A DNA stretch of 64,000 nucleotides, taken from NCBI GenBank assembly GCA_032718475.1, contig JAUCBJ010008715.1, positions 16,025 through 80,024 of the forward strand, in the 5' to 3' direction. Under the pieces are notes generated by a model that worked only from the letters and a program-made list of their open reading frames with translations, was not told the origin of the DNA and did no database searches. The number at the start of each line of letters is the position of its first letter. Position 1 is the first letter of the stretch. A program made the translations under genes and the position numbers. This document shows positions 1 through 64,000 of the stretch, piece by piece. This DNA comes from Nemertoderma westbladi. Taxonomy: Eukaryota; Animalia; Xenacoelomorpha.

Positions 1-1
1 T

Positions 2-568
2 TACCTGGGATCATGGATCCGGAAGTCAGGTGAGGACCTTCGAATACGTAAGGGAAAGGCATGGGCAGCCTTGAATAGGCTTTCCAGGATTTGGAAGTCA
101 CCGAGAATTAATCGGAAACTTAAGGTCCGATTATTTAGAGCAGCAGTAGTTCCAGTACTCCTCTACGGGAGTCCATGCTGGGCTCTAACTGCTGAGGACA
201 CCAAATCTCTGGATGGCACATTCACAAGAATGCTACGCCGGGTTCATTGTGTCAAGTACAATGCACACATCTCCAACCAGACACTATATAACATTGGAGG
301 TGTCTCATTGGTTCCCCCAAGCTTGACACTAGAACAAAATCGCCTCCGCTTTGCAGGACATTGCTTTCGCCGTGAGGATCAGCCAGTGCATAATCTTGTA
401 CTTTGGCAGCCTCATGGAGTGAATAAGCATGGTGGACAGCCCATGACTTTCTTGAGACGCATCTTAAAGGACACTGGCCTTAAAGATGCGGATGATCTAG
501 CAAATGTCATGGGTGATAGGGAGTTGTGGCGGTGCAATTTTGTTGACAAGCCGGCACAGCATTCTTAA
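2..568 (+). mobile_element. 3' end of non-LTR retrotransposon ORF (RTE-like RT C-terminus), cut by the window edge
   Basis: Frame from nt 2 reads YLGSWI...KGKAWAALNRLSRIWKS...KLKVRLFRAAVVPVLLYGSPCWALT...RLRFAGHCFR, typical of RTE-type LINE RT thumb/C-terminus; related fragments at 28620-28735 and 62270-62685. Confidence 0.8.
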
Positions 569-1195
569 AAATGCAGCTGCAATGCAGCATGCCGATCCTA
601 GTAGTATGTTTGCGTAGTAAGTTCAAGCGGCTCAACAATGGCTGTATCATTGGTTGGACTCGGAATAACGAATCCCGTAAATGGAACCTTTACAAAGTCA
701 TCACTGTCATCCATGTTTAATAAGAAATTATACTGAACAGTTCAGCCTCCATAAATTAGGAAGGCAGCACGCTTGCAAGGCCTTAAATAGAGTACGCTAT
801 GATGCAGTACAAACTACCGCCAGCTAGGCAGAACAGTGATTCTTGTTTGTAATGGAGGTTGGGATGGATAAGCCAATCAGGGAACAGGACAGTAATCCTA
901 CCATACAATTGTCTACAGAGCCGCTCTACCAGAGAGGTCACGTTCCCACGGTAGTTGTTTTTCAGCTAATCAATATCTAATAATGTCTGACGGCCAAACA
1001 TCACCATCGCCCTTATTAATAATTCATTGGGAAGCATTGACCCCTATTAAGGTGTCCCCCAGAGCCGGATTAAGCTTATGTGTGGCCCCTAGACAGACAA
1101 ATTATTAAGGTGTCTATTAACTATTAAGATGTCCCCCATTAATGTTTGTGTCCCTCATTAATGTGTGTCCCTCATAAATAGTTGTGTCCCTCATT

Positions 1196-1780
1196 AACAA
1201 ACTCAGTAATTAACGTAAATCAGCGTTTTACACTCCATTCCGGATCCAACAAAATTTGGTAATTAACGAAAATCCGTGTTTTACACTCCTTTCCGGATCC
1301 AACAAAACTTGGTAATTAACGAAAATCCGCGTTTTACACTCCATTCCGGATCCAACAAAATTTGGTAATTAACGAAAATCCGTGTTTTACACTCCATTCC
1401 GGATCCAACAAAACTTGATAATTAACGAAAATCCGTGTTTTACACTCCATTCCGGATCCAACAAAACTTGATAATTAACGAAAATCCGTGTTTTACACTC
1501 CATTCCGGATCCAACAAAACTTGGTAATTAACGACAATCCGTGTTTTACACTCCATTCCGGATCCATTAAAACTTGGTAATTAACGTAAATCCGTATTTT
1601 ACACTCCATTCCGGATTCACAAAATATATGAATCCGCGTTTTACACTGCAATACGGATTGCGTATTTCAGAATCCGCATATTACACTCAGTTACGGATTG
1701 TATGTAAATCCGGATCCGCCTTTTACACTCGCAAATCCGGGTCCTGATCCGTATCCGGATCCGGATCCGCGTTTTACACC
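1196..1780. repeat. 53-bp tandem repeat (~8 copies, then degenerate)
   Basis: Unit ggtaattaacgaaaatccgtgttttacactccattccggatccaacaaaactt recurs at 1258, 1311, 1364 etc. Confidence 0.9.
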
Positions 1781-2102
1781 TACCCCAGATATGTGCAGTA
1801 CACACCGGTAATCGGTCTGTAATCCCCGTTTGTCTCTATAGACGACGAAATGTATGAAAGTGATACCTCCCCCATTTCCTTAACCTTATTCTGTTTATGC
1901 TGAATCTTGGAATATGTACCAGACTAAATGCTGCGTCTTTTTGAGGAAGGTGATTCATCTGCAGTTCTCTAGTCTGCCGCTAGTGTGTGAAATATCTAAC
2001 CAACTTCCACCTATGCATTATCATTTATTATTGGTGTTATGGGTGAATGAGTGATTCCTATGCATTATGGCATTATGAAATAAACGGTTATTTCAATTAC
2101 AG

Positions 2103-5100
2103 TGAATGCAACCGATTATCTAAAGGAATCGACTTACGGATTTTGTTACTAAGGAAACACCATTTAAAGGATAATGGGAGGGGAACAGGTCCGTTTGTTG
2201 CTGACATCTTGGTGGCTACGCCTAAACGGCTAATACTTCGTGTTGCTAAAAATAAACAACAAATCAGTTTGTCGACGTGAGTAATTATCATAATAGTCTA
2301 TAGGTAGGGAATATCGCCCTTGTGAAGAATACCAGGATTTCCGCCCATGTGAAGAATACCAGGATTTCACTTTTCGGTCGACTTTTTATTTGAATTTTAT
2401 ATATGAAGATTTTTTATTTTTTTTAATTTATCTTTATTAAGTGTTTTATAGCGCTTATTTCTGTTTTATAACCTGTACATATACTAATTCGTTTATTGTT
2501 TTGGTTAGATTCAGCCCTTCTGTAACCTGTGGTTTTGGTGGAAACCTGGTATTCTTCACATGGGGGTAACTGCAAAGTGAAATATAACGGCAGAAAGTCT
2601 ATGGCATACACTCAGTATCAATATTTAATAATTTAATACGAGTGATATTATTGATCGTTTTAAATGATTTTTGCCATGCTGAATTATTTCGATTGATATT
2701 ATTGGTCGTTTTAAATAATGTTTTTCCACTTAATTATTTTGCTTGATATTATTGCTCGATTTAAATAATAGTTATCTTATTTCAACCGATAATTATAGGC
2801 CTAGGTAGTTTTAAATGAGACAGTGAATTATTTCGTCCTATAATTATATGTCGTATTAAATGTGATCAGCTGACAGTGAATTATTTTCGACGTATTAATC
2901 CGACTGAAGCCATGGTTGTTTGAGATTATGAGCGATTCAACTGGTTCAACCCCAGGTGACTCCTCCAAAAAGTTCAACCACAATTCATTTTATTTCTATT
3001 ACACCTGGCAGCAATACTCGAGCTGAATATATATTTATTTGTAACCGTTAGGTCCGCTGATAGAGATAGGATATGCAACTTAAAAGAAGTGGATTAGATG
3101 GGATAATAAGTGTCAGGGGAGAGTGGCTGAACTGGTTAGCGCTACTGATGGGGCCTGATAGCCTGAAACAGTACCGCATAAACGCGGGTTCAACCCCTAC
3201 TGACGTGCTTTCACAATATTTCCACATTTAAACAAAACAACCTTTCATATTGACGATAAATTTTATTTTAAACTTATTTCTATATAAAGATAACAATTTA
3301 ATTTTAAACTTGATTTGAACTTATATGAACAATTACGGCCCATTCTTACACTTTTCAAATGCCCTTAGCTTTGTAAAATTAGAACTATCTGAAAAGTGTT
3401 AATATTCATAGTAGATAGATAGATACTATATATATTAAATAAAAAAAAATTATTTTATATAACATGGGACGATCAACACATACTGGCATCAAGGGAAAAT
3501 ATTTTTCATATTTTGAACGCTCATATCTCATTAAACAACGGAATTTAGATGTATTCACAGATTTGGAATCCATATAGGAGTCATTCCGTCCCACGAAAGA
3601 CAAGCGTGCCAGGTGCAAAATTGGTAATTAATATAGATATCATTTTATTCACAATACGGCTTTTAGCAAAAGCTACAAATGAAAATGTAAATTCTGTCTC
3701 AGCTACTAAACAAACTATTCTGATATTCATGGTTGTCAAATTGACTGCTTTTCACCCCCCCCCCCCCTCCCCCATATTTCAAAAGTAGATAATAACTAAA
3801 TATCTCAAATATTATTTGTCATTTATTCGACACAACATCTGAACTATAACATTATGAACGCTCTCCCAGTCCAGTAACATTATATATACGCATATGGTAG
3901 CGAGTAATAACGCGTTAGTTTAGTTGCGGAAACCTCCCCTTTGCTGGCCCCCACCCTGTATCTGTTGCGCGATATCAGTGACCTGCATCGGGAAGGGGAC
4001 GTGGTCGCAGATCGCCTTTACCATGGCCTCCGTATCTCGGTCTACCTCGATGGCTTCCTGCTCGAGTACCGACACCGATGGAACGTAATTATCCCGTCTC
4101 TCTCGCTCGTCCTCCTGCAGTTTTATCGATATCCCTCGAACCGGTCCCTTTTGGATCCGTCCCATCTGGTGGGTTACGAATCCCGCGATCTGGTTTCTGA
4201 GTTTCTTGGTCGGGATTATCGCAATCTCCTCGCAGATTCGTTTGTTCGTGTGAAAATCCAACGTGAGTTTCGTGTAATATTTCTCGATGATAACTTTGGC
4301 GGCCTTTTTAACAGTTTTTGTTCGCACACGTCCCATTGTAATTATTATTACCAGTAGTTAATTTAACAAGAATAGTCCTGTAGTGTAGTGTAGACACTAT
4401 AATACTGTAATACAGTCAGACAGTAATATCACTAATACAGTAATAGCCTGCTGCTGCTCTCTGGCTGTACTGTAATATCAATATTTAGGCTTTACTGCTT
4501 TATGGGAATATCTACAAGGTGGTGGTGGGTTGTGGGTCAGCGGAATGAATTTTAGTTACACACATAGTGCTGGTTACCGTTAATGGTACTATACTCAGCT
4601 AATAATAAAATAATAATTGATGTATTTAAAAATCCGAGAGGGAGGTGAGTTAATGACTTGCTTGGCAAACATTAATTATATTAATCTGTCAAACCAGAGG
4701 GAATACAGAGTGGGGAAAGCTGGCCACCTGAATGACTTTTTAGTTATAGAGTAGTGTACACGAGTGAGGCCTAACTCTCTCAGCGAACAATTATAATTAT
4801 ACTATGACTAGTTATATATTCTGATATTGGCTTCCGACACACACATACACTGAAACCTACACCTAAGTTCGCTGGTTATTCGCAGTTCTGACTCGCCATA
4901 TATGAACCTAACTGTAGGGTACTTTTGGTAAACTATACTATTAGGAACAGATTATGAGATATGAGATTCTTTTCCCTAAATTGAGAATTTAACATTGAGG
5001 CGGGATATTAATTCGCCAAGGTGGGTTTTGCGTCCACTTCCACCCCTGTCTCCTTTGTTCACTACCTTGGTGCAATTTTTTATTATAAATGCTGAACATA

Positions 5101-8100
5101 CGTGCAAATTACAGTATTAGTATAGGTAGTGCTGACTGATACTGGGTGCTCATATTTGCAACCATTTGTAACAAATTGTAACCAGGGACATCAATTCGTG
5201 ACAAGGTGCTCATATTTTTAACCAAACACATTGATTCGTAATGCGGAAATACAGATTTGTAACCAGGCGCTCAGATTCGAAACTGGTTTAGAGTTAGATG
5301 ATATCCTGAAAAAAATAGTTAGCGGCTTATGGCCTGTAAAAATATTTGTTTCGGTTTGGTTTAACTTCGGTTCCTTCACGGCGTCTCGACGCCGTCTTTA
5401 ATGTCAGTATGTAGATGTAGGTAGCGTAGGGCTGTAGGGGTAGCCTCCCGGCAGAGTGGACTAAATGTCTGTAGACCGGACCGATTACAGACCTGACCTA
5501 CAACATCTACTGATCTACAATCAGACAATCTCCGGACAAATAGGCCCTACTTAAATAAACTCTGAAACCTGGCAGCCAGGTACTGGCTGACTGGTCAGGT
5601 AACTCTGTCACTGGCCGACAAGTATTATAGGCAGGGCAGTACCGGTCTGCCGGTAGGGCTTGGCGTAGCTGTCCTGTATAGGATAGGCCCAATCTGCCAA
5701 TGCCTAACCTGCTAACAACTACAGATAGGGGGGGGAATGGACGCAATAAAAATTCATCCCTCTCCAGGGGAAATTCGAAGCAAATAACTAAATAACAGCT
5801 GATTATTCTCAAAAATAAAACTGTAACCTGTTCTATTGTGCTTAGTTCAGTAGTTTATTGTTTTGGTTAAAATAACGTGCCACTGTAACCTGATCCTTTC
5901 CCTAAGTTAAGAATTTAACATTGACAGATTGAGGCGGGATATTAATTCACCAAGGCAGGTTTTGCGTCCAGTTTCCCCCCCCTGTCTGCCTGTCTCATCA
6001 AATACCTGACTACGTACCGTACTGAACTAACATTCCACATTCTGACATTCGAAGCTAACAGGCTGAAGCAAAGGCTGAACGAACTGAAGAATGAAGAAAG
6101 GTCAGCCATTCGATGTACCGGTACCGGTATTACTATTGGCATGTTGATTGGTTGGATATTGACCTAGGCCTACCCTACCCCTACTTAATCAGTTAATCAA
6201 TCCGCTAATTTACCGGTACTGAATTAGGGTAACCATAATACCTGAATACTGTAATATGTAATATTATTAAGTCCAGAAGTCATAATCTATAAAAATATCG
6301 GTCGATACGATTTACCCGCATTATACTGTCTGCGTCAGGCGGCTGGGCGGTCAGATTATCAGATTATAGTTAGTTAGTATAGCGAATTTCAGTATCGTAG
6401 GCCTACAGCAGAGTACAGGCTGAGGGATATGGGATAACAGGATAATGAATAGGCTACTGGCAGACTGGAATATGTTGTAGGTCAGTAGGTGTAGGTTAGG
6501 TAGGTCCACAAACACTGAAACACGAACAGTAAGTACCGGTACTGAGCTGAATGCTGTAATCTAATAATGTAATGTAATGTAATTGCACTCCAAATAATTG
6601 CACCGACAAATAAAATAATTAATTATTTAAAATTAATCTTAATGACATACATATTCACAAAATGAAATTGAATTAGACCTTTAATTAAACAATTATATGT
6701 ATGGAGGGAGAAGATAACCCAGGCAATGTTGCACTTACGAGCGTATCTCTATTGGAATTAAGTAAAAATATTGCAAACTAAAAAAATAAAATGGTAAAAC
6801 ACGGTCAGTCATTATGAACAGAGAAAATATAAAAAAAAAAATAAAAATCAAATCAAAATGCGAGGCGGGGTATAATGTGTGCATATTTAAACAAAATGAC
6901 ACAAGTGACTAAAATCAATATGACGTATATGGCAATTAAAAATATACAAATTACGTGCATTAACGGCATCTGAGGGCAAGGAATTCCACACGGATACTAT
7001 ACGGCTGGCAAAACGATTTCTGACAACGACTAGCCTGCTAGGCTGTGCAAACAGTTTCCTGTTATGGCCTCGCAAACCTTGCCGTTGCACATGCGAGAAA
7101 AAATCGTTAAAATGAAGGTCAATGTTATTGTGACAAATAGGCCTATTACATGCAGATATCATGGATATTGAAGGTCACACTCAGTGCGCATATCTACGCG
7201 CAGTTTACATTACTGTATCGTTAAGTTCATACAGAGGCTTGCACTTACACCCAACGTAATTTTTCTACAAATCGTAATCAGTTCGAAATAAATTTGAAAC
7301 GTAGTTAGTTTGGCCTCCCAACCACTTAGTGACAGTGGGTGAGTCAGAATTTGTCTTCTCTTTAGCAAAAATAAACCTTTGAAACACGCTATGTCCCCGT
7401 CGATATTTGCTATTGAACCAGTCGCACTATAATTTTTCCTGAACATAATAGCGATTTATTGGTACCGAATAAAATAAGTCTTTGTAACGTTTCCTTCTAT
7501 ACAAATCTATGGATTAAGATGATAAATATAATATATAATATAATAAATACTAAATAGTATATGATTACGTTGTACATTGCGAAAAAATACCTACCGACCC
7601 TATTGTGGCTCGAAACAGTTTTAATTGGAAATAGATTCGCTTTTGAAAATGTGTGGTTGAAACTATAAGTTCGTACAGTACTACAGTATCACTGATCATA
7701 TCATTGTCACTATCATTTGTATTTTTAATTTAATTAGTTTTAGGGCCAAATGTTCAAAGCCCCCATAAAAGTTTATTATGTAGGCTTATGAAATGAAGGA
7801 ATAATTATTATTGAATTGCAGTTGGAATGGGGAATTTTGTCTTGTTATAAATAATTATATTCAAGAAGTCCTTGTTTTGAATACTTCAATTAAGTGCCCA
7901 TCTAATGTTAAGGGACCGCTTTGGACAACTGCCCTTCAGTTACTAATCATTTTTTTATGTATAAAACAGCTAAAAAAATTAATAACTATTTACATCATTG
8001 TGTGCAAAGTAGCACTTTGCAGCGTTATGACCCGAGTTTATTTATGTACCGAGCGAACCCAGCGAGGGGGGTTTACATAAATAAACTAGGGTCTTTAACG

Positions 8101-11100
8101 CTGAAAAGTGACCTTTGCAAGCAATGATGTATGTAATTTTGTTACATTATGTCAACTATCAGCGTTCGGTATGTAAAGAAATAATTTTATGGATACTCAT
8201 TTAAACATTTTAATCATGTACTATTTCGAATATAAGTGACATGTATTAACAGGTACAAAGTATTAATTATACATTTATATCTAATTAAAGTTTATTGTAG
8301 TTATCTCCTGCGTGGATGTGATAAATCTTTGATCCATCGTCGACTGAGTCACCGTCTGTCTCCGTTCAGTTTTACTGAACACTGTCGCCATATTTTCTTT
8401 GCTCATTTTCTCGAAAATGTCTTCTATAGGACGTATGGAATTAATACTGTCTTACACGTTAAACAATTATTTACATACTGTAGCTCGGCCCGTCACTTCA
8501 AACTAGACGCACACATTATGCAAACACGTGCTGCTTTATTGAATAAAGAAGCACGTATTAATATAAATTGAAATAATACATTATGGAATACGGTAATTAC
8601 AGTTGTTTTCATGTTATTGATTACTTTGCAGCGTTCCGTCCTATACTCCGCAACGCTGCAAAGTAGTACTTTGCAGCATTACGAGTAATTCACCAGAACG
8701 CTGTTAAGTTGACATAATGTAACAAAATATTGTTAAATACATTTTGGAAGATATCATAAACTTATATACTTATGGCTCACTAAATACAAAAATAATGTGT
8801 ATATTACACAAAAAAATTACCCCCTCTCCTCTCCCTCTTCATTTATATTGCACTGTATTGTGATGTGATATGCCACCAGCTACATGCACCTGATTCGAAA
8901 GTGAATGGGTAGTGCTAATCCTGTTATTATTGACTATTTCAGTGTTGAATAGTTCGTACTAATCCTGTTATTATTGACTATTTCAGTGTTGAATGGTTAG
9001 TACTGGATGAATCCGATAAGCTGTTCGAGGAAGGGGCAACTAGAGACCATCTAGTGGACATCTACAGGAGATGCAGTAGTCCGCTCATTAAGCGTTGTTT
9101 GTTCAGCGCCACATTTGTTCCTTCCCTCTACCAATGGTGTAAAGATAATCTCAATGACCCTATATCGGTTACTGTGGGGCGCAGGTTGGCTTCGTAAATT
9201 AACCCTATATCGGTTACTGTGGGGCGCAGGTTGGCTTCGTAAATTAACCCTATATCGGTTACTGTGGGGCGCAGGTTGGCTTCGTAAATTAACCCTATAT
9301 CGGTTACTGTGGGGCGCAGGTTGGCTTCGTAAATTAACCCTATATCGGTTACTGTGGGGCGCAGGTTGGCTTCGTAAATTAACCCTATATCGGTTACTGT
9401 GGGGCGCAGGTTGGCTTCGTAAATTAACCCTATATCGGTTACTGTGGGGCGCAGGTTGGCTTCGTAAATTAACCCTATATCGGTTACTGTGGGGCGCAGG
9501 TTGGCTTCGTAAATTAACCCTATATCGGTTACTGTGGGGCGCAGGTTGGCTTCGTAAATTAACCCTATATCGGTTACTGTGGGGCGCAGGCTGGCTTCGT
9601 AAATTACTGCGATATGATATCATATAAGCGATGTCCGCCATTCTAATTCTTACGAAATAATAACTTTTATTGTCTAGTATCAGTATCGCCTCTTTATTTC
9701 CAAGTTCTAGTCAGTGCTTTTGTGAGTTCTAAAGTGGTAGTACAAATGGCAGCAGCATGCTATAACGTAGGCCTGCTCTGGTATTGGTATTGATTTAATG
9801 GTATGCTGTCGGTAATATTCTTATATCACAATCATTATTGTTTCCTTAGAAACAGCGCCGCTAGTGGTGTGTCCCAGCGACTGTTATATGTCGGGTCGGA
9901 GCACGGTAAACTCCTAGCGATTCGGGATCTGTTGCACTCCGGCCCCCCACTCCCGATACTCGCCTTCGTCCAAAGCAAAGAGAGAGCGGAGCAGTTGTTC
10001 GATGAGTTACAGTTCGAGGGGGTTCCGGTAGACTACCTACACTCCGACAGGGAGGAGACTCACAGATACCGGGCACTCCAACGGTTCCGATTGGGTAAAG
10101 TTTGGTTGCTAATAGCAACCGAGTTGATGGGTCGGGGGATCGATTTCAAGGGGGTCGGATTGGTCATCAACTACGACTTCCCGACTTCAGCAAATAGTTA
10201 CATACACAGGCAAGTTGGTGGAGTGAGTAATCACCAATATAGTGGTGGAGAGAGTATACAGTGGAGTGAGTATACAACCAAGTGGTGGAGTAAGTTAACA
10301 CCAAGTGGTGGAGTAAGTTAACACCAAGTGGTGGAGTAAGTTAACACCAAGTGGTGGAGTAAGTTAACACCAAGTGGTGGAGTAAGTTAACACCAAGTGG
10401 TGGAGTAAGTTAACACTAAGTGATGGAGTAAGTTAACACCAAGTGGTGGAGTACGTTAACACCAAGTGGTGGAGTAAGTTAACACCAAGTGGTGGAGTAA
10501 GTTAACACCAAGTGGTGGAGTAAGTTAACACCAAGTGGTGGAGTAAGTTAACACCAAGTGGTGGAGTAAGTTAACACCAAGTGGTGGAGTAAGTTAACAC
10601 CAAGTGATGGAGTAAGTTAACACCAAGTGATGGAGTAAGTTAACACCAAGTGGTGGAGTAAGTTAACACCAAGTGGTGGAGTAAGTTAACACCAAGTGAT
10701 GGAGTAAGATAACACCAAGTGATGGAGTAAGATAACACCAAGTGATGGAGTAAGTTAGCACCAAGTGATGGAGTAAGTTAACACCAAGTGGTGGAGTAAG
10801 TTAACACCAAGTGATGGAGTAAGTTAAAACCAAGTGATGGAGTAAGTTAACACCAAGTGGTGGAGTAAGTTAACACCAAGAGGTGGAGTAAGTTAACACC
10901 AAGAGGTGGAGTAAGTTAACACCAAGTGGTGGAGTAAGTTAACACCAAGTGATGGAGTAAGTTAACACCAAGTGATAGAGTAAGTAAACACCAAGAGATG
11001 GAGTAAGTTAACACCAAGTGATGGAGTAAGTTAACACCAAGTGGTGGAGTAAGTTAACACCAAGTGATGGAGTAAGTTAACACCAAGTGGTGGAGTAAGT

Positions 11101-14100
11101 TAACACCAGGTGATTGAGTAAGTTAACACCAAGTGGTGGAGTAAGTTAACACCAAGTGGTGGAGTAAGTTAACACCAAGTGGTGGAGTAAGTTAACACCA
11201 AGTGGTGGAGTAAGTTAACACCAAGTGGTGGAGTAAGTTAACACCAAGTGATGGAGTAAGTTAACACCAAGTGGTGGAGTAAGTTAACACCAAGTGGTGG
11301 AGTAAGTTAACACCAAGTGATGGAGTAAGTTAACACCAAGAGGTGGAGTAAGTTAACACCAAGTGGTGGAGTAAGTTAACACCAAGTGGTGGAGTAAGTT
11401 AACACCAAGTGGTGGAGTAAGTTAACACCAAGTGGTGGAGTAAGTTAACACCAAGTGATGGAGTAAGTTAACACCAAGAGGTGGAGTAAGTTAACACCAA
11501 GTGGTGGAGTAAGTTAACACCAAGTGGTGGAGTAAGTTAACACCAAGTGGTGGAGTAAGTTAACACCAAGTGGTGGAGTAAGTTAACACCAAGTGATGGA
11601 GTATGTTAACACCAAGTGGTGGAGTAAGTTAACACCAAATGGTGGAGTAAGTTAACACCAAGTGATGGAGTAAGTTAACACCAAGTGGTGGAGTAAGTTA
11701 ACACCAAGAGGTGGAGTAAGTTAACACCAAGTGGTCGAGTAAGTTAACACCAAGTGATTGAGTAAGTTAACACCAAGTGATGGAGTAAGTTAACACCAAT
11801 GTTAACACCATCCGTGCTATTCGTATTTCGTGATTTATTTCCGGATATTTTTTTATAGGTATATTTTTTCATATTCTTATAAATTCGAATTATCGTCTAG
11901 GTATGACTTGTCTGGCTTGGTAAGGGGGGGGGGGGGTGGTAGTTTACACCAAGAAACAAAGTGATGAAGTTTAAGAGATAGATATTAACATTTTATTTAT
12001 TTATTGTTTTGGTTAGAAATAATCACTATAATATCAGGAAAAATACTAATAATTGTCTGGGTTCTAATTTTTCTGTGTGCGATTTGTCGTGGTTTAATTT
12101 CGCGGGAATTTATTAGACTACGTTTCTAAACTACCATATTTTTCTGTTCTAGAATCGGTCGAACTGGGAGAGCTCAGAGTACCGGACAGGCAGTCACGTT
12201 CTTTACCCAATCGGATAGACTATTACTAAAGAAGTTAGTTGATATATTTATTTCACGATAGTTGACATAAGTGACACCTACAACTGTATTACCGTGGTTT
12301 GTGCGTGTCTCTTTCAATCGGATAGACTATTACTAAAGAAGTTAGTTGATATATTTATTTCACGATGGTTGACATAAGTGACACCTACAACTGTATTGCC
12401 GTGGTTTGTGCGTGTCTCTTTCAATGTGTTCATACTAGGTATGACGAAGGCTCACTCAGAAAATTGGGAGTAAGGATGGCATTTGTGCAATGTAAATATT
12501 AAAAGTGCAGTATTTATCGCACGTTCTAGAAAAAATCTATGTTGTTATAGCAACATATGGTAGACAACACGACTACACTACTTATGCTTTTTGTGATGTA
12601 AGTATATATCTCTGTTACATATTTACAGGCTGCTTGTAGGCCTACGGTACACAAGAGTAGTGTTGGCTGTCAAAGGTCTGCGGTTGAATTGTCACTGTTG
12701 ACGGAGTTTGGCGTGATGTTATGAAAATAACGTAATAAGTATATAGGCAAACATCGTGTTCTTAATACAGCGTTGACATAATTAATATAAATAGGGTTAG
12801 AGTGTTAATTAGAGTATTTAAGTGGGAAATTTGATACCCTTGTATCCGGTGTGAGGCACGCATCTGTCCGTGAATCCTGCAGTCATGCCATCCTTGCAAT
12901 AGTAATAGGTTGGTCCTTTATATCCCCATCCTCATGGTATTTCACTTTATTGTCATTGTTCCTTTTTAGGAGAGAAATTTGGTGCTTAAACAACCCTTTA
13001 GTTATTATAGCTTTGGCTATAATAACCGGGTTATCATTGGCAAACATCAGGGTTGGCTTTGGCTAATAGACGGGGTTGGCAGGTTGCGTTGGCTAATAAC
13101 CGGGTTATCATTGGCAAACATCAGGGTTGGCTTTGGCTAATAGACGGGGTTGGCAGGTTGCGTTGGCTAATAACCGGGTTATCATTGGCAAACATCAGCC
13201 GGTTGGCTTTGGCTAATAGACGGGGTTGGCAGGTTGCGTTGGCTAATAACCGGGTTATCATTGGCAAACATCAGGGTTGGCTTTGGCTAATAGACGGGGT
13301 TGGCAGGTTGCGTTGGCTAATAACCGGGTTATCATTGGCAAACATCAGCCGGTTGGCTTTGGCTAATAGACGGGGTTGGCAGGTTGCGTTGGCTAATAAC
13401 CGGGTTATCATTGGCAAACATCAGGGTTGGCTTTGGCTAATAGACGGGGTTGGCAGGTTGCGTTGGCTAATAACCGGGTTATCATTGGCAAACATCAGCC
13501 GGTTGGCTTTGGCTAATAGACGGGGTTGGCAGGTTGCGTTGGCTAATAACCGGGTTATCATTGGCAAACATCAGGGTTGGCTTTGGCTAATAGACGGGGT
13601 TGGCAGGTTGCGTTGGCTAATAACCGGGTTATCATTGGCAAACATCAGCCGGTTGGCTTTGGCTAATAGACGGGGTTGGCAGGTTGCGTTGGCTAATAAC
13701 CGGGTTATCATTGGCAAACATCAGGGTTGGCTTTGGCTAATAGACGGGGTTGGCAGGTTGCGTTGGCTAATAACCGGGTTATCATTGGCAAACATCAGCC
13801 GGTTGGCTTTGGCTAATAGACGGGGTTGGCAGGTTGCGTTGGCTAATAACCGGGTTATCATTGGCAAACATCAGGGTTGGCTTTGGCTAATAGACGGGGT
13901 TGGCAGGTTGCGTTGGCTAATAACCGGGTTATCATTGGCAAACATCAGCCGGTTGGCTTTGGCTAATAGACGGGGTTGGCAGGTTGCGTTGGCTAATAAC
14001 CGGGTTATCATTGGCAAACATCAGCCGGTTGGCTTTGGCTAATAGACGGGGTTGGCAGGTTGCGTTGGCTAATAACCGGATTACCTTCGTTAAATGACCG

Positions 14101-14761
14101 GGTTAGCTCTGCCAATTACCTGGGTTAGCTTTGGCTAATAACCAGTTTGCCTATCAAAGGATTTGCAAAAATCATTTGTGGCTTTGGCAAGTAACCGGGT
14201 TGGCATTGGCAAAAATAATCGGTGGGTTTGGCAACGAACAGGGTTAGCTTTGTTAAAAAAACTGGGCTAGCTTGGGCGAATAAAAGTGTTAACTTTGGCA
14301 AATTAACGGATTAGCTTTGGTAAATGACAGGGGTTGCTTTGGCTAATAATAACCTGGCTGGCTCTTCTTTATTTCTCTGCTTATTTCCCTATATTTACTT
14401 TTCAAACAGTATCGTGAATGTTATGAGGGAAACAGGATGCCAAGTTCCCGATTGGATGCTCCAAATTAAACGGGCGCCAAATAAAGTTCGCAAAGCATTC
14501 AAAGTATCCCAGGTGAAACGGGACGCCATCAGTACACTACCTAACGACGAGAAAGCAACCAATCACAGGAGAGCTAAGTGGAAGTTCGTCAACAAGAGAA
14601 AGAATCTGAGTTCTAGAGAAGGCAATAGTAACTGTAATAACTTCAAGATTATTAGTCGGAAACAGATCAGAAAACTTAAATATACTAGGAAACATAAAAA
14701 AACCAATAATCCCAATGTGAAACGGTTAGCCTCTACTAATATTAAAACAAGTAGTAAATAG
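2103..14761 (+). CDS. DDX52: DEAD-box RNA helicase DDX52/ROK1, 3' exons 2103-2276, 8987-9184, 9850-10209, 12153-12233, 14410-14761 (5' exons not found in window)
   Basis: Spliced translation [10 protein letters not shown]...SLST|[16 protein letters not shown]...LFSATF...VTVGR|RNSA...[11 protein letters not shown]...FVQSKERA...[20 protein letters not shown]...YIHR|IGRTGRA...VTFFT...|[16 protein letters not shown] matches DDX52 (DESD box) colinearly; all junction phases consistent. Confidence 0.9.
3113..3205 (+). other. tRNA-derived (SINE-head-like) fragment
   Basis: A-box-like gtggctgaactggttagcg and B-box-like ggttcaaccc, closed by gtcag...ctgac; irregular spacing. Confidence 0.35.
3920..4336 (-). 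CDS. RPS17: 40S ribosomal protein S17 (eS17), intronless CDS
   Basis: [56 protein letters not shown]...[23 protein letters not shown] is unmistakable eS17. Confidence 0.97.
5722..5988. mobile_element. Small MITE-like dispersed repeat
   Basis: Imperfect TIRs cagataggg..ggaatggacgcaa / ttgcgtccagtttccc..ctgtctg; internal parts recur at 4970-5050 and 28523-28610. Confidence 0.45.
6880..7150 (-). mobile_element. CR1/L2-clade LINE 3' fragment
   Basis: LRGHNRKLF...[22 protein letters not shown] is the conserved C-terminal motif of CR1-group ORF2. Confidence 0.75.
8135..8730. mobile_element. MITE-like element bounded by ~33-bp inverted repeats
   Basis: attttgttacattatgtcaactatcagcgttc (~8136) vs gaacgctgttaagttgacataatgtaacaaaat (~8696). 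Confidence 0.5.
9157..9606. repeat. 45-bp tandem repeat x10 spanning a DDX52 exon end and donor site
   Basis: Unit accctatatcggttactgtggggcgcag|gttggcttcgtaaatta. Confidence 0.95.
10278..11810. repeat. 23-bp minisatellite (~66 copies) in DDX52 intron
   Basis: Unit caagtggtggagtaagttaacac. Confidence 0.95.
12208..12425. repeat. 107-bp tandem duplication including a DDX52 donor site
   Basis: caatcggatagactattactaaagaa|gttagtt... at 12208 and 12315. Confidence 0.9.
13010..14350. repeat. Tandem repeat of alternating 74/76-bp units (150-bp period, ~7 dimers) with degenerate ~25-bp subunit tail
   Basis: Units start 13051, 13125, 13201...; junction alternates catcag-ggttgg / catcagcc-ggttgg. Confidence 0.9.
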
Positions 14762-16019
14762 CTGAGGTACAGACACTGTTTATTGGTTAGACATTGTACA
14801 TTGTAGGCTATAAATACTCCCAGTTGCCAGCCTCCCACTCTTAGTTTATTGGTAATATGTGATATGATAAATAAATGTAAGTTATAATATACAGCGAATA
14901 ATATATAAGTACTTATAATTGCATAGCATTTATTTACCTCTGATGGGTACCACTTAACCCTATTATTAGCACGGGGGGGGGGGGGGGGGGGGGGGGCGAA
15001 TCGGCCCCCCTAGTATAAAATTGCTGTAAAACTATGTACAACAACATTATGTATCTGCCTAATTGTGTTTGAGAATTAGCCAAATTTAATAGCGAATCTT
15101 TTGCAAAAAACGGCGTCGCAGTTGGATTTCTACATGTTAGTCTCCTGGATTGGTGTAGTTTTAAGATCAATTTGACAAAAAAGTTGTAATTTGGAAAGTC
15201 TAATTATTGGTCTGTTCCTGCCAACCGAACCACAACTGTCCAAAGGTCTAACTAGGTACACCTGACGACATAATATTTAAATAGTAATAATTTTATACAG
15301 AAATCAAAGTACAAAACTAGCAATACACAGTTAGCCTGTACCTAATGCACTAAAATTCCATTTCAAAATTTGACATTTTAATTCGTCTTTGGGCACTTTT
15401 GTGGGTTTTCTAAACAATATTGAGATTTTCTAAGCTTTTTCTAACCATTTCGAAACTATTTACGGTGAACATGTTAAAAAAAATACTGTGGCCAGGCCAG
15501 TGCCACTCTGCAGTTGGAGTTGATCTTGAACGCCCAATCCGCCAAGGCACAGCAACTTTGGTGCAACTGCAGTAGTTCGCCTTGTCGCATTGGGGATCCG
15601 AGTGTTTGTGTTAACTGAGTCTAGTTTGGGCCTCAAGTTCACCAATGGCTGGTTCTTTGTCTGCAAATGGAAAACCAGGATACTCCACAAAGGCCTCTTT
15701 AATTATTTGTTAATAGAAAATGTTTGTTTAATAATAAAATAGCTTAAAAAAATAAAAAAAAATGTTTTATTAATTTTATATACTAGAATTTTTTTCATTT
15801 ACATTAATTTTTGTTCTTTTTGTTTTTACATTATGATATTATTTTCGTTAAAAGGGCCTCTAAACTTACTGAATTAATTTTTTTTTATTATTGTAATTTA
15901 AAAAACCATTGTCAATATCTATTTATTGATACACTATAATATAATTAATAATGAATACGTAATCAATTAATCAGATCTAAATAATAACGCAGTTTGATCG
16001 ATATAATTTATAGCTATTT

Positions 16020-18579
16020 CTATAGTTTAGCCGACGTCCTTGCGGCAACAGACATTGGGGTTCCGCTGGGTTTTAAAGTTTCTCGAACTTTGTATAAAAT
16101 ACTGTGAACTTCATCGAAGTCCGGGCTGGTTTCGTCGCGAACTCGGTTCAGATATTCCTTAATAGTCGGTCGTTCGGCGAAGTCCCGTCCGGTAGCCCAC
16201 AGTTGGGTTAGTTCGCACGTCGCCTAGAAACCAAAACCAATCGATCAAACGTGAAGATAATTTAACAAATATATATTTATATCGAATGCTGATATAAAGT
16301 AGCGCTTTATTTTATAGAATAAATTATACCAGCTGGTAAAATGGCGCTGGAGTAGTTGTTTGGAAATGAAAAATGTAATTCCAAGTTTAAACCTTCCCGC
16401 GCAAACTGGCTGTCTGGGTTCTGGTTGGTTAATAATGTCTGGCACGAAGGAAACACACCACCGTGATAATATTTTCATTATGGGGGTTTTCGGTGGAACC
16501 GGTTGGTGGAATTTAATCTGTCTGCCTGTCTACAAATACAGCGATAACTCGAGAACTAAGAGAAGATCCCGCTAAGCGGTTGTTTTCAGATTTGAAATCC
16601 TTATTAAATTCTGTTCTACCAAATTTTTCAATAAATCTTTATCATATTGTTTGAAATTTGAAACACAACTAGTTCAACTCACCGTGGTTGTTACCATGAA
16701 GCCGGAATTTTCGATTTTGCCTTTAAAAAATTTTTGTAAGCGTTTTAAAAAAGTGTCTTTTGCGAAATCGCACCCTCTGTACCATTGCCATTCTTCACTT
16801 TAGTCGTAATTTTTTCACATCAATAGAAAGCTTGCGTTGCAAGGATTCCAAATATGTAACAATATCTGAATTTCGTTGAGAAACAGTTGAGAAATAGGCG
16901 TTCAAAGATTGCAAGAATTATTGTTCGCTGAAGGCCATTTATTCTATTTAATAAATACACGATGTTCTGGAACAATTTGTTTATGTACGATTAGCTACGC
17001 AATATACATATTGTATAGGCATACCGCAGTTGCCTATCAACTCATAAAATAAATTACACGTTCTAGAATTTGGTGTATTTATTAAAAATACTTTAATTTA
17101 ATAAAATACGACTAATGTGAAGAATATGGCGACGATGCGAAGGGCGCGAATTCGCAATAAGACACTCTTTTTAAAACGCTTATAAAAAATTAAAGACGAA
17201 ATCTAAAATTCCGGCTTCATGGTAACAACGAGGGTGAGTATTAACCATGATTAGTAGCCATGACGACATACCTGTAGGTCAGCCACGGTTATAACGGAAC
17301 TATTTATGAACGGGGTGGATTTCAGGAACACGTTCTCAAACACGTCCAGGGCCTTTATCGTCCCTTCCAGATGTCGCTTCTGTTGCTTCTCCTTTATTGG
17401 TTGGCCGGTCATCTTTGGAACCAGAACCTAAAAGAGAAACAAACTAATAATCGGATGATAAATGATCTTATTGAACTTCTTGTATTCTTTTACTTTAAAA
17501 GTTATTTAACTTTTTAGGTCATAAATAATACAAATATCGGTCACACAATTAGGGTGAACCGCATCTAAGACCCACCTCGTGTTGAAACAACATGGAGAAA
17601 TGAACCCGAGCGTTGGTGTGATGCCACGATAAGTATTCGTCGATTCGCGACATCCGTCGGACATCCTTCTTGGGGTACCAGTGGTCGGCCATATCGCGAG
17701 TAGTTGCTAGGTAGCGAAATATCGCCTCACTGTGTGGGATATATCAACATTTACTATATGATTTACTTCACAAGAACAACAACGTGTTTGCAGTATTCAG
17801 AAACATGTCGCTGAGAAACTTCAGTGTTGCTGTCAATGAAATGGAATTGCCCATAGGGTTCCCACAATATTACAATAGTTCCTCAGTTAGTATCCCGTTA
17901 CCGTACGCAGGGAAATCAAACATTAAATACTGTAGTCAATAATATTTTACGCGCTAACTTTTTAAACCTATTTTTCAGGCTATTTCTTCGCGTTTTAACA
18001 AACACACATTCAGGGAATCCCCAAATTCCATCCTACCCCAAATTCTAGTAGTGCCAACTAAATGTTTCGCGCGCTAACTATATCCCGCTTTTACTTTTAG
18101 CGAAAAAGGAACACCTTCTTATCGTAATTATGCCTACCACTAACCTACATTTTACAAACATTATTTAGGTGTCTGTCTGCCGACGTACGGACAATTACGG
18201 GTCACACAGGTACAGCTGTCGTTGCTAGGGTAACGTGCACTCCAACCAACCTTTCAGTGAGGATAAAGTCCCCGTCTCTAATCGCTGGAACTTGGCGCAA
18301 TGGGTTTATCTTTTTATACCAATCACTGTTTTGTTGACCTGTTACAAAAATTATCCTGCCAATTAATTAATTTCAATGTGAAACAAATATTACTATTTAT
18401 CCGTATCGTATATATGTAATACATTCTATTAATCGATTTCTACCTATAATAACTTCAAACTCACCTTTCACGATTTCAACTTTTTCTATTTTGATAGGTA
18501 TTTTGGCGCGTTTTGTAAATAACCAAATAGCTCTACTTGGTTGCGACATGAAGTCTATATATAGCGTCATTGAGGCCAT
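16020..18579 (-). CDS. Glutathione S-transferase, theta class; exons 18579-18465, 18338-18251, 17729-17576, 17427-17272, 16223-16020
   Basis: MTLYIDFMSQPSRAIWLF...KG|QQ...INPLRQVPAIRDGDFILTES|EAIFRYL...DHWYP...RIDEYLSWHHTN...|...ITVADLQ|ATCELTQ...FDEVHSIL...SAKL*; all GT-AG, phases consistent; GSTT-type SQPSRA motif. Confidence 0.92.
16678..17239. mobile_element. MITE with ~100-bp imperfect TIRs in GST intron 4
   Basis: actcaccgtggttgttaccatgaagccggaattt...gtgtcttttgcgaa vs ttcgcaataagacac...aaattccggcttcatggtaacaacgagggtgagt. Confidence 0.75.
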
Positions 18580-19957
18580 TATTAGTTACCTATTAGGAAT
18601 ATAAAATAAACATATTAATAAAATTAAAAAAAAAATAATAAAATTTAATAAAATGCACATTTAAATACACAATCTATTGGAAATATGACATGACAGTAGT
18701 AGGCGTATAATTACCACTTTTTCGTTTTCGGTTTTACATAATATGGAATTTTATAACTATAACCCAGTTTGATAGAAATATATGTAACTAACCGTTTATA
18801 TTCTGCAGCTCACCCGAATCCTAAACTTAATTTTCTAAACTCCAAACTTTCACAATCCGATCGCCGTTATGGTAATGAATTACGTACTGTAAAGAATTGA
18901 CAGCTCTAAACGTTGGTTTCTAAACTAAACTAATAAACGTTGGTATTCAGTAAATGGAGTAAGCGAGTAAGGTATGAATTGCGGAAATGAATCCAATGGT
19001 GTAGCGTGTAGGCCTACATACTGTAATATTCGGCACTGGTTCAGAATAGGGGACTGGGGACCCCCCTGAATGTTGATTTCAGAATAACAACAAATCACAG
19101 CAAATCACAAAACATTTGAAAAGAAAAGGAGTAGCTGTAGCTGTTATTACAGTGGTAGCCAGAAGGAACCAAAATAATAAACGATTAGAAAAAACAAAAG
19201 TGCCGAAAATTGCAAAAAAATGCAGAAACCTGCGTTACCATACCTAACCTATTACCGGTTAGGTAATACTAAGACTAACTAATGTACCGGTATCTGTTGT
19301 ACGGTTTGACTGTCTGACGGTAGTACCTGTACTGTTCCCATACGAAATACATAATGATAATTTCAGAATTTGAAAGTAAACCGTATATATTGCTATTGGC
19401 AGATGCAAACTGCTGAAATGGGAATGAATTAATTGGCCCGAACAATGTTAAACGAGTCATTACAGCAGTATACAGATACACATACAGAACAGACTAATAC
19501 ACATTTGAATAATTCAAAATAAAACTGATTATTTACATATGTTGTTAAACTCTAGTATTCAAATTTCCCTCCAAGTAAGGATATAAGCCTGACATAGTAT
19601 CCAATAATGTGACAGGAAGTCAGGCATTTCTGGCAACCTCTGTACGTGTGCAATGTACTGTACTGTACATTGCAATCACATGCATACAACAGTGCCAGCA
19701 TTCCTCATCCTTCAAGTTACAGGGTGGCCAAGAAACACCACTGATACTCGCTCATCCCTATGACAACCAATGCACACAAACCAACACAGAAAGGAGTAAA
19801 TGGTAATAATAAATAGCTTGGGTAGTGTCGTGTGGAGGTAATCGCCTAGGCATAGTTTTGTGGAATGCTTCTTGAATTACGGCTTGTTATAATAGGTAAC
19901 AGTGTGAGGTGTGCTGCAAAGTATAGTAAAACACATTTTTATTGTTTAGAAAATTAA

Positions 19958-20686
<729 letters not shown>

Positions 20687-22652
20687 TGGGTTGGGCTCAA
20701 GAACATAGTGGAATTAATTTATACGAAATTGAGGTACTTTTTATTTCATTTGTTGTTTTTATAAATAATTATATGACATCCGTAATTATTATATTATTGT
20801 ATGAATGTAGTGTGCATTACAAATTACCTTGTATCAGTATTTATCAATCTACAGTATATACAAATACCTGTATCTATCGTTATATTAAATTAATTTGGTT
20901 CTGTCACCATATTATTTTAACTTTGAACTTAAACTTGTATCCTAACAAAGAGTGTTGTTGCCGTAGTAAGATTAATAATTTCTATCAATAAAGTTCATAG
21001 CTCAGGTATTCACGGCGCTTTACAAAAAAATATACTCACTATTAAACGTTAGTCACTCATCGACAATAATTATTTAATTTACATCAACCTGTGTAACTGT
21101 AAATTAAACTGTTATAGGATAGGGTTGTACATAACTGAGATAATTTACCAGTCCAAACTAGGAGAGTAAAGCCGACAGCACGTTAAACCACTTTAATGAA
21201 ACCGGATGAAAAGGTTTACTAATAATATTAAAGAGCACTGCTGTTGTTGAACTGGCGGCATTCCACGACTTAAAAAGCATGAAAGTCTCCCATTCAACGT
21301 CCAGCACGTATCTTTAATTGAAACATCTTTCAACTTCATTATTATATCTATATTGTTTTCAATATTGTCCTGAGTTATATTCTAACCAGAAGTCCGTTTC
21401 AGAAATTACCCTTTCACGAATGTTGAAAACTATAAGAAATGTACAGTTAAACGAAATGTAATAATTATTCAATTTAAAGATAAAGATATATTTATTTGTA
21501 AAGTAGCACTTTACATTGTGCTGATCCAACTATAGGTTTGTCACACGAACGAACATAGTGAGTGCAAAATAAAGCTGCGAGGATAACAACACTAACCATT
21601 TGTGGTTAAAAGAAAGTTTAATATTTTAGGTGAAATTTCTAAAATTTTACATTAGGAATTGATTAAAGCAACTAAATAGAAATAGTTTGCCCCATTCAGA
21701 GTTTAACTGCAAATTTTAGCGATGCCAGTTAATAGTACAGGTCCAGTCTGCTAGATGGCGGTAGCTAGTTTTTAATTTAGTAATAATAACCTCAACTTAT
21801 TTGCTGAGGTTGCCGCGATAATTTCATGTTTCGCTTCAGTGTAAAGTTCTAGTCCAGAGATGTAAAGATAACATTTTTCGCTATTGAATGTACAGCTGTA
21901 ATGTGATAAGTTGACCTCTTGTGATATAAGGTCGTACATTTCAACTCGCAACAATAATAACAGCAGCAATATGTAATGTTGCTAATATTTAGGCCTACTA
22001 CAATACTAATTATTTTGAATTAATTTTTAAGCAGTCTGGCGATCAGGTATCAGCCCAGTTGAACTAAACCGCCTGCCCCTTCCATCTTATTCACGTGACC
22101 TAATCAGATCTCCTTAACAAACTCCAGCAAATCAAAATGTTTCCGTAACCATGAATAATATGTTGGTCACGATATCCTTTACGCTAGATAGATTATTTTA
22201 GTAATTGATCTTATTCACCTTTAATTTAATATATGTATGGTTATGCAAATTAAGCCGCTGTCTTTACACTGGAGAGCGGGTCTTGTTTCGCTAAAATAGT
22301 GAAGGAAAGTATACTTTTCTTCACTAAAATAGTTAATAGTGAAAGAAGGTAAATTATAGTAATGTAATGTCATTCTCATTCAATGATCAATGTGTTACAA
22401 ATTAAAGTAAGAGAACGCTATTTTTCATATATCCTTCTTTGTTTCTTTGGTTAAACTCCATAGGTATACTGTAAGTAGACTACTTCTACCACCACACGTC
22501 CCGTATACAGTATTCAAAGGGTTAATGTTATTAATTGTTTGTTTATACATCATTTTATATCTCAGTGAATCAATGTGAATAGCAATATTTTATTACGTTT
22601 TTTAGAAATAATTATAGTGGAGAATTGTCGAGAGCGAAATGAGTGGACTTTT

Positions 22653-22880
22653 ATTTTTGTTTAATTTCGAACAGCCGCCTGCCACTGAACTTCGACCATT
22701 ATTCTGTTACTTTTCAAAGTAACTCCATATTTTTGTTTAATTTCGAACAGCCGCCTGCCACTGAACTTCGACCATTATTCTGTTACTTTTCAAAGTAACT
22801 CCATATTTTTGTTTAATTTCGAACAGCCGCCTGCCACTGAACTTCGACCATTATTCTGTTACTTTTCAAAGTAACTCCAA
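22653..22880. repeat. 76-bp tandem repeat x3
   Basis: tttttgtttaatttcgaacagccgcctgccactgaacttcgacc... repeated three times. Confidence 0.9.
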
Positions 22881-23026
22881 AGTGTCTACTGTAGACTTAA
22901 ATTCATTTGCAAGAGTGAACGAACCGAACACATATCTTTTATTAATTCGTAAAAGACAACAGCAGGTTGGAATATTCATATAAATTAGCTTTAAGATCAC
23001 CAAATAAAAAATCAAATCTAATACCT

Positions 23027-24508
23027 CTACACCATATGTTCTTGAGCACCAGGGTTGCCCATAGAATTCCACCATTCGTAGTGCCTCACCCCGTCCGTAC
23101 CGTGATCTACCCCGCACCCGTTTCCATCGCACCTACGGTTCCCACACACATTCTTCCCCGATTTCTTCTGCCTCTTCTTCCACGGCTTCCTCTTTCCTCC
23201 TGTAGTCGTCGTCACCGAGTCGTTCCTCGTAACGTGAGATTCCGTATCTGCGTGGGTTCCTACCGCGGAACCAGATACCGCCGGGACGAGAGTCGAGGGA
23301 TCACCGTAATCGGGGAGTGTGGAGCAATCCAACTGGACAATGGTGGATTGCTCCGGAGTAGAAGGTTCACATACCGGTGCCAGTTCGCCAGTCAACGTAA
23401 TCGTAGCGACGCGACGACGAGGAACTCCGTGCTTTTCGTACAGATGGTCCTTATGTCTAAGGTTTTTGTCTTTCGCCTGTTTTGTGTAGATGTAATCCAA
23501 TGTGTACGGAGCGGAAGGACACGAAGTAGATCGTCTGGGCATGTTGGATTGTCGATGTGTATCAGTAACCAGAGGTTGAGTGTATGGGGCCTGTTGGGTG
23601 TATGGGCCAGATACGCCACTAGTGTCTGATGAAGGAATTGATTCAGTTTCATAGGCGGGGTTCGTTTGACCCGCAGAACGACTGGTTGGCGGGGTTGGGG
23701 GAATCAGTGTGAAGGAAGGTAGTGGTTGTGGGCCATTCAATTGGTGTTCTGTAAGGTTCGCCGCCATGGGCTGGGCGACTGTGAAATTTGCCACTGTTGA
23801 CTGGGGGACTGTAAGGTTTGTTCCAATGGACTGGGGGACTGTAAGGTTTGTTCCAATGGACTGGGGGACTGTAAGGTTTGTTACAATGGACTGGGGGACT
23901 GTAAGGGTTGTTCCAATGGACTGGGGGACTGTAACGTTTGTTCCAATGGACTGGGGGACTGTAAGGTTTGTTCCAATGGACTGGGGGACTGTAAGGTTTG
24001 TCTCAATGGACTGGGGGACTGTAAGGTTTGTTCCAATAGACTGGGCGACTGTAAGGTTTGTCTCAATGGACTGGGGGACTGTAAGTTCGTTTCCCCACAT
24101 TGATTGTGGGAGAGTAAGACGTCTCTCCTTGACCTCCCTCGGGGGTGTGCCAACCCGGTCCGACATGCGGAACCGACTGCGTCTGAAGGTGTTGGGTCCG
24201 GGTTGATGTTCAACAGATCGGGCGAACCAATTAATGTCGGGTTCATCGTGTATCGACAGTTGGAGGCTCTCCGTAGAGTTACCGGCTGGGAGCGACTGGT
24301 TAGCAGCTGTTTGGTTTACGAACAGTTCACTTGCGGTCGTTTGGTTTGTTGCTGTTTGGTTTACGAAAAGTTCACTTGCGGTTGTTTGGGTAGATAACGT
24401 TTGGTTTTCGGGACTTTGGTTTACCGATAATGCGTTTGCAGGTTGAGCGATGGTATTATCTGGTTTGTAGCGATAAGTATCTGGCTGTGTGAAATGAAAA
24501 GGGAACAT
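23027..24508 (-). CDS. Orphan low-complexity ORF / probable terminal exon with 10-aa repeats (NLTVPQSIGT)
   Basis: 493-codon open frame extending well beyond the 30-bp repeat (23750-24100); candidate acceptor ttcacacag near 24486; no recognisable domain. Confidence 0.45.
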   Translation of the reverse strand: MFPFHFTQPDTYRYKPDNTIAQPANALSVNQSPENQTLSTQTTASELFVNQTATNQTTASELFVNQTAANQSLPAGNSTESLQLSIHDEPDINWFARSVEHQPGPNTFRRSRFRMSDRVGTPPREVKERRLTLPQSMWGNELTVPQSIETNLTVAQSIGTNLTVPQSIETNLTVPQSIGTNLTVPQSIGTNVTVPQSIGTTLTVPQSIVTNLTVPQSIGTNLTVPQSIGTNLTVPQSTVANFTVAQPMAANLTEHQLNGPQPLPSFTLIPPTPPTSRSAGQTNPAYETESIPSSDTSGVSGPYTQQAPYTQPLVTDTHRQSNMPRRSTSCPSAPYTLDYIYTKQAKDKNLRHKDHLYEKHGVPRRRVATITLTGELAPVCEPSTPEQSTIVQLDCSTLPDYGDPSTLVPAVSGSAVGTHADTESHVTRNDSVTTTTGGKRKPWKKRQKKSGKNVCGNRRCDGNGCGVDHGTDGVRHYEWWNSMGNPGAQEHMV

Positions 24509-25134
24509 TAATAATAAACTACCACAGTTGTATTCACAGTTAAGTTGGGTCTAATGTTGTATGTTTATAGCATTATAGCACGAGTCGGTTTACTAGTGGA
24601 GCGAAGCGAGGCAAGCAAAGGAGCAAGCTTTCCATTCCCGTAATATTAGTAATTAATGTTCGTAATTTGGTTTCACAATTTAAACTTTTAAGAACAAAAA
24701 AACTTTATTAATTATAACAACGTGTTTGGTATGGAAGTACAGAAGGAAGTTAATGGGATGTAAAATAATATCAATGGCGGAAAAAACACGAATTAAATAA
24801 TTAGTGTCTGCGGTAATATATTGCCTGACAATATATAGCAACTAGCTTGACAAATGAAAATTTAGATATTAATTCAGATGATTTATTTACAAGCTAATAT
24901 ATTGGGTGTTTCATTCTCCTTTATTTCGGTATATTTAGCTCCGGATCACATTCTCTTCTCGAATTACCATAGCAACCTCTCGCGCTCCCTCCATTACATC
25001 GTATGTATTATAGACTTCGAATCCATAGATATAACATAGCCATATTGAGGATCCAAATGCTATTCTAGAGTAACATAGATGCAGACCACCAGTATTGTCA
25101 TTGGAAGAGGAGACCGCATCATATTGGATGATAA

Positions 25135-26412
25135 TAATACACGAAGTGGGGCCTTCGCGCAGCACGTGAAATGAGTTAATGCTAAGTATCAACTCGAAAG
25201 GATTATAAAAACATAGGAGAAGATTTTCCCGGAAAACGTTAACCCTCTAGCGGGAGACTGGGTAACTGAAGAAGGAAGGATTAGTTTCCCTACAAAGCCA
25301 CATCCTATGGTCTATTACATATCTACCAAGTTTCCGATTGACGGATCATAAATAACGAAATGTTGGAAGGTTTTCACTTTCATACATTTAGCCCTCTAGC
25401 GGCATATTAAAGAACTACGGATCGATCACCTTCCTCACAAAGACGAGGCATGTGGTCTAGTACATACCGGTACTGTATATTCCAAAATTCAGCTTAAATA
25501 GATTAAGATCAAGGAATTCGCAAAGGTTATCACTTTCCTACATTTCGCCCTCTAGCGGCAGACTCGAAAACTCCGGACCGATTACTGTCCACACAAAGAC
25601 TTAGGATGTCTTCTAGTACATATATGACAAGTTTCAGCGTAATCAGATCATAAACAACTAAATGGAAGAATAATTTCACATTCGGGACATTTCGCCCTCT
25701 AGCGGCAGACTGGAGAACTGCAGACAGATTAGCCTCCTTTGAAATTTACAGCTAATGGTCTAGTACATACTTCCCAAGTTTCAGCTTAAACGGATTAAAA
25801 GCAAAGAAATGGGTGGCCATTTAATGTTTAGACATGTGGCCCTCTAGCGGGAGACTGGAAAACTTCGGACCGATTACAATCCACACAAAGACTCAGGATG
25901 TCATCTAGTACATATATGACAAGTTTCAGCGTAATCAGATCATAAACAACTAAATGGAAGAATAATTTCACATTCGGGACATTTCGCCCTCTAGCGGCAG
26001 ACTGGAGAACTGCAGACAGATTAGCCTCCTTTGAAATTTACAGCTAATGGTCTAGTACATACTTCCCAAGTTTCAGCTTAAACGGATTAAAAGCAAAGAA
26101 ATGGGTGGCCATTTAATGTTTAGACATGTGGCCCTCTAGCGGGAGACCATTGCACTGATGGTGTCTGAAAGTCTCTCAAAAATCTCAACTTTTGCTCATA
26201 TTGATACCTACAAATTTTCAACTTGGCAGCTTTAAATCCGACAAAGTTATTAGCATGTCAAAATCGTAACGACGACGACAACGACGACGACGACAACGAC
26301 GACGACGACAACGACGACGACGACGACGACGACAACTATTTGCATAAATTGACCCACCCCCTAACAGTGTCAATTCGCTAAGGCTCCGCCAACTTCGTGG
26401 CTCGCCCCACAC
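25135..26412 (-). mobile_element. Non-autonomous Helentron/DINE-1-like element with ~146-155-bp internal tandem array and (GTC)n microsatellite
   Basis: Short subterminal IRs (cacgaagt ~25140 / acttcgtg ~26392), (acg)n tract 26270-26335, seven repeat units; a related unit lies inverted at ~1850-2000. Confidence 0.5.
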
Positions 26413-26799
26413 CCAGTAGAAAGATTCTTTACAGTCGTCTTGGGTGAGGTATCCGTTGAGATTGGCTGAGTCGGTGAAGGAGAGCTCTTGTCTGCGAACT
26501 TCTAACTCAGCTGATTGGAGAGACCATGATCCCCTGGTGAGAATGATAGTTTCATACACCCATAAACATTTCCCCCTCCAAACAAATATACTTCGTCTGC
26601 AAACCAAACAGAAAAGCAGAACTGCAGAAAAGCAAACAAGCAAGTGAAAAGCCAAACAGAAGGTTATGCACAGAAGCAATAAACAATTTATATATTTAGT
26701 AATCCCTGATGACTAACTACAGACTACAGATTATATGTCACACTAATAATGTCTTTCATTGTTTCACATCATCGTAACTTACCTCATTGGCTATAACTA

Positions 26800-28330
26800 G
26801 ACCATAACTAAATATGTACTCCACCCCTATTGGCTACTACTAACCTCAGCATACTCCCTTCCCTTTGGCTACTAACCTCTGTATACTTCCCTCTTATTGG
26901 CTACTGACAAGGCGTACTTCTCTCCCATTGGCTACTAAACTCTGCGTACTTCCACCCAATTGGCTACTACTAACCTCAGCATACTTCCCTCCCATTGGCT
27001 ACTAACCGCTGTATACTTCCCTCTCATTGGCTACTAACAAAGCGTACTTTTCTCCCATTGGCTACCAAACTCTGCATACTTCATTCCAATTGGCTACTAC
27101 TAACCTCAGCAAACTTCCCTCCCATTGGCTACTAACCGCTGTATACTTCCCTCTCATTGGCTACTAACAAAGCGTACTTTTCTCCCATTGGCTACTAATC
27201 TATGCTTACTTCCATCCAATTGGCTACTACTAACCTCACCATACTTCCCTCCCACTGGCTACTAACCTCTGTATACTTCCTTCTCATTGGCTATTAACAA
27301 AGCGTACTTCTCCCTTCTAAATTCTGCATTCTACCATCCAATTGGCTACTACTAACCTCTACATACTTGACTTCCCTCCCATTGAATACTAACCTAGAGA
27401 ATATTCCTATCATAAGTCTCATTGACTACTGACATAGGCGTACTTCTCTCTCATTGGTTACTAATAAAGGTGTACGTCACTCTCATTGGCTACTAATAAA
27501 GGTGTACTTCACTCTCATTGGTTACTAATAAAGGTGTACTTCACTCTCATTGGCTACTAACATATAGCCATACTTCTCTCGCATTGACTACTAACATATA
27601 GGCATACTTCACTCTCATTGGTTACTAATAAAGGTGTACGTCACTCTCATTGGTCACTAATAAAGGTGTACTTCACGCTCATTGGTTACTAATAAAGGTG
27701 TACTTATTTCTCATTGGTTACTAATAAAGGTGTACTTCACTCTCATTGGCTACTAACATATAGCCATACCTCTCTCTCATTGGTTACTAATAAAGGTGTA
27801 CGTACTTCTCTCTCATTGGCTACTAATAAAGGTGTACTTCACTCTCATTGACTTCTAACATAGGCGTACTTCACTCTCATTGACTACTAACATAGGCGTA
27901 CTTCACTCTCATTGGCTACTAACATATAGCCATACTTCTCTCTCATTGGTTACTAATAAAGGTGTACTTCACTCTCATTGACTACTAACATAGGCGTACT
28001 TCACTCTCATTGACTACTAACATATAGCCATACTTCTCTCCCATTGGTTACTAATAAAGGTGTACTTCTCTCTCATTGGTTACTAATAAAGGTGTACTTC
28101 ACTTTCATTGACTACTAACATATAGCCATACTTATCTCCCATTGGTTACTAATAAAGGTGTACTTCTCTCTCATTGGTTACTAATAAAGGTGTACTTCAC
28201 TCTCATTGACTACTAACATAGGCGTACTTCACTCTCATTGACTACTAACATATAGCCATAATTCTCTCTCATTGGCTACTAATAAAGTTGTACTTATCTC
28301 TCATTGTCTACTAACCTCAGCGTATCTCGG
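26800..28330. repeat. ~31-35-bp degenerate minisatellite with ATTGG core
   Basis: tacttcactctcattggttactaataaaggtg and variants. Confidence 0.85.
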
Positions 28331-28619
28331 ACCCATTGGCTTATTTCTATATCGTGCGAGTTTCCTCCGGTTACAATAGCAACAAATAATAATAGCCAGG
28401 AAGATTCCCGCCGCGAATATTGGAGTGACAATACGTATTCCAATTATATCTTAACGAAGAACAATAAAATGAAATAAATAAGGACATCTCACTTTGGTGT
28501 CAAAAAAATACCATCGACGCAAATAACAGCAGATTACTCCCAGAAATAAAACTGTTTTGGTTAGAATAACATGCCACTGTAACCTGCTCATTTCCCTTAA
28601 TTGATATTTTACATACATA

Positions 28620-28735
28620 TTGATACAAGATTGTGCACAGGCTGTTCCTCACGGCGAAAGCAATGTCCTGCGAATCGGAGGCGGCTCTGTTCAAGTGTTA
28701 AGTTTGTGTGAACTCCAATGCGCCATAGTGTCTGC
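28620..28735 (-). mobile_element. Degenerate fragment of the RTE-like LINE seen at 1-568
   Basis: Reverse complement gaacagagccgcctccgattcgcaggacattgctttcgccgtgagga matches 331-378. Confidence 0.75.
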
Positions 28736-28805
28736 TTTGTAAATGTGTGTATTGTACTCGATACTACGGAGCCCCTAAAGGGACATTGGTTTCCCCTTTT
28801 TTTTT

Positions 28806-29307
28806 CTAAGTCCGGCCCGGAGATACTATCTCAGGCCCGGAGATACTAAGTCCGGCCCGGAGATACTATCTCAGGCCCGGAGATACTAAGTCCGGCCCGG
28901 AGATACTAAGTCCGGCCCGGAGATACTATCTCAGGCCCGGAGATACTAAGTCCGGCCCGGAGATACTAAGTCCGGCCCGGAGATACTAAGTCCGGCCCGG
29001 AGATACTAAGTCCGGCCCGGAGATACTAAGTCCGGCCCGGAGATACTAAGTCCGGCCCGGAGATACTAAGTCCGGCCCGGAGATACTATCTCAGGCCCGG
29101 AGATACTAAGTCCGGCCCGGAGATACTAAGTCCGGCCCGGAGATACTATCTCAGGCCCGGAGATACTATCTCAGGCCCGGAGATACTAAGTCCGGCCCGG
29201 AGATACTAAGTCCGGCCCGGAGATACTAAGTCCGGCCCGGAGATACTAAGTCCGGCCCGGAGATACTAAGTCCGGCCCGGAGATACTATCTCAGGCCCGG
29301 AGATACT
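28806..29307 (+). repeat. Left subterminal array, 25 x 20 bp, two unit types
   Basis: ctaagtccggcccggagata / ctatctcaggcccggagata. Confidence 0.95.
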
Positions 29308-29671
29308 GTATCTCAAAAGTACAGAACAAGTTCATAGGTGTTATGTTATAGCCCTAACACAGCACTCAACAGAAACAAATTGCAGCCAATCAACTAATTG
29401 GATTCTCAATTCCAGATCAATGGCTGTTCTACAAGTAAAGATATCCTGGCGGGAACATGGAAATTGAGTTTCACATTTCAATTTCTGAGATTGGGGTAAG
29501 GTAGGGTTGAAGTAAAATATTAACTTCATTTTATGTTTCGCATTCTACACAGTTTGACAGTAAGTTTTTGATTTTCTTTGATTGCTTTCTTGTTCTTACA
29601 ATCCTTTATTAATTTTCTGTATACATTGCTTTAAACGTTTAAAGGTTGACTTCGGTTATTGCTCGATCTTA

Positions 29672-31321
29672 ATGATGGACGATCGTAATGAGATGATAGC
29701 GGGTTATTTTGATTTAGGCTTACGCTATAGTGAAATAGCATCGATGTTATATACCAATCATAACATTATCATTAGTGTGCGACAAATAAAACGAATTTTA
29801 CATCATTTACGTTTGAGAAGAAGGAATAATTACTCGACGTCAAATGAAGTAATTAATTTTATTTCAAATGAAATAGCCGGATCGGGATGTCTCCATGGTT
29901 ACCGCATGATGCATACAAAGTGTTTGTTAGCCGGTCTTAGAGTCCGGAAAGAGGACGTCCGTCAGATTCTGCGCGACCTAGATCCCGAAGCAACAGAGTG
30001 GCGTTCGACAAGGCGTTTGCGCCGTCGCCAGTATTACGCCAGGGGGCCGAATTTCATTTGGCACCTTGATGGTTATGACAAGTTGAAGCCATATGGAATT
30101 TGTATCAGCGGTTGCATTGACGGTTTTTCGAGAAAAGGTAAAAATTACTAAATGTGACCAAAGCACTTGTTATCAAAAAACCGTTTATAAATTGGCCATG
30201 CAAGCCATATTATATTAGAAGACCGTTAGGGCTTATTGCTGCCAAAAAAACGTCTGTATGTGCACAATTTACTCATAAATTACCTAGGGAACCCGTAGCC
30301 CAGTTGGTAGAGCGCTGTATCTGTAATAGTAGGGACCCGAGATCGATCCTTGGCAGTTCTAAATTATGTTTTTTATAGGTGGCTATGAGAAGCCCTGACG
30401 GTCTTCTTATAGCCGGCTTGCTGGCATTCTAGTTATTAATGTTTGAAAAATTATTGTTATAATAATTTTTGTTGACAAAAACCGCCTCCATTGATATGGA
30501 GGCGGTTGCGTTTTCTTTTCTAGCGATTTACTTTCAACATAAATTTTAACATTTTAAATTTAACATTTAAAATTTTAGCATAAATTTGGTCACTTTAAAG
30601 TGATTTTGACCCGAAAGTCATCTGGTTGAACTCGTATAACACAAATAATGATTCCAAAATAATTGGTGGTTATTTCCTAGAAGCAGTGTCCAAATACAAT
30701 GGCTGTCCACGAATAGTTAGGGGTGATTTTGGAACTGAGAACGTGCGTGTGAAGGACTTCCAGAGATTATTAAGACGCGATGGTGATGATATACCACAAC
30801 ATAGCTATATTGATGGGGCAAGTACTGCCAACCAACGAATCGAATCTTGGTGGGGGTCACTTAGAAGGCAGTGCACAGAGTATTGGATGGACTTCTTTAA
30901 ATCTTTCCAAGATTCTGGCCTATTTAATGGCAGTGACCTACACAAGGAAATTATTAGATTTTGTTTCATGGCGATAATCCAGGATGAACTAGATAAAGTA
31001 GCGAGTATGTGGAATACACATAGAATTAGGCCATCGCGGAATTTGAATGTACCTTCTGGTAAACCCAATAATATGTTTCGATTCCCAGAACTTTGGGGCA
31101 AAACAAATCAATTATGTCAAGTTATCGCAGATGACATAGACATTTGCCGAGAAGAAGCATTATTCCGGACCGCTACTGGTCATTGTGATAAAGATATATA
31201 CGAGTTATGCATAGAATTTATGCAAAGATTTAGAATACAGCCCGTAGTTACAACGGAACAAGCTAAAAACCTTTATATTATATTGATCCCTGAGATGGAA
31301 AGGTTAATTATTGGACACTAG
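29672..31321 (+). CDS. IS3/IS481-like DDE transposase; exons 29672-30137, 30618-31321
   Basis: HTH region, GYRMMH, RRLRRRQYYARGPNFIWHLDGYDKLKPYGICISGCIDGFSRK|VIWL...PRIVRGDFGTEN...STANQRIESWW; GT-AG intron restores frame. Confidence 0.88.
30287..30360 (+). other. tRNA-like (pseudo) sequence inside transposase intron
   Basis: gaacccgtagcccagttggtagagcg...gagatcgatcc...gttc: good A box, degenerate B box. Confidence 0.45.
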
Positions 31322-31374
31322 CGATATCAGGAGACCAGACTATTGTAAATAGAAATAGAGTAATAACTTTAATA

Positions 31375-31645
31375 TATATTTTTGAAACAATTTCAATTGT
31401 ACAATATACAATATAACTGTGATAACGGAACGGACTACAATGTAAATAGACTAAAACAAGTTAAACATATTTCTGAAACAATTTCAGTGAGTTGAAACAG
31501 TAACAACATAACTGTGATAACGAACTACAATGTAAATAGACTAAAAAAAATTTAAAAAATCAATTCTGAAACAATTTCAGTGAGTTGAAACAGTAACAAC
31601 ATAAATGTGATAACGAACTACAATGTAAATAGACTAAAAAAATAT
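31375..31645. repeat. ~90-bp tandem repeat between convergent transposon genes
   Basis: tgaaacaatttcagtgagttgaaacagtaacaacataactgtgataacgaactacaatgtaaatagactaaaa x~3. Confidence 0.75.
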
Positions 31646-31770
31646 TGATATTGCATAAAATGCACTGACAATGCAAGTGATTGTATTGATATTGCATAAA
31701 ATGATGATATGTACATTTTTGATAGTTTATAATTATTAGTTTAATGCAAATATTTCGGTTTGATAGAGTG

Positions 31771-34661
31771 TCACTCAACACTAAATGTCGTTAGCATTTG
31801 AATTGCATTGACTAAACGGAACTTAAATGTGTCGTAATCGTCCAAGATGGGTAACTTCAATTCCATCGCACACGTATTCACACGGGGCATTCCGATGTAG
31901 ATTGGATTAGTAACGTCTTCATTGTGAATGAAGGAGACACGTGGTGATGGACTGAATCCTAAAGCAGGAACTTTATCAGACCCGGTAACGAACACCATCA
32001 GATCCTTGAGATTAACAGAAGTTGCGATTTCTTGAACATAAATTCCCTCTAAAATAGGCATACAGAAAATAATGATAAGGAAAGCTTGAAAAGTTATATT
32101 TATATATTTATTTCAAGTCAAGGTACTGATATGTCTGGTGACCCAGGCCAGACATGCATGCAATCAATTATTAGCAGCTGATCAGTTGAACGGTAGGTTT
32201 CACCCCAACACTTGACTTGAAATAAATAAATCAAATATAAAACAGTAAATAATGACTATGTGGCTTGTATTATTAGAAAATCACCCCCCCCCCCCCCCCC
32301 CCTCCCGGAAATTTAATCGCACGGGGTGCTTATTATAGTAAAGACGGTACGTTATTAAATTCTAAAATACCATTTAAATCCTGCAGAAAATCTCTCCAAT
32401 AGGTCTGTGTTCGCCTTTCTCGTCGTCGGCGGTTTCCCCCTTCCTCGGACCATTGAACCGTAAAAACTTCTTCAACAATAACCGGGTCCAATTCTTGACT
32501 ACGGAAGATAAATACGTCTTCCCATAAAGTAGGATTCTTTCGAATTTCATCGAGTAGGCCGATTGATTGAAATCCAGACTGAAACCTGCAATCAATTAAA
32601 TAATAGGTCAAATTCTAATAATTATTTATTACATGGGAAAAAAGTAGAACTTTTTTCATTATTCTCGAGGTATTTTATTTACCAAGCGCCAACGAGGTTA
32701 ATAAAGGGTCGAGAGAGTATTAATTATTATTTTTGTACCTTTCAACTGCTGATGCTGCCTGCCTTACACAATGTTAACTGAAATATTTTTTATTTAAGTA
32801 GATTAAATAAAGTAGTAAGTATGTAAGTATAAGTATGTGTATGTGTAAGTAAAGTACAGTATGTATTTAATCAATAAACAATAAATTAGTTAATATCATC
32901 AAATTTGGATATTCATAATTAATTGTTAATTCAATCCATCATCAAAACTTACCACCTCAATCTGACTGCGCCATTCATAGTCAGAAATATCAGATGTAGA
33001 TAATGGAATCTCATCTAGATCTAATGAGTGCCGACACAGTACCATTTTAAACAATAAGGTTGAGAAGAACGATGGAAATGGTCCACGGTGTAAGATGAAA
33101 TAGGTTATCATTTTTGCGGCAACAAAGTAACATTTCTTATTTAAACCTGAAAATAATTTAAATTAATGAAAATTTCTTTATATAATTATATTTTATATAT
33201 AAATAATTTATATATAATATATAATTGACATATATATTTAATTATATTTTATATATAAATAATTTATATATAATATATAATTGACATATATATTTAATTA
33301 TATTTTATATATTTTATAAATATAATTTATTAATATTGTAGTAATAATGCATTAACTGTACATTTGATTGGTTGAATAAGATGGGCAAGGTTTATAATAG
33401 TTTCTCAAATACCGTTATACTTATACTCACTGTTGTAATCGAGACAAAGCATTTTACAGTTCTCATTTCCTTCGAATATAGGTAAAGCTTGTATAGCCAA
33501 CAAAGCTAAACGCATATACTCCCTCATAGGGCCTCCCTCGTCAATCCCATCCTCATCAGCAAACTTGATATCTAGAAGAGCAGACATATTAAATGTCGAT
33601 CTTAGAAACCCTCTACTACCACCATCAAATACGTCATTTCTATCAACATTTACGATATTCTTCATAGCAGTATCATTCACAATATCACGCTCAAAACGAC
33701 GTAAAACATCGAAAAGAGATTCACTATTATCACAATTTTGAAGGGTACCGGTATCTGTATTATTGTGATCAAATTCAAGAGCATCAGGTTCCATGACATT
33801 GAACTCATTATCTTGCTCGAGTTCAATAAGATCAGGTGCATCGACACTTAACTCATTACCTTGTTGGGGTTCAGGGTCATCCATTTGCATTTCCGTATCA
33901 ATAAAGTCATTTTCGGTAAGCTGTCTCGCTTCACTAACATCCCTATCAGTAGGCCTATCGTGCAATACAATTTCTTTTTTTGGTTTGGTACAGATATACA
34001 AAGAAAGAACTTTAAGTTTTGTTGCCTCATAAATATCAGAAATAGTTATTGAGTAGGTATCAAAAGTGCGCTGCTGGAAGTCACGTACCTCAAAATCAAA
34101 AAGATTTTCAGAACCTTTCGAAGAAACACTATTAGGAAAAAACAGTTGTTTTCCTTGGGTGAGAACATCATCTATGTTGGCTTCAGACGAGATGGAGACA
34201 TGACGAGTTCCACCTCCTGAAGACTTTCTAACTTGTCTGTAAGACTTTGTAAGGTCGTCGAAAAACAACCAACCTATGTCAATGCGACGATTAACTTTTC
34301 TTTTCATTTCCAACTTTTCTTTACCAGATTCAGTGGAAGGCTTAATACCGGTATTATTTCTATTATTTCCACGAGCTCCCAGCTTCAGTTTAATTCTATC
34401 TATTCGAGATTTACGCGATTCTTCACTAATCACGTTTGTATTACTGGACTCACCAAGATTTCTCATCTTCAATTTAGCAAAGGCTACCGCGGCCACACGA
34501 TCTCCAAATTTTGGAATATATGCAGATAGCACGCTATCTTCCATTAGTATCACGACGGATTCGTCGATATTCTCTTCAAGTAGTTTTTCAGTTAACATTA
34601 AATCCATACCTCTAACTTCGCGGAGAAATTTAACCAAATCATTCTCATTTTCTGAAGACAT
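31771..34661 (-). pseudogene. HECT-domain (G2E3-like) E3 ubiquitin ligase cargo gene; exons 34661-33431, 33146-32953, 32777-32739 (damaged), 32585-32371, 32048-31771
   Basis: LDIKFADEDGIDEGGPMREYMRL...IFEG; RFQSGFQSIGLLDEI; LMVFVTGSDKVPALGF...PRVNTCAMELKLP..YDTFKFRL (catalytic Cys in NTC); exon 3 is 39 nt where 3n+2 is required, so probably internally deleted. Confidence 0.8.
32106..32227. mobile_element. ~120-bp MITE in HECT intron
   Basis: TIR atttatttcaagtcaag / cttgacttgaaataaat. Confidence 0.6.
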
Positions 34662-34994
34662 ACTTCTGTTGTTCTATACTGACAGGCTGCTAATTCTGTA
34701 ATTAACAACTAATCCATATAGGCCTACGGTATTTAAAGAACCAGTTTGGTACCGGTAACTGTAAGGACAGTACAGTATATACTACGGTAGTATAAAGTGT
34801 GTACTACTAAGGTAGAACATTGCCAGTATTAGGCCTTGGACTATTGGTAAGGCCTACTCCTGTACAAGTACCAGTCCGGTAGGCCTAGGGCGTGACTACA
34901 GGACTACTGCAGTATACTGGCCATTGGTAAGTCAGCCAGTGCACCACCACACCCACCACCTACTTAAATACTTAATTTGAATTTCCCTCCCTGA

Positions 34995-35754
34995 TATCTC
35001 TGGGCCTGAGATAGTATCTCCGGGCCTGAGATATTATCTCCGGGCCTGAGATAGTATCTCCGGGCCTGAGATAGTATCTCCGGGCCGGACTTAGTATCTC
35101 CGGGCCGGACTTAGTATCTCCGGGCCTGAGATAGTATCTCCGGGCCGGACTTAGTATCTCCGGGCCGGACTTAGTATCTCCGGGCCTGAGATAGTATCTC
35201 AGGGCCGGACTTAGTATCTCCGGGCCGGACTTAGTATCTCCGGGCCTGAGATAGTATCTCAGGGCCGGACTTAGTATCTCCGGGCCGGACTTAGTATCTC
35301 CGGGCCGGACTTAGTATCTCCGGGCCGGACTTAGTATCTCCGGGCCGGACTTAGTATCTCCGGGCCGGACTTAGTATCTCCGGGCCGGACTTAGTATCTC
35401 CGGGCCGGACTTAGTATCTCCGGGCCTGAGATAGTATCTCCGGGCCGGACTTAGTATCTCCGGGCCGGACTTAGTATCTCCGGGCCTGAGATAGTATCTC
35501 CGGGCCGGACTTAGTATCTCCGGGCCGGACTTAGTATCTCCGGGCCGGACTTAGTATCTCCGGGCCTGAGATAGTATCTCCGGGCCGGACTTAGTATCTC
35601 CGGGCCGGACTTAGTATCTCCGGGCCGGACTTAGTATCTCCGGGCCTGAGATAGTATCTCCGGGCCGGACTTAGTATCTCTGGGCCGGACTTAGTATCTC
35701 CGGGCCGGACTTAGTATCTCCGGGCCTGAGATAGTATCTCCGGGCCGGACTTAG
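34995..35754 (-). repeat. Right subterminal array, 38 x 20 bp, inverted relative to the left array
   Basis: cgggccggacttagtatctc / cgggcctgagatagtatctc. Confidence 0.95.
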
Positions 35755-36086
35755 AAAAAAAAGGGGGAAACCCATGTCCCTTTAGGGGCTCCGTACCTAC
35801 ATACCGTTTCGAGATTCCCACTTTTGGAATGAAGATCTATCAAACTGAATCCATAGGGTAACTGACAATGAACAACAATTTAATTATAATTAGATTAGCA
35901 TGTCGAATGGTCGTTGGTATTACCCTCACTAAATATTACTATTTGGCTGTTGCTACCTGTTACGTTCATTTTTTTATTTGTTCGAGATTTAGTACAAACC
36001 TGGTAGAAATCATATTTATTAAGCTATTCTTATATAATCATAACATTATTACACATCTGTAATTATCTAATAAGTATTTGAACACA

Positions 36087-37405
36087 ATATATATATATAT
36101 ATATTAGACCGTTATACAAATAAAAAATACAAATACCCATCACCACTGGTCTGCCAGCCCCGCACCTCGCAGACCGGCCCCGTCCCCGAAACCCAAGCCT
36201 CGCCACGACCGTCGGCCGCCCCGGAGGCAGAGGGAGCTGGACCGGAGAAGCGCGAACTGCAGCCGCCGTCGAACACCCCCCATGACACACGCGAGGCCCC
36301 TCTCTCGCATTCCATCCCGCCGGGTCACGAGTGTCTCGGCGAGATGGCGGATGAGGATCTGGGCCTCGGCGCTCCAGACACCGTCGGTGGTGCCCACCAG
36401 AGGGGTGAACGACATCCTCCGGTCTTCACAGACGGTCCGGTAATGCATCTTCTTTAACCGGCACCGCTGCTCCAGGAGGGACTCGGTCGAGCGGTTGGTC
36501 TGGGCGTAAGAGGTGGCGTCAGCGTTAATTACCGCAATATCAAACGACGCCACTCTCTGGTTCGCCCAAACCCCCCGTGCGACCAAATCCGCCCGCACTC
36601 CCCCTACCTCCCTACCTTCCCTGTCGAGGTACCCCCGGGACAGGGTCACCTCCCGCTCAACGCTGGGCGCACCGAACGCCGACGCCAGGAGTTCCCCGAA
36701 AACATCGCGAACCTCATCGTGGCGTTTCACGATGAGGCCGCCGGACTTGCAGCTGAGCGCGTGCGAGGTGGAGAACGTCCCCCCACATCCCTCGCACTTG
36801 GACGGGAGTCCTGGTGGGACGAGGCCATACCGGAGGTTCAGGCTGTCCCGGAACTCCTCGGCACTGAGGTCGGTGGCGTCCAGGATGCTTGGCTGGGCCG
36901 TCAACCAGCCGCCGGTTTTGTTTAGGACCGCTCTCGTCGCAGTTCGCCTGCGGTCTGCCGGTAGAGCTCCCAACGCAGCCTCCCGCTTCTCCTTGTAGGC
37001 CTCGTCCTGGGAGATGCGGCTAGCTGCGAGGACGGCTCGCAATTTGGCAGTGTGGTCGGCCACGTGGAGAGGTTGCGTCCTCTGGATCGCCTCGGAAACT
37101 ACCGCGGTGCCTTCCATGGACGCAGAGCGTGCCGGGGTCTGCCGCATTGTAGGGTCCCGCAGTCCGATGCCGCCGTGGCGGGCTGGGAGGAGGGTGAGAT
37201 CCTCGTCGGCCGGTTGCAGACTAGAACACCCGAAGAGGGAGGGGATGAACTTATTTAGCAATGCCGTCCGAATTGGGGTGACATCCTCGGCGTGGGTGGG
37301 TACGACCCGCAGCAGGTAGTCCCATTCCGCCTGCACACAGCGGGACATTCCCGTGTGGGCGGTCTGGGGGTACTCTGTTGCAACCCCCGCGAGTTTCCCG
37401 ATATT
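36087..37405 (-). mobile_element. 5'-truncated CRE-clade non-LTR retrotransposon (zinc knuckle + restriction-like endonuclease), (TA)n tail
   Basis: CEGCGGTFSTSHALSCKSGGLIVKRHDEVRD...RADLVARGVW...ASFDIAV...KKMHY...FTPLVGTTDG; GC-rich; 3' UTR runs into atatatat. Confidence 0.82.
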
Positions 37406-37520
37406 GCCTGTTACGTTCATTAGGCCAATAATTTCAAGATGTGTCAATGTTAGAAAAGTTGTCTCCAAACGTCCGACACCATTTCAACTCCAATCAAACT
37501 ACTAAAACTGTTGAAAAAAC

Positions 37521-40500
37521 TTGTTGTGCCCATGGGGTATTGCCCTTGCTGTGCCCATGGGGTACTGCCCTTGTTGTGCCCATGGGGTACTGCCCTGGTT
37601 GTGCCCATGGGGTACTGCCTTTGTTGTGTCCATGGGGTACTGCCCTTCTTGTTGTGCCCATGGGGTACTGTCCTTGTTGTGCCCATGTGGTACTGCCTTT
37701 GTTGTGCCCATGGGTACTGCCCTTCTTGTTGTACCCATGGGGTACTGTCCTTTTTGTGCCCATGGGGTACTGCCCTTCTTGTTGTGCCCATGGGGTGCAG
37801 CCCTTCTTGTTCTGCCCATGGGGTACTGCTCTTGTTGTGCCCATGGGGTACTGCCCTTCTTGTTGTGCCCATGGGGTACTGTCCTTGTTGTGCCCATGGG
37901 GTACTGCCCTTCTTGTTGTGCCCATGGGGTACTGTCCTTGTTGTGCCCATGGGGTACTGCCCTTGTTGTGCCCATAGGGTACTGTCCTTGTTTTGCCCAT
38001 GGGGTACTGCCCTTCTTGTTGTGCCCATGGGGTACTGTCCTTGTTGTGCCCATGGCGTACTGCCCTTCTTGTTGTGCCCATGGGGTACTGTCCTTGTTGT
38101 GCCCATGGGGTATTGGCCTTGCTGTGCCCATGGGGTATTGCCCTTGCTGTGCCCATGGGGTACTGCCCTTGTTGTGCCCATGGGGTACTGCCCTGGTTGT
38201 GCCCATGGGGTACTGCCTTTGTTGTGCCCATGGGGTACTGCCCTTCTTGTTGTGCCCATGGGGTACTGTCCTTGTTGTGCCCATGGGGTACTGCCCTTCT
38301 TGTTGTGCCCATGGGGTACTGTCCTTGTTGTGCCCATGGGGTACTGCCCTTCTTGTTGTGCCCATGGGGTACTGTCCTTGTTGTGCCCATGGGGTATTGG
38401 CCTTGCTGTGCCCATGGGGTATTGCCCTTGCTGTTCCCTGTGGGGTACTGCCCTTGTTGTGCCCATGGGGTACTGCCCTGGTTGTGCCCATGGGGTACTG
38501 CCTTTGTTGTGCCCATGGGGTACTGCCCTTCTTGTTGTGCCCATGGGGTACTGTCCTTGTTGTGCCCATGGGGTACTGCCCTTGTTGTGCCCATGTGGTA
38601 CTGCCTTTGTTGTGCCCATGGGTACTGCCCTTCTTGTTGTACCCATGGGGTACTGTCCTTGTTGTGCCCATGGGGTACTGCCCTTCTTGTTGTGCCCATG
38701 GGGTGCAGCCCTTCTTGTTCTGCCCATGAGGTACTGCTCTTGTTGTGCCCATGGGGTACTGCACTTGTTGTACCCATGGGGTATTGTCCTTGTTGTGCTC
38801 ATGGGGTACTGCCCTTGTTGTGCCCATAGGGTACTGTCCTTGTTTTGCCCATGGGGTACTGCCCTTGTTGTGCCTATGGGGTACTGCCCTTGCTGTGCCC
38901 ATGGGGTACTGCAATTGTTGTGCCCATGGGGTACTGCAATTGTTGTGTTCATGGGGTACTGCCATTGTTGTGCCCATGGGGTACAGCCATTGTTGTGCCC
39001 ATGGGGTACTGCCTTTGTTTTGTCCATGGGGTACTGCCCTTGTTGTGCCCATGGGGAACTGCCTTTGTTTTGCCCATGGGGTGTCTTCCTTGTTGTACCC
39101 ATGGGGTACTGCTCTTGTTGTGCCCATGGGGTACTGCACTTGTTGTACCCATGGGGTATTGTCCTTGTTGTGCTCATGGGGTACTGCCCTTGTTGTGCCA
39201 ATGGGGTACTGCCCTTGCTGTGCCCATGGGGTACTGCAATTGTTGTGCCCATGGGGTACTGCCTTTGTTTTGTCCATGGGGTACTGTCCTTGTTGTGCCC
39301 ATGGGGTACTGCCCTTCTTGTTGTGCCCATGGGGTGCAGCCCTTCTTGTTCTGCCCATGAGGTACTGCTCTTGTTGTGCCCATGGGGTACTGCACTTGTT
39401 GTACCCATGGGGTATTGTCCTTGTTGTGCTCATGGGGTACTGCCCTTGTTGTGCCAATGGGGTACTGCCCTTGTTGTGCCCATGGAGTACTGCCCTTGTT
39501 GTGCCCATAGGGTACTGTCCTTGTTTTGCCCATGGGGTACTGCCCTTGTTGTGCCTATGGGGTACTGCCCTTGCTGTGCCCATGGGGTACTGCAATTGTT
39601 GTGCCCATGGGGTACTGCAATTGTTGTGTTCATGGGGTACTGCCATTGTTGTGCCCATGGGGTACAGCCATTGTTGTGCCCATGGGGTACTGCCTTTGTT
39701 TTGTCCATGGGGTACTGCCCTTGTTGTGCCCATGGGGAACTGCCTTTGTTTTGCCCATGGGGTACCTTCCTTGTTGTACCCATGGGGTACTGCTCTTGTT
39801 GTGCCCATGGGGTACTGCACTTGTTGTACCCATGGGGTATTGTCCTTGTTGTGCTCATGGGGTACTGCCCTTGTTGTGCCAATGGGGTACTGCCCTTGTT
39901 GTGCCCATGGAGTACTGCCCTTGTTGTGCCCATAGGGTACTGTCCTTGTTTTGCCCATGGGGTACTGCCCTTGTTGTGCCAATGGGGTACTGCCCTTGTT
40001 GTGCCCATGGGGTACTGCCCTTGTTGTGCCCATGGGGAACTGCCTTTGTTTTGCCCATGGGGTACCTTCCTTGTTGTACTCATGGGGTACTGCCCTTGTT
40101 GTGCCCATGGGGTACTGCTCTTGTTGTGCCCATGGGGTACTGCACTTGTTGTACCCATGGGGTATTGTCCTTGTTGTGCTCATGGGGTACTGCCCTTGTT
40201 GTGCCAATGGGGTACTGCCCTTGTTGTGCCTATGGAGTACTGCCCTTGTTGTGCCCATAGGGTACTGTCCTTGTTTTGCCCATGGGGTACTGCCCTTGTT
40301 GTGCCTATGGGGTACTGCCCTTGCTGTGCCCATGGGGTACTGCAATTGTTGTGCCCATGGGGTACTGCAATTGTTGTGTTCATGGGGTACTGCCATTGTT
40401 GTGCCCATGGGGTACAGCCATTGTTGTACCCATGGGGTACTGCCTTTGTTTTGTCCATGGGGTACTGCCCTTGTTGTGCCCATGGGGTACTGCCATGGTT

Positions 40501-41945
40501 GTGCCCATGGGGTACTGCCTTTGTTTTGCCCATGGGGTACCTCCCTTGTTGTAGCCATGGGGTACTGCCCTTGTTGTGCCCATGGGGAACTGCCTTTGTT
40601 TTGCCCATGGGGTACTGCCCTTGTTGTGCCCATGGGGTACTGCCATTGTTGTGCCCATGGGGTACTGCCTTTGTTTTGCCCATGGGGTACTGCCCTTGTT
40701 GTGCCCATGGGGTACTGCCATTGTTGTGCCCATGGGGTACTGCCTTTGTTTTGCCCATGGGGTACTGCCCTTGTTGTGCCCATGGGGTACTGCCATTGTT
40801 GTGCCCATGGGGTACTGCCTTTGTTTTGCCCATGGGGTACCTCCCTTGTTGTACCCATGGGGTACTGCCCTTGTTGTGCCCATGGGGAACTGCCTTTGTT
40901 TTGCCCATGGGGTACTGCCATTGTTGTGCCCATGGGGTACTGCCCTTGTTGTGCCCATGGGGTACTGCCATTGTTGTGCCCATGGGGTACTGCCTTTGTT
41001 TTGCCCATGGGGAACCTCCCTTGTTGTAGCCATGGGGTACTGCCCTTGTTGTGCCCATGGGGAACTGCCTTTGTTTTGCCCATGGGGTACTGCCCTTGTT
41101 GTGCCCATGGGGTACTGCCCTTGTTGTGCCCATGGGGTACTGCCCTTGTTGTGCCCATGGGGTACTGCCCTTGCTGTGCCCATGGGGTACTGCAATTGTT
41201 GTGCCCATGGGGAACTGCCTTTGTTTTGCCAATGGGGTACTGCCCTTGTTGTGCCCATGGGGTACTGCCATTGTTGTGCCCATGGGGTACTGCCCTTGTT
41301 GTGCCCATGGGGTACTGCCCTTGTTGTGCCCATGGGGAACTGCCTTTGTTTTGCCCATGGGGTTCCTTCCTTGTTGTACCCATGGGGTACTGCCCTTGTT
41401 GTGCCCATGGGGTACTGCCTTTGTTTTGCCCATGGAGTACCTCCCTTGTTGTAGCCATGGGGTACTGCCCTTGTTGTGCCCATGGGGAACTGCCTTTGTT
41501 TTGCCCATGGGGTACTGCCCTTGTTGTGCCCATGGGGTACTGCCCTTGTTGTGCCCATGGGGTACTGCCATTGTTGTGCCCATGGGGAACTGCCTTTGTT
41601 TTGCCCATGGGGTACTGCCCTTGTTGTGCCCATGGGGTACTGCCCTTGTTGTGCCCATGGGGTACTGCCCTTGTTGTGCCCATGGGGTACTGCCCTTGTT
41701 GAGCCCATGGGGTACTGCCATTGTTGTGCCCATGGGGAACTGCCTTTGTTTTGCCCATGGGGTACTGCCCTTGTTTTGCCCCTGGGTTACTACCCTTGTT
41801 GTGCCCATGGGGTACTGCCTTTGTTTTGCCCATGGGGTACTGCCCTTGTTTTGCCCATGGGGTACTGCCCTTGTTGTGCCCATGGGGTACTGCCTTTGTT
41901 TTGCCCATGGGGTACTGCCCTTGTTGTGCCCATTGGGAATTGTCC
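37521..41945. repeat. 4.4-kb satellite of 25-bp (and 28-bp variant) units
   Basis: ttgttgtgcccatggggtactgccc with palindromic cccatggg core. Confidence 0.97.
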
Positions 41946-42319
41946 TTGATTAATCATCGATATTCTTAAGGGGGACATCGGAGGAGGTTCTAGCTTCTAG
42001 ATTTTCAGACTTTTTTTATATATTTAATTTTTGAGGATTGAAAACGACTAAGTGAGATCTTTTAGTTCAGTCATTGATGTCTGACATTCGACCGCTCTGC
42101 GCTTTTAAATAAATAGGTAACCATTTTCAAAGACCATTTTCTACTTATTACAATAACTGACCAATCATCTCCCAAAGGATAAACTTTTTAAATTTTTGAA
42201 AAAATGATCTTCTTTTGCGGTTTTGACACCTAGATTAATTTTCGGCGCTGTTTCCGAAAATGGCAAAATATATCGAAATTTTTTGGCGTTTGATGGTCTT
42301 TTTTGGTGTCAAATGTGGT

Positions 42320-44141
42320 TATAGAATTATATTCTCTAAATGCCGTGGATTTTCAAAATTTTATTTTATTCGAATTAACTTTGTAAAAGATTGCTTTGAG
42401 TCCTCATTTGTATTTGTTATATCTATTGTACGCCTATTGGTCAAGTGGTTCAGTAGCTCAGTCGGTAGAGCGTTGGAAATTATATGTGTAGTAGGTATTG
42501 AGTTCGAATCCTAGTAAGTGCGAATTATTTTTTGTACAGAATTTCAACTCATTTAAATTGACCGCTACGAATTAATTGCATTTGTCTGTACCAATGAGAC
42601 TGTAGTTATTTGATTGTAACCAATGTCGTGCAAGTTATATATTAGCTGGACCAATAGCTATCTTTAAAAACCTGTTAGAACCTATAGAACAATCGAGAAT
42701 TTTCTCGATTGATTGCAGCACAAATTTGCTATATAAAGGTGCGATTTGTTCATTAGTTATCTCAGTGCAATACCGTTTATTTCAGATTACATTGTACATA
42801 TTATTATAATCTTCTGTAATAAAGTCAGAATTATCGCTAATCTGCCTTTTCTATCTGTTTTACCATGATTCACTACGGTGAACAAACCTAAGGGACAGGA
42901 TGGCCGGCTAGAGATCGGGCCGCAGCAATGAACGGGAACATCGGGGGAATGTAGACAAGAGACAACCCGCAATACCATCTTGAGTTATTCGCCCATCGCC
43001 TGAAAGGTTAGACAGCGTTCGACGCCTTGCTACCTAAGTGTAAGACCAAAAGATCAAAGGTAGAAGTAGTGGCACGCTGTGAGCCTAAAATTACATCTTA
43101 GGGACTGTACTGTCTTGATTCAGGAAAACCCACAGTAGACCTTCATATTCCTACGGGGAGAGGAGAGAGAGAGCAGGCAGATACTAGTACGCAGATAGGA
43201 CGTAGGCACACCGGTACGAAGCATACAAATTGGTAGGGTGCAGCAAACTGTACGCCTAACTCTTGCTAAGTGCAGGTGCGTTTGCGACTATTTGCAGTAC
43301 AACGGTGTCCATTGCATTAGAACTTGTAGGCTAGGAGGGTTGCTGTGTTTTCACCTGAATTGGGATTGTGCCGTTCAGGCGGTAGGGCAGTTTACAGCTA
43401 GGCGCAAATAAATTGAGGCTATTAGGGATACTAACATCTACCGTGTCCCCGCCAACGCCCTAATAGGAAGTTACCCAGCCTACCTAGGTGACTAAAATTC
43501 TAGATAGGACGCCAGGATAGCTATTAGTAACTGTACGCCTACAGTAGTAAACTAACACATCTCTTCTTAGTATCAGGGACCTGGTACCTAAAATTGCCGA
43601 ATTCTGGGCGTAGCATTAACCTTATGCCTGAATTTGAGTCCTGGAAATACGCAAGAGGGGAAGGAACCTTATCATTCGTGAGTATTGGACCTACAAGTTA
43701 CAAAATTAGAATATTCGTAAAATGCACACCGTACCCAGTAATTATATATGTGAAGGAGCAAAACTGTTTTGACCGTTCAGAATTAACACGCGCGTTAGAA
43801 ATTATTTACACCTCAAAATATATAAAATTAACTTTTGTCTGCCTCTGTACCTAGCTAGCGTCCCTTCGCCCAACCATATAAATCACACCACGGCAAAGTA
43901 TACGAGCCCCTTAGTCCGTCAGTGAGTCAGCCTGATTTTAGGATTCGCTGCGCGGGATTTTGTTTTATCGAAGTTTGTCTGCTCGTAGACTGTTTTCTGC
44001 CTCACCGGTTATAAGAGATCGATACTGCAATATATTCGCTTACTTAGAGTTTACTGTTTTGGTGAGAAGGTCGGATTTATGATTTGATTCACAAACTTTA
44101 CAGTAGGATATTGCAGGTATTGTTACCGTCTCTTCCATTTA
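42320..44141 (+). repeat. 5' LTR (1822 bp)
   Basis: Matches 59867-61729 except a 41-bp indel and a few substitutions. Confidence 0.95.
42590..42768 (+). promoter_or_regulatory. LTR Pol II promoter: three CCAAT boxes, TATA box, TCAGT initiator
   Basis: accaat at ~42590, 42619, 42650; ctatataaagg ~42729; tcagt ~42762, about 30 nt after the TATA box. Confidence 0.6.
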
Positions 44142-45000
44142 GTAGGAATATGTTCTACTGAACTACGGTTCGGTAGGACTAAAATTATTTGAAAATTTTG
44201 TATTTTGAGGTAAAAGTTTGTATTTGATTAGCTAAGTGCTAATTTTTTGAAATAAAATTTGATTTGAACCGCGTGTAAAATATTTTGGAATTGAATACCG
44301 GTGTTTAAAAGGGTTTAAATACCATATTGTACCGGTACAAAATTTTCGTAAAGTAAAACCTAACTCTTTTGTTTTTCAGGATTCAGAACTCATTTCTAGA
44401 CTGTAACGGGAGCAAGACCGTGTTTAGCAAGTTTGGGAGATAGATAACCAACAACTTTGGTTGGGAAAATCGCGTTTCGTCCGCAACGCTGGAAACGGAA
44501 AGGTTCACGTTCGGTTTGTATCTGGGAATCTGTTTTTCTGGAGAATTATTGGAGTGGGTGAGTTCGAAAGGTTGCATAAATAAGTTAGGCATTACCGTAT
44601 TAGTTAAAATTATTGTGGGTTCCACTGTCTCAAGTATTTATGCATTCCGTATGATTTCTTTGTTCATTGCTGAATTAGTCCGTATTATTGTATTTAATTT
44701 ACTTTTTGATAACGCATATCGTTATCCGATTTATTTGTTATAAAATTGGCCGCTAGGCTAATTTTATTATATACTTATTCCGTGACATTTATTTGCTGTA
44801 AAATTGGCCGTTTAGGCTAATTTTATCCATCTGCTATAAAATCGGCCGGTAGGCTAATTTTATATGACTGTAATTAGTACCGTTTAGATATAAATACAGT
44901 AAACTCGATACTTTGACACTCACTTTACTTGACTTACAACTACCAAAATGAGTGACAAACAAGACTATACGAAGAATACACAAACCGACTATGACTCATG

Positions 45001-45367
45001 CTGTGACGGGATCATCCGGAGATGAACCCGATTTATCCTGTTTTAGTTCATGCGTCCCCGCCGTGTGAAAGAGTGTAAGTTGAGGTTACTGTTGTTCGTT
45101 ATATTGTGATCTTGAGACGTGATATAGATATAGATATAGATTGATGTTATACACTGACGTTCACAGGTTGACGGGATGACGGTAACTAAAATCCCGTCAA
45201 CCTGTGAACGTCAGTGTATAACATCAATCTATATCTATATCTATATCACGTCTCAAGATCACAATATAACGAACAACAGTAACCTCAACTTACACTCTTT
45301 CACACGGCGGGGACGCGTGAACTAAAACAGGATAAATCGGGTTCATCTCCGGATGATCCCGTCACAG
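45001..45367. repeat. 177-bp near-perfect inverted repeat with 13-nt spacer
   Basis: 45001-45177 is the reverse complement of 45191-45367 (one mismatch seen). Confidence 0.95.
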
Positions 45368-45903
45368 TAACTAAAATCCCGGTACTTCCCTAATTGTAAC
45401 TTACTGTACCACCAGTAACACTGAGATAACTGAGGTAATATGATTACTGCTTACTGGTTATATCGCACGGTGGCCTTATTGCTACTCAATCGGTGCCAGC
45501 CCCCCTCTGATTGGTTGCTACCCTTGTTGGCGCCCTTTGAGGTGTTCCCGTTCACCCCAGCTATTCTCTCCCTTGTCAGGATACTAACCCCTGACCCTTA
45601 TTGTGTGCTTCTCCTTCCCATTCTGTTGGGGAGACACGAGTTGGTTTGGGACCTAATCTCGTGTCCCCCAATGTTGCTTATTGGCTTAACTTTGTGGAGT
45701 ATTGGCGGGATTGATTCGCTAACACATGCGACGGAGATAAGTCAGCAGCGGAAGAACAACAGGGGAAGACTCGCGAGCCTACCGAACCTACACCGTGTGC
45801 GTCACCAGTACATCCAACGGGAGTACCGGATGCCGTAGTACGAGGCGACGGCAGGACCGAGGACTTTCTAACTGTTCCGCAACCTAGATACAGGGAAACG
45901 GAC

Positions 45904-48900
45904 ATGGTAAGTTCAGCAGGAAGCCAGGAGAGTGTGGTTAGAAGCGTCGGCGGATACATGGCGCATATAACCAGGAGTATTGGAGAAGGCCAACGCATAT
46001 TAAACGAGTTGACCACTCCGATGTCTCGATTCGAGTTCTACACCCTCCAGGTTAGAGTACAAAATAGAGTACACAAGTCCGTAGATAACCTAATTGGTCT
46101 ACAAGATCTAGCTAGACAGAGACAGGACATGGATACTCAACTTAGAATCCTCGAGAAACTAATGATCGCTAGAGAGAAACTGATTCAGTTTAAGTCGACG
46201 ATTAGACAGATACAACAGGAACAAGCGGACCAGTTGTTAGGTGAGTCAGTTTCGGACGAATTATTACAACCCGAGGAAGAACAGGAACTGTACCGACTGG
46301 ATGGACAATTGAAACACCTGACGGACCACTTACGCATGTGCGGCGAAGACGTCGGCGATTTGGAAACCGTGCCGGAATATACGAGGGAAACTTCATTCGC
46401 ACAAATCGAATCGGCACCGTGAATACTAAATCAATCGCTGGTAAGTATTCGTAGCGAAATCTGCGAGGGAAGTATGGTCACGTCAGAAGTTGCTCGACAA
46501 CAGCAAGAATTCTACCAACAACAACGAGAGATCGAGGAACAAGCTCAACTTCTAGTGATGCAGGCAGCAGTAGAGGAAGAGAAGCTACGCGTTGCAAATG
46601 TAGCGAGAATCTCTCATCTACAGGAACAAGCTGAATTAGAAGCAGCTGAAGTAGAAAGGTTAGAGGTAGACATCGCCCAACAAACGGCAGCGGTTGATTT
46701 AGCGCAACGAAACGCAGCGGTCGAGTTAGAGCGACAGATGGCAGCGGCTGATTTGGAGCGACGAAACGCAGCGGCTGATTTAGAGCGACGAAATGCAGCG
46801 GCTGATTTAGAGCGACGAAACGCAGCAGCTGATTTAGAGCGACGAAACGCAGCGGCGGAATTAGAGTGAGAAAGATTAGTTTCGGAAGCACGGGCCGAAA
46901 TGAAAACACGGCAAATAAAAGCTCAATCCGCTATACGACAAGCGGAGTTTGAGGCGCAACGACAACAAACGGAACAACGAGAGAAGACAGCTAAACTTCA
47001 TTTCGAACTCGAGAAGAAGGCGAGAGAAGTAGCCGAAGCCAAGGAAAATCTGGATCTTCTAGCCCGCGATAGATCAATGAGATCTCGTGACGGACATGAT
47101 TTGGACCAGTTAGAGGTAAGACATCGCCTAATTCAGGAACGGAAGAAGGAAGGAAGCGTAGGAGCACCCGGACGGGAACGACAATTAGTAAAAGACTTGT
47201 GTCAACGATTCCCACAAGTAACTCCTATGTTTGCACCAATTATGACAAAGAAACCTGTTTCGATTGCGGGTAGTAGTGATATTTCTCCTATCCATGGTGC
47301 GACGGAACACAGGTTTGTTATTCCGGACAAGTTTACACCGCCAAGAGCAACGTCGTCGCCTATTCCAAAAGTCAAGGTAAGTAACCCGCCGATTACGGAT
47401 CGTAGTAGTTTGTTGACTGGACCTGCACTACTGACGACTAAACAGGTGAGTCCACCGTCGACACCTAAACCCGTTACACACTACGCTTACCCAATGACGT
47501 TTCGACCTACAAGGCCGGTAGATTCAAATGCTGTCATTCGCCCACCGGTTCAGTTTACATCGCAATCTACGACTTCGAGGAAGACTTGTGAGCCTACCGA
47601 ACAACGGAGAACAGTGGATACGCGACCGTTCAATCAGTTTACATCGCAATCTACGACTTCGAGGAAGACTTGTGAGCCTACCGAACAACGGAGAACAGTG
47701 AATACGCGACCGTTCAATCAGTTTACATCGCAATCTACAACTTCGAGGAAGACTTGTGAGCCTACCGAACAACGGAGAACAGTGGATACGCGACCGTTCA
47801 ATCAGTTTACATCGCAATCTACGACTTCGAGGAAGACTTGTGAGCCTACCGAACAACGGAGATCAGTGGACGATGTTCCAAAGCGAAACGTTAGAATTCG
47901 TACGACACAACGGACGCGAGCACGTCGACCACCATATCCAGATGATAGTAGTACTTCAAGCGAATCGGATTACCCGAAACGCGAGGTATTTAGAACAGGG
48001 GCGGCCGATGAATATAAACGCGAGCGTTCAGACAACTCCTTTGTAGACAATCCTCCACAGAATACACCAACACCGAAGGCGTTACAACCAACGGACGCAA
48101 TCAGTACACAACAGTTCGCCGACATCCTGCGACCAGTTGTTAACAAGTTGGCTCAGATCGAGGAGCGTCTGGAGGAAGTTCAAACCGATAGTTCGAGGAA
48201 CACTGAATTCGAACACAATAGACACCCGAAGGAACCACAAGGACCGGTACCTTCAAAACACCCATCGTATCAGGGAAAAGCGCCAAGAAGGGATATCAAC
48301 CAGTGTACCAACCAAGGACGCGAAACTCTGAACGTTGCCGAGGAGATAGCGAAATTCGCAGCCAGACAGGGATTGCCGGTACAACAACCACCGAAGTTTT
48401 CCGGTAGTTCAAAACACTGGCACACATTCGTAGACTATATCGAATCTCAGATCGCCGTGTGCGCCTGTACATCACGGGAGAAGTTTAATTACCTGCTTCA
48501 AACGTTGTCAGGAGAACCTAAACGTTTGGCGGAGACCTTCGTTGGTGTACCGGACGCTTTCGAACTAGCGTACGATCGTTTAACTTCGATATATGGAGGT
48601 ACAGTCAGCATGGCCAGGTCAGTAATAGAGGAACTCTGTAAGGGAGGGGCTATCACTAAACCCGTCGACTTATTAAAACTGGCCGACGAGATAAAGAATG
48701 CTATCACTACTTTAAGATCCATTGGACAACTTGACTACGGGAATACCCCTACAGTCCTATTAAAGATCATAGGACGACTCCACCATCGACTTCGTCGGGA
48801 GTGGAGAAAGATCGAATACCAGCGAGAAGAGCGGGGTGGATTCTTAAAACTGGAGGATGTGTACCTTTTAATATCCAGGGAGGCAGTAGTAGAAACTCGA

Positions 48901-51900
48901 TCTAACTACACTGACCAGCACATCGTAGCAGAAGGGATCACCTTGCCATCCTCCAACCGACAAAAACCTCAGACAACATCCACCAAGACGGCCACTTACG
49001 CCACACCGACGGAATCACGACAATTCTCGGACGGTAGTAGGGTATCTGCGCCCATTGGGACAAAACAGACGAGACAACAACTCAGTACCGACTTCAGCGG
49101 CTGCCAATACTGCGAGCATTTAGGCAAGCGGTATATCGGTCACAAGTTGCGAGGTTGTCGACAGTTTCGCGAGTTAAACTCGGAAGAACGACGGCTGCAG
49201 ATACGGCCATTGGACTCTTGTTGGCGGTGTACGCGACATGGACACGTCCGTAAAGATTGCCCAAATACCGACACTTGTCCATCCTGTGGACGCAACCACG
49301 ACGGTCTGCTCCACACAGACAGCCACACACCGACAAAACGCTTCGCCAGGGAACACCCGGAAGCAGCAGCGAGATGTGATGCGGCCTACAGAAAACGAGA
49401 ATCGAAAACGACTCCGACCTTCATGACCCATATTGAGGATTGCTTCTCAGAACAACCCGGATCGTCGGACGAAGAGTCAGAAGACGACGACGTATATTCG
49501 GATGGAGATGAACAGCCATCGATCGCGCTTCTGACTACTGACCAACTAAAGGGATTTAGTGTAATTCCGATTAAGATTACTGGCACAAAGGGGAGTAAGA
49601 GAATCTACGCTATTCTAGATTCAGCCTCATCTCACAGTTACGTGGATGAAAAGATAGCTGATGTAGTGACGGATCTCAGACAAGGTAAGCGCGTCAGTTA
49701 TACCGTAAGTAGTATGCACGGACAACGTGCAATACCAGTGACACGAGTTAAGTTAAACTTAGACTCTCTTCTTCCAAAATCGCAACACAGCGAGAGGGAG
49801 AGGTCTTTGTTACCCTTCAAGGATTTGACCTTTGCGGCCACCAAAGACTTTAGTAACCTACTAGGTCCGGTCCCAGAACAATCCTTGGAGGACCGTAAGT
49901 ATTTCAGACACCTTGGTGTACCCGAATGTCCTGTCAATTATAGATCGGTAGCCATGCTGATCGGGACAGACCAATTCAACCTACATCAGGTGTGGGAAAC
50001 CAGACCATCGGCAGTCATAGCGGGAAACGCATACGCCTGCAGAACGCCGATAGGGTGGTATACTCGAGCGCCTGTGCGCACACTAGACGTAAGTGACGAG
50101 GAAGACGATGTACAAAGTACATGTAGTTTATTAACTACAAATTCAATTCATTCCTTCTCACACGACGTGAACCATACTACACTACAGTCGACAAAACATG
50201 ACAGACGTGTGACTAGTATGATAAGTCACAAGGAGCAGCTAACCCACCAGGTGAGTTTAGAACTTGGGGAGAAGACGAGTCAGCTAGAGATTCCATCGAC
50301 GACAGATGATAACGCCGGAAGGCTTGCGAGTCTACCTACCCCAATAACCTCAGCAATACCCGTCGATATCGATAATGACGCGTTGAGAAATCATCAATTG
50401 GAACAAGCTGTATTGGACAAAGAATTAACGGAGAAGACTATCAGGTGGTTAGAACAAGATACAGCTGAACCTGGTAGCTACGAACCTTGTATGTCGGAAC
50501 AGGAGAAACAATCTTTGAGGATCATGGAAGATACTATCCGCCAGACGGAGGACGGACATTATGAGGTAGGGATGTTATGGCGTAGCCAAAGTCCTAAACT
50601 TATAAATAACTACCCACTAGCTTTAAGACGTCTACACTCAATACGGCAACGTCTATTAAAGGACGAGAAAGCCCATCTGCAGTACAACACTCAGATGGAG
50701 ACGTATTTGACTAAGGGATACGCTATCCGAATGACTAACCCAGAGATAGTGACTAACCAGACATACTACCTGCCACATCACTACGTGAGACACCCCGACA
50801 AACCAGATAAAGTACGCGTAGTCAATGACTGTGCGGCTCTGTTTGAGGGAATGTCCCTCAATAGCGAGTTGATGGATGGACCAAACATGAATAATTATCT
50901 TATGGGGGTGATTATGCGCTTCCGTCAGCGTCAAGTAGCTTTTACTTGTGACGTTGAAGCGATGTTTCACCAAGTGAGAGCGTTAGAGCGAGACAGAGAC
51001 AGTTTGCGGTTCCTCTGGTACCCGGAAGGAGACTTAAGTCTACCACCGGCGACTTACCAAATGCAAGTTCGCGTTTTCGGTGCCAGGGACAGCCCAAACT
51101 GCACGATGTACGCCCTAAAACAAGCCGCTAGGGATCAGAAACACCTGTATGACCCAGAGATAATTAGGATTGTGGAACGTGACTTCTACGTCGACGACGG
51201 ATTACAGAGTTGCAACACAGTAGAACGTGCTACAACAGTAGCACATCAATTACGGGACTGCTTAGCGGGCGGAGGTTTTAACCTCACCAAATTCGCCTCA
51301 AACAGTGCCGAATTAGTAGACTCATTCGGAACGACTGAGCGTGGAGGTGGTGACATAGACCTAGAGTTCGAACCACTACCAACGACCAAGGTGTTGGGGC
51401 TCTTTTGGGACCCAAACACAGACAACTTTCGAGTGAAAGTGAGACTGGACAGTCAAGAAAACACACTGACAAAGAGATCATGCTTGTCAAAATTGAGCCG
51501 ATTGTTCGATCCATTAGGATTCATCAGTCCAATTATACTGCAAGCCCGCATTTATATGCGCAGTATTTGGAAGGATGGACTGACATGGGACGAGCCGATC
51601 TCATCAGACCAAGTGGACTTATGGAAGACCTGGGAGGCGGAATTATCTTCGCTAGAGGATTATTCCATACCCAGAGTCTACTTTCCATTACAAACAACAT
51701 TTCCTGACAACTTGGAATTACACTGTTTTTCTGACGCCAGTGACAACGGTTTTGGTGTGGCAGCGTACTTGCGCAGACAAGTAGACTCAGCAGAATTCGA
51801 TGTTTCGCTCATTACTTCTAAGGCAAAAACAATGCCTACTAAGTATATGACGACACCACGAGCTGAGCTACAAGCCGCAACCCTGTCAACCACCATCGTG

Positions 51901-54638
51901 AACCTTATACAGACAGAACTACAGTCAAGTTTACAGATATTTTATTGGACTGACGCGACGTTGGTTTTATTTTACATAAACAACGACACACTTGAATTCA
52001 AGACATTCGTAGCTAACCGTCGTGCAGAAATTCTAGACTGTTCAATAAAAGAGGATTGGCGACATTGTCCCGGACCACAAAACCCAGCTGATATTGCGTC
52101 GTGAGGAATGATGCCTGAGGAATTCTGTAAACCGGAAAACAAAGAATTTTGGCAACACGGACCCCAATTCTTGCAGAAATCGATGCAAGATTGGCCACCG
52201 TTATACGACAACAAGTCTAACACCATCCCTAAGGACGCCGAAATCAAGAAACCAAAAAAGGGGAAGGCAAAGAAAAAGACGACGGCGACAAAACTCAAGA
52301 AAAAACCGAAGGCGAAATGGAAAGCGATAACTTCAAAGGTCAAGAGAGGAAGACTTGCGAGCCTTTCTACACCAGACATATCGCCAGACGGTCAAACAGA
52401 CACGTTACTAGACAGCCAACCAGACATTTTGCCAGACATATCACAAAATGTTCTACCAGACACTAGTAACATACTGACAAATAGTAAAGCCGCAGTTTCT
52501 CTATTGGAGCGGCCTTCTATTGACAAACAACCAGATACGTTACCAGACGTATTGCCAGACACGTTGCTAGACGGTCAACCAGACGTTTTGCCAGACACGT
52601 CACTAGATATTTCGCCAGATGTTCCGCGAAACATTTTACCAGACATGTCACAAAATGTTCTACCAGACATTAGTAATGTATTGACAAATAGTGAAGCCGC
52701 AGTTTCCCTATTGGAGCGGCCTTGTATTGACAAACTACCAATTTTGACACACTTGAGCAACCATAAGCATGGTGAAACCTCATGTATTACAGATGTGGGT
52801 AGTACCTACGCTAATGTAAATACAGGTGTTACTCTGCGCTCAAGAGACATACCAAACTTGCAACCTATGGTGAAACCTGGGATTAATATCGGCAGAAAAA
52901 TAAGTTTACCGAAACCCACTGACCCCATAGAGTTCAAACCACCATTAACGATCAACTTACAAAGTACCGACAATCAAGGTAAGAAGACAAAGAAGGACAA
53001 ATTACTTGTAGACCGGACGGATCAATAGTCAACAAGGGAATACCTACCGGCGGACCCGTGGGCCCTTCTAGTAATTCAAAACCTTCCAAAATCTCCATTG
53101 ACTTACCTGATGACGTCACAAATACTTACGTCGACCGTATTGTAAACCTAACAGACTCTTGGACAAACGTTTGCCGAAAATTAGCGTGGATTGTACGTTT
53201 TGTACAATACGTTAAAGGCAAACGTGACTTTACACGTCGACTTACATTGGCTGAGATTGACAGGTGTGAAATTAAATTAATTCGCCATTACCAACTGCGA
53301 TATTTCGCGCGCGAATTCACATCTATAAATCAAGGTCAACCAATCAAGTCGTCACCAATACTGAGTTGGAGTCCGATTATTTATAATGGCTTAATTTGTC
53401 ATAAATCTCGGCTTCAAAACATTGACTTTAACACAAACTTTAGATACCCAATAATAATACCACAACATCACGAACTACAACGTGCAATGATACTGGACGC
53501 ACATTTACATCTGAAACACGCTGGAAGACACCACTGTCTTTCCTACTTACGTACAAGATTTGTATTAATTAGACCCAGTAAAGCGTTAAGTTCAGTGACA
53601 CGTACGTGTATTATTTGTAAAAAGGTACATTCTAGAATAGGTACCCAAGAAATGAGTGAACTTCCACAAGCACGACTTCAAGCATTCAGACCACCTTTTA
53701 CAGAGACTGGAATTGATTGCTTTGGTCCCATACATACGAAACGTGGACGTATACTAGTAAAACGCTGGGGACTGATTTTCACATGTATGTCCAGTAGGGC
53801 AGTTCATATTGAACGTGTGATGGATCTTTCCACCAACGCGTTTATACTAGCATTGCGGCGATTTATCGCTAGACGCGGACTAGTAAAATGCTTGTACTCA
53901 GACCAAGGGACAAACTTTGTTGGTGCTCGAAATGAGATTGCTAGAGCCTTTAAGAAATTAGATAATGATCAAATCTCGAACGAACTACAACCTCACAAGA
54001 TTGTTTGGAAGTTTAATCCTCCAGATAGTCCATGGAGAGGTGGAGTCTGGGAGAGATTGATTAGATCTATCAAAACAGCCATGGCAAAGGTCATTCCAGT
54101 AAACCACATATTGACAGACGACCAACTGACAACACTGTTTGTTGAAATCGAGGCAATACTAAATACTAGACCAATAGTATTAGTACCCGATGACAAACAA
54201 TCTCAGTTCGCTTTGACACCGGCACACCTGCTAATGCAGGCACCGACAACTTTGACGCCTATTTCTATTCCAATAGAAAGCGATAGCTACGGTAGAAAAG
54301 CGTGGAAAATCACGCAACTACTGGCTAACAAATTCTGGGAAATATGGCAAAACCATTATTTGCCCTCTATTTCTGCCAGAACAACTTGGTATAATAACAC
54401 CCGCGCATTAAAGCCGGGAGATCACGTGCTGTTAGCGGAAGTGAATCTAAAAAGACGCTTCTGGATAACAGGTGTAATTTTAGCCACACATCCATCTATG
54501 GATGGAGTGACAAGAACTGTAACGGTACGGACAATTGACGGTCGTACAGTAGACAGACCGACTCAACGTCTCGTACTTCTTGAAGAGACTCGTAACGAGT
54601 CTGGAGACTACAAATCTCCACCTAATACTAGTAAATAA
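45904..54638 (+). pseudogene. BEL gag-pol polyprotein, interrupted by in-frame TGA stops (46420, 46867, 52102) and a frameshift near 53030
   Basis: Coiled coil; gag PKFSG..W..F; three Cys/His knuckles; protease ILDSAS; RT YLPHH..KVRVVND, CDVEAMFHQV, FGARDSP, FYVDD; RNase H FSDAS, PRAELQAA, WTDAT, NPADIAS*G; integrase H..H..CIIC, GIDCFGP, SDQGTNF, PWRGGVWERLI. Confidence 0.93.
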
Positions 54639-55300
54639 TTAGGAGTTTACAAATAGATTTCCACGTACCTGTACACCGTAGTAAGGACAGCGGTAGAATT
54701 CCATTGTCTTTATATGTGAACATTGAGGGTAGTACCCTTATGTGTCACATAGGAGCGGGATTTGTAGGTATAAGAAATGGAATTCTACTTGGAACTCACA
54801 ATATTGAGACATTTTCGAAATTTTAGACAATCCATTTGGATTTGAAAATTTTTTAAAATTTTCTCCAGTGAATAGATTTCAGGGTACAGTCGGGTGGAAC
54901 TTAAAATTAGAGAAACAAGAGAGGAAGACTTGCGAGCCTTTCTTAAAATTTTAATTAAATTTTACACGGTCTTGTTTCAATAAGTTACGTCAATAAATAG
55001 ACTCCCCTATATTTATTACTAATTCTTGATTGCTTATTTTCTGATAATAGTTTGGGATCAAAAAGTGAGTATTTTAGACTCACAGCCAGTTTAGCCCAAA
55101 ATTCGTTTTTATTTCGGCAAAAAATTTTAGATAAGAAGCAGCGTGTCATTAAAGAAACCCTAGATCTTAGGCTATGGGTAGGAGGTTAGAGCGTTGTCGA
55201 GCCCAAAGGGCAGACGAAACTCTCACGTCTCCTCACAACTAACTACAAACTCTGTTGTATTCCCTCTAGTAGTAATGATTATGTAACTACACCCCTAATT

Positions 55301-57091
55301 ATGGAGAAAGGGATACAAGGAGAGCCGAGATGGGGATATGATATCCAAGAGGAGGCAGCAGCGCCATTCGAAAGATTTGGAGCCAAGGACTATACTATAT
55401 TCGGTATAAAAGAATTATCGGAAAGTACAGCGAAACTCGCGAGAACTAAATATGACTCGAACGTATTAAAGAGAAGGCAAAACGCATTAAACGAAAGAAT
55501 CGAAAGTTTGCGCCAAACCTTCAACGAACTTTACCCGTACGACGCTTTGTGTGATACGGGAGACATTAGCGAAGACCCCGATACTGAAATTAGTCGTTTG
55601 TATCATACCATGCAATACCTGAAGGCGCACGAACCTATGCCCGCGGTACGCGATGAATTCGATGGAATGCATCTTTACAGACGAACTCGAGGGGACGATA
55701 GAGAAACCAAGGAAGCATTTTCAGTTTATAAACTTTATTATCAATGCGGTTCTTGTATGCGCGAACAACGAAATGCGATTCCGATGCGTTTGAATAAGGA
55801 AAATCCCGAACCGATATTGGCGAGGTGTTCGAACCATCAACAACTACGCTACCAGGAAGGAGGGTATCCTTTATCGAATCCATATCATTCGTTTGCTATG
55901 ACCGGACCAAAGGCGGGAGAAACTGTCATTTACCCACCTAAGGTTGTTGAACCCGATGTATTTGAACTTACGCTGGACGAGGCGAATCAGTCAACCCGCG
56001 AAAAGAAAGAAGCTCTTAGCCTATACAGAGCCTACAAGGCTTTCGAGAAAGGTGAAATGGAAGAATGGGGCGGAAGACTCGCGAGCCTACCTTGCCATTG
56101 GACGTCACACGATCAAACTCCAGCTAAGGAGATGACACCGGAAGTTTTCGAGAGCATAAACTTTGCTCAAAACGTTATTCAGAGACTACAGATTGCATCC
56201 CCGGAGAGGACAAGAGAAATGCAACCGTATAGTACTTCAACTACGAAACCATTGAGTACGACACTCAATTTCCCTATTAGTATACCAGTCCGACAGGATA
56301 CGACGTACGAAATACCCATCGTGGATCATCCAGAAATCATTTCGAACTTGGAGTTTCTTCCTGCAGTTGTTTTTAGCGATATGAGTAAGATATATGATTT
56401 ACGTAGACATATTACTCAAAAGGTCGTGTACAACGTTCCACCTCATATTCAAGATTTCAAGGAACTGGATAGAGCTGGTGCCGATATAGCTCCGAGTAAT
56501 TTGAAAGGATATTTAACCAAGACGATTCGTTTATGGATTGGAACCGGAACCTTCGAGTCGGATACAGATATTGCCGCAGATTGGCGAGGTAAGGTTATTC
56601 GTTTCGAAGATGATAAGGATATAGAGAAGATTTGGCAACCTTCGGAAGAATTGTTGGATGAATGGAATAGGACGTTTAGGTCGTTTCAGGAAAATGGTTA
56701 CATATTTTACGACAACGAGGGCAGCAGTCATCAGCAGAGTTTGACTTCTAAGACTATACAAATTAGAGCGGCGGACGGAGTCCTGCACGTTTTCAGTAGA
56801 CAGAGGAGCGACAAACGAATGCCGATACCTCCAGCGAATACAAAGCGACACCATCTTATCACCGATATAGTAAAGAAGATAGACCAAGCTTGTAATATCG
56901 ACGCTAGAATGCTACCGAAGATGGTAAGAAACATGATTTTAGATAAAACTGTTGTAAAGATTGGATCAGGAGTAAGGGAGGATTTAATTAGCGACTTCGC
57001 CGGCATGACGGACAGCGATGACCGACTACCGACACCTTACGTCGACACTCGACCTCTTATTTTGTGGTCTATAGAACAGGTATATTTTTAG
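55301..57091 (+). CDS. BEL accessory ORF3, part 1; C-terminal part resembles a DEDDy (WRN/RNase D-like) 3'-5' exonuclease
   Basis: YIFYDNEG (ExoI-like), TIQIR, LPKMVRNMILDKTVVKIGSGVREDL (ExoII-like), YVDT; lies between pol and the 3' LTR. Confidence 0.6.
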   Translation: MEKGIQGEPRWGYDIQEEAAAPFERFGAKDYTIFGIKELSESTAKLARTKYDSNVLKRRQNALNERIESLRQTFNELYPYDALCDTGDISEDPDTEISRLYHTMQYLKAHEPMPAVRDEFDGMHLYRRTRGDDRETKEAFSVYKLYYQCGSCMREQRNAIPMRLNKENPEPILARCSNHQQLRYQEGGYPLSNPYHSFAMTGPKAGETVIYPPKVVEPDVFELTLDEANQSTREKKEALSLYRAYKAFEKGEMEEWGGRLASLPCHWTSHDQTPAKEMTPEVFESINFAQNVIQRLQIASPERTREMQPYSTSTTKPLSTTLNFPISIPVRQDTTYEIPIVDHPEIISNLEFLPAVVFSDMSKIYDLRRHITQKVVYNVPPHIQDFKELDRAGADIAPSNLKGYLTKTIRLWIGTGTFESDTDIAADWRGKVIRFEDDKDIEKIWQPSEELLDEWNRTFRSFQENGYIFYDNEGSSHQQSLTSKTIQIRAADGVLHVFSRQRSDKRMPIPPANTKRHHLITDIVKKIDQACNIDARMLPKMVRNMILDKTVVKIGSGVREDLISDFAGMTDSDDRLPTPYVDTRPLILWSIEQVYF

Positions 57092-57212
57092 TGAGTACAA
57101 TACTCAGAAGACTGGAACTGGATACATTTCCTACCTGTTATTCAATTGGGATTATAAGGAAAATAAGAGAAACAAGTATATTGAAACTTATGGAGAAGGT
57201 GATACTCCAGAT

Positions 57213-59027
57213 ATGAGTGAGTTTGAATCACAGCTTAAATGGAGAGGATGCGTGTATTGGGCTATTACGTCACCTCCAAGAGCGGTCTTACAATATTATT
57301 TAGCAATAGAGTCGTCAGTGAATGTTTGCCTAATCGCCGACATTGTGTCTCGGACTCTCAAAAGACATCCACTTTGTCTCGGAGAAGATCATACGTTCTA
57401 CATGGAAGGGAGAATTCGTACCGACGTGTTTAGACGATTCCTTGAACCCTTCTACAACTCCGACGCTCAGTGTAATGCCTTTACTCGAGCAGGATTTAGT
57501 ATATTTCGAGACGTGTATCTTCGCTGTGCGGGATCTCTTATCGAAAGACCATCTATGTTTACATTGTTACCCTATGAAGGAGAACGTATCGTGGAGATTA
57601 CGGAAGAATCACGGCAGACGCGCGCGCCTATCGGTCACCTCGGTGATGATTTCGAAGTAACTACTACGATCGCTGACGATCCTTTAGAGGAACTTCTTGA
57701 GATAGAAAGGAACCTCCCGAAGAAATCTCAGACGGAGATTCGACAACTTGAAGCAACAGATGCTATAGTTTGTATACAACCTTCAGAAACCTACCAACCC
57801 ATAGACCCAGATGATTACGATTATAGTGTGGGAGGAAGCGCTCGACCGATTGGAGATCTTATATACGAACGAGTGTGGTACCCTGCCAATACGATGTGTA
57901 GTAAATGTGGCGTCGCTGGACATCATATGACAAAGTGCAGTGGAAAGCACATTACTACGACTCAGCTAATCTGTGGATGGTGTGGGGATCAAGGGTCTCA
58001 TACCTTTTATACTTGCTGGAGATTTATGGCTCAATGTACTTATTGCAATATAAAAGGACATCGAGCATCTGAATGCCAACTAAGAGACATACCTTATGAA
58101 CACGAATCTGTAAAACTCGTGAGGAAGTTATTTGATGAGTGGGAAGATTTAGCCGACGAACATGTATCGGCACAAAGAAGACGGTTTCCGATGAGAGCGC
58201 ATCTCGGATTTTGGGCGGTAAATCCCCAGACGATGATGTCGGAAGGATATATCTCCGCTATGCCCCAATATGACGAACTTATCGAGGTAGTCGATATTTT
58301 GCCCCACGACAGCGGATTTCGAGTAGTGCGCGAGTATCTACTACAGATTCACCCAGATAATAAAAACACGTGGAATTTTCAGAAAGTCGTTAATCGCATT
58401 ACGTATGGTGAATTCGATCGTTTCCGAATTGAAAAACGGAATAAAGGAGCTTGGTTAACCGTCGCATGGGCGTACCGAGCCGCGTTTTACCATAAACGTA
58501 TACGAGCGAGCGTATTCGAGGAAGAGGAGGTCCTAGAGGCGACGAATATACCAGCCACCCCGGTTGCGCCGTCTGCACGTCACCCTCGCGAGGACGGACA
58601 GGGTAGGATCATACGGGTCCAGAAAGTGGGCCAAAAATTAAAGAAAATTATTAATATAGAAGAACGCAAGGGAGTTGAGCCGACCATTCGAATTACTCGG
58701 GATACGGTATCGCTTCCTAGAGAACCAATAGGAGGATCGGGACATACACCAGCTGATCAACAGGGGGCGCAAGCTACTCTTGGGTCTGCATCGTCCGCTT
58801 CTCGCGCGTTCCCAGACGTTCTACCAACTGTAGTGACAACTGATCGGTCACGAGGAATCGGTCGAGGTTTTGGGATGCTAAATAGACGAATTTGCGAGGA
58901 AATGGTCGCACCGTCTCTCAATGTCCAAACGAAACCAGTGACTCGCCCCACGAGTCCCATATCGCGAGCAAAGTCACCTGTGCGCAGTTTTCGAGGACGC
59001 GGCAGGGCTCGATCCACTAAGCGATAA
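57213..59027 (+). CDS. BEL accessory ORF3, part 2 (probably a frameshifted continuation); three CCHC zinc knuckles, basic tail
   Basis: Frame is open upstream to ~57075, overlapping the end of part 1; CSKCGVAGHHMTKC, CGWCGDQGSHTFYTC, CTYCNIKGHRASEC. Confidence 0.65.
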   Translation: MSEFESQLKWRGCVYWAITSPPRAVLQYYLAIESSVNVCLIADIVSRTLKRHPLCLGEDHTFYMEGRIRTDVFRRFLEPFYNSDAQCNAFTRAGFSIFRDVYLRCAGSLIERPSMFTLLPYEGERIVEITEESRQTRAPIGHLGDDFEVTTTIADDPLEELLEIERNLPKKSQTEIRQLEATDAIVCIQPSETYQPIDPDDYDYSVGGSARPIGDLIYERVWYPANTMCSKCGVAGHHMTKCSGKHITTTQLICGWCGDQGSHTFYTCWRFMAQCTYCNIKGHRASECQLRDIPYEHESVKLVRKLFDEWEDLADEHVSAQRRRFPMRAHLGFWAVNPQTMMSEGYISAMPQYDELIEVVDILPHDSGFRVVREYLLQIHPDNKNTWNFQKVVNRITYGEFDRFRIEKRNKGAWLTVAWAYRAAFYHKRIRASVFEEEEVLEATNIPATPVAPSARHPREDGQGRIIRVQKVGQKLKKIINIEERKGVEPTIRITRDTVSLPREPIGGSGHTPADQQGAQATLGSASSASRAFPDVLPTVVTTDRSRGIGRGFGMLNRRICEEMVAPSLNVQTKPVTRPTSPISRAKSPVRSFRGRGRARSTKR

Positions 59028-59866
59028 AAGGGAGGGCAAGGGTGGACGGAAGACTCGTGAGCCTTTCTTGTGAATTTGTGATTTATTTGAATTTATATTT
59101 ATATTTGTGTTTATTCCGAACTTATGCAATTTGTATTGTTCCGAATTTATGAAATTTAGAAATAAGAACTCATATTTAGTAAGATTTATAGTCAGTAAGA
59201 ATTTATATTTGCAAGATTTATATTTTGTAAGAATTTATATTTTATATTTGTGATTATTCCGAACTTATGCAATTTATATTGTTCCGAATATTATGCAATT
59301 TATATCTTATAAGCAGTATTTGTATTTACAGTGAAATAGAAAGTAAGAGTAGATGGAAGACTCGTGGGCCTTTCTTATAGTTTCATTTGTAAAGTGTTAT
59401 ATTTTGTATTTAGAACGTTTTATAGTTAGAAAGTTTTGTGCTTAGAAAGACTCATATTTGTAATTATTCCGAACTTATGCAATCTACATTTAGGTATGAA
59501 AGTATTTGTAATTACTTGAATTTATGCAATATTTGAGATGCAATAGTAGATGGAAGACTCGCGAGCCTTTCTTATTGTTTTCATTTATTTGTATTTGTAA
59601 TTGTTTGAATTTATGCAATATTGAGATGCAATAGATTTATATTGGTGAATTTAATTTAGATTTATATTGTACTTACTTAGTAAAGCCCTAAATACGTAAA
59701 GTTTGAATTTGTAATTATTTTGTATCGAATCATTACGTAGAAAGGAAGTATTGTTTGAAATTTAATTGTAAATATGTAAGTACGCCCAAAGTATTCTATA
59801 GTTTGATTGATTATTGGTGAAAACCGTATATTTTATGCACGATAATATCCTGTTTTCATGGAGCGG

Positions 59867-61729
59867 TATAGAATTATATTCTCTAAATGCCGTGGATTTT
59901 CAAAATTTTATTTTATTCGAATTAACTTTGTAAAAGATTGCTTTGAGTCCTCATTTGTATTTGTTATATCTATTGTACGCCTATTGGTCAAGTGGTTCAG
60001 TAGCTCAGTCGGTAGAGCGTTGGAAATTATATGTGTAGTAGGTATTGAGTTCGAATCCTAGTAAGTGCGAATTATTTTTTGTACAGAATTTCAACTCATT
60101 TAAATTGACCGCTACGAATTAATTGCATTTGTCTGTACCAATGAGACTGTAGTTATTTGATTGTAACCAATGTCGTGCAAGTTATATATTAGCTGGACCA
60201 ATAGCTATCTTTAAAAACCTGTTAGAACCTATAGAACAATCGAGAATTTTCTCGATTGATTGCAGCACAAATTTGCTATATAAAGGTGCGATTTGTTCAT
60301 TAGTTATCTCAGTGCAATACCGTTTATTTCAGATTACATTGTACATATTATTATAATCTTCTGTAATAAAGTCAGAATTATCGCTAATCTGCCTTTTCTA
60401 TCTGTTTTACCATGATTCACTACGGTGAACAAACCTAAGGGACAGGATGGCCGGCTAGAGATCGGGCCGCAGCAATGAACGGGAACATCGGGGGAATGTA
60501 GACAAGAGACAACCCGCAATACCATCTTGAGTTATTCGCCCATCGCCTGAAAGGTTAGACAGCGTTCGACGCCTTGCTACCTAAGTGTAAGACCAAAAGA
60601 TCAAAGGTAGAAGTAGTGGCACGCTGTGAGCCTAAAATTACATCTTAGGGACTGTACTGTCTTGATTCAGGAAAACCCACAGTAGACCTTCATATTCCTA
60701 CGGGGAGAGGAGAGAGAGAGCAGGCAGATACTAGTACGCAGATAGGACGTAGGCACACCGGTACGAAGCATACAAATTGGTAGGGTGCAGCAAACTGTAC
60801 GCCTAACTCTTGCTAAGTGCAGGTGCGTTTGCGACTATTTGCAGTACAACGGTGTCCATTGCATTAGAACTTGTAGGCTGGGAGGGTTGCTGTGTTTTCA
60901 CCTGAATTGGGATTGTGCCGTTCAGGCGGTAGGGCAGTTTACAGCTAGGCGCAAATAAATTGAGGCTATTAGGGATACTAACATCTACCGTGTCCCCGCC
61001 AACGCCCTAATAGGAAGTTACCCAGCCTACCTAGGTGACTAAAATTCTAGATAGGACGCCAGGATAGCTATTAGTAACTGTACGCCTACAGTAGTAAACT
61101 AACACATCTCTTCTTAGTATCAGGGACCTGGTACCTAAAATTGCCGAATTCTGGGCGTAGCATTAACCTTATGCCTGAATTTGAGTCCTGGAAATACGCA
61201 AGAGGGGAAGGAACCTTATCATTCGTGAGTATTGGACCTACAAGTTACAAAATTAGAATATTCGTAAAATGCACACCGTACCCAGTAATTATATATGTGA
61301 AGGAGCAAAACTGTTTTGACCGTTCAGAATTAACACGCGCGTTAGAAATTATTTACACCTCAAAATATATAAAATTAACTTTTGTCCTTACTGTGTTTTG
61401 CCCGCTAGTTAGACATCTCCGAATCTCTGCCTCTGTACCTAGCTAGCGTCCCTTCGCCCAACCATATAAATCACACCGCGGCAAAGTATACGAGCCCCTT
61501 AGTCCGTCAGTGAGTCAGCCTGATTTTAGGATTCGCTGCGCGGGATTTTGTTTTATCGAAGTTTGTCTGCTCGTAGACTGTTTTCTGCCTCACCGGTTAT
61601 AAGAGATCGATACTGCAATATATTCGCTTACTTAGAGTTTACTGTTTTGGTGAGAAGGTCGGATTTATGATTTGATTCACAAACTTTACAGTAGGATATT
61701 GCAGGTATTGTTACCGTCTCTTCCATTTA
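59867..61729 (+). repeat. 3' LTR (1863 bp)
   Basis: Direct repeat of the 5' LTR; preceded by short purine-rich ggagcgg. Confidence 0.95.
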
Positions 61730-62269
61730 GTGGTGCTTCACCAAAATTACAAATTTTGTGTGATAATTACAAACGTTGCCATAACTCGAGAAAGTTGCCA
61801 CTTATCGGAAAACTGATATCAGATTCGGATTCATCATAAAAGTTTACATCGGAAAACACATAAAAAATAATGTGATGAAAAAGACTGGGGGTGAACCCCC
61901 CCCCCCCCCCCCCCTTAAGTTGATTAATTTAATCGCATTAACTATAAATTATCAACAGAAGGAAGTTACTACTGAATAGTGTTGCAACGGGATCGGGATC
62001 CGCAATTTTCGGGATTCTGGGATCTCTTTTTAATTTTATTCAGGCCATACTCATCCAAAACTTAAAATAGCTATCTACCCTGCCCTCTTTATAGGAGTAG
62101 AACAAAATGCCTATATAAAAATAGCCGCTGACTTTCTACTTTTTTCAAATAGTTCACAGACGTAGTTTATTTCCCACGTACGTATTTATTATAATTTCTA
62201 CACCATTTTTAAAATATCTACAGCAGTCTGACTGAATCGCTGCCACATCTCTATAATATTATAATCGGC

Positions 62270-62685
62270 CTGCTGCATTGAAACTGCGCATTGAGATGCT
62301 ATGCTGGTTTAACAAAAACATTTTGCCACCACCATGCAATCCATAATTGGCATGTCCAATGCGCAGCGTGCATTAAAAATGCTATGCCGGCTTATCAACA
62401 AAGTTGCAACGCCACAACTCCCTATCCCCCACGACTTTCGCGATATTATCCGCATCTTCAAGGCCAGTTAAGATGCGTCTCACGAAAGTCACCACGCTTA
62501 TTTTTCTTCAAGGAGGCGAAAGCACAAGATTGGGCGCAGGCTGGTCCTCACCACGAAAGCAATGTCCTGCAAAGCGGAGGCGACTTTGTTCTAGTGTCAA
62601 GCTTGGGGGAACCAATGAGACACCTCCAATGTTATATAGTGTCTGGTTGGAGATGTGTTCATTGTACTTGACACAGTGAAACCAG
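62270..62685 (-). mobile_element. Degenerate 3' fragment of the RTE-like LINE seen at 1-568
   Basis: HCVKYNEHISNQTLYNIGGVSLVPPSLTLEQSRLRFAGHCFR is near-identical to ORF 71-568. Confidence 0.85.
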
Positions 62686-64000
62686 CTGCTACATAAAAAT
62701 GTTATAATATTCAATAAAAAGCAACAAGTGTTTCTATTACTTATAATAAAGACATGAATATATATCTCTGTAGCGCTGTAGGTAGTTGTAAAAGCAAAAC
62801 AGTTACCTATGATTTTACTTTATTATTCATTATTTTTGATTTGACCAAAAATTTTTAATTGTGTTATTGGGAAAAAATTGTACATTTTTATACAATGTTA
62901 AAATTTTAAGCTGTAGGGCAGATATAGCAAATCCCGAAAAATCCCGATATTTTTTCATCGGGATCGGCAGCCGGTTCCACCAACTCTCACTAACGGCTTA
63001 GTGTTAGTGCTAACTGCTTAGTGCCACTAACCTGAGCCACCCTTATCACTTAGCCTGTTCCACCAAGCTCACTAACTATAAGTGCCACTAACACGTTAGT
63101 GTGATTTGCTTAGGGACCTCTAGATATCCCTAAAAGCTACACTAACTGCTGAATTTACTTTTGTTGGTCGGATATTATTACTTGCGATTGATTACAAATA
63201 TATTTCATATTTGTTTTGATTGAACCCTATCATACTGTATGTACTGTATGTACACCACTTTACATACATTATTTCCACTTTACATGTATACATTTTACTT
63301 TATACACTTTACTATACTATACTATACACTTTTTATTTTCGAAGGTGTCAATTTTACTTAAATGAAAATTTGTTATTATTTATTATTAAATATTTATTTA
63401 CAATTTACTTACTATTTATTTTATAAATTATATTACTCGTTAGTCGTAACTGTTATTTCGCCCCCATATTGACACAAAAAAATAACAAAGGAAATCCATT
63501 TATATATGATTAGGTATAATTATTCTCAAAACTATCTTGCATCGCCCAACAATTATCCTGAGTCTCATTCTGCAACTAATCCCGATTGAGGAAGAGAATA
63601 TCTCTCTTAATTTCCATACATTCCCACATATGTTTCCCATCCTTGCGGCCCACACAAATGACGCTGAGCTCATCCTGTTGTTGATGTTATAAGAAATAAC
63701 ATTGTTGAAAATAAGTTTTTACTCAAGATAATGTAATTTGACACGAGTTTAAATTACAAAATTAATTACAATAATAGAAATTTGACTGAGTATTTTCAAT
63801 AAATTTAAAATAACATGGTTCAATAATTGTAAGACAACATAAAGTAAATTAATGGCTACCGATAAAATTAACCTTCGGCATGTCTTAAAAATATACTTCG
63901 TATTGATAATCTTAGAAATAATAAAAATCACGGCAAATGATTCCATCAACTAAATAGAAAAATAAGTGCCGACAGTAATAATTAACAAACCCAAATGAAT

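Follow-up and report, generated by a model that had tools for sequence, protein, structure and literature searches.

A BEL/Pao retrotransposon with a primer-binding site complementary to its own LTR: a candidate for self-priming in Nemertoderma westbladi

Priming by a tRNA is the textbook rule for BEL/Pao retrotransposons. A stretch of 64 kb of Nemertoderma westbladi DNA (the window) contains a BEL/Pao LTR element of 19.4 kb (42320-61729) whose 5' LTR is followed by a non-tRNA primer-binding site (PBS), directly adjoining the LTR at 44142-44152. How, then, is reverse transcription of this element primed? The original prediction, made from the sequence of the window, was that the element produces its own primer. 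The ICTV profile describes BEL/Pao elements as primed by a host tRNA at an 18-nt PBS, puts their LTRs at 0.2-1.2 kb and their genomes at 4.2-10 kb, and calls their replication 'poorly understood' (PMC8742986). All coordinates are those of the window, and features of the element are on its forward strand.

The limits of the element were established by aligning its two LTRs. Together with a GTGGT target-site duplication (42315-42319 and 61730-61734), this alignment fixes where the 5' LTR ends, at 44141, with no TGG after it, as had been proposed. The 5' LTR (42320-44141, 1822 nt) has non-canonical TA..TA ends, and it differs from the 3' LTR (59867-61729, 1863 nt) by 2 substitutions and one 41-nt indel. 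The gag-pol region (45715-54638, from Pfam and ORFs) is of BEL/Pao type and broken: TGA stops interrupt the frame at 46420, 46867 and 52102, and the frame changes near 52983-53028. Judged from these features, the element is young though the copy is defective. The few LTR differences imply either that the element replicated recently with its present junction or that a PBS has been lost very cleanly since. Because the copy is defective, it shows cis signals and not activity.

The assignment to BEL was confirmed by Pfam matches to Peptidase_A17, DUF1759 (gag) and DUF5641. Domains follow the order PR-RT-RH-IN expected for BEL/Pao, and pol contains YVDD and DAS. The reverse transcriptase (RT) is most similar to BEL/Pao proteins, the 40 matches listed carrying PF05380, PF03564 or PF00078. 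Two LTRs and a 5-bp target duplication are likewise as in BEL/Pao, with ends TA..TA and not TG..CA. Integrase spacing is D(61)D(49)E; Sinbad and Saci-1 have DD(49)E and BEL has DD(53)E, according to the text of PMC554778. The element thus shares with Sinbad/Sailor-like BEL/Pao elements the Gag-PR-RT-RH-IN order, the A17, DUF1759 and DUF5641 domains, YVDD, DAS, the 5-bp duplication and DD(49)E. It departs from the ICTV description (PMC8742986) by the absence of the 18-nt PBS for a tRNA 3' end, its 1.8-kb LTRs with TA..TA ends, its length of 19.4 kb and two extra ORFs. The missing tRNA PBS does not remove it from BEL/Pao, since that site is descriptive and the family is set by Pol.

The two extra long ORFs lie between integrase and the 3' LTR (55190-59027). 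Neither the first (55190-57091) nor the second (57075-59027) matched a Pfam family over cut-off; the second contains a weak zinc knuckle, and Atlas leads for the first were weak and 3'-5' exonuclease-like (0.79, all below 0.8). A short purine-rich tract adjoining the 3' LTR, GGAGCGG (59860-59866), is the candidate polypurine tract (PPT), for which the relatives described below have GGGGCCGG plus 2 nt. With LTR ends TA..TA (42320 and 44141), the element has no spacer to either PPT (59860-59867) or PBS. In the relatives, LTRs run TG..CA and are set off from the PPT by 2 nt and from the PBS by 1-4 nt; one control family (assembly G071) has TG..TA. These different ends and spacers may reflect different integrase end processing. 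Between leader and gag lies a near-perfect palindrome of 367 nt (45001-45367, 97%), from which a 180-bp RNA hairpin is possible; Rfam microRNA matches within it were far under the cut-offs.

Outside the element, the window contains a single-ORF calcyphosin-like gene (20054-20686) with at most 68% identity to any database protein, and the host seems to be without close sequenced relatives. Two ORFs at 29582-31321 with an integrase-core (rva_4) match are the remnant of a second mobile element. A large array of 25-bp tandem repeats (37900-42000) ends about 300 nt before the element.

The 11 nt of the PBS are the exact reverse complement of a segment within each LTR, at 43144-43154 in the 5' copy and 60691-60701 in the 3' copy, at the coordinates originally given. 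Neither the PBS nor its complement occurs again in the window. The complementary segment, the candidate self-primer, overlaps an initiator-like TCATATT (43143-43149). The chance of such a match had been put at 4e-4, which underestimates it about 4- to 50-fold, since CCTAC/GTAGG is about 3-fold enriched in the LTR. Dinucleotide shuffles reached 11 nt in 4 of 5000 cases at offset 0 and in 11 of 5000 at offsets 0-3. When 2-, 3-, 4- or 5-mers were preserved, 6, 5, 3 and 42 of 2000 shuffles respectively did so, and an equal match was found at 57 of 6858 control positions within the window. For this element alone, the 11-nt match thus has a chance of 0.15-2%: it is unlikely to have arisen by chance, and is suggestive rather than decisive. 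The pentamer enrichment, the 5-mer-preserving shuffles and the defective state of the copy are what favors reading the match as chance, or as a by-product of repeated GTAGG/CCTAC, in a copy whose true PBS was lost.

A self-encoded tRNA primer was also considered and rejected: ARAGORN found no tRNA, no Rfam family scored over cut-off in 42200-46000, and a tRNA-like segment in U3 contains no complement to the PBS. That segment, present in both LTRs (42454-42511 and 60001-60058), consists of an A-box/B-box pair followed by a T run. It was not called a tRNA by ARAGORN or Rfam, and a similar pair occurs outside the element at 30296; it is possibly a SINE head or a Pol III promoter.

Relatives of the element came from a scan of genome contigs, in which two BEL elements were first found; these contigs had been binned into bacterial assemblies and are evidently animal DNA. 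More elements were obtained from the same and related assemblies. Four bacterial assemblies (G001, G002, G026 and G071) contain contigs with whole BEL/Pao elements and animal-type flanks, and the 15 matches in G071 are a sign of heavy host contamination. A wide search of about 1380 genome slots, which overlap, yielded BEL contigs over cut-off in only 4 assemblies. Scans of viral contigs gave no relatives, and the metagenome scan gave one weak 1.3-kb match without LTRs.

Five relatives of the same clade could be tested for a self-complementary junction. They form a small sample, from two assemblies (G001 and G002) and about three independent families. Over RT-RH, L002, L003, L008 and L009 are 38-40% identical to the window element; L052 is a sister of L002 represented by gag alone. 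Because the 3' LTRs of L002 and L052 are cut, their LTR ends were deduced. In all five (5/5), 11 nt complement the element's own LTR, and the letters differ. L003 has the complement contiguously, 4 nt after the LTR. L002, L008, L009 and L052 have only 8 contiguous nt, and reach 11 across a predicted splice joint within the LTR, which brings together 3 nt of exon 1 and 8 nt of exon 2. The joint consists of a GTRAGT donor and a pyrimidine-rich YAG acceptor, both inside the LTR, and the predicted introns measure 1022 nt (L002), 451 nt (L008), 338 nt (L009) and 695 nt (L052). This pattern was first seen in L002, and the other three were then examined as predictions. No joint giving a longer primer (12-14 nt) was found in the window, nor was a longer primer-forming joint found in L003, and neither element has an intron at its primer.

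L008 and L009 form a compensatory pair. They differ at two primer positions, the exon-1 letters changing from TAA to CAC, and the PBS is altered to match, from TTA to GTG. Covariation between the bases after the LTR and their LTR complement, which the original prediction had named as a check in related families, is thus kept in all five relatives, with a compensatory change in one pair. We then applied a uniform rule (11 nt, offsets 0-5, contiguous or across GTRAG..YAG) to LTRs shuffled 1000 times: 6 passed for the window element, 1 for L003, 4 for L002, 5 for L008 and 0 for L009. Each PBS matches its own LTR only (cross tests 0/65). Altogether, four different 11-mers occur in four lineages, each starting 0-4 nt from the LTR end.

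Elements of the G071 assembly served as controls. All nine that contain an RT have a TGG site and a self-complement of at most 6 nt. They are 31-33% identical to the window element and fall into three groups in the tree. Their TGG site is the complement of tRNA-Tyr(GUA), as given in a single supplement row of PMC13524379. In an RT tree of 53 rows, built without a Gypsy or Copia outgroup, the self-complementary set and the tRNA set separate with support 100/100. Alongside the self-complementary elements, the tree places proteins whose names refer to corals, a sea star and a ribbon worm, for which protein sequences alone were covered. The window element sits on a long branch, with at most 56% identity in the RT core. 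Integrase spacing is D(61)D(49)E in L002, L003 and L009 and D(65)D(53)E in the controls L026 and L036, the other loci giving no pattern row. The counts of 5/5 and 9/9 leave out loci without an LTR pair (L001, L027, L035, L037, L038 and L045; L037 belongs to the self-complementary clade and is too short to count), those with an ambiguous junction (L042/L053 and L044), those below cut-off (L039 and L040), and L041 and L043, which have a TGG site and no RT.

The complement is therefore retained in different letters in the relatives and absent from the tRNA-primed clade (5/5 against 0/9), which makes self-priming likely. We consider it highly probable, on this comparative sequence evidence, that the element self-primes in some form. 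The same counts argue against a chance match with loss of the true PBS, as does the near identity of the two LTRs, which would require either recent replication with the present junction or very clean loss; we regard this reading as very improbable. The pairing could also be real and selected for another job (RNA folding, dimerization, packaging or translation control), with a host tRNA fragment or other small RNA as the primer. There are precedents: half-tRNA priming exists in Copia lineages, according to the text of PMC6317226, and in fungal GalEa elements the PBS is replaced by a hairpin of unknown role, as described in PMC5445492, a strong hairpin being also present beside the PBS of this element. 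That hairpin is not seen in the relatives, however, and the four 11-mers each match their own LTR exactly where a primer must sit, so that a host RNA would need to track each change. Neither the PBS of the window element nor its complement appears in the tRNA 12-mer table of PMC13524379, which covers mature 3' ends only. Thus a role other than self-priming seems improbable.

If the element primes itself, where does the 11-nt primer come from? Folding of the RNA around the two segments gave two prominent structures. The first is a hairpin of 11-12 bp directly 3' of the PBS (44153-44178), with a C(UACG)G loop and a z of -5.45; none of 200 shuffles was as stable. The second is a predicted long stem-loop (43131-43347; z -5.73 for the domain 43125-43355), whose basal stem joins the primer segment to 43321-43347. 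When 5826 windows of the element were compared as partners for 43130-43160, the best two were 43319-43350 (-28.9 kcal/mol) and the PBS region (-26.6), the mean being -9.0. In the fold model, the stem 43131-43347 can thus mask the primer, and competes with the primer:PBS duplex.

Copies of a motif of about 20 nt (core AGACTYGYGAGCCT), with at most 2 mismatches, are scattered over 13 distinct sites within 45767-59555, every copy being inside the element and none in the remainder of the window. Since it is read in different frames, it would act at the DNA or RNA level. Five copies extend into CCTACCGAAC, which is complementary to the UACG hairpin in its 3' arm (44168-44177).

The original prediction had added a second helix between TCTACTG (44154-44160) and CAGTAGA (43133-43139). 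The complementarity is there, but the structure is not supported: the pair probability is at most 0.01 in all three folds that contain both arms. The 44153-44178 segment is predicted to form the hairpin instead, CAGTAGA belongs to the masking stem as well, and 8.7% of LTR windows would extend the duplex equally. Considered element by element, a second helix upstream of the primer never reached significance (9-33% of windows as good). The purine run after the primer (43155-43173) had also been noted; a required role for it found no support, none of the relatives having such a run after its primer.

Self-priming is established for Tf1, where RNase H cuts between bases 11 and 12 (text of PMC7175516). 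It has been inferred for the Tf1/sushi group, Tj1 and Tcn1 (PMC7175516, PMC4600332 and PMC10085805, in the sections concerned), and predicted for the Copia element TAR, as stated in PMC6317226. Like this element, Tf1/Tf2 of Schizosaccharomyces pombe, Tj1 and the Tf1/sushi group have no tRNA site and an 11-nt PBS complementary to their own LTR; the primer length of 11 is the same as in Tf1, flanking helices are possible, and RNase H cleavage offers a natural route to a free primer. Tf1/sushi elements are Ty3/gypsy chromoviruses, whereas this element belongs to BEL/Pao, with no chromodomain match in Pfam, and hence is not a member. By analogy, it likely works as the Tf1/sushi group does. The difference lies in the primer, which is the first 11 nt of the mRNA in Tf1, probably internal in this element, and predicted to arise only after splicing in four relatives.

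Two readings of the promoter were obtained from motif scans. The first combines TATATAAA (TATA, 42730) and TCAGT (42762), a candidate promoter over 42730-42766 whose predicted start near 42764 is that of the original prediction, with AATAAA at 42818-42823, upstream of the primer segment. The second combines TCATATT at 43143 with AATAAA at 43407-43412, 252 nt downstream of the primer end. According to the second reading, transcription would start at or just before the 11-mer (43131-43145), as in Tf1, and the first bases would fold onto the PBS in the three-duplex 'pretzel' (defined in the text of PMC10085805), from which RNase H would free them. Several features are consistent with such a start. 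The modeled primer:PBS pair probability is 0.88-1.0 for RNA 5' ends at 43090-43145. Both pretzel flanks can form, 43156-43163 of the purine run with the U5 end at 44129-44136 (2% of LTR windows as good) and 44101-44108 with 44153-44160; these flanks compete with the UACG hairpin and are unsupported in the relatives. The primer of L003 is preceded, at about 28 nt, by an AT-rich box. However, the motif scan found no TATA 25-35 nt upstream of 43144, and bases upstream of the 11-mer are taken up in the basal stem of the 43131-43347 domain. None of the four relatives tested showed the downstream helix (48-99% of windows as good), and in the four spliced relatives the primer crosses a joint, with TATA about 200-240 nt upstream. 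A start at the primer, as in Tf1, is therefore rather unlikely in our view.

We lean, without great confidence, towards an internal primer in this element, released from the masking stem in an RNA that starts upstream. This form, an internal primer as the original prediction had it, fits the anatomy of the relatives: in L002, L008 and L009 a TATA precedes the primer or joint by 199-240 nt, in L052 by about 200-240 nt, and AATAAA follows the primer by 0-8 nt in the spliced relatives. Their primer would thus be internal and need a 3' cut. The relatives' anatomy need not carry over, given that the window element has no primer intron, a long branch, no spacer and TA..TA ends. The fold model itself speaks against the internal form. 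The primer:PBS pair probability is 0.21 for a 5' end at 43075, 0.84 at 43000 and 0-0.17 at 42900 or further upstream, where the primer is masked, so that a switch or chaperone must be invoked. Moreover, AATAAA at 42818, upstream of the primer, would end the 3' LTR RNA too early, which is unexplained under any cis model.

With an internal primer, priming could proceed as follows. Transcription would start upstream of the 11-mer (TATA 42730, start near 42764). The 11-mer would then leave its local masking stem (43131-43347) and pair with 44142-44152. Next, as in Tf1, RNase H of the element would cleave the RNA where the duplex ends on its 3' side, following C43154 or the equivalent C60701 of the 3' LTR, and RT would extend the cut end from the last LTR base. 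The primer donor could be either LTR copy, on the same or another molecule. For strand transfer, the RNA would have to end downstream of the primer (AATAAA 43407), or a second RNA molecule would be needed. In the spliced relatives, the LTR intron must survive replication, so the 5' LTR would be spliced and the 3' LTR not, or the reverse. Under the reverse option, the primer would come from spliced, polyadenylated LTR RNA and the template would be unspliced. Splicing of the last intron is coupled with polyadenylation, and this option (spliced 3' LTR RNA) fits better.

Splice-like motifs also occur in the window element. Past the primer, the long remaining LTR segment has strong donor-like sites at 43678 and 43922; an acceptor-like site (44129-44142) spans the LTR end, and an acceptor with a branch motif lies in the leader (44360-44379). 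Judging by these motifs, splicing there could take the PBS out of the mRNA.

Self-priming has been predicted elsewhere, for Tcn1 (Ty3/gypsy) and TAR, Houba as well as Osr-1 (Ty1/copia), from an LTR complement of at least 10 nt situated 0-5 nt after the LTR (text of PMC6317226), and the junction of this element agrees with that rule. Those are plant Gypsy and Copia lineages, for which the text of PMC6317226 reports no splice-built primers. The fungal GalEa elements resemble this element in that they lack a tRNA PBS and carry a hairpin, the Conserved Hairpin Site, beside the 5' LTR. The GalEa site has no LTR complement, according to the text of PMC5445492, whereas the hairpin described here follows a complementary PBS and is not conserved in the relatives. 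Our literature search found no report of self-priming in BEL/Pao; most subscription papers, the original Suzu/Saci-1 descriptions, Repbase notes and figures were outside its scope, and absence from print is not proven. A term search of the available text of three BEL/Pao papers (PMC554778, PMC3118150 and PMC6238403) gave no mention of PBS, tRNA or priming, and the portions covered of PMC3601003, PMC13524379, PMC6934838, PMC4558846, PMC8220671, PMC5445492 and PMC5443660 contain none of BEL/Pao self-priming.

A joint reading, which we offer as possible rather than probable, would be that a whole branch of BEL/Pao in aquatic animals, Sinbad-like, gave up tRNA priming and obtains its primer by cutting within its own LTR RNA. 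Host splicing would, in many families, build the primer just before the poly(A) signal, and the spliced LTR RNA, either the genome 3' end or a short LTR-only transcript, would be a self-made tRNA substitute for the unspliced template. The element described here would be an intron-less derivative that gates its primer by a two-state RNA switch, the stem 43131-43347 against the PBS duplex.

If a branch of BEL/Pao does self-prime, Tf1-like priming would reach a third LTR superfamily, and a primer that is internal or built by splicing would be a new way of making one. Such elements would escape control by the host tRNA supply and by 3' tRNA fragments, and self-priming would explain why PBS finders fail on them. 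L008 and L009, as a natural compensatory pair, make the mechanism directly testable.

Follow-up and report, generated by a model that had tools for sequence, protein, structure and literature searches.

A complete BEL/Pao LTR retrotransposon of 19.4 kb occupies positions 42320-61729 of the window, that is, the whole 64,000-nt stretch of Nemertoderma westbladi DNA analysed here, and it belongs to a young, multi-copy element family of this animal genome. Its pol domains follow the order protease-RT-RNase H (Peptidase_A17)-integrase, accompanied by a DUF1759 gag and a DUF5641 domain, and paired LTRs and a target-site duplication, also characteristic of BEL/Pao, are present. The features of the element, including the accessory gene ORF3, are the following.

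42315..42319 (+): target-site duplication, left copy, 5 bp, with the same letters as 61730-61734
42320..44141 (+): 5' LTR, 1,822 nt, TA..TA, with 2 substitutions and a 41-nt indel relative to the 3' LTR
42447..42533 (+): tRNA-like stretch with a Pol III A box (42454), a B box (42502) and a T-run at its end, from a pattern scan
42730..42737 (+): top TATA-like site of the LTR, putative in function, with the self-primer 414 nt downstream
43133..43168 (+): LTR arm of the predicted priming duplex (7 bp, a 4-nt bulge, the 11-nt candidate self-primer and further pairing at the U5 end)
44142..44152 (+): primer-binding site (PBS) adjoining the LTR end, without TGG, complement of 43144-43154
44152..44179 (+): 12-bp hairpin with a UNCG-type loop just 3' of the PBS (-16.2 kcal/mol; local fold z about -3.5)
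45715..54638 (+): gag-pol (DUF1759, knuckle, protease, RT, RNase H/Peptidase_A17, integrase, DUF5641)
55250..55272 (+): candidate splice acceptor 29 nt 5' of the ORF3 ATG, from a pattern scan
55301..57091 (+): ORF3 frame 1, with an N-terminal region, a candidate zinc site CX2C..CX2H (55745), ExoI (D 56711, E 56717) and ExoII (D 56981)
57075..59027 (+): ORF3 frame 2, with a candidate ExoIII (Y 57297, E 57309), three CCHC knuckles (57897-58076), a further domain and a basic low-complexity tail
59867..61729 (+): 3' LTR, with a short purine-rich stretch just before it
61730..61734 (+): target-site duplication, right copy, matching the left copy

Typical BEL/Pao elements have TG..CA LTR ends and a TGG tRNA primer site, and features of this type were present in 3 of 7 BEL/Pao relatives. 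The element departs from this layout: its LTRs end in TA..TA, as the original prediction had proposed and the comparison of the two LTRs confirmed, and its PBS starts with GTAGG. The tRNA-like stretch with its Pol III boxes is repeated in the 3' LTR at 60001 and was not called by ARAGORN or Rfam, and for the leader palindrome Rfam returned only sub-cut-off matches to hairpin-like miRNAs and no ribozyme. In the leader, the pattern scan placed candidate splice donors at 44210 and 44558. The gag-pol of the examined copy is not intact, having in-frame stops at three sites and a single frame break; the family contigs differ from it at the first stop and at the frame break, and the difference at the first stop, among the rows listed, ruled out a stop-codon reassignment.

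The two sense ORFs that had been taken to be joinable near the T-run at about 57084 do overlap at this T-run with an offset of one base (frames 55190-57091, first ATG at 55301, and 57075-59027), and the joined ORF3 comprises about 1,240 codons. It lies, as anticipated, in the env position between pol and the 3' LTR, starting 663 nt past the integrase stop and ending 840 nt short of the LTR. The expected ExoI/ExoII-like motifs and the possible ExoIII motif were found (FYDNEG at 56705-56722, GVREDL at 56969-56986, WAITSPP at 57258-57278 and QYYLAIE at 57291-57311), as were three CCHC knuckles at 57897, 57972 and 58035, the first and third reading CX2CX4HX4C and the middle one CX2CX5HX4C, for which Pfam zf-CCHC gave E=0.0075 only, under its cut-off. 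The predicted lack of an evident signal peptide or TM helix agreed with the hydropathy of the protein, whose 19-residue peaks were 1.07 and 1.38 in the two frames. In the accessible text of PMC13524379, BEL/Pao env genes are F-like in Roo and Chuviridae-like gB in mosquitoes; ORF3 occupies the same slot as these genes, but it shows none of the attributes of an env glycoprotein, that is, signal peptide, TM anchor and homology to a fusogen.

The frame break of ORF3 belongs to the examined copy. Contigs spanning the site without the break were found in run X2, where 2 contigs make up about half the depth, and in run X4, where both contigs lack it, and a programmed frameshift was rejected on these grounds. 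The family contigs include subfamilies at the 80-95% level. The stop codon of frame 1 has a different letter in all contigs covering it (X1, n=4; X2, n=2; X4, n=2), and run X1 showed no length difference at the break site. The central domain of ORF3 is under purifying selection: 25 of the 38 listed differences within it are synonymous versus 21-29% expected (omega about 0.14-0.21), and so are 16 of the 23 family-segregating differences among those listed. At the catalytic codons there are two changes among those listed, both synonymous; this listing shows 40 differences, and 19 more lie beyond them. Because of the synonymous excess over expectation and the catalytic codons free of any listed replacement, ORF3 is considered a real gene.

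The sequence suggests that ORF3 is likely a DEDDy-class 3'-5' exonuclease (RNase D/WRN/EXD-like). This part of the original prediction finds favour in three independent weak-to-moderate lines of evidence and in the selection on the gene; against it stand the lack of a recognizable fold or homolog in the searches described here and a Glu as the ExoIII acid. In ESM-Atlas the top three clusters were all PF01612, with scores of 0.93, 0.92 and 0.92, values to be read with two cautions: 4-10 of 100 shuffled proteins attain 0.9, and the scale is uncalibrated for protein parts. The best cluster shared 176 of 256 features, PF01612 was annotated on 17-40% of the members of the top clusters, 26 of the 30 matches fell in the PF01612 set, and the first cluster is mostly from Rotifera, for which taxonomy is given without sequences or context. 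Residues 5-480 of frame 2 reached 0.77 at best and gave no lead. The NCBIfam DnaQ model PRK06309 matched over ExoI (E=0.0025). Across ExoII and the P..DT motif, a profile built for RNase D from 10 genes of bacteria reached 6.4 bits, more than any of 1,000 shuffles (shuffle maximum 4.2). Three of the four home-made exonuclease profiles did not score on ORF3, namely those built from 38 short alphaproteobacterial-type exonucleases, from a 2-member mis-translated group and from 10 PolA domains. Profile alignments with RNase D and PolA placed ExoI, the "IQI" strand, ExoII and ExoIII in register, with hhalign scores that were not significant, since shuffles scored as high in 5/100 and 26/100 cases.

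As in PF01612 proteins, ORF3 has the D-x-E of ExoI on strand 1 and the Asp of ExoII, with weak alignment scores, but at ExoIII it reads Y-x3-E (57297-57311, a low-confidence placement) instead of Y-x3-D, and its putative catalytic pattern is D-E-D-E, not D-E-D-D. With respect to the cellular exonucleases of this family (RNase D/Rrp6, WRN/EXD2, Mut-7, EXD1), the order and context of ExoI, ExoII, P..DT and ExoIII are alike, whereas ORF3 falls under every Pfam threshold, carries insertions after strand 3, has no detected HRDC domain and is fused to knuckles. At the Pfam gathering cut-off of PF01612 neither frame of ORF3 nor the X read-through scored, and the read-through domain had no Pfam or PDB match. 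AlphaFold2 run on the single sequence without an alignment gave pLDDT values of 31.9 and 35.5, and Foldseek on the latter model returned no match at E<=0.001, the model being too poor to inform. Two word-based searches with the exonuclease half found no homolog, and a JGI scan with the same half gave 127 pattern matches, of which 0 were confirmed, and no locus. HMMER with the ORF3 domain against 1.84 billion representatives produced a single match and no homolog; that match, a bacterial cadherin-repeat protein (P0002), was dismissed as chance. Plasmid tblastn, PHROGs and PDB sequence searches yielded nothing meaningful, and no viral contigs were found, whether with RT-RNase H or with an integrase alignment.

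DEDDy ORF3s have been reported in the LTR retrotransposons Juno1/2 and Vesta2/5 of bdelloid rotifers (Rodriguez, Kenefick, Arkhipova 2017, PMC5408684), which share such ORFs with the Athena/Terminon Penelope-like elements, which have no LTRs and no PBS-type priming (PMC5408684). The original prediction had also named nematode precedents; these were not found in the literature searched, in which exonuclease ORF3s appear in rotifer elements only. Like its rotifer counterparts, ORF3 is a separate, non-env ORF after pol, has no TM segment and would be of the RNase D-like DEDDy class. The rotifer elements differ: their LTRs are 159-551 bp long and end in TG..CA, and their motif is DEED. Neither this motif nor a Juno/Vesta host element was found here, where a BEL/Pao element with 1.8-kb TA..TA LTRs carries a D-E-D-E protein of the length given above with its three knuckles. 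For the rotifer proteins the authors raised roles in 3'-end processing and silencing, their function being untested, and named the DEDD proteins Mut-7, EXD1 and Maelstrom of the piRNA pathway as cellular analogues (PMC5408684).

The self-complementary PBS of the original prediction was confirmed, and self-priming is well supported at the sequence level, so that the element probably starts its copying with its own RNA. The 11-nt candidate self-primer (43144-43154; 3' LTR copy at 60691-60701) is a perfect complement of the PBS, 0.0005 exact 11-mers being expected by chance. The predicted priming duplex has -32.2 kcal/mol compared with -24.0 +/- 1.8 for shuffles, with 0/60 shuffles as strong, and its 7-bp arm and the hairpin 3' of the PBS are mutually exclusive. 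A small internal loop follows the 11-mer, and the PBS lies directly at the LTR end with no spacer. According to the accessible text of PMC7175516 and PMC4600332, Tf1, Tf2 and Tj1 (Tf1/sushi group, Ty3/gypsy) self-prime through a PBS complement of 11 nt in their own LTR, and the Tf1 primer is generated by RNase H (PMC7175516). The element resembles them in its 11-nt LTR complement, the adjoining PBS, the extra adjoining pairing and the lack of a tRNA site; it differs in its superfamily, in a pairing that reaches 7 bp further 5', in an RNA 5' end that may lie far upstream and in its exonuclease ORF3, of which the accessible accounts describe none for Tf1.

Co-occurrence of ORF3 with self-priming was followed in an underpowered sample of 79 BEL/Pao loci retained of 541 confirmed, 18 of them with at least 1,500 nt past the integrase. 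None had an ORF3 match, the best E being 0.034 and outside the slot, and of 7 downstream ORFs scanned in relatives 4 were gag/pol of neighbours and 3 had no matches. Inspection of 15 repeat-bearing loci left 7 with definable LTRs, 8 being dropped because the LTR was cut by a contig end or too short, and ORF3 was found in 0/7. One of these, L104, has an 11-nt LTR complement in the same bulged layout (0/40 shuffles as strong) and a TA 3' LTR end, with only about 180 nt, and no ORF3, between integrase and 3' LTR; another, L142, has a candidate self-pairing (2/40 shuffles as strong). Because L104 is distant (34% integrase identity) and its own two LTRs are 74% alike, it shows that self-priming is possible without ORF3, not that the ORF3 family can dispense with it. 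In the integrase tree (FastTree, midpoint root, 34 rows) the element sits on a long branch without a close relative.

The original prediction further held that ORF3 trims the RNA 3' end back to the LTR:PBS duplex. This link is unsupported because at least 250 nt and the poly(A) would need to be removed, because similar LTR:PBS pairing occurs in L104 without ORF3, and because Tf1 makes its primer with RNase H and DEDDy ORFs are also carried by the LTR-less Terminons; nor is it refuted, since none of the BEL/Pao loci examined combined an ORF3 with a PBS that could be read. We slightly prefer the counter-silencing mechanism, equally hypothetical, which the original prediction gave as its alternative. 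Our best, still tentative, explanation is that ORF3 is a selected BEL/Pao accessory gene for a non-membrane product, likely a DEDDy exonuclease with three knuckles, which would most likely trim or degrade RNA 3' ends against host small-RNA silencing, the primer being likely made without it. ORF3 would be expressed from a spliced subgenomic RNA, the knuckles would capture RNA, and the exonuclease would act on RNA 3' ends and thereby blunt small-RNA silencing, its presumed target. A Tf1-like RNase H cut after 43154 would supply the primer 3'-OH, and the element itself encodes an RNase H domain.

Given the Glu at ExoIII where DEDDy enzymes have Asp, the ORF3 enzyme may be dead, and a catalytically weak or dead DEDD derivative with knuckles could serve, like EXD1 or Maelstrom, as an adaptor or decoy that binds RNA or proteins of the silencing machinery; the extreme divergence of ORF3 and the known involvement of inactive DEDD proteins in making piRNAs (PMC5408684) suit this doubtful proposal, but all four positions are acidic, the Tyr is kept and the catalytic codons show no non-synonymous change among the differences shown. 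Less credible again is that the exonuclease makes or polishes the self-primer, trimming the genomic RNA 3' end or the short overhang of an imprecise cut and halting at the 11-bp helix so that a base-paired 3'-OH remains precisely where the LTR ends. The end of the 11-mer does coincide with the LTR end, and the adjacent internal loop would stall a single-strand-specific exonuclease; with the top TATA so far upstream, the 11-mer may, unlike that of Tf1, be located away from the 5' end of the RNA; 253 nt 3' of the 11-mer there is an AATAAA; enzymes of the RNase D type process the 3' ends of structured RNAs by trimming (PMC5408684); and ORF3 is found in 0/3 relatives with a TGG-type PBS. The absence of ORF3 from all 7 relatives with definable LTRs, the self-pairing candidates L104 and L142 among them, and the length to be removed in the long-trim version count against this role, as does a second AATAAA at 42818 with a more T-rich downstream stretch, whose use would leave the RNA without the 3' primer copy. 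Equally improbable is the fuller form of the same proposal, a tRNA-independent element with its own primer-maturation enzyme, in which the LTR:PBS duplex would be gripped by the knuckles while the DEDDy domain would trim a 3' end to the helix and set the TA end.

Zinc knuckles usually indicate RNA, and they argue, together with the RNase D profile that scored where the PolA profile did not and with the TA 3' end of L104 in the absence of ORF3, against an enzyme acting on DNA. Such an enzyme, trimming untemplated or mismatched cDNA 3' nucleotides or proofreading RT so that integrase can use the TA ends, is quite unlikely, even if WRN and the polymerase-A exonucleases of PF01612 act on DNA, the PBS adjoins the LTR without a spacer, and TA takes the place of CA at the ends. 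Least probable of all, an accidental likeness of the motifs in a selected protein of another fold would fit the missing homolog, Pfam match and usable model, but four motifs in correct order and spacing and three separate methods indicate the DnaQ superfamily.

In the literature searched, self-priming BEL/Pao elements were not found, one plant survey naming both terms aside, and no paper combined an exonuclease ORF3 and a self-priming BEL/Pao in one element. With the present element, the range of exonuclease ORF3s widens from one LTR superfamily to two; the new form is far larger and bears knuckles, and it shows purifying selection on a domain that the rotifer study could link to no advantage (PMC5408684). 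In its LTR:PBS duplex the element also provides a precisely delimited candidate substrate. If the primer-maturation reading were true, LTR reverse transcription would have a third mode of initiation, and a DEDDy nuclease carried by a retrotransposon would for the first time be given a function.

The accessory gene ORF3 lies in the env position of a complete LTR retrotransposon, and the two sense ORFs predicted there between pol and the 3' LTR were present:

42320-61729: complete LTR retrotransposon, 19,410 nt, delimited by paired LTRs and a duplication
55301-57091, + strand: first ORF3 frame, sense ORF in the env slot
57075-59027, + strand: second ORF3 frame, sense ORF in the env slot

The Pfam matches of the element comprise DUF1759, Peptidase_A17, an integrase zinc finger and DUF5641, Peptidase_A17 being the RNase H of BEL/Pao (PMC3985635), and the element was therefore assigned to BEL/Pao. 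The closest integrases among 5.8 billion proteins are just 33-42% identical, those that are named coming mostly from aquatic invertebrates and fish, and the element stands on a long branch of the integrase tree. Because the LTRs, which end in TA..TA, differ by only 2 substitutions and one 41-nt indel and a 5-bp duplication flanks the element, the insertion is young; its gag-pol is defective, with 3 in-frame stops and 1 frame break. The stretch was found in 5 public runs from 4 studies, and thousands of contigs from two of them (X1 and X2) align at 80-100% identity, which indicates a multi-copy family with old subfamilies, contig depth not being equivalent to copy number and X1 possibly being the sample of origin.

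A satellite of 25-nt period (37400-42000, >130 copies) adjoins the element on the left, and inverted satellite arms (28765-29312 and 34995-35795) enclose a block (29582-34673); by eye, it contains fragments of a transposase-like ORF, two in number, with another ORF in the opposite orientation. Also by eye, we noted an uninterrupted putative EF-hand (calcyphosin-like) ORF at 19958-20686 and a putative DEAD-box helicase exon at 9794-10321, both of which we take to be host-like. Together with the integrase relatives, the flanking genes suggest an animal host.

As anticipated, the two ORF3 frames can be joined, since contigs of X2 and of a further run, X4, cross the site of the break without it; X1 contigs have the same length there, yet differ at the stop codon, and a programmed frameshift was rejected on these grounds. 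In the family, ORF3 is probably a single ORF of about 1,240 codons, broken in the present copy. Between 56660 and 57340, 25 synonymous and 13 non-synonymous differences from family contigs were counted (38 of the 40 shown, the 2 at the break being excluded and 19 further ones lying outside the 40), against an expected synonymous share of 21-29% (p<3e-6; omega 0.14-0.21), and 16 of the 23 segregating differences alone were synonymous. This excess indicates that ORF3 is functional for the family.

The exonuclease motifs and three CCHC knuckles of ORF3 were found as described, and its highest hydropathy in any segment is 1.38, in agreement with the lack of an evident TM helix or signal peptide. 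Neither the N-terminal 430 residues, which hold one candidate zinc site, nor the part beyond the knuckles could be assigned to a domain. The DEDDy-like identity was upheld in part. In its favor, three weaker lines agree: the top three ESM Atlas clusters are all PF01612 (DNA_pol_A_exo1; best 0.93, 176/256 features), the family being annotated on 17-40% of their members and the first cluster being mostly rotifer, and 26 of 30 matches fall in the PF01612-type set; an NCBIfam DnaQ model spans ExoI (E=0.0025), and an RNase D profile of 10 domains beats 1,000/1,000 shuffles across ExoII and the following P..DT motif. On the other side, the domain, read through the frame break as X, had no match in Pfam or PDB, two word-based searches returned no homologue, HMMER against 1.84 billion proteins gave a single match judged to be chance, and three further exonuclease profiles did not score above shuffles. 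Single-sequence folding yielded low-confidence models (pLDDT 32 and 36) that speak neither for nor against the fold. Profile alignments placed all Exo motifs in register with non-significant scores (5/100 and 26/100 shuffles as high). The acids are D471, E473 and D561, followed by Y-x3-E, a DEDDy-like pattern whose fourth acid is Glu. ORF3 falls outside both formal PF01612 membership and the ExoIII Y-x3-D pattern. Taken together, the central domain very probably has a DEDDy exonuclease fold and, given that fold, is probably an active nuclease working like a DEDDy enzyme.

The view that the element self-primes gained support. Directly behind the 5' LTR stand 11 nt without TGG that form a perfect complement to 43144-43154 (0.0005 expected); base pairing continues beyond them, for 7 bp in one direction and as far as the U5 end in the other, and the LTR:PBS duplex (-32.2 kcal/mol versus -24.0 +/- 1.8 for shuffled sequences) was matched by 0/60 shuffles. 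The 3' end of the 11-mer coincides with the LTR boundary, which is the geometry of the self-priming Ty3/gypsy element Tf1, where an RNase H cut after base 11 frees the primer (PMC7175516; PMC4600332). These features make self-priming likely. The origin of the primer 3'-OH depends on the RNA ends; the best TATA lies 414 nt upstream of the self-primer, and AATAAA occurs at 42818 and 43407. By strand-transfer logic, a Tf1-like cut and a trimming model alike would require RNA extending beyond the 3' LTR primer copy.

Other candidate RNA signals were observed. A stretch with a T-run and with Pol III A and B boxes spaced by 48 nt (42447-42533, and the 3' LTR copy near 60001) is tRNA-like without a tRNA fold; its 5' part can pair with the 5' arm of the post-PBS hairpin (12 bp, -20 kcal/mol), so that the stretch could switch the priming duplex at the RNA level. 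In the leader ahead of gag, a 367-nt palindrome (45001-45367, 97%), seen in the present copy, would give a long dsRNA hairpin. Tandem repeats within gag-pol (47550-47870, 46687-46873 and 52397-52740) comprise 84-nt units, coiled-coil repeats and repeats in the long RNase H-integrase insertion. A further motif, 17 nt long and with a core hexamer that is self-complementary, is confined to the internal region (13 copies, 0.04 expected):

45764, 47579-47847 (4 tandem), 50317, 52348, 54923, 56072, 57613 (weak), 59048, 59355, 59552, + strand: copies from the motif scan

It occurs in coding (as GRLASL) and non-coding parts alike, and its core variants, the weak copy excluded, are C-to-T or A-to-G, keeping G:U pairing, and never G-to-A; it is a candidate RNA dimerisation/packaging signal or DNA-factor site.

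Among the alternatives for ORF3, an inactive domain acting as a dead decoy is unlikely. Slightly less probable is that ORF3 trims the self-primer, as originally suggested, or polishes it. None of 79 BEL/Pao metagenome loci matched ORF3, so the set holds no ORF3-bearing relative that could break this link. The 7 loci with definable LTRs all have <400 nt between the integrase match and the 3' LTR, and their primer sites were 3 TGG, 2 ambiguous and two, in L104 and L142, with no tRNA site and candidate self-pairing to their own LTR without ORF3. This pairing is significant in L104 (566-930; 0/40 shuffles), where its bulged layout resembles the present one and the 3' end is likewise TA, and borderline in L142 (595-1150; 2/40 shuffles); L104 is a distant relative whose LTRs are 74% alike. 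Moreover, the DEDDy ORF3s of the rotifer LTR elements Juno and Vesta are common to the LTR-less Penelope-like Terminons (PMC5408684; PMC6431247; PMC5718144; PMC6338049), which argues for a job independent of an LTR primer site. Since each trait occurs apart elsewhere, their meeting here can be a coincidence. In each of X1, X2 and X4, one DNA contig bridges the entire exonuclease part. The joined sides measure only 24-50 nt, which makes this a weak hint at derivatives that lack the part and could depend on it, if they do, only in trans. Trimming of cDNA ends by ORF3 is improbable, and given the Atlas and profile matches it is still less credible that ORF3 is no exonuclease.

A DEDDy ORF3 as such has a precedent in rotifers (PMC5408684). 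Our literature search, covering few subscription papers, found no publication that describes an ORF3 encoding an exonuclease from nematodes or from BEL/Pao, leaving the supposed nematode precedent without a source, and the available part of PMC13524379 contains no term for it. New here are the BEL/Pao setting of such an ORF3 and its size, as well as the set of three knuckles, the evidence of selection and a PBS complementary to the element's own LTR. Our tentatively preferred reading is that ORF3 would encode an accessory 3'-5' exonuclease that binds RNA and acts against host small-RNA silencing, while the primer would be freed by an RNase H cut and not by ORF3.
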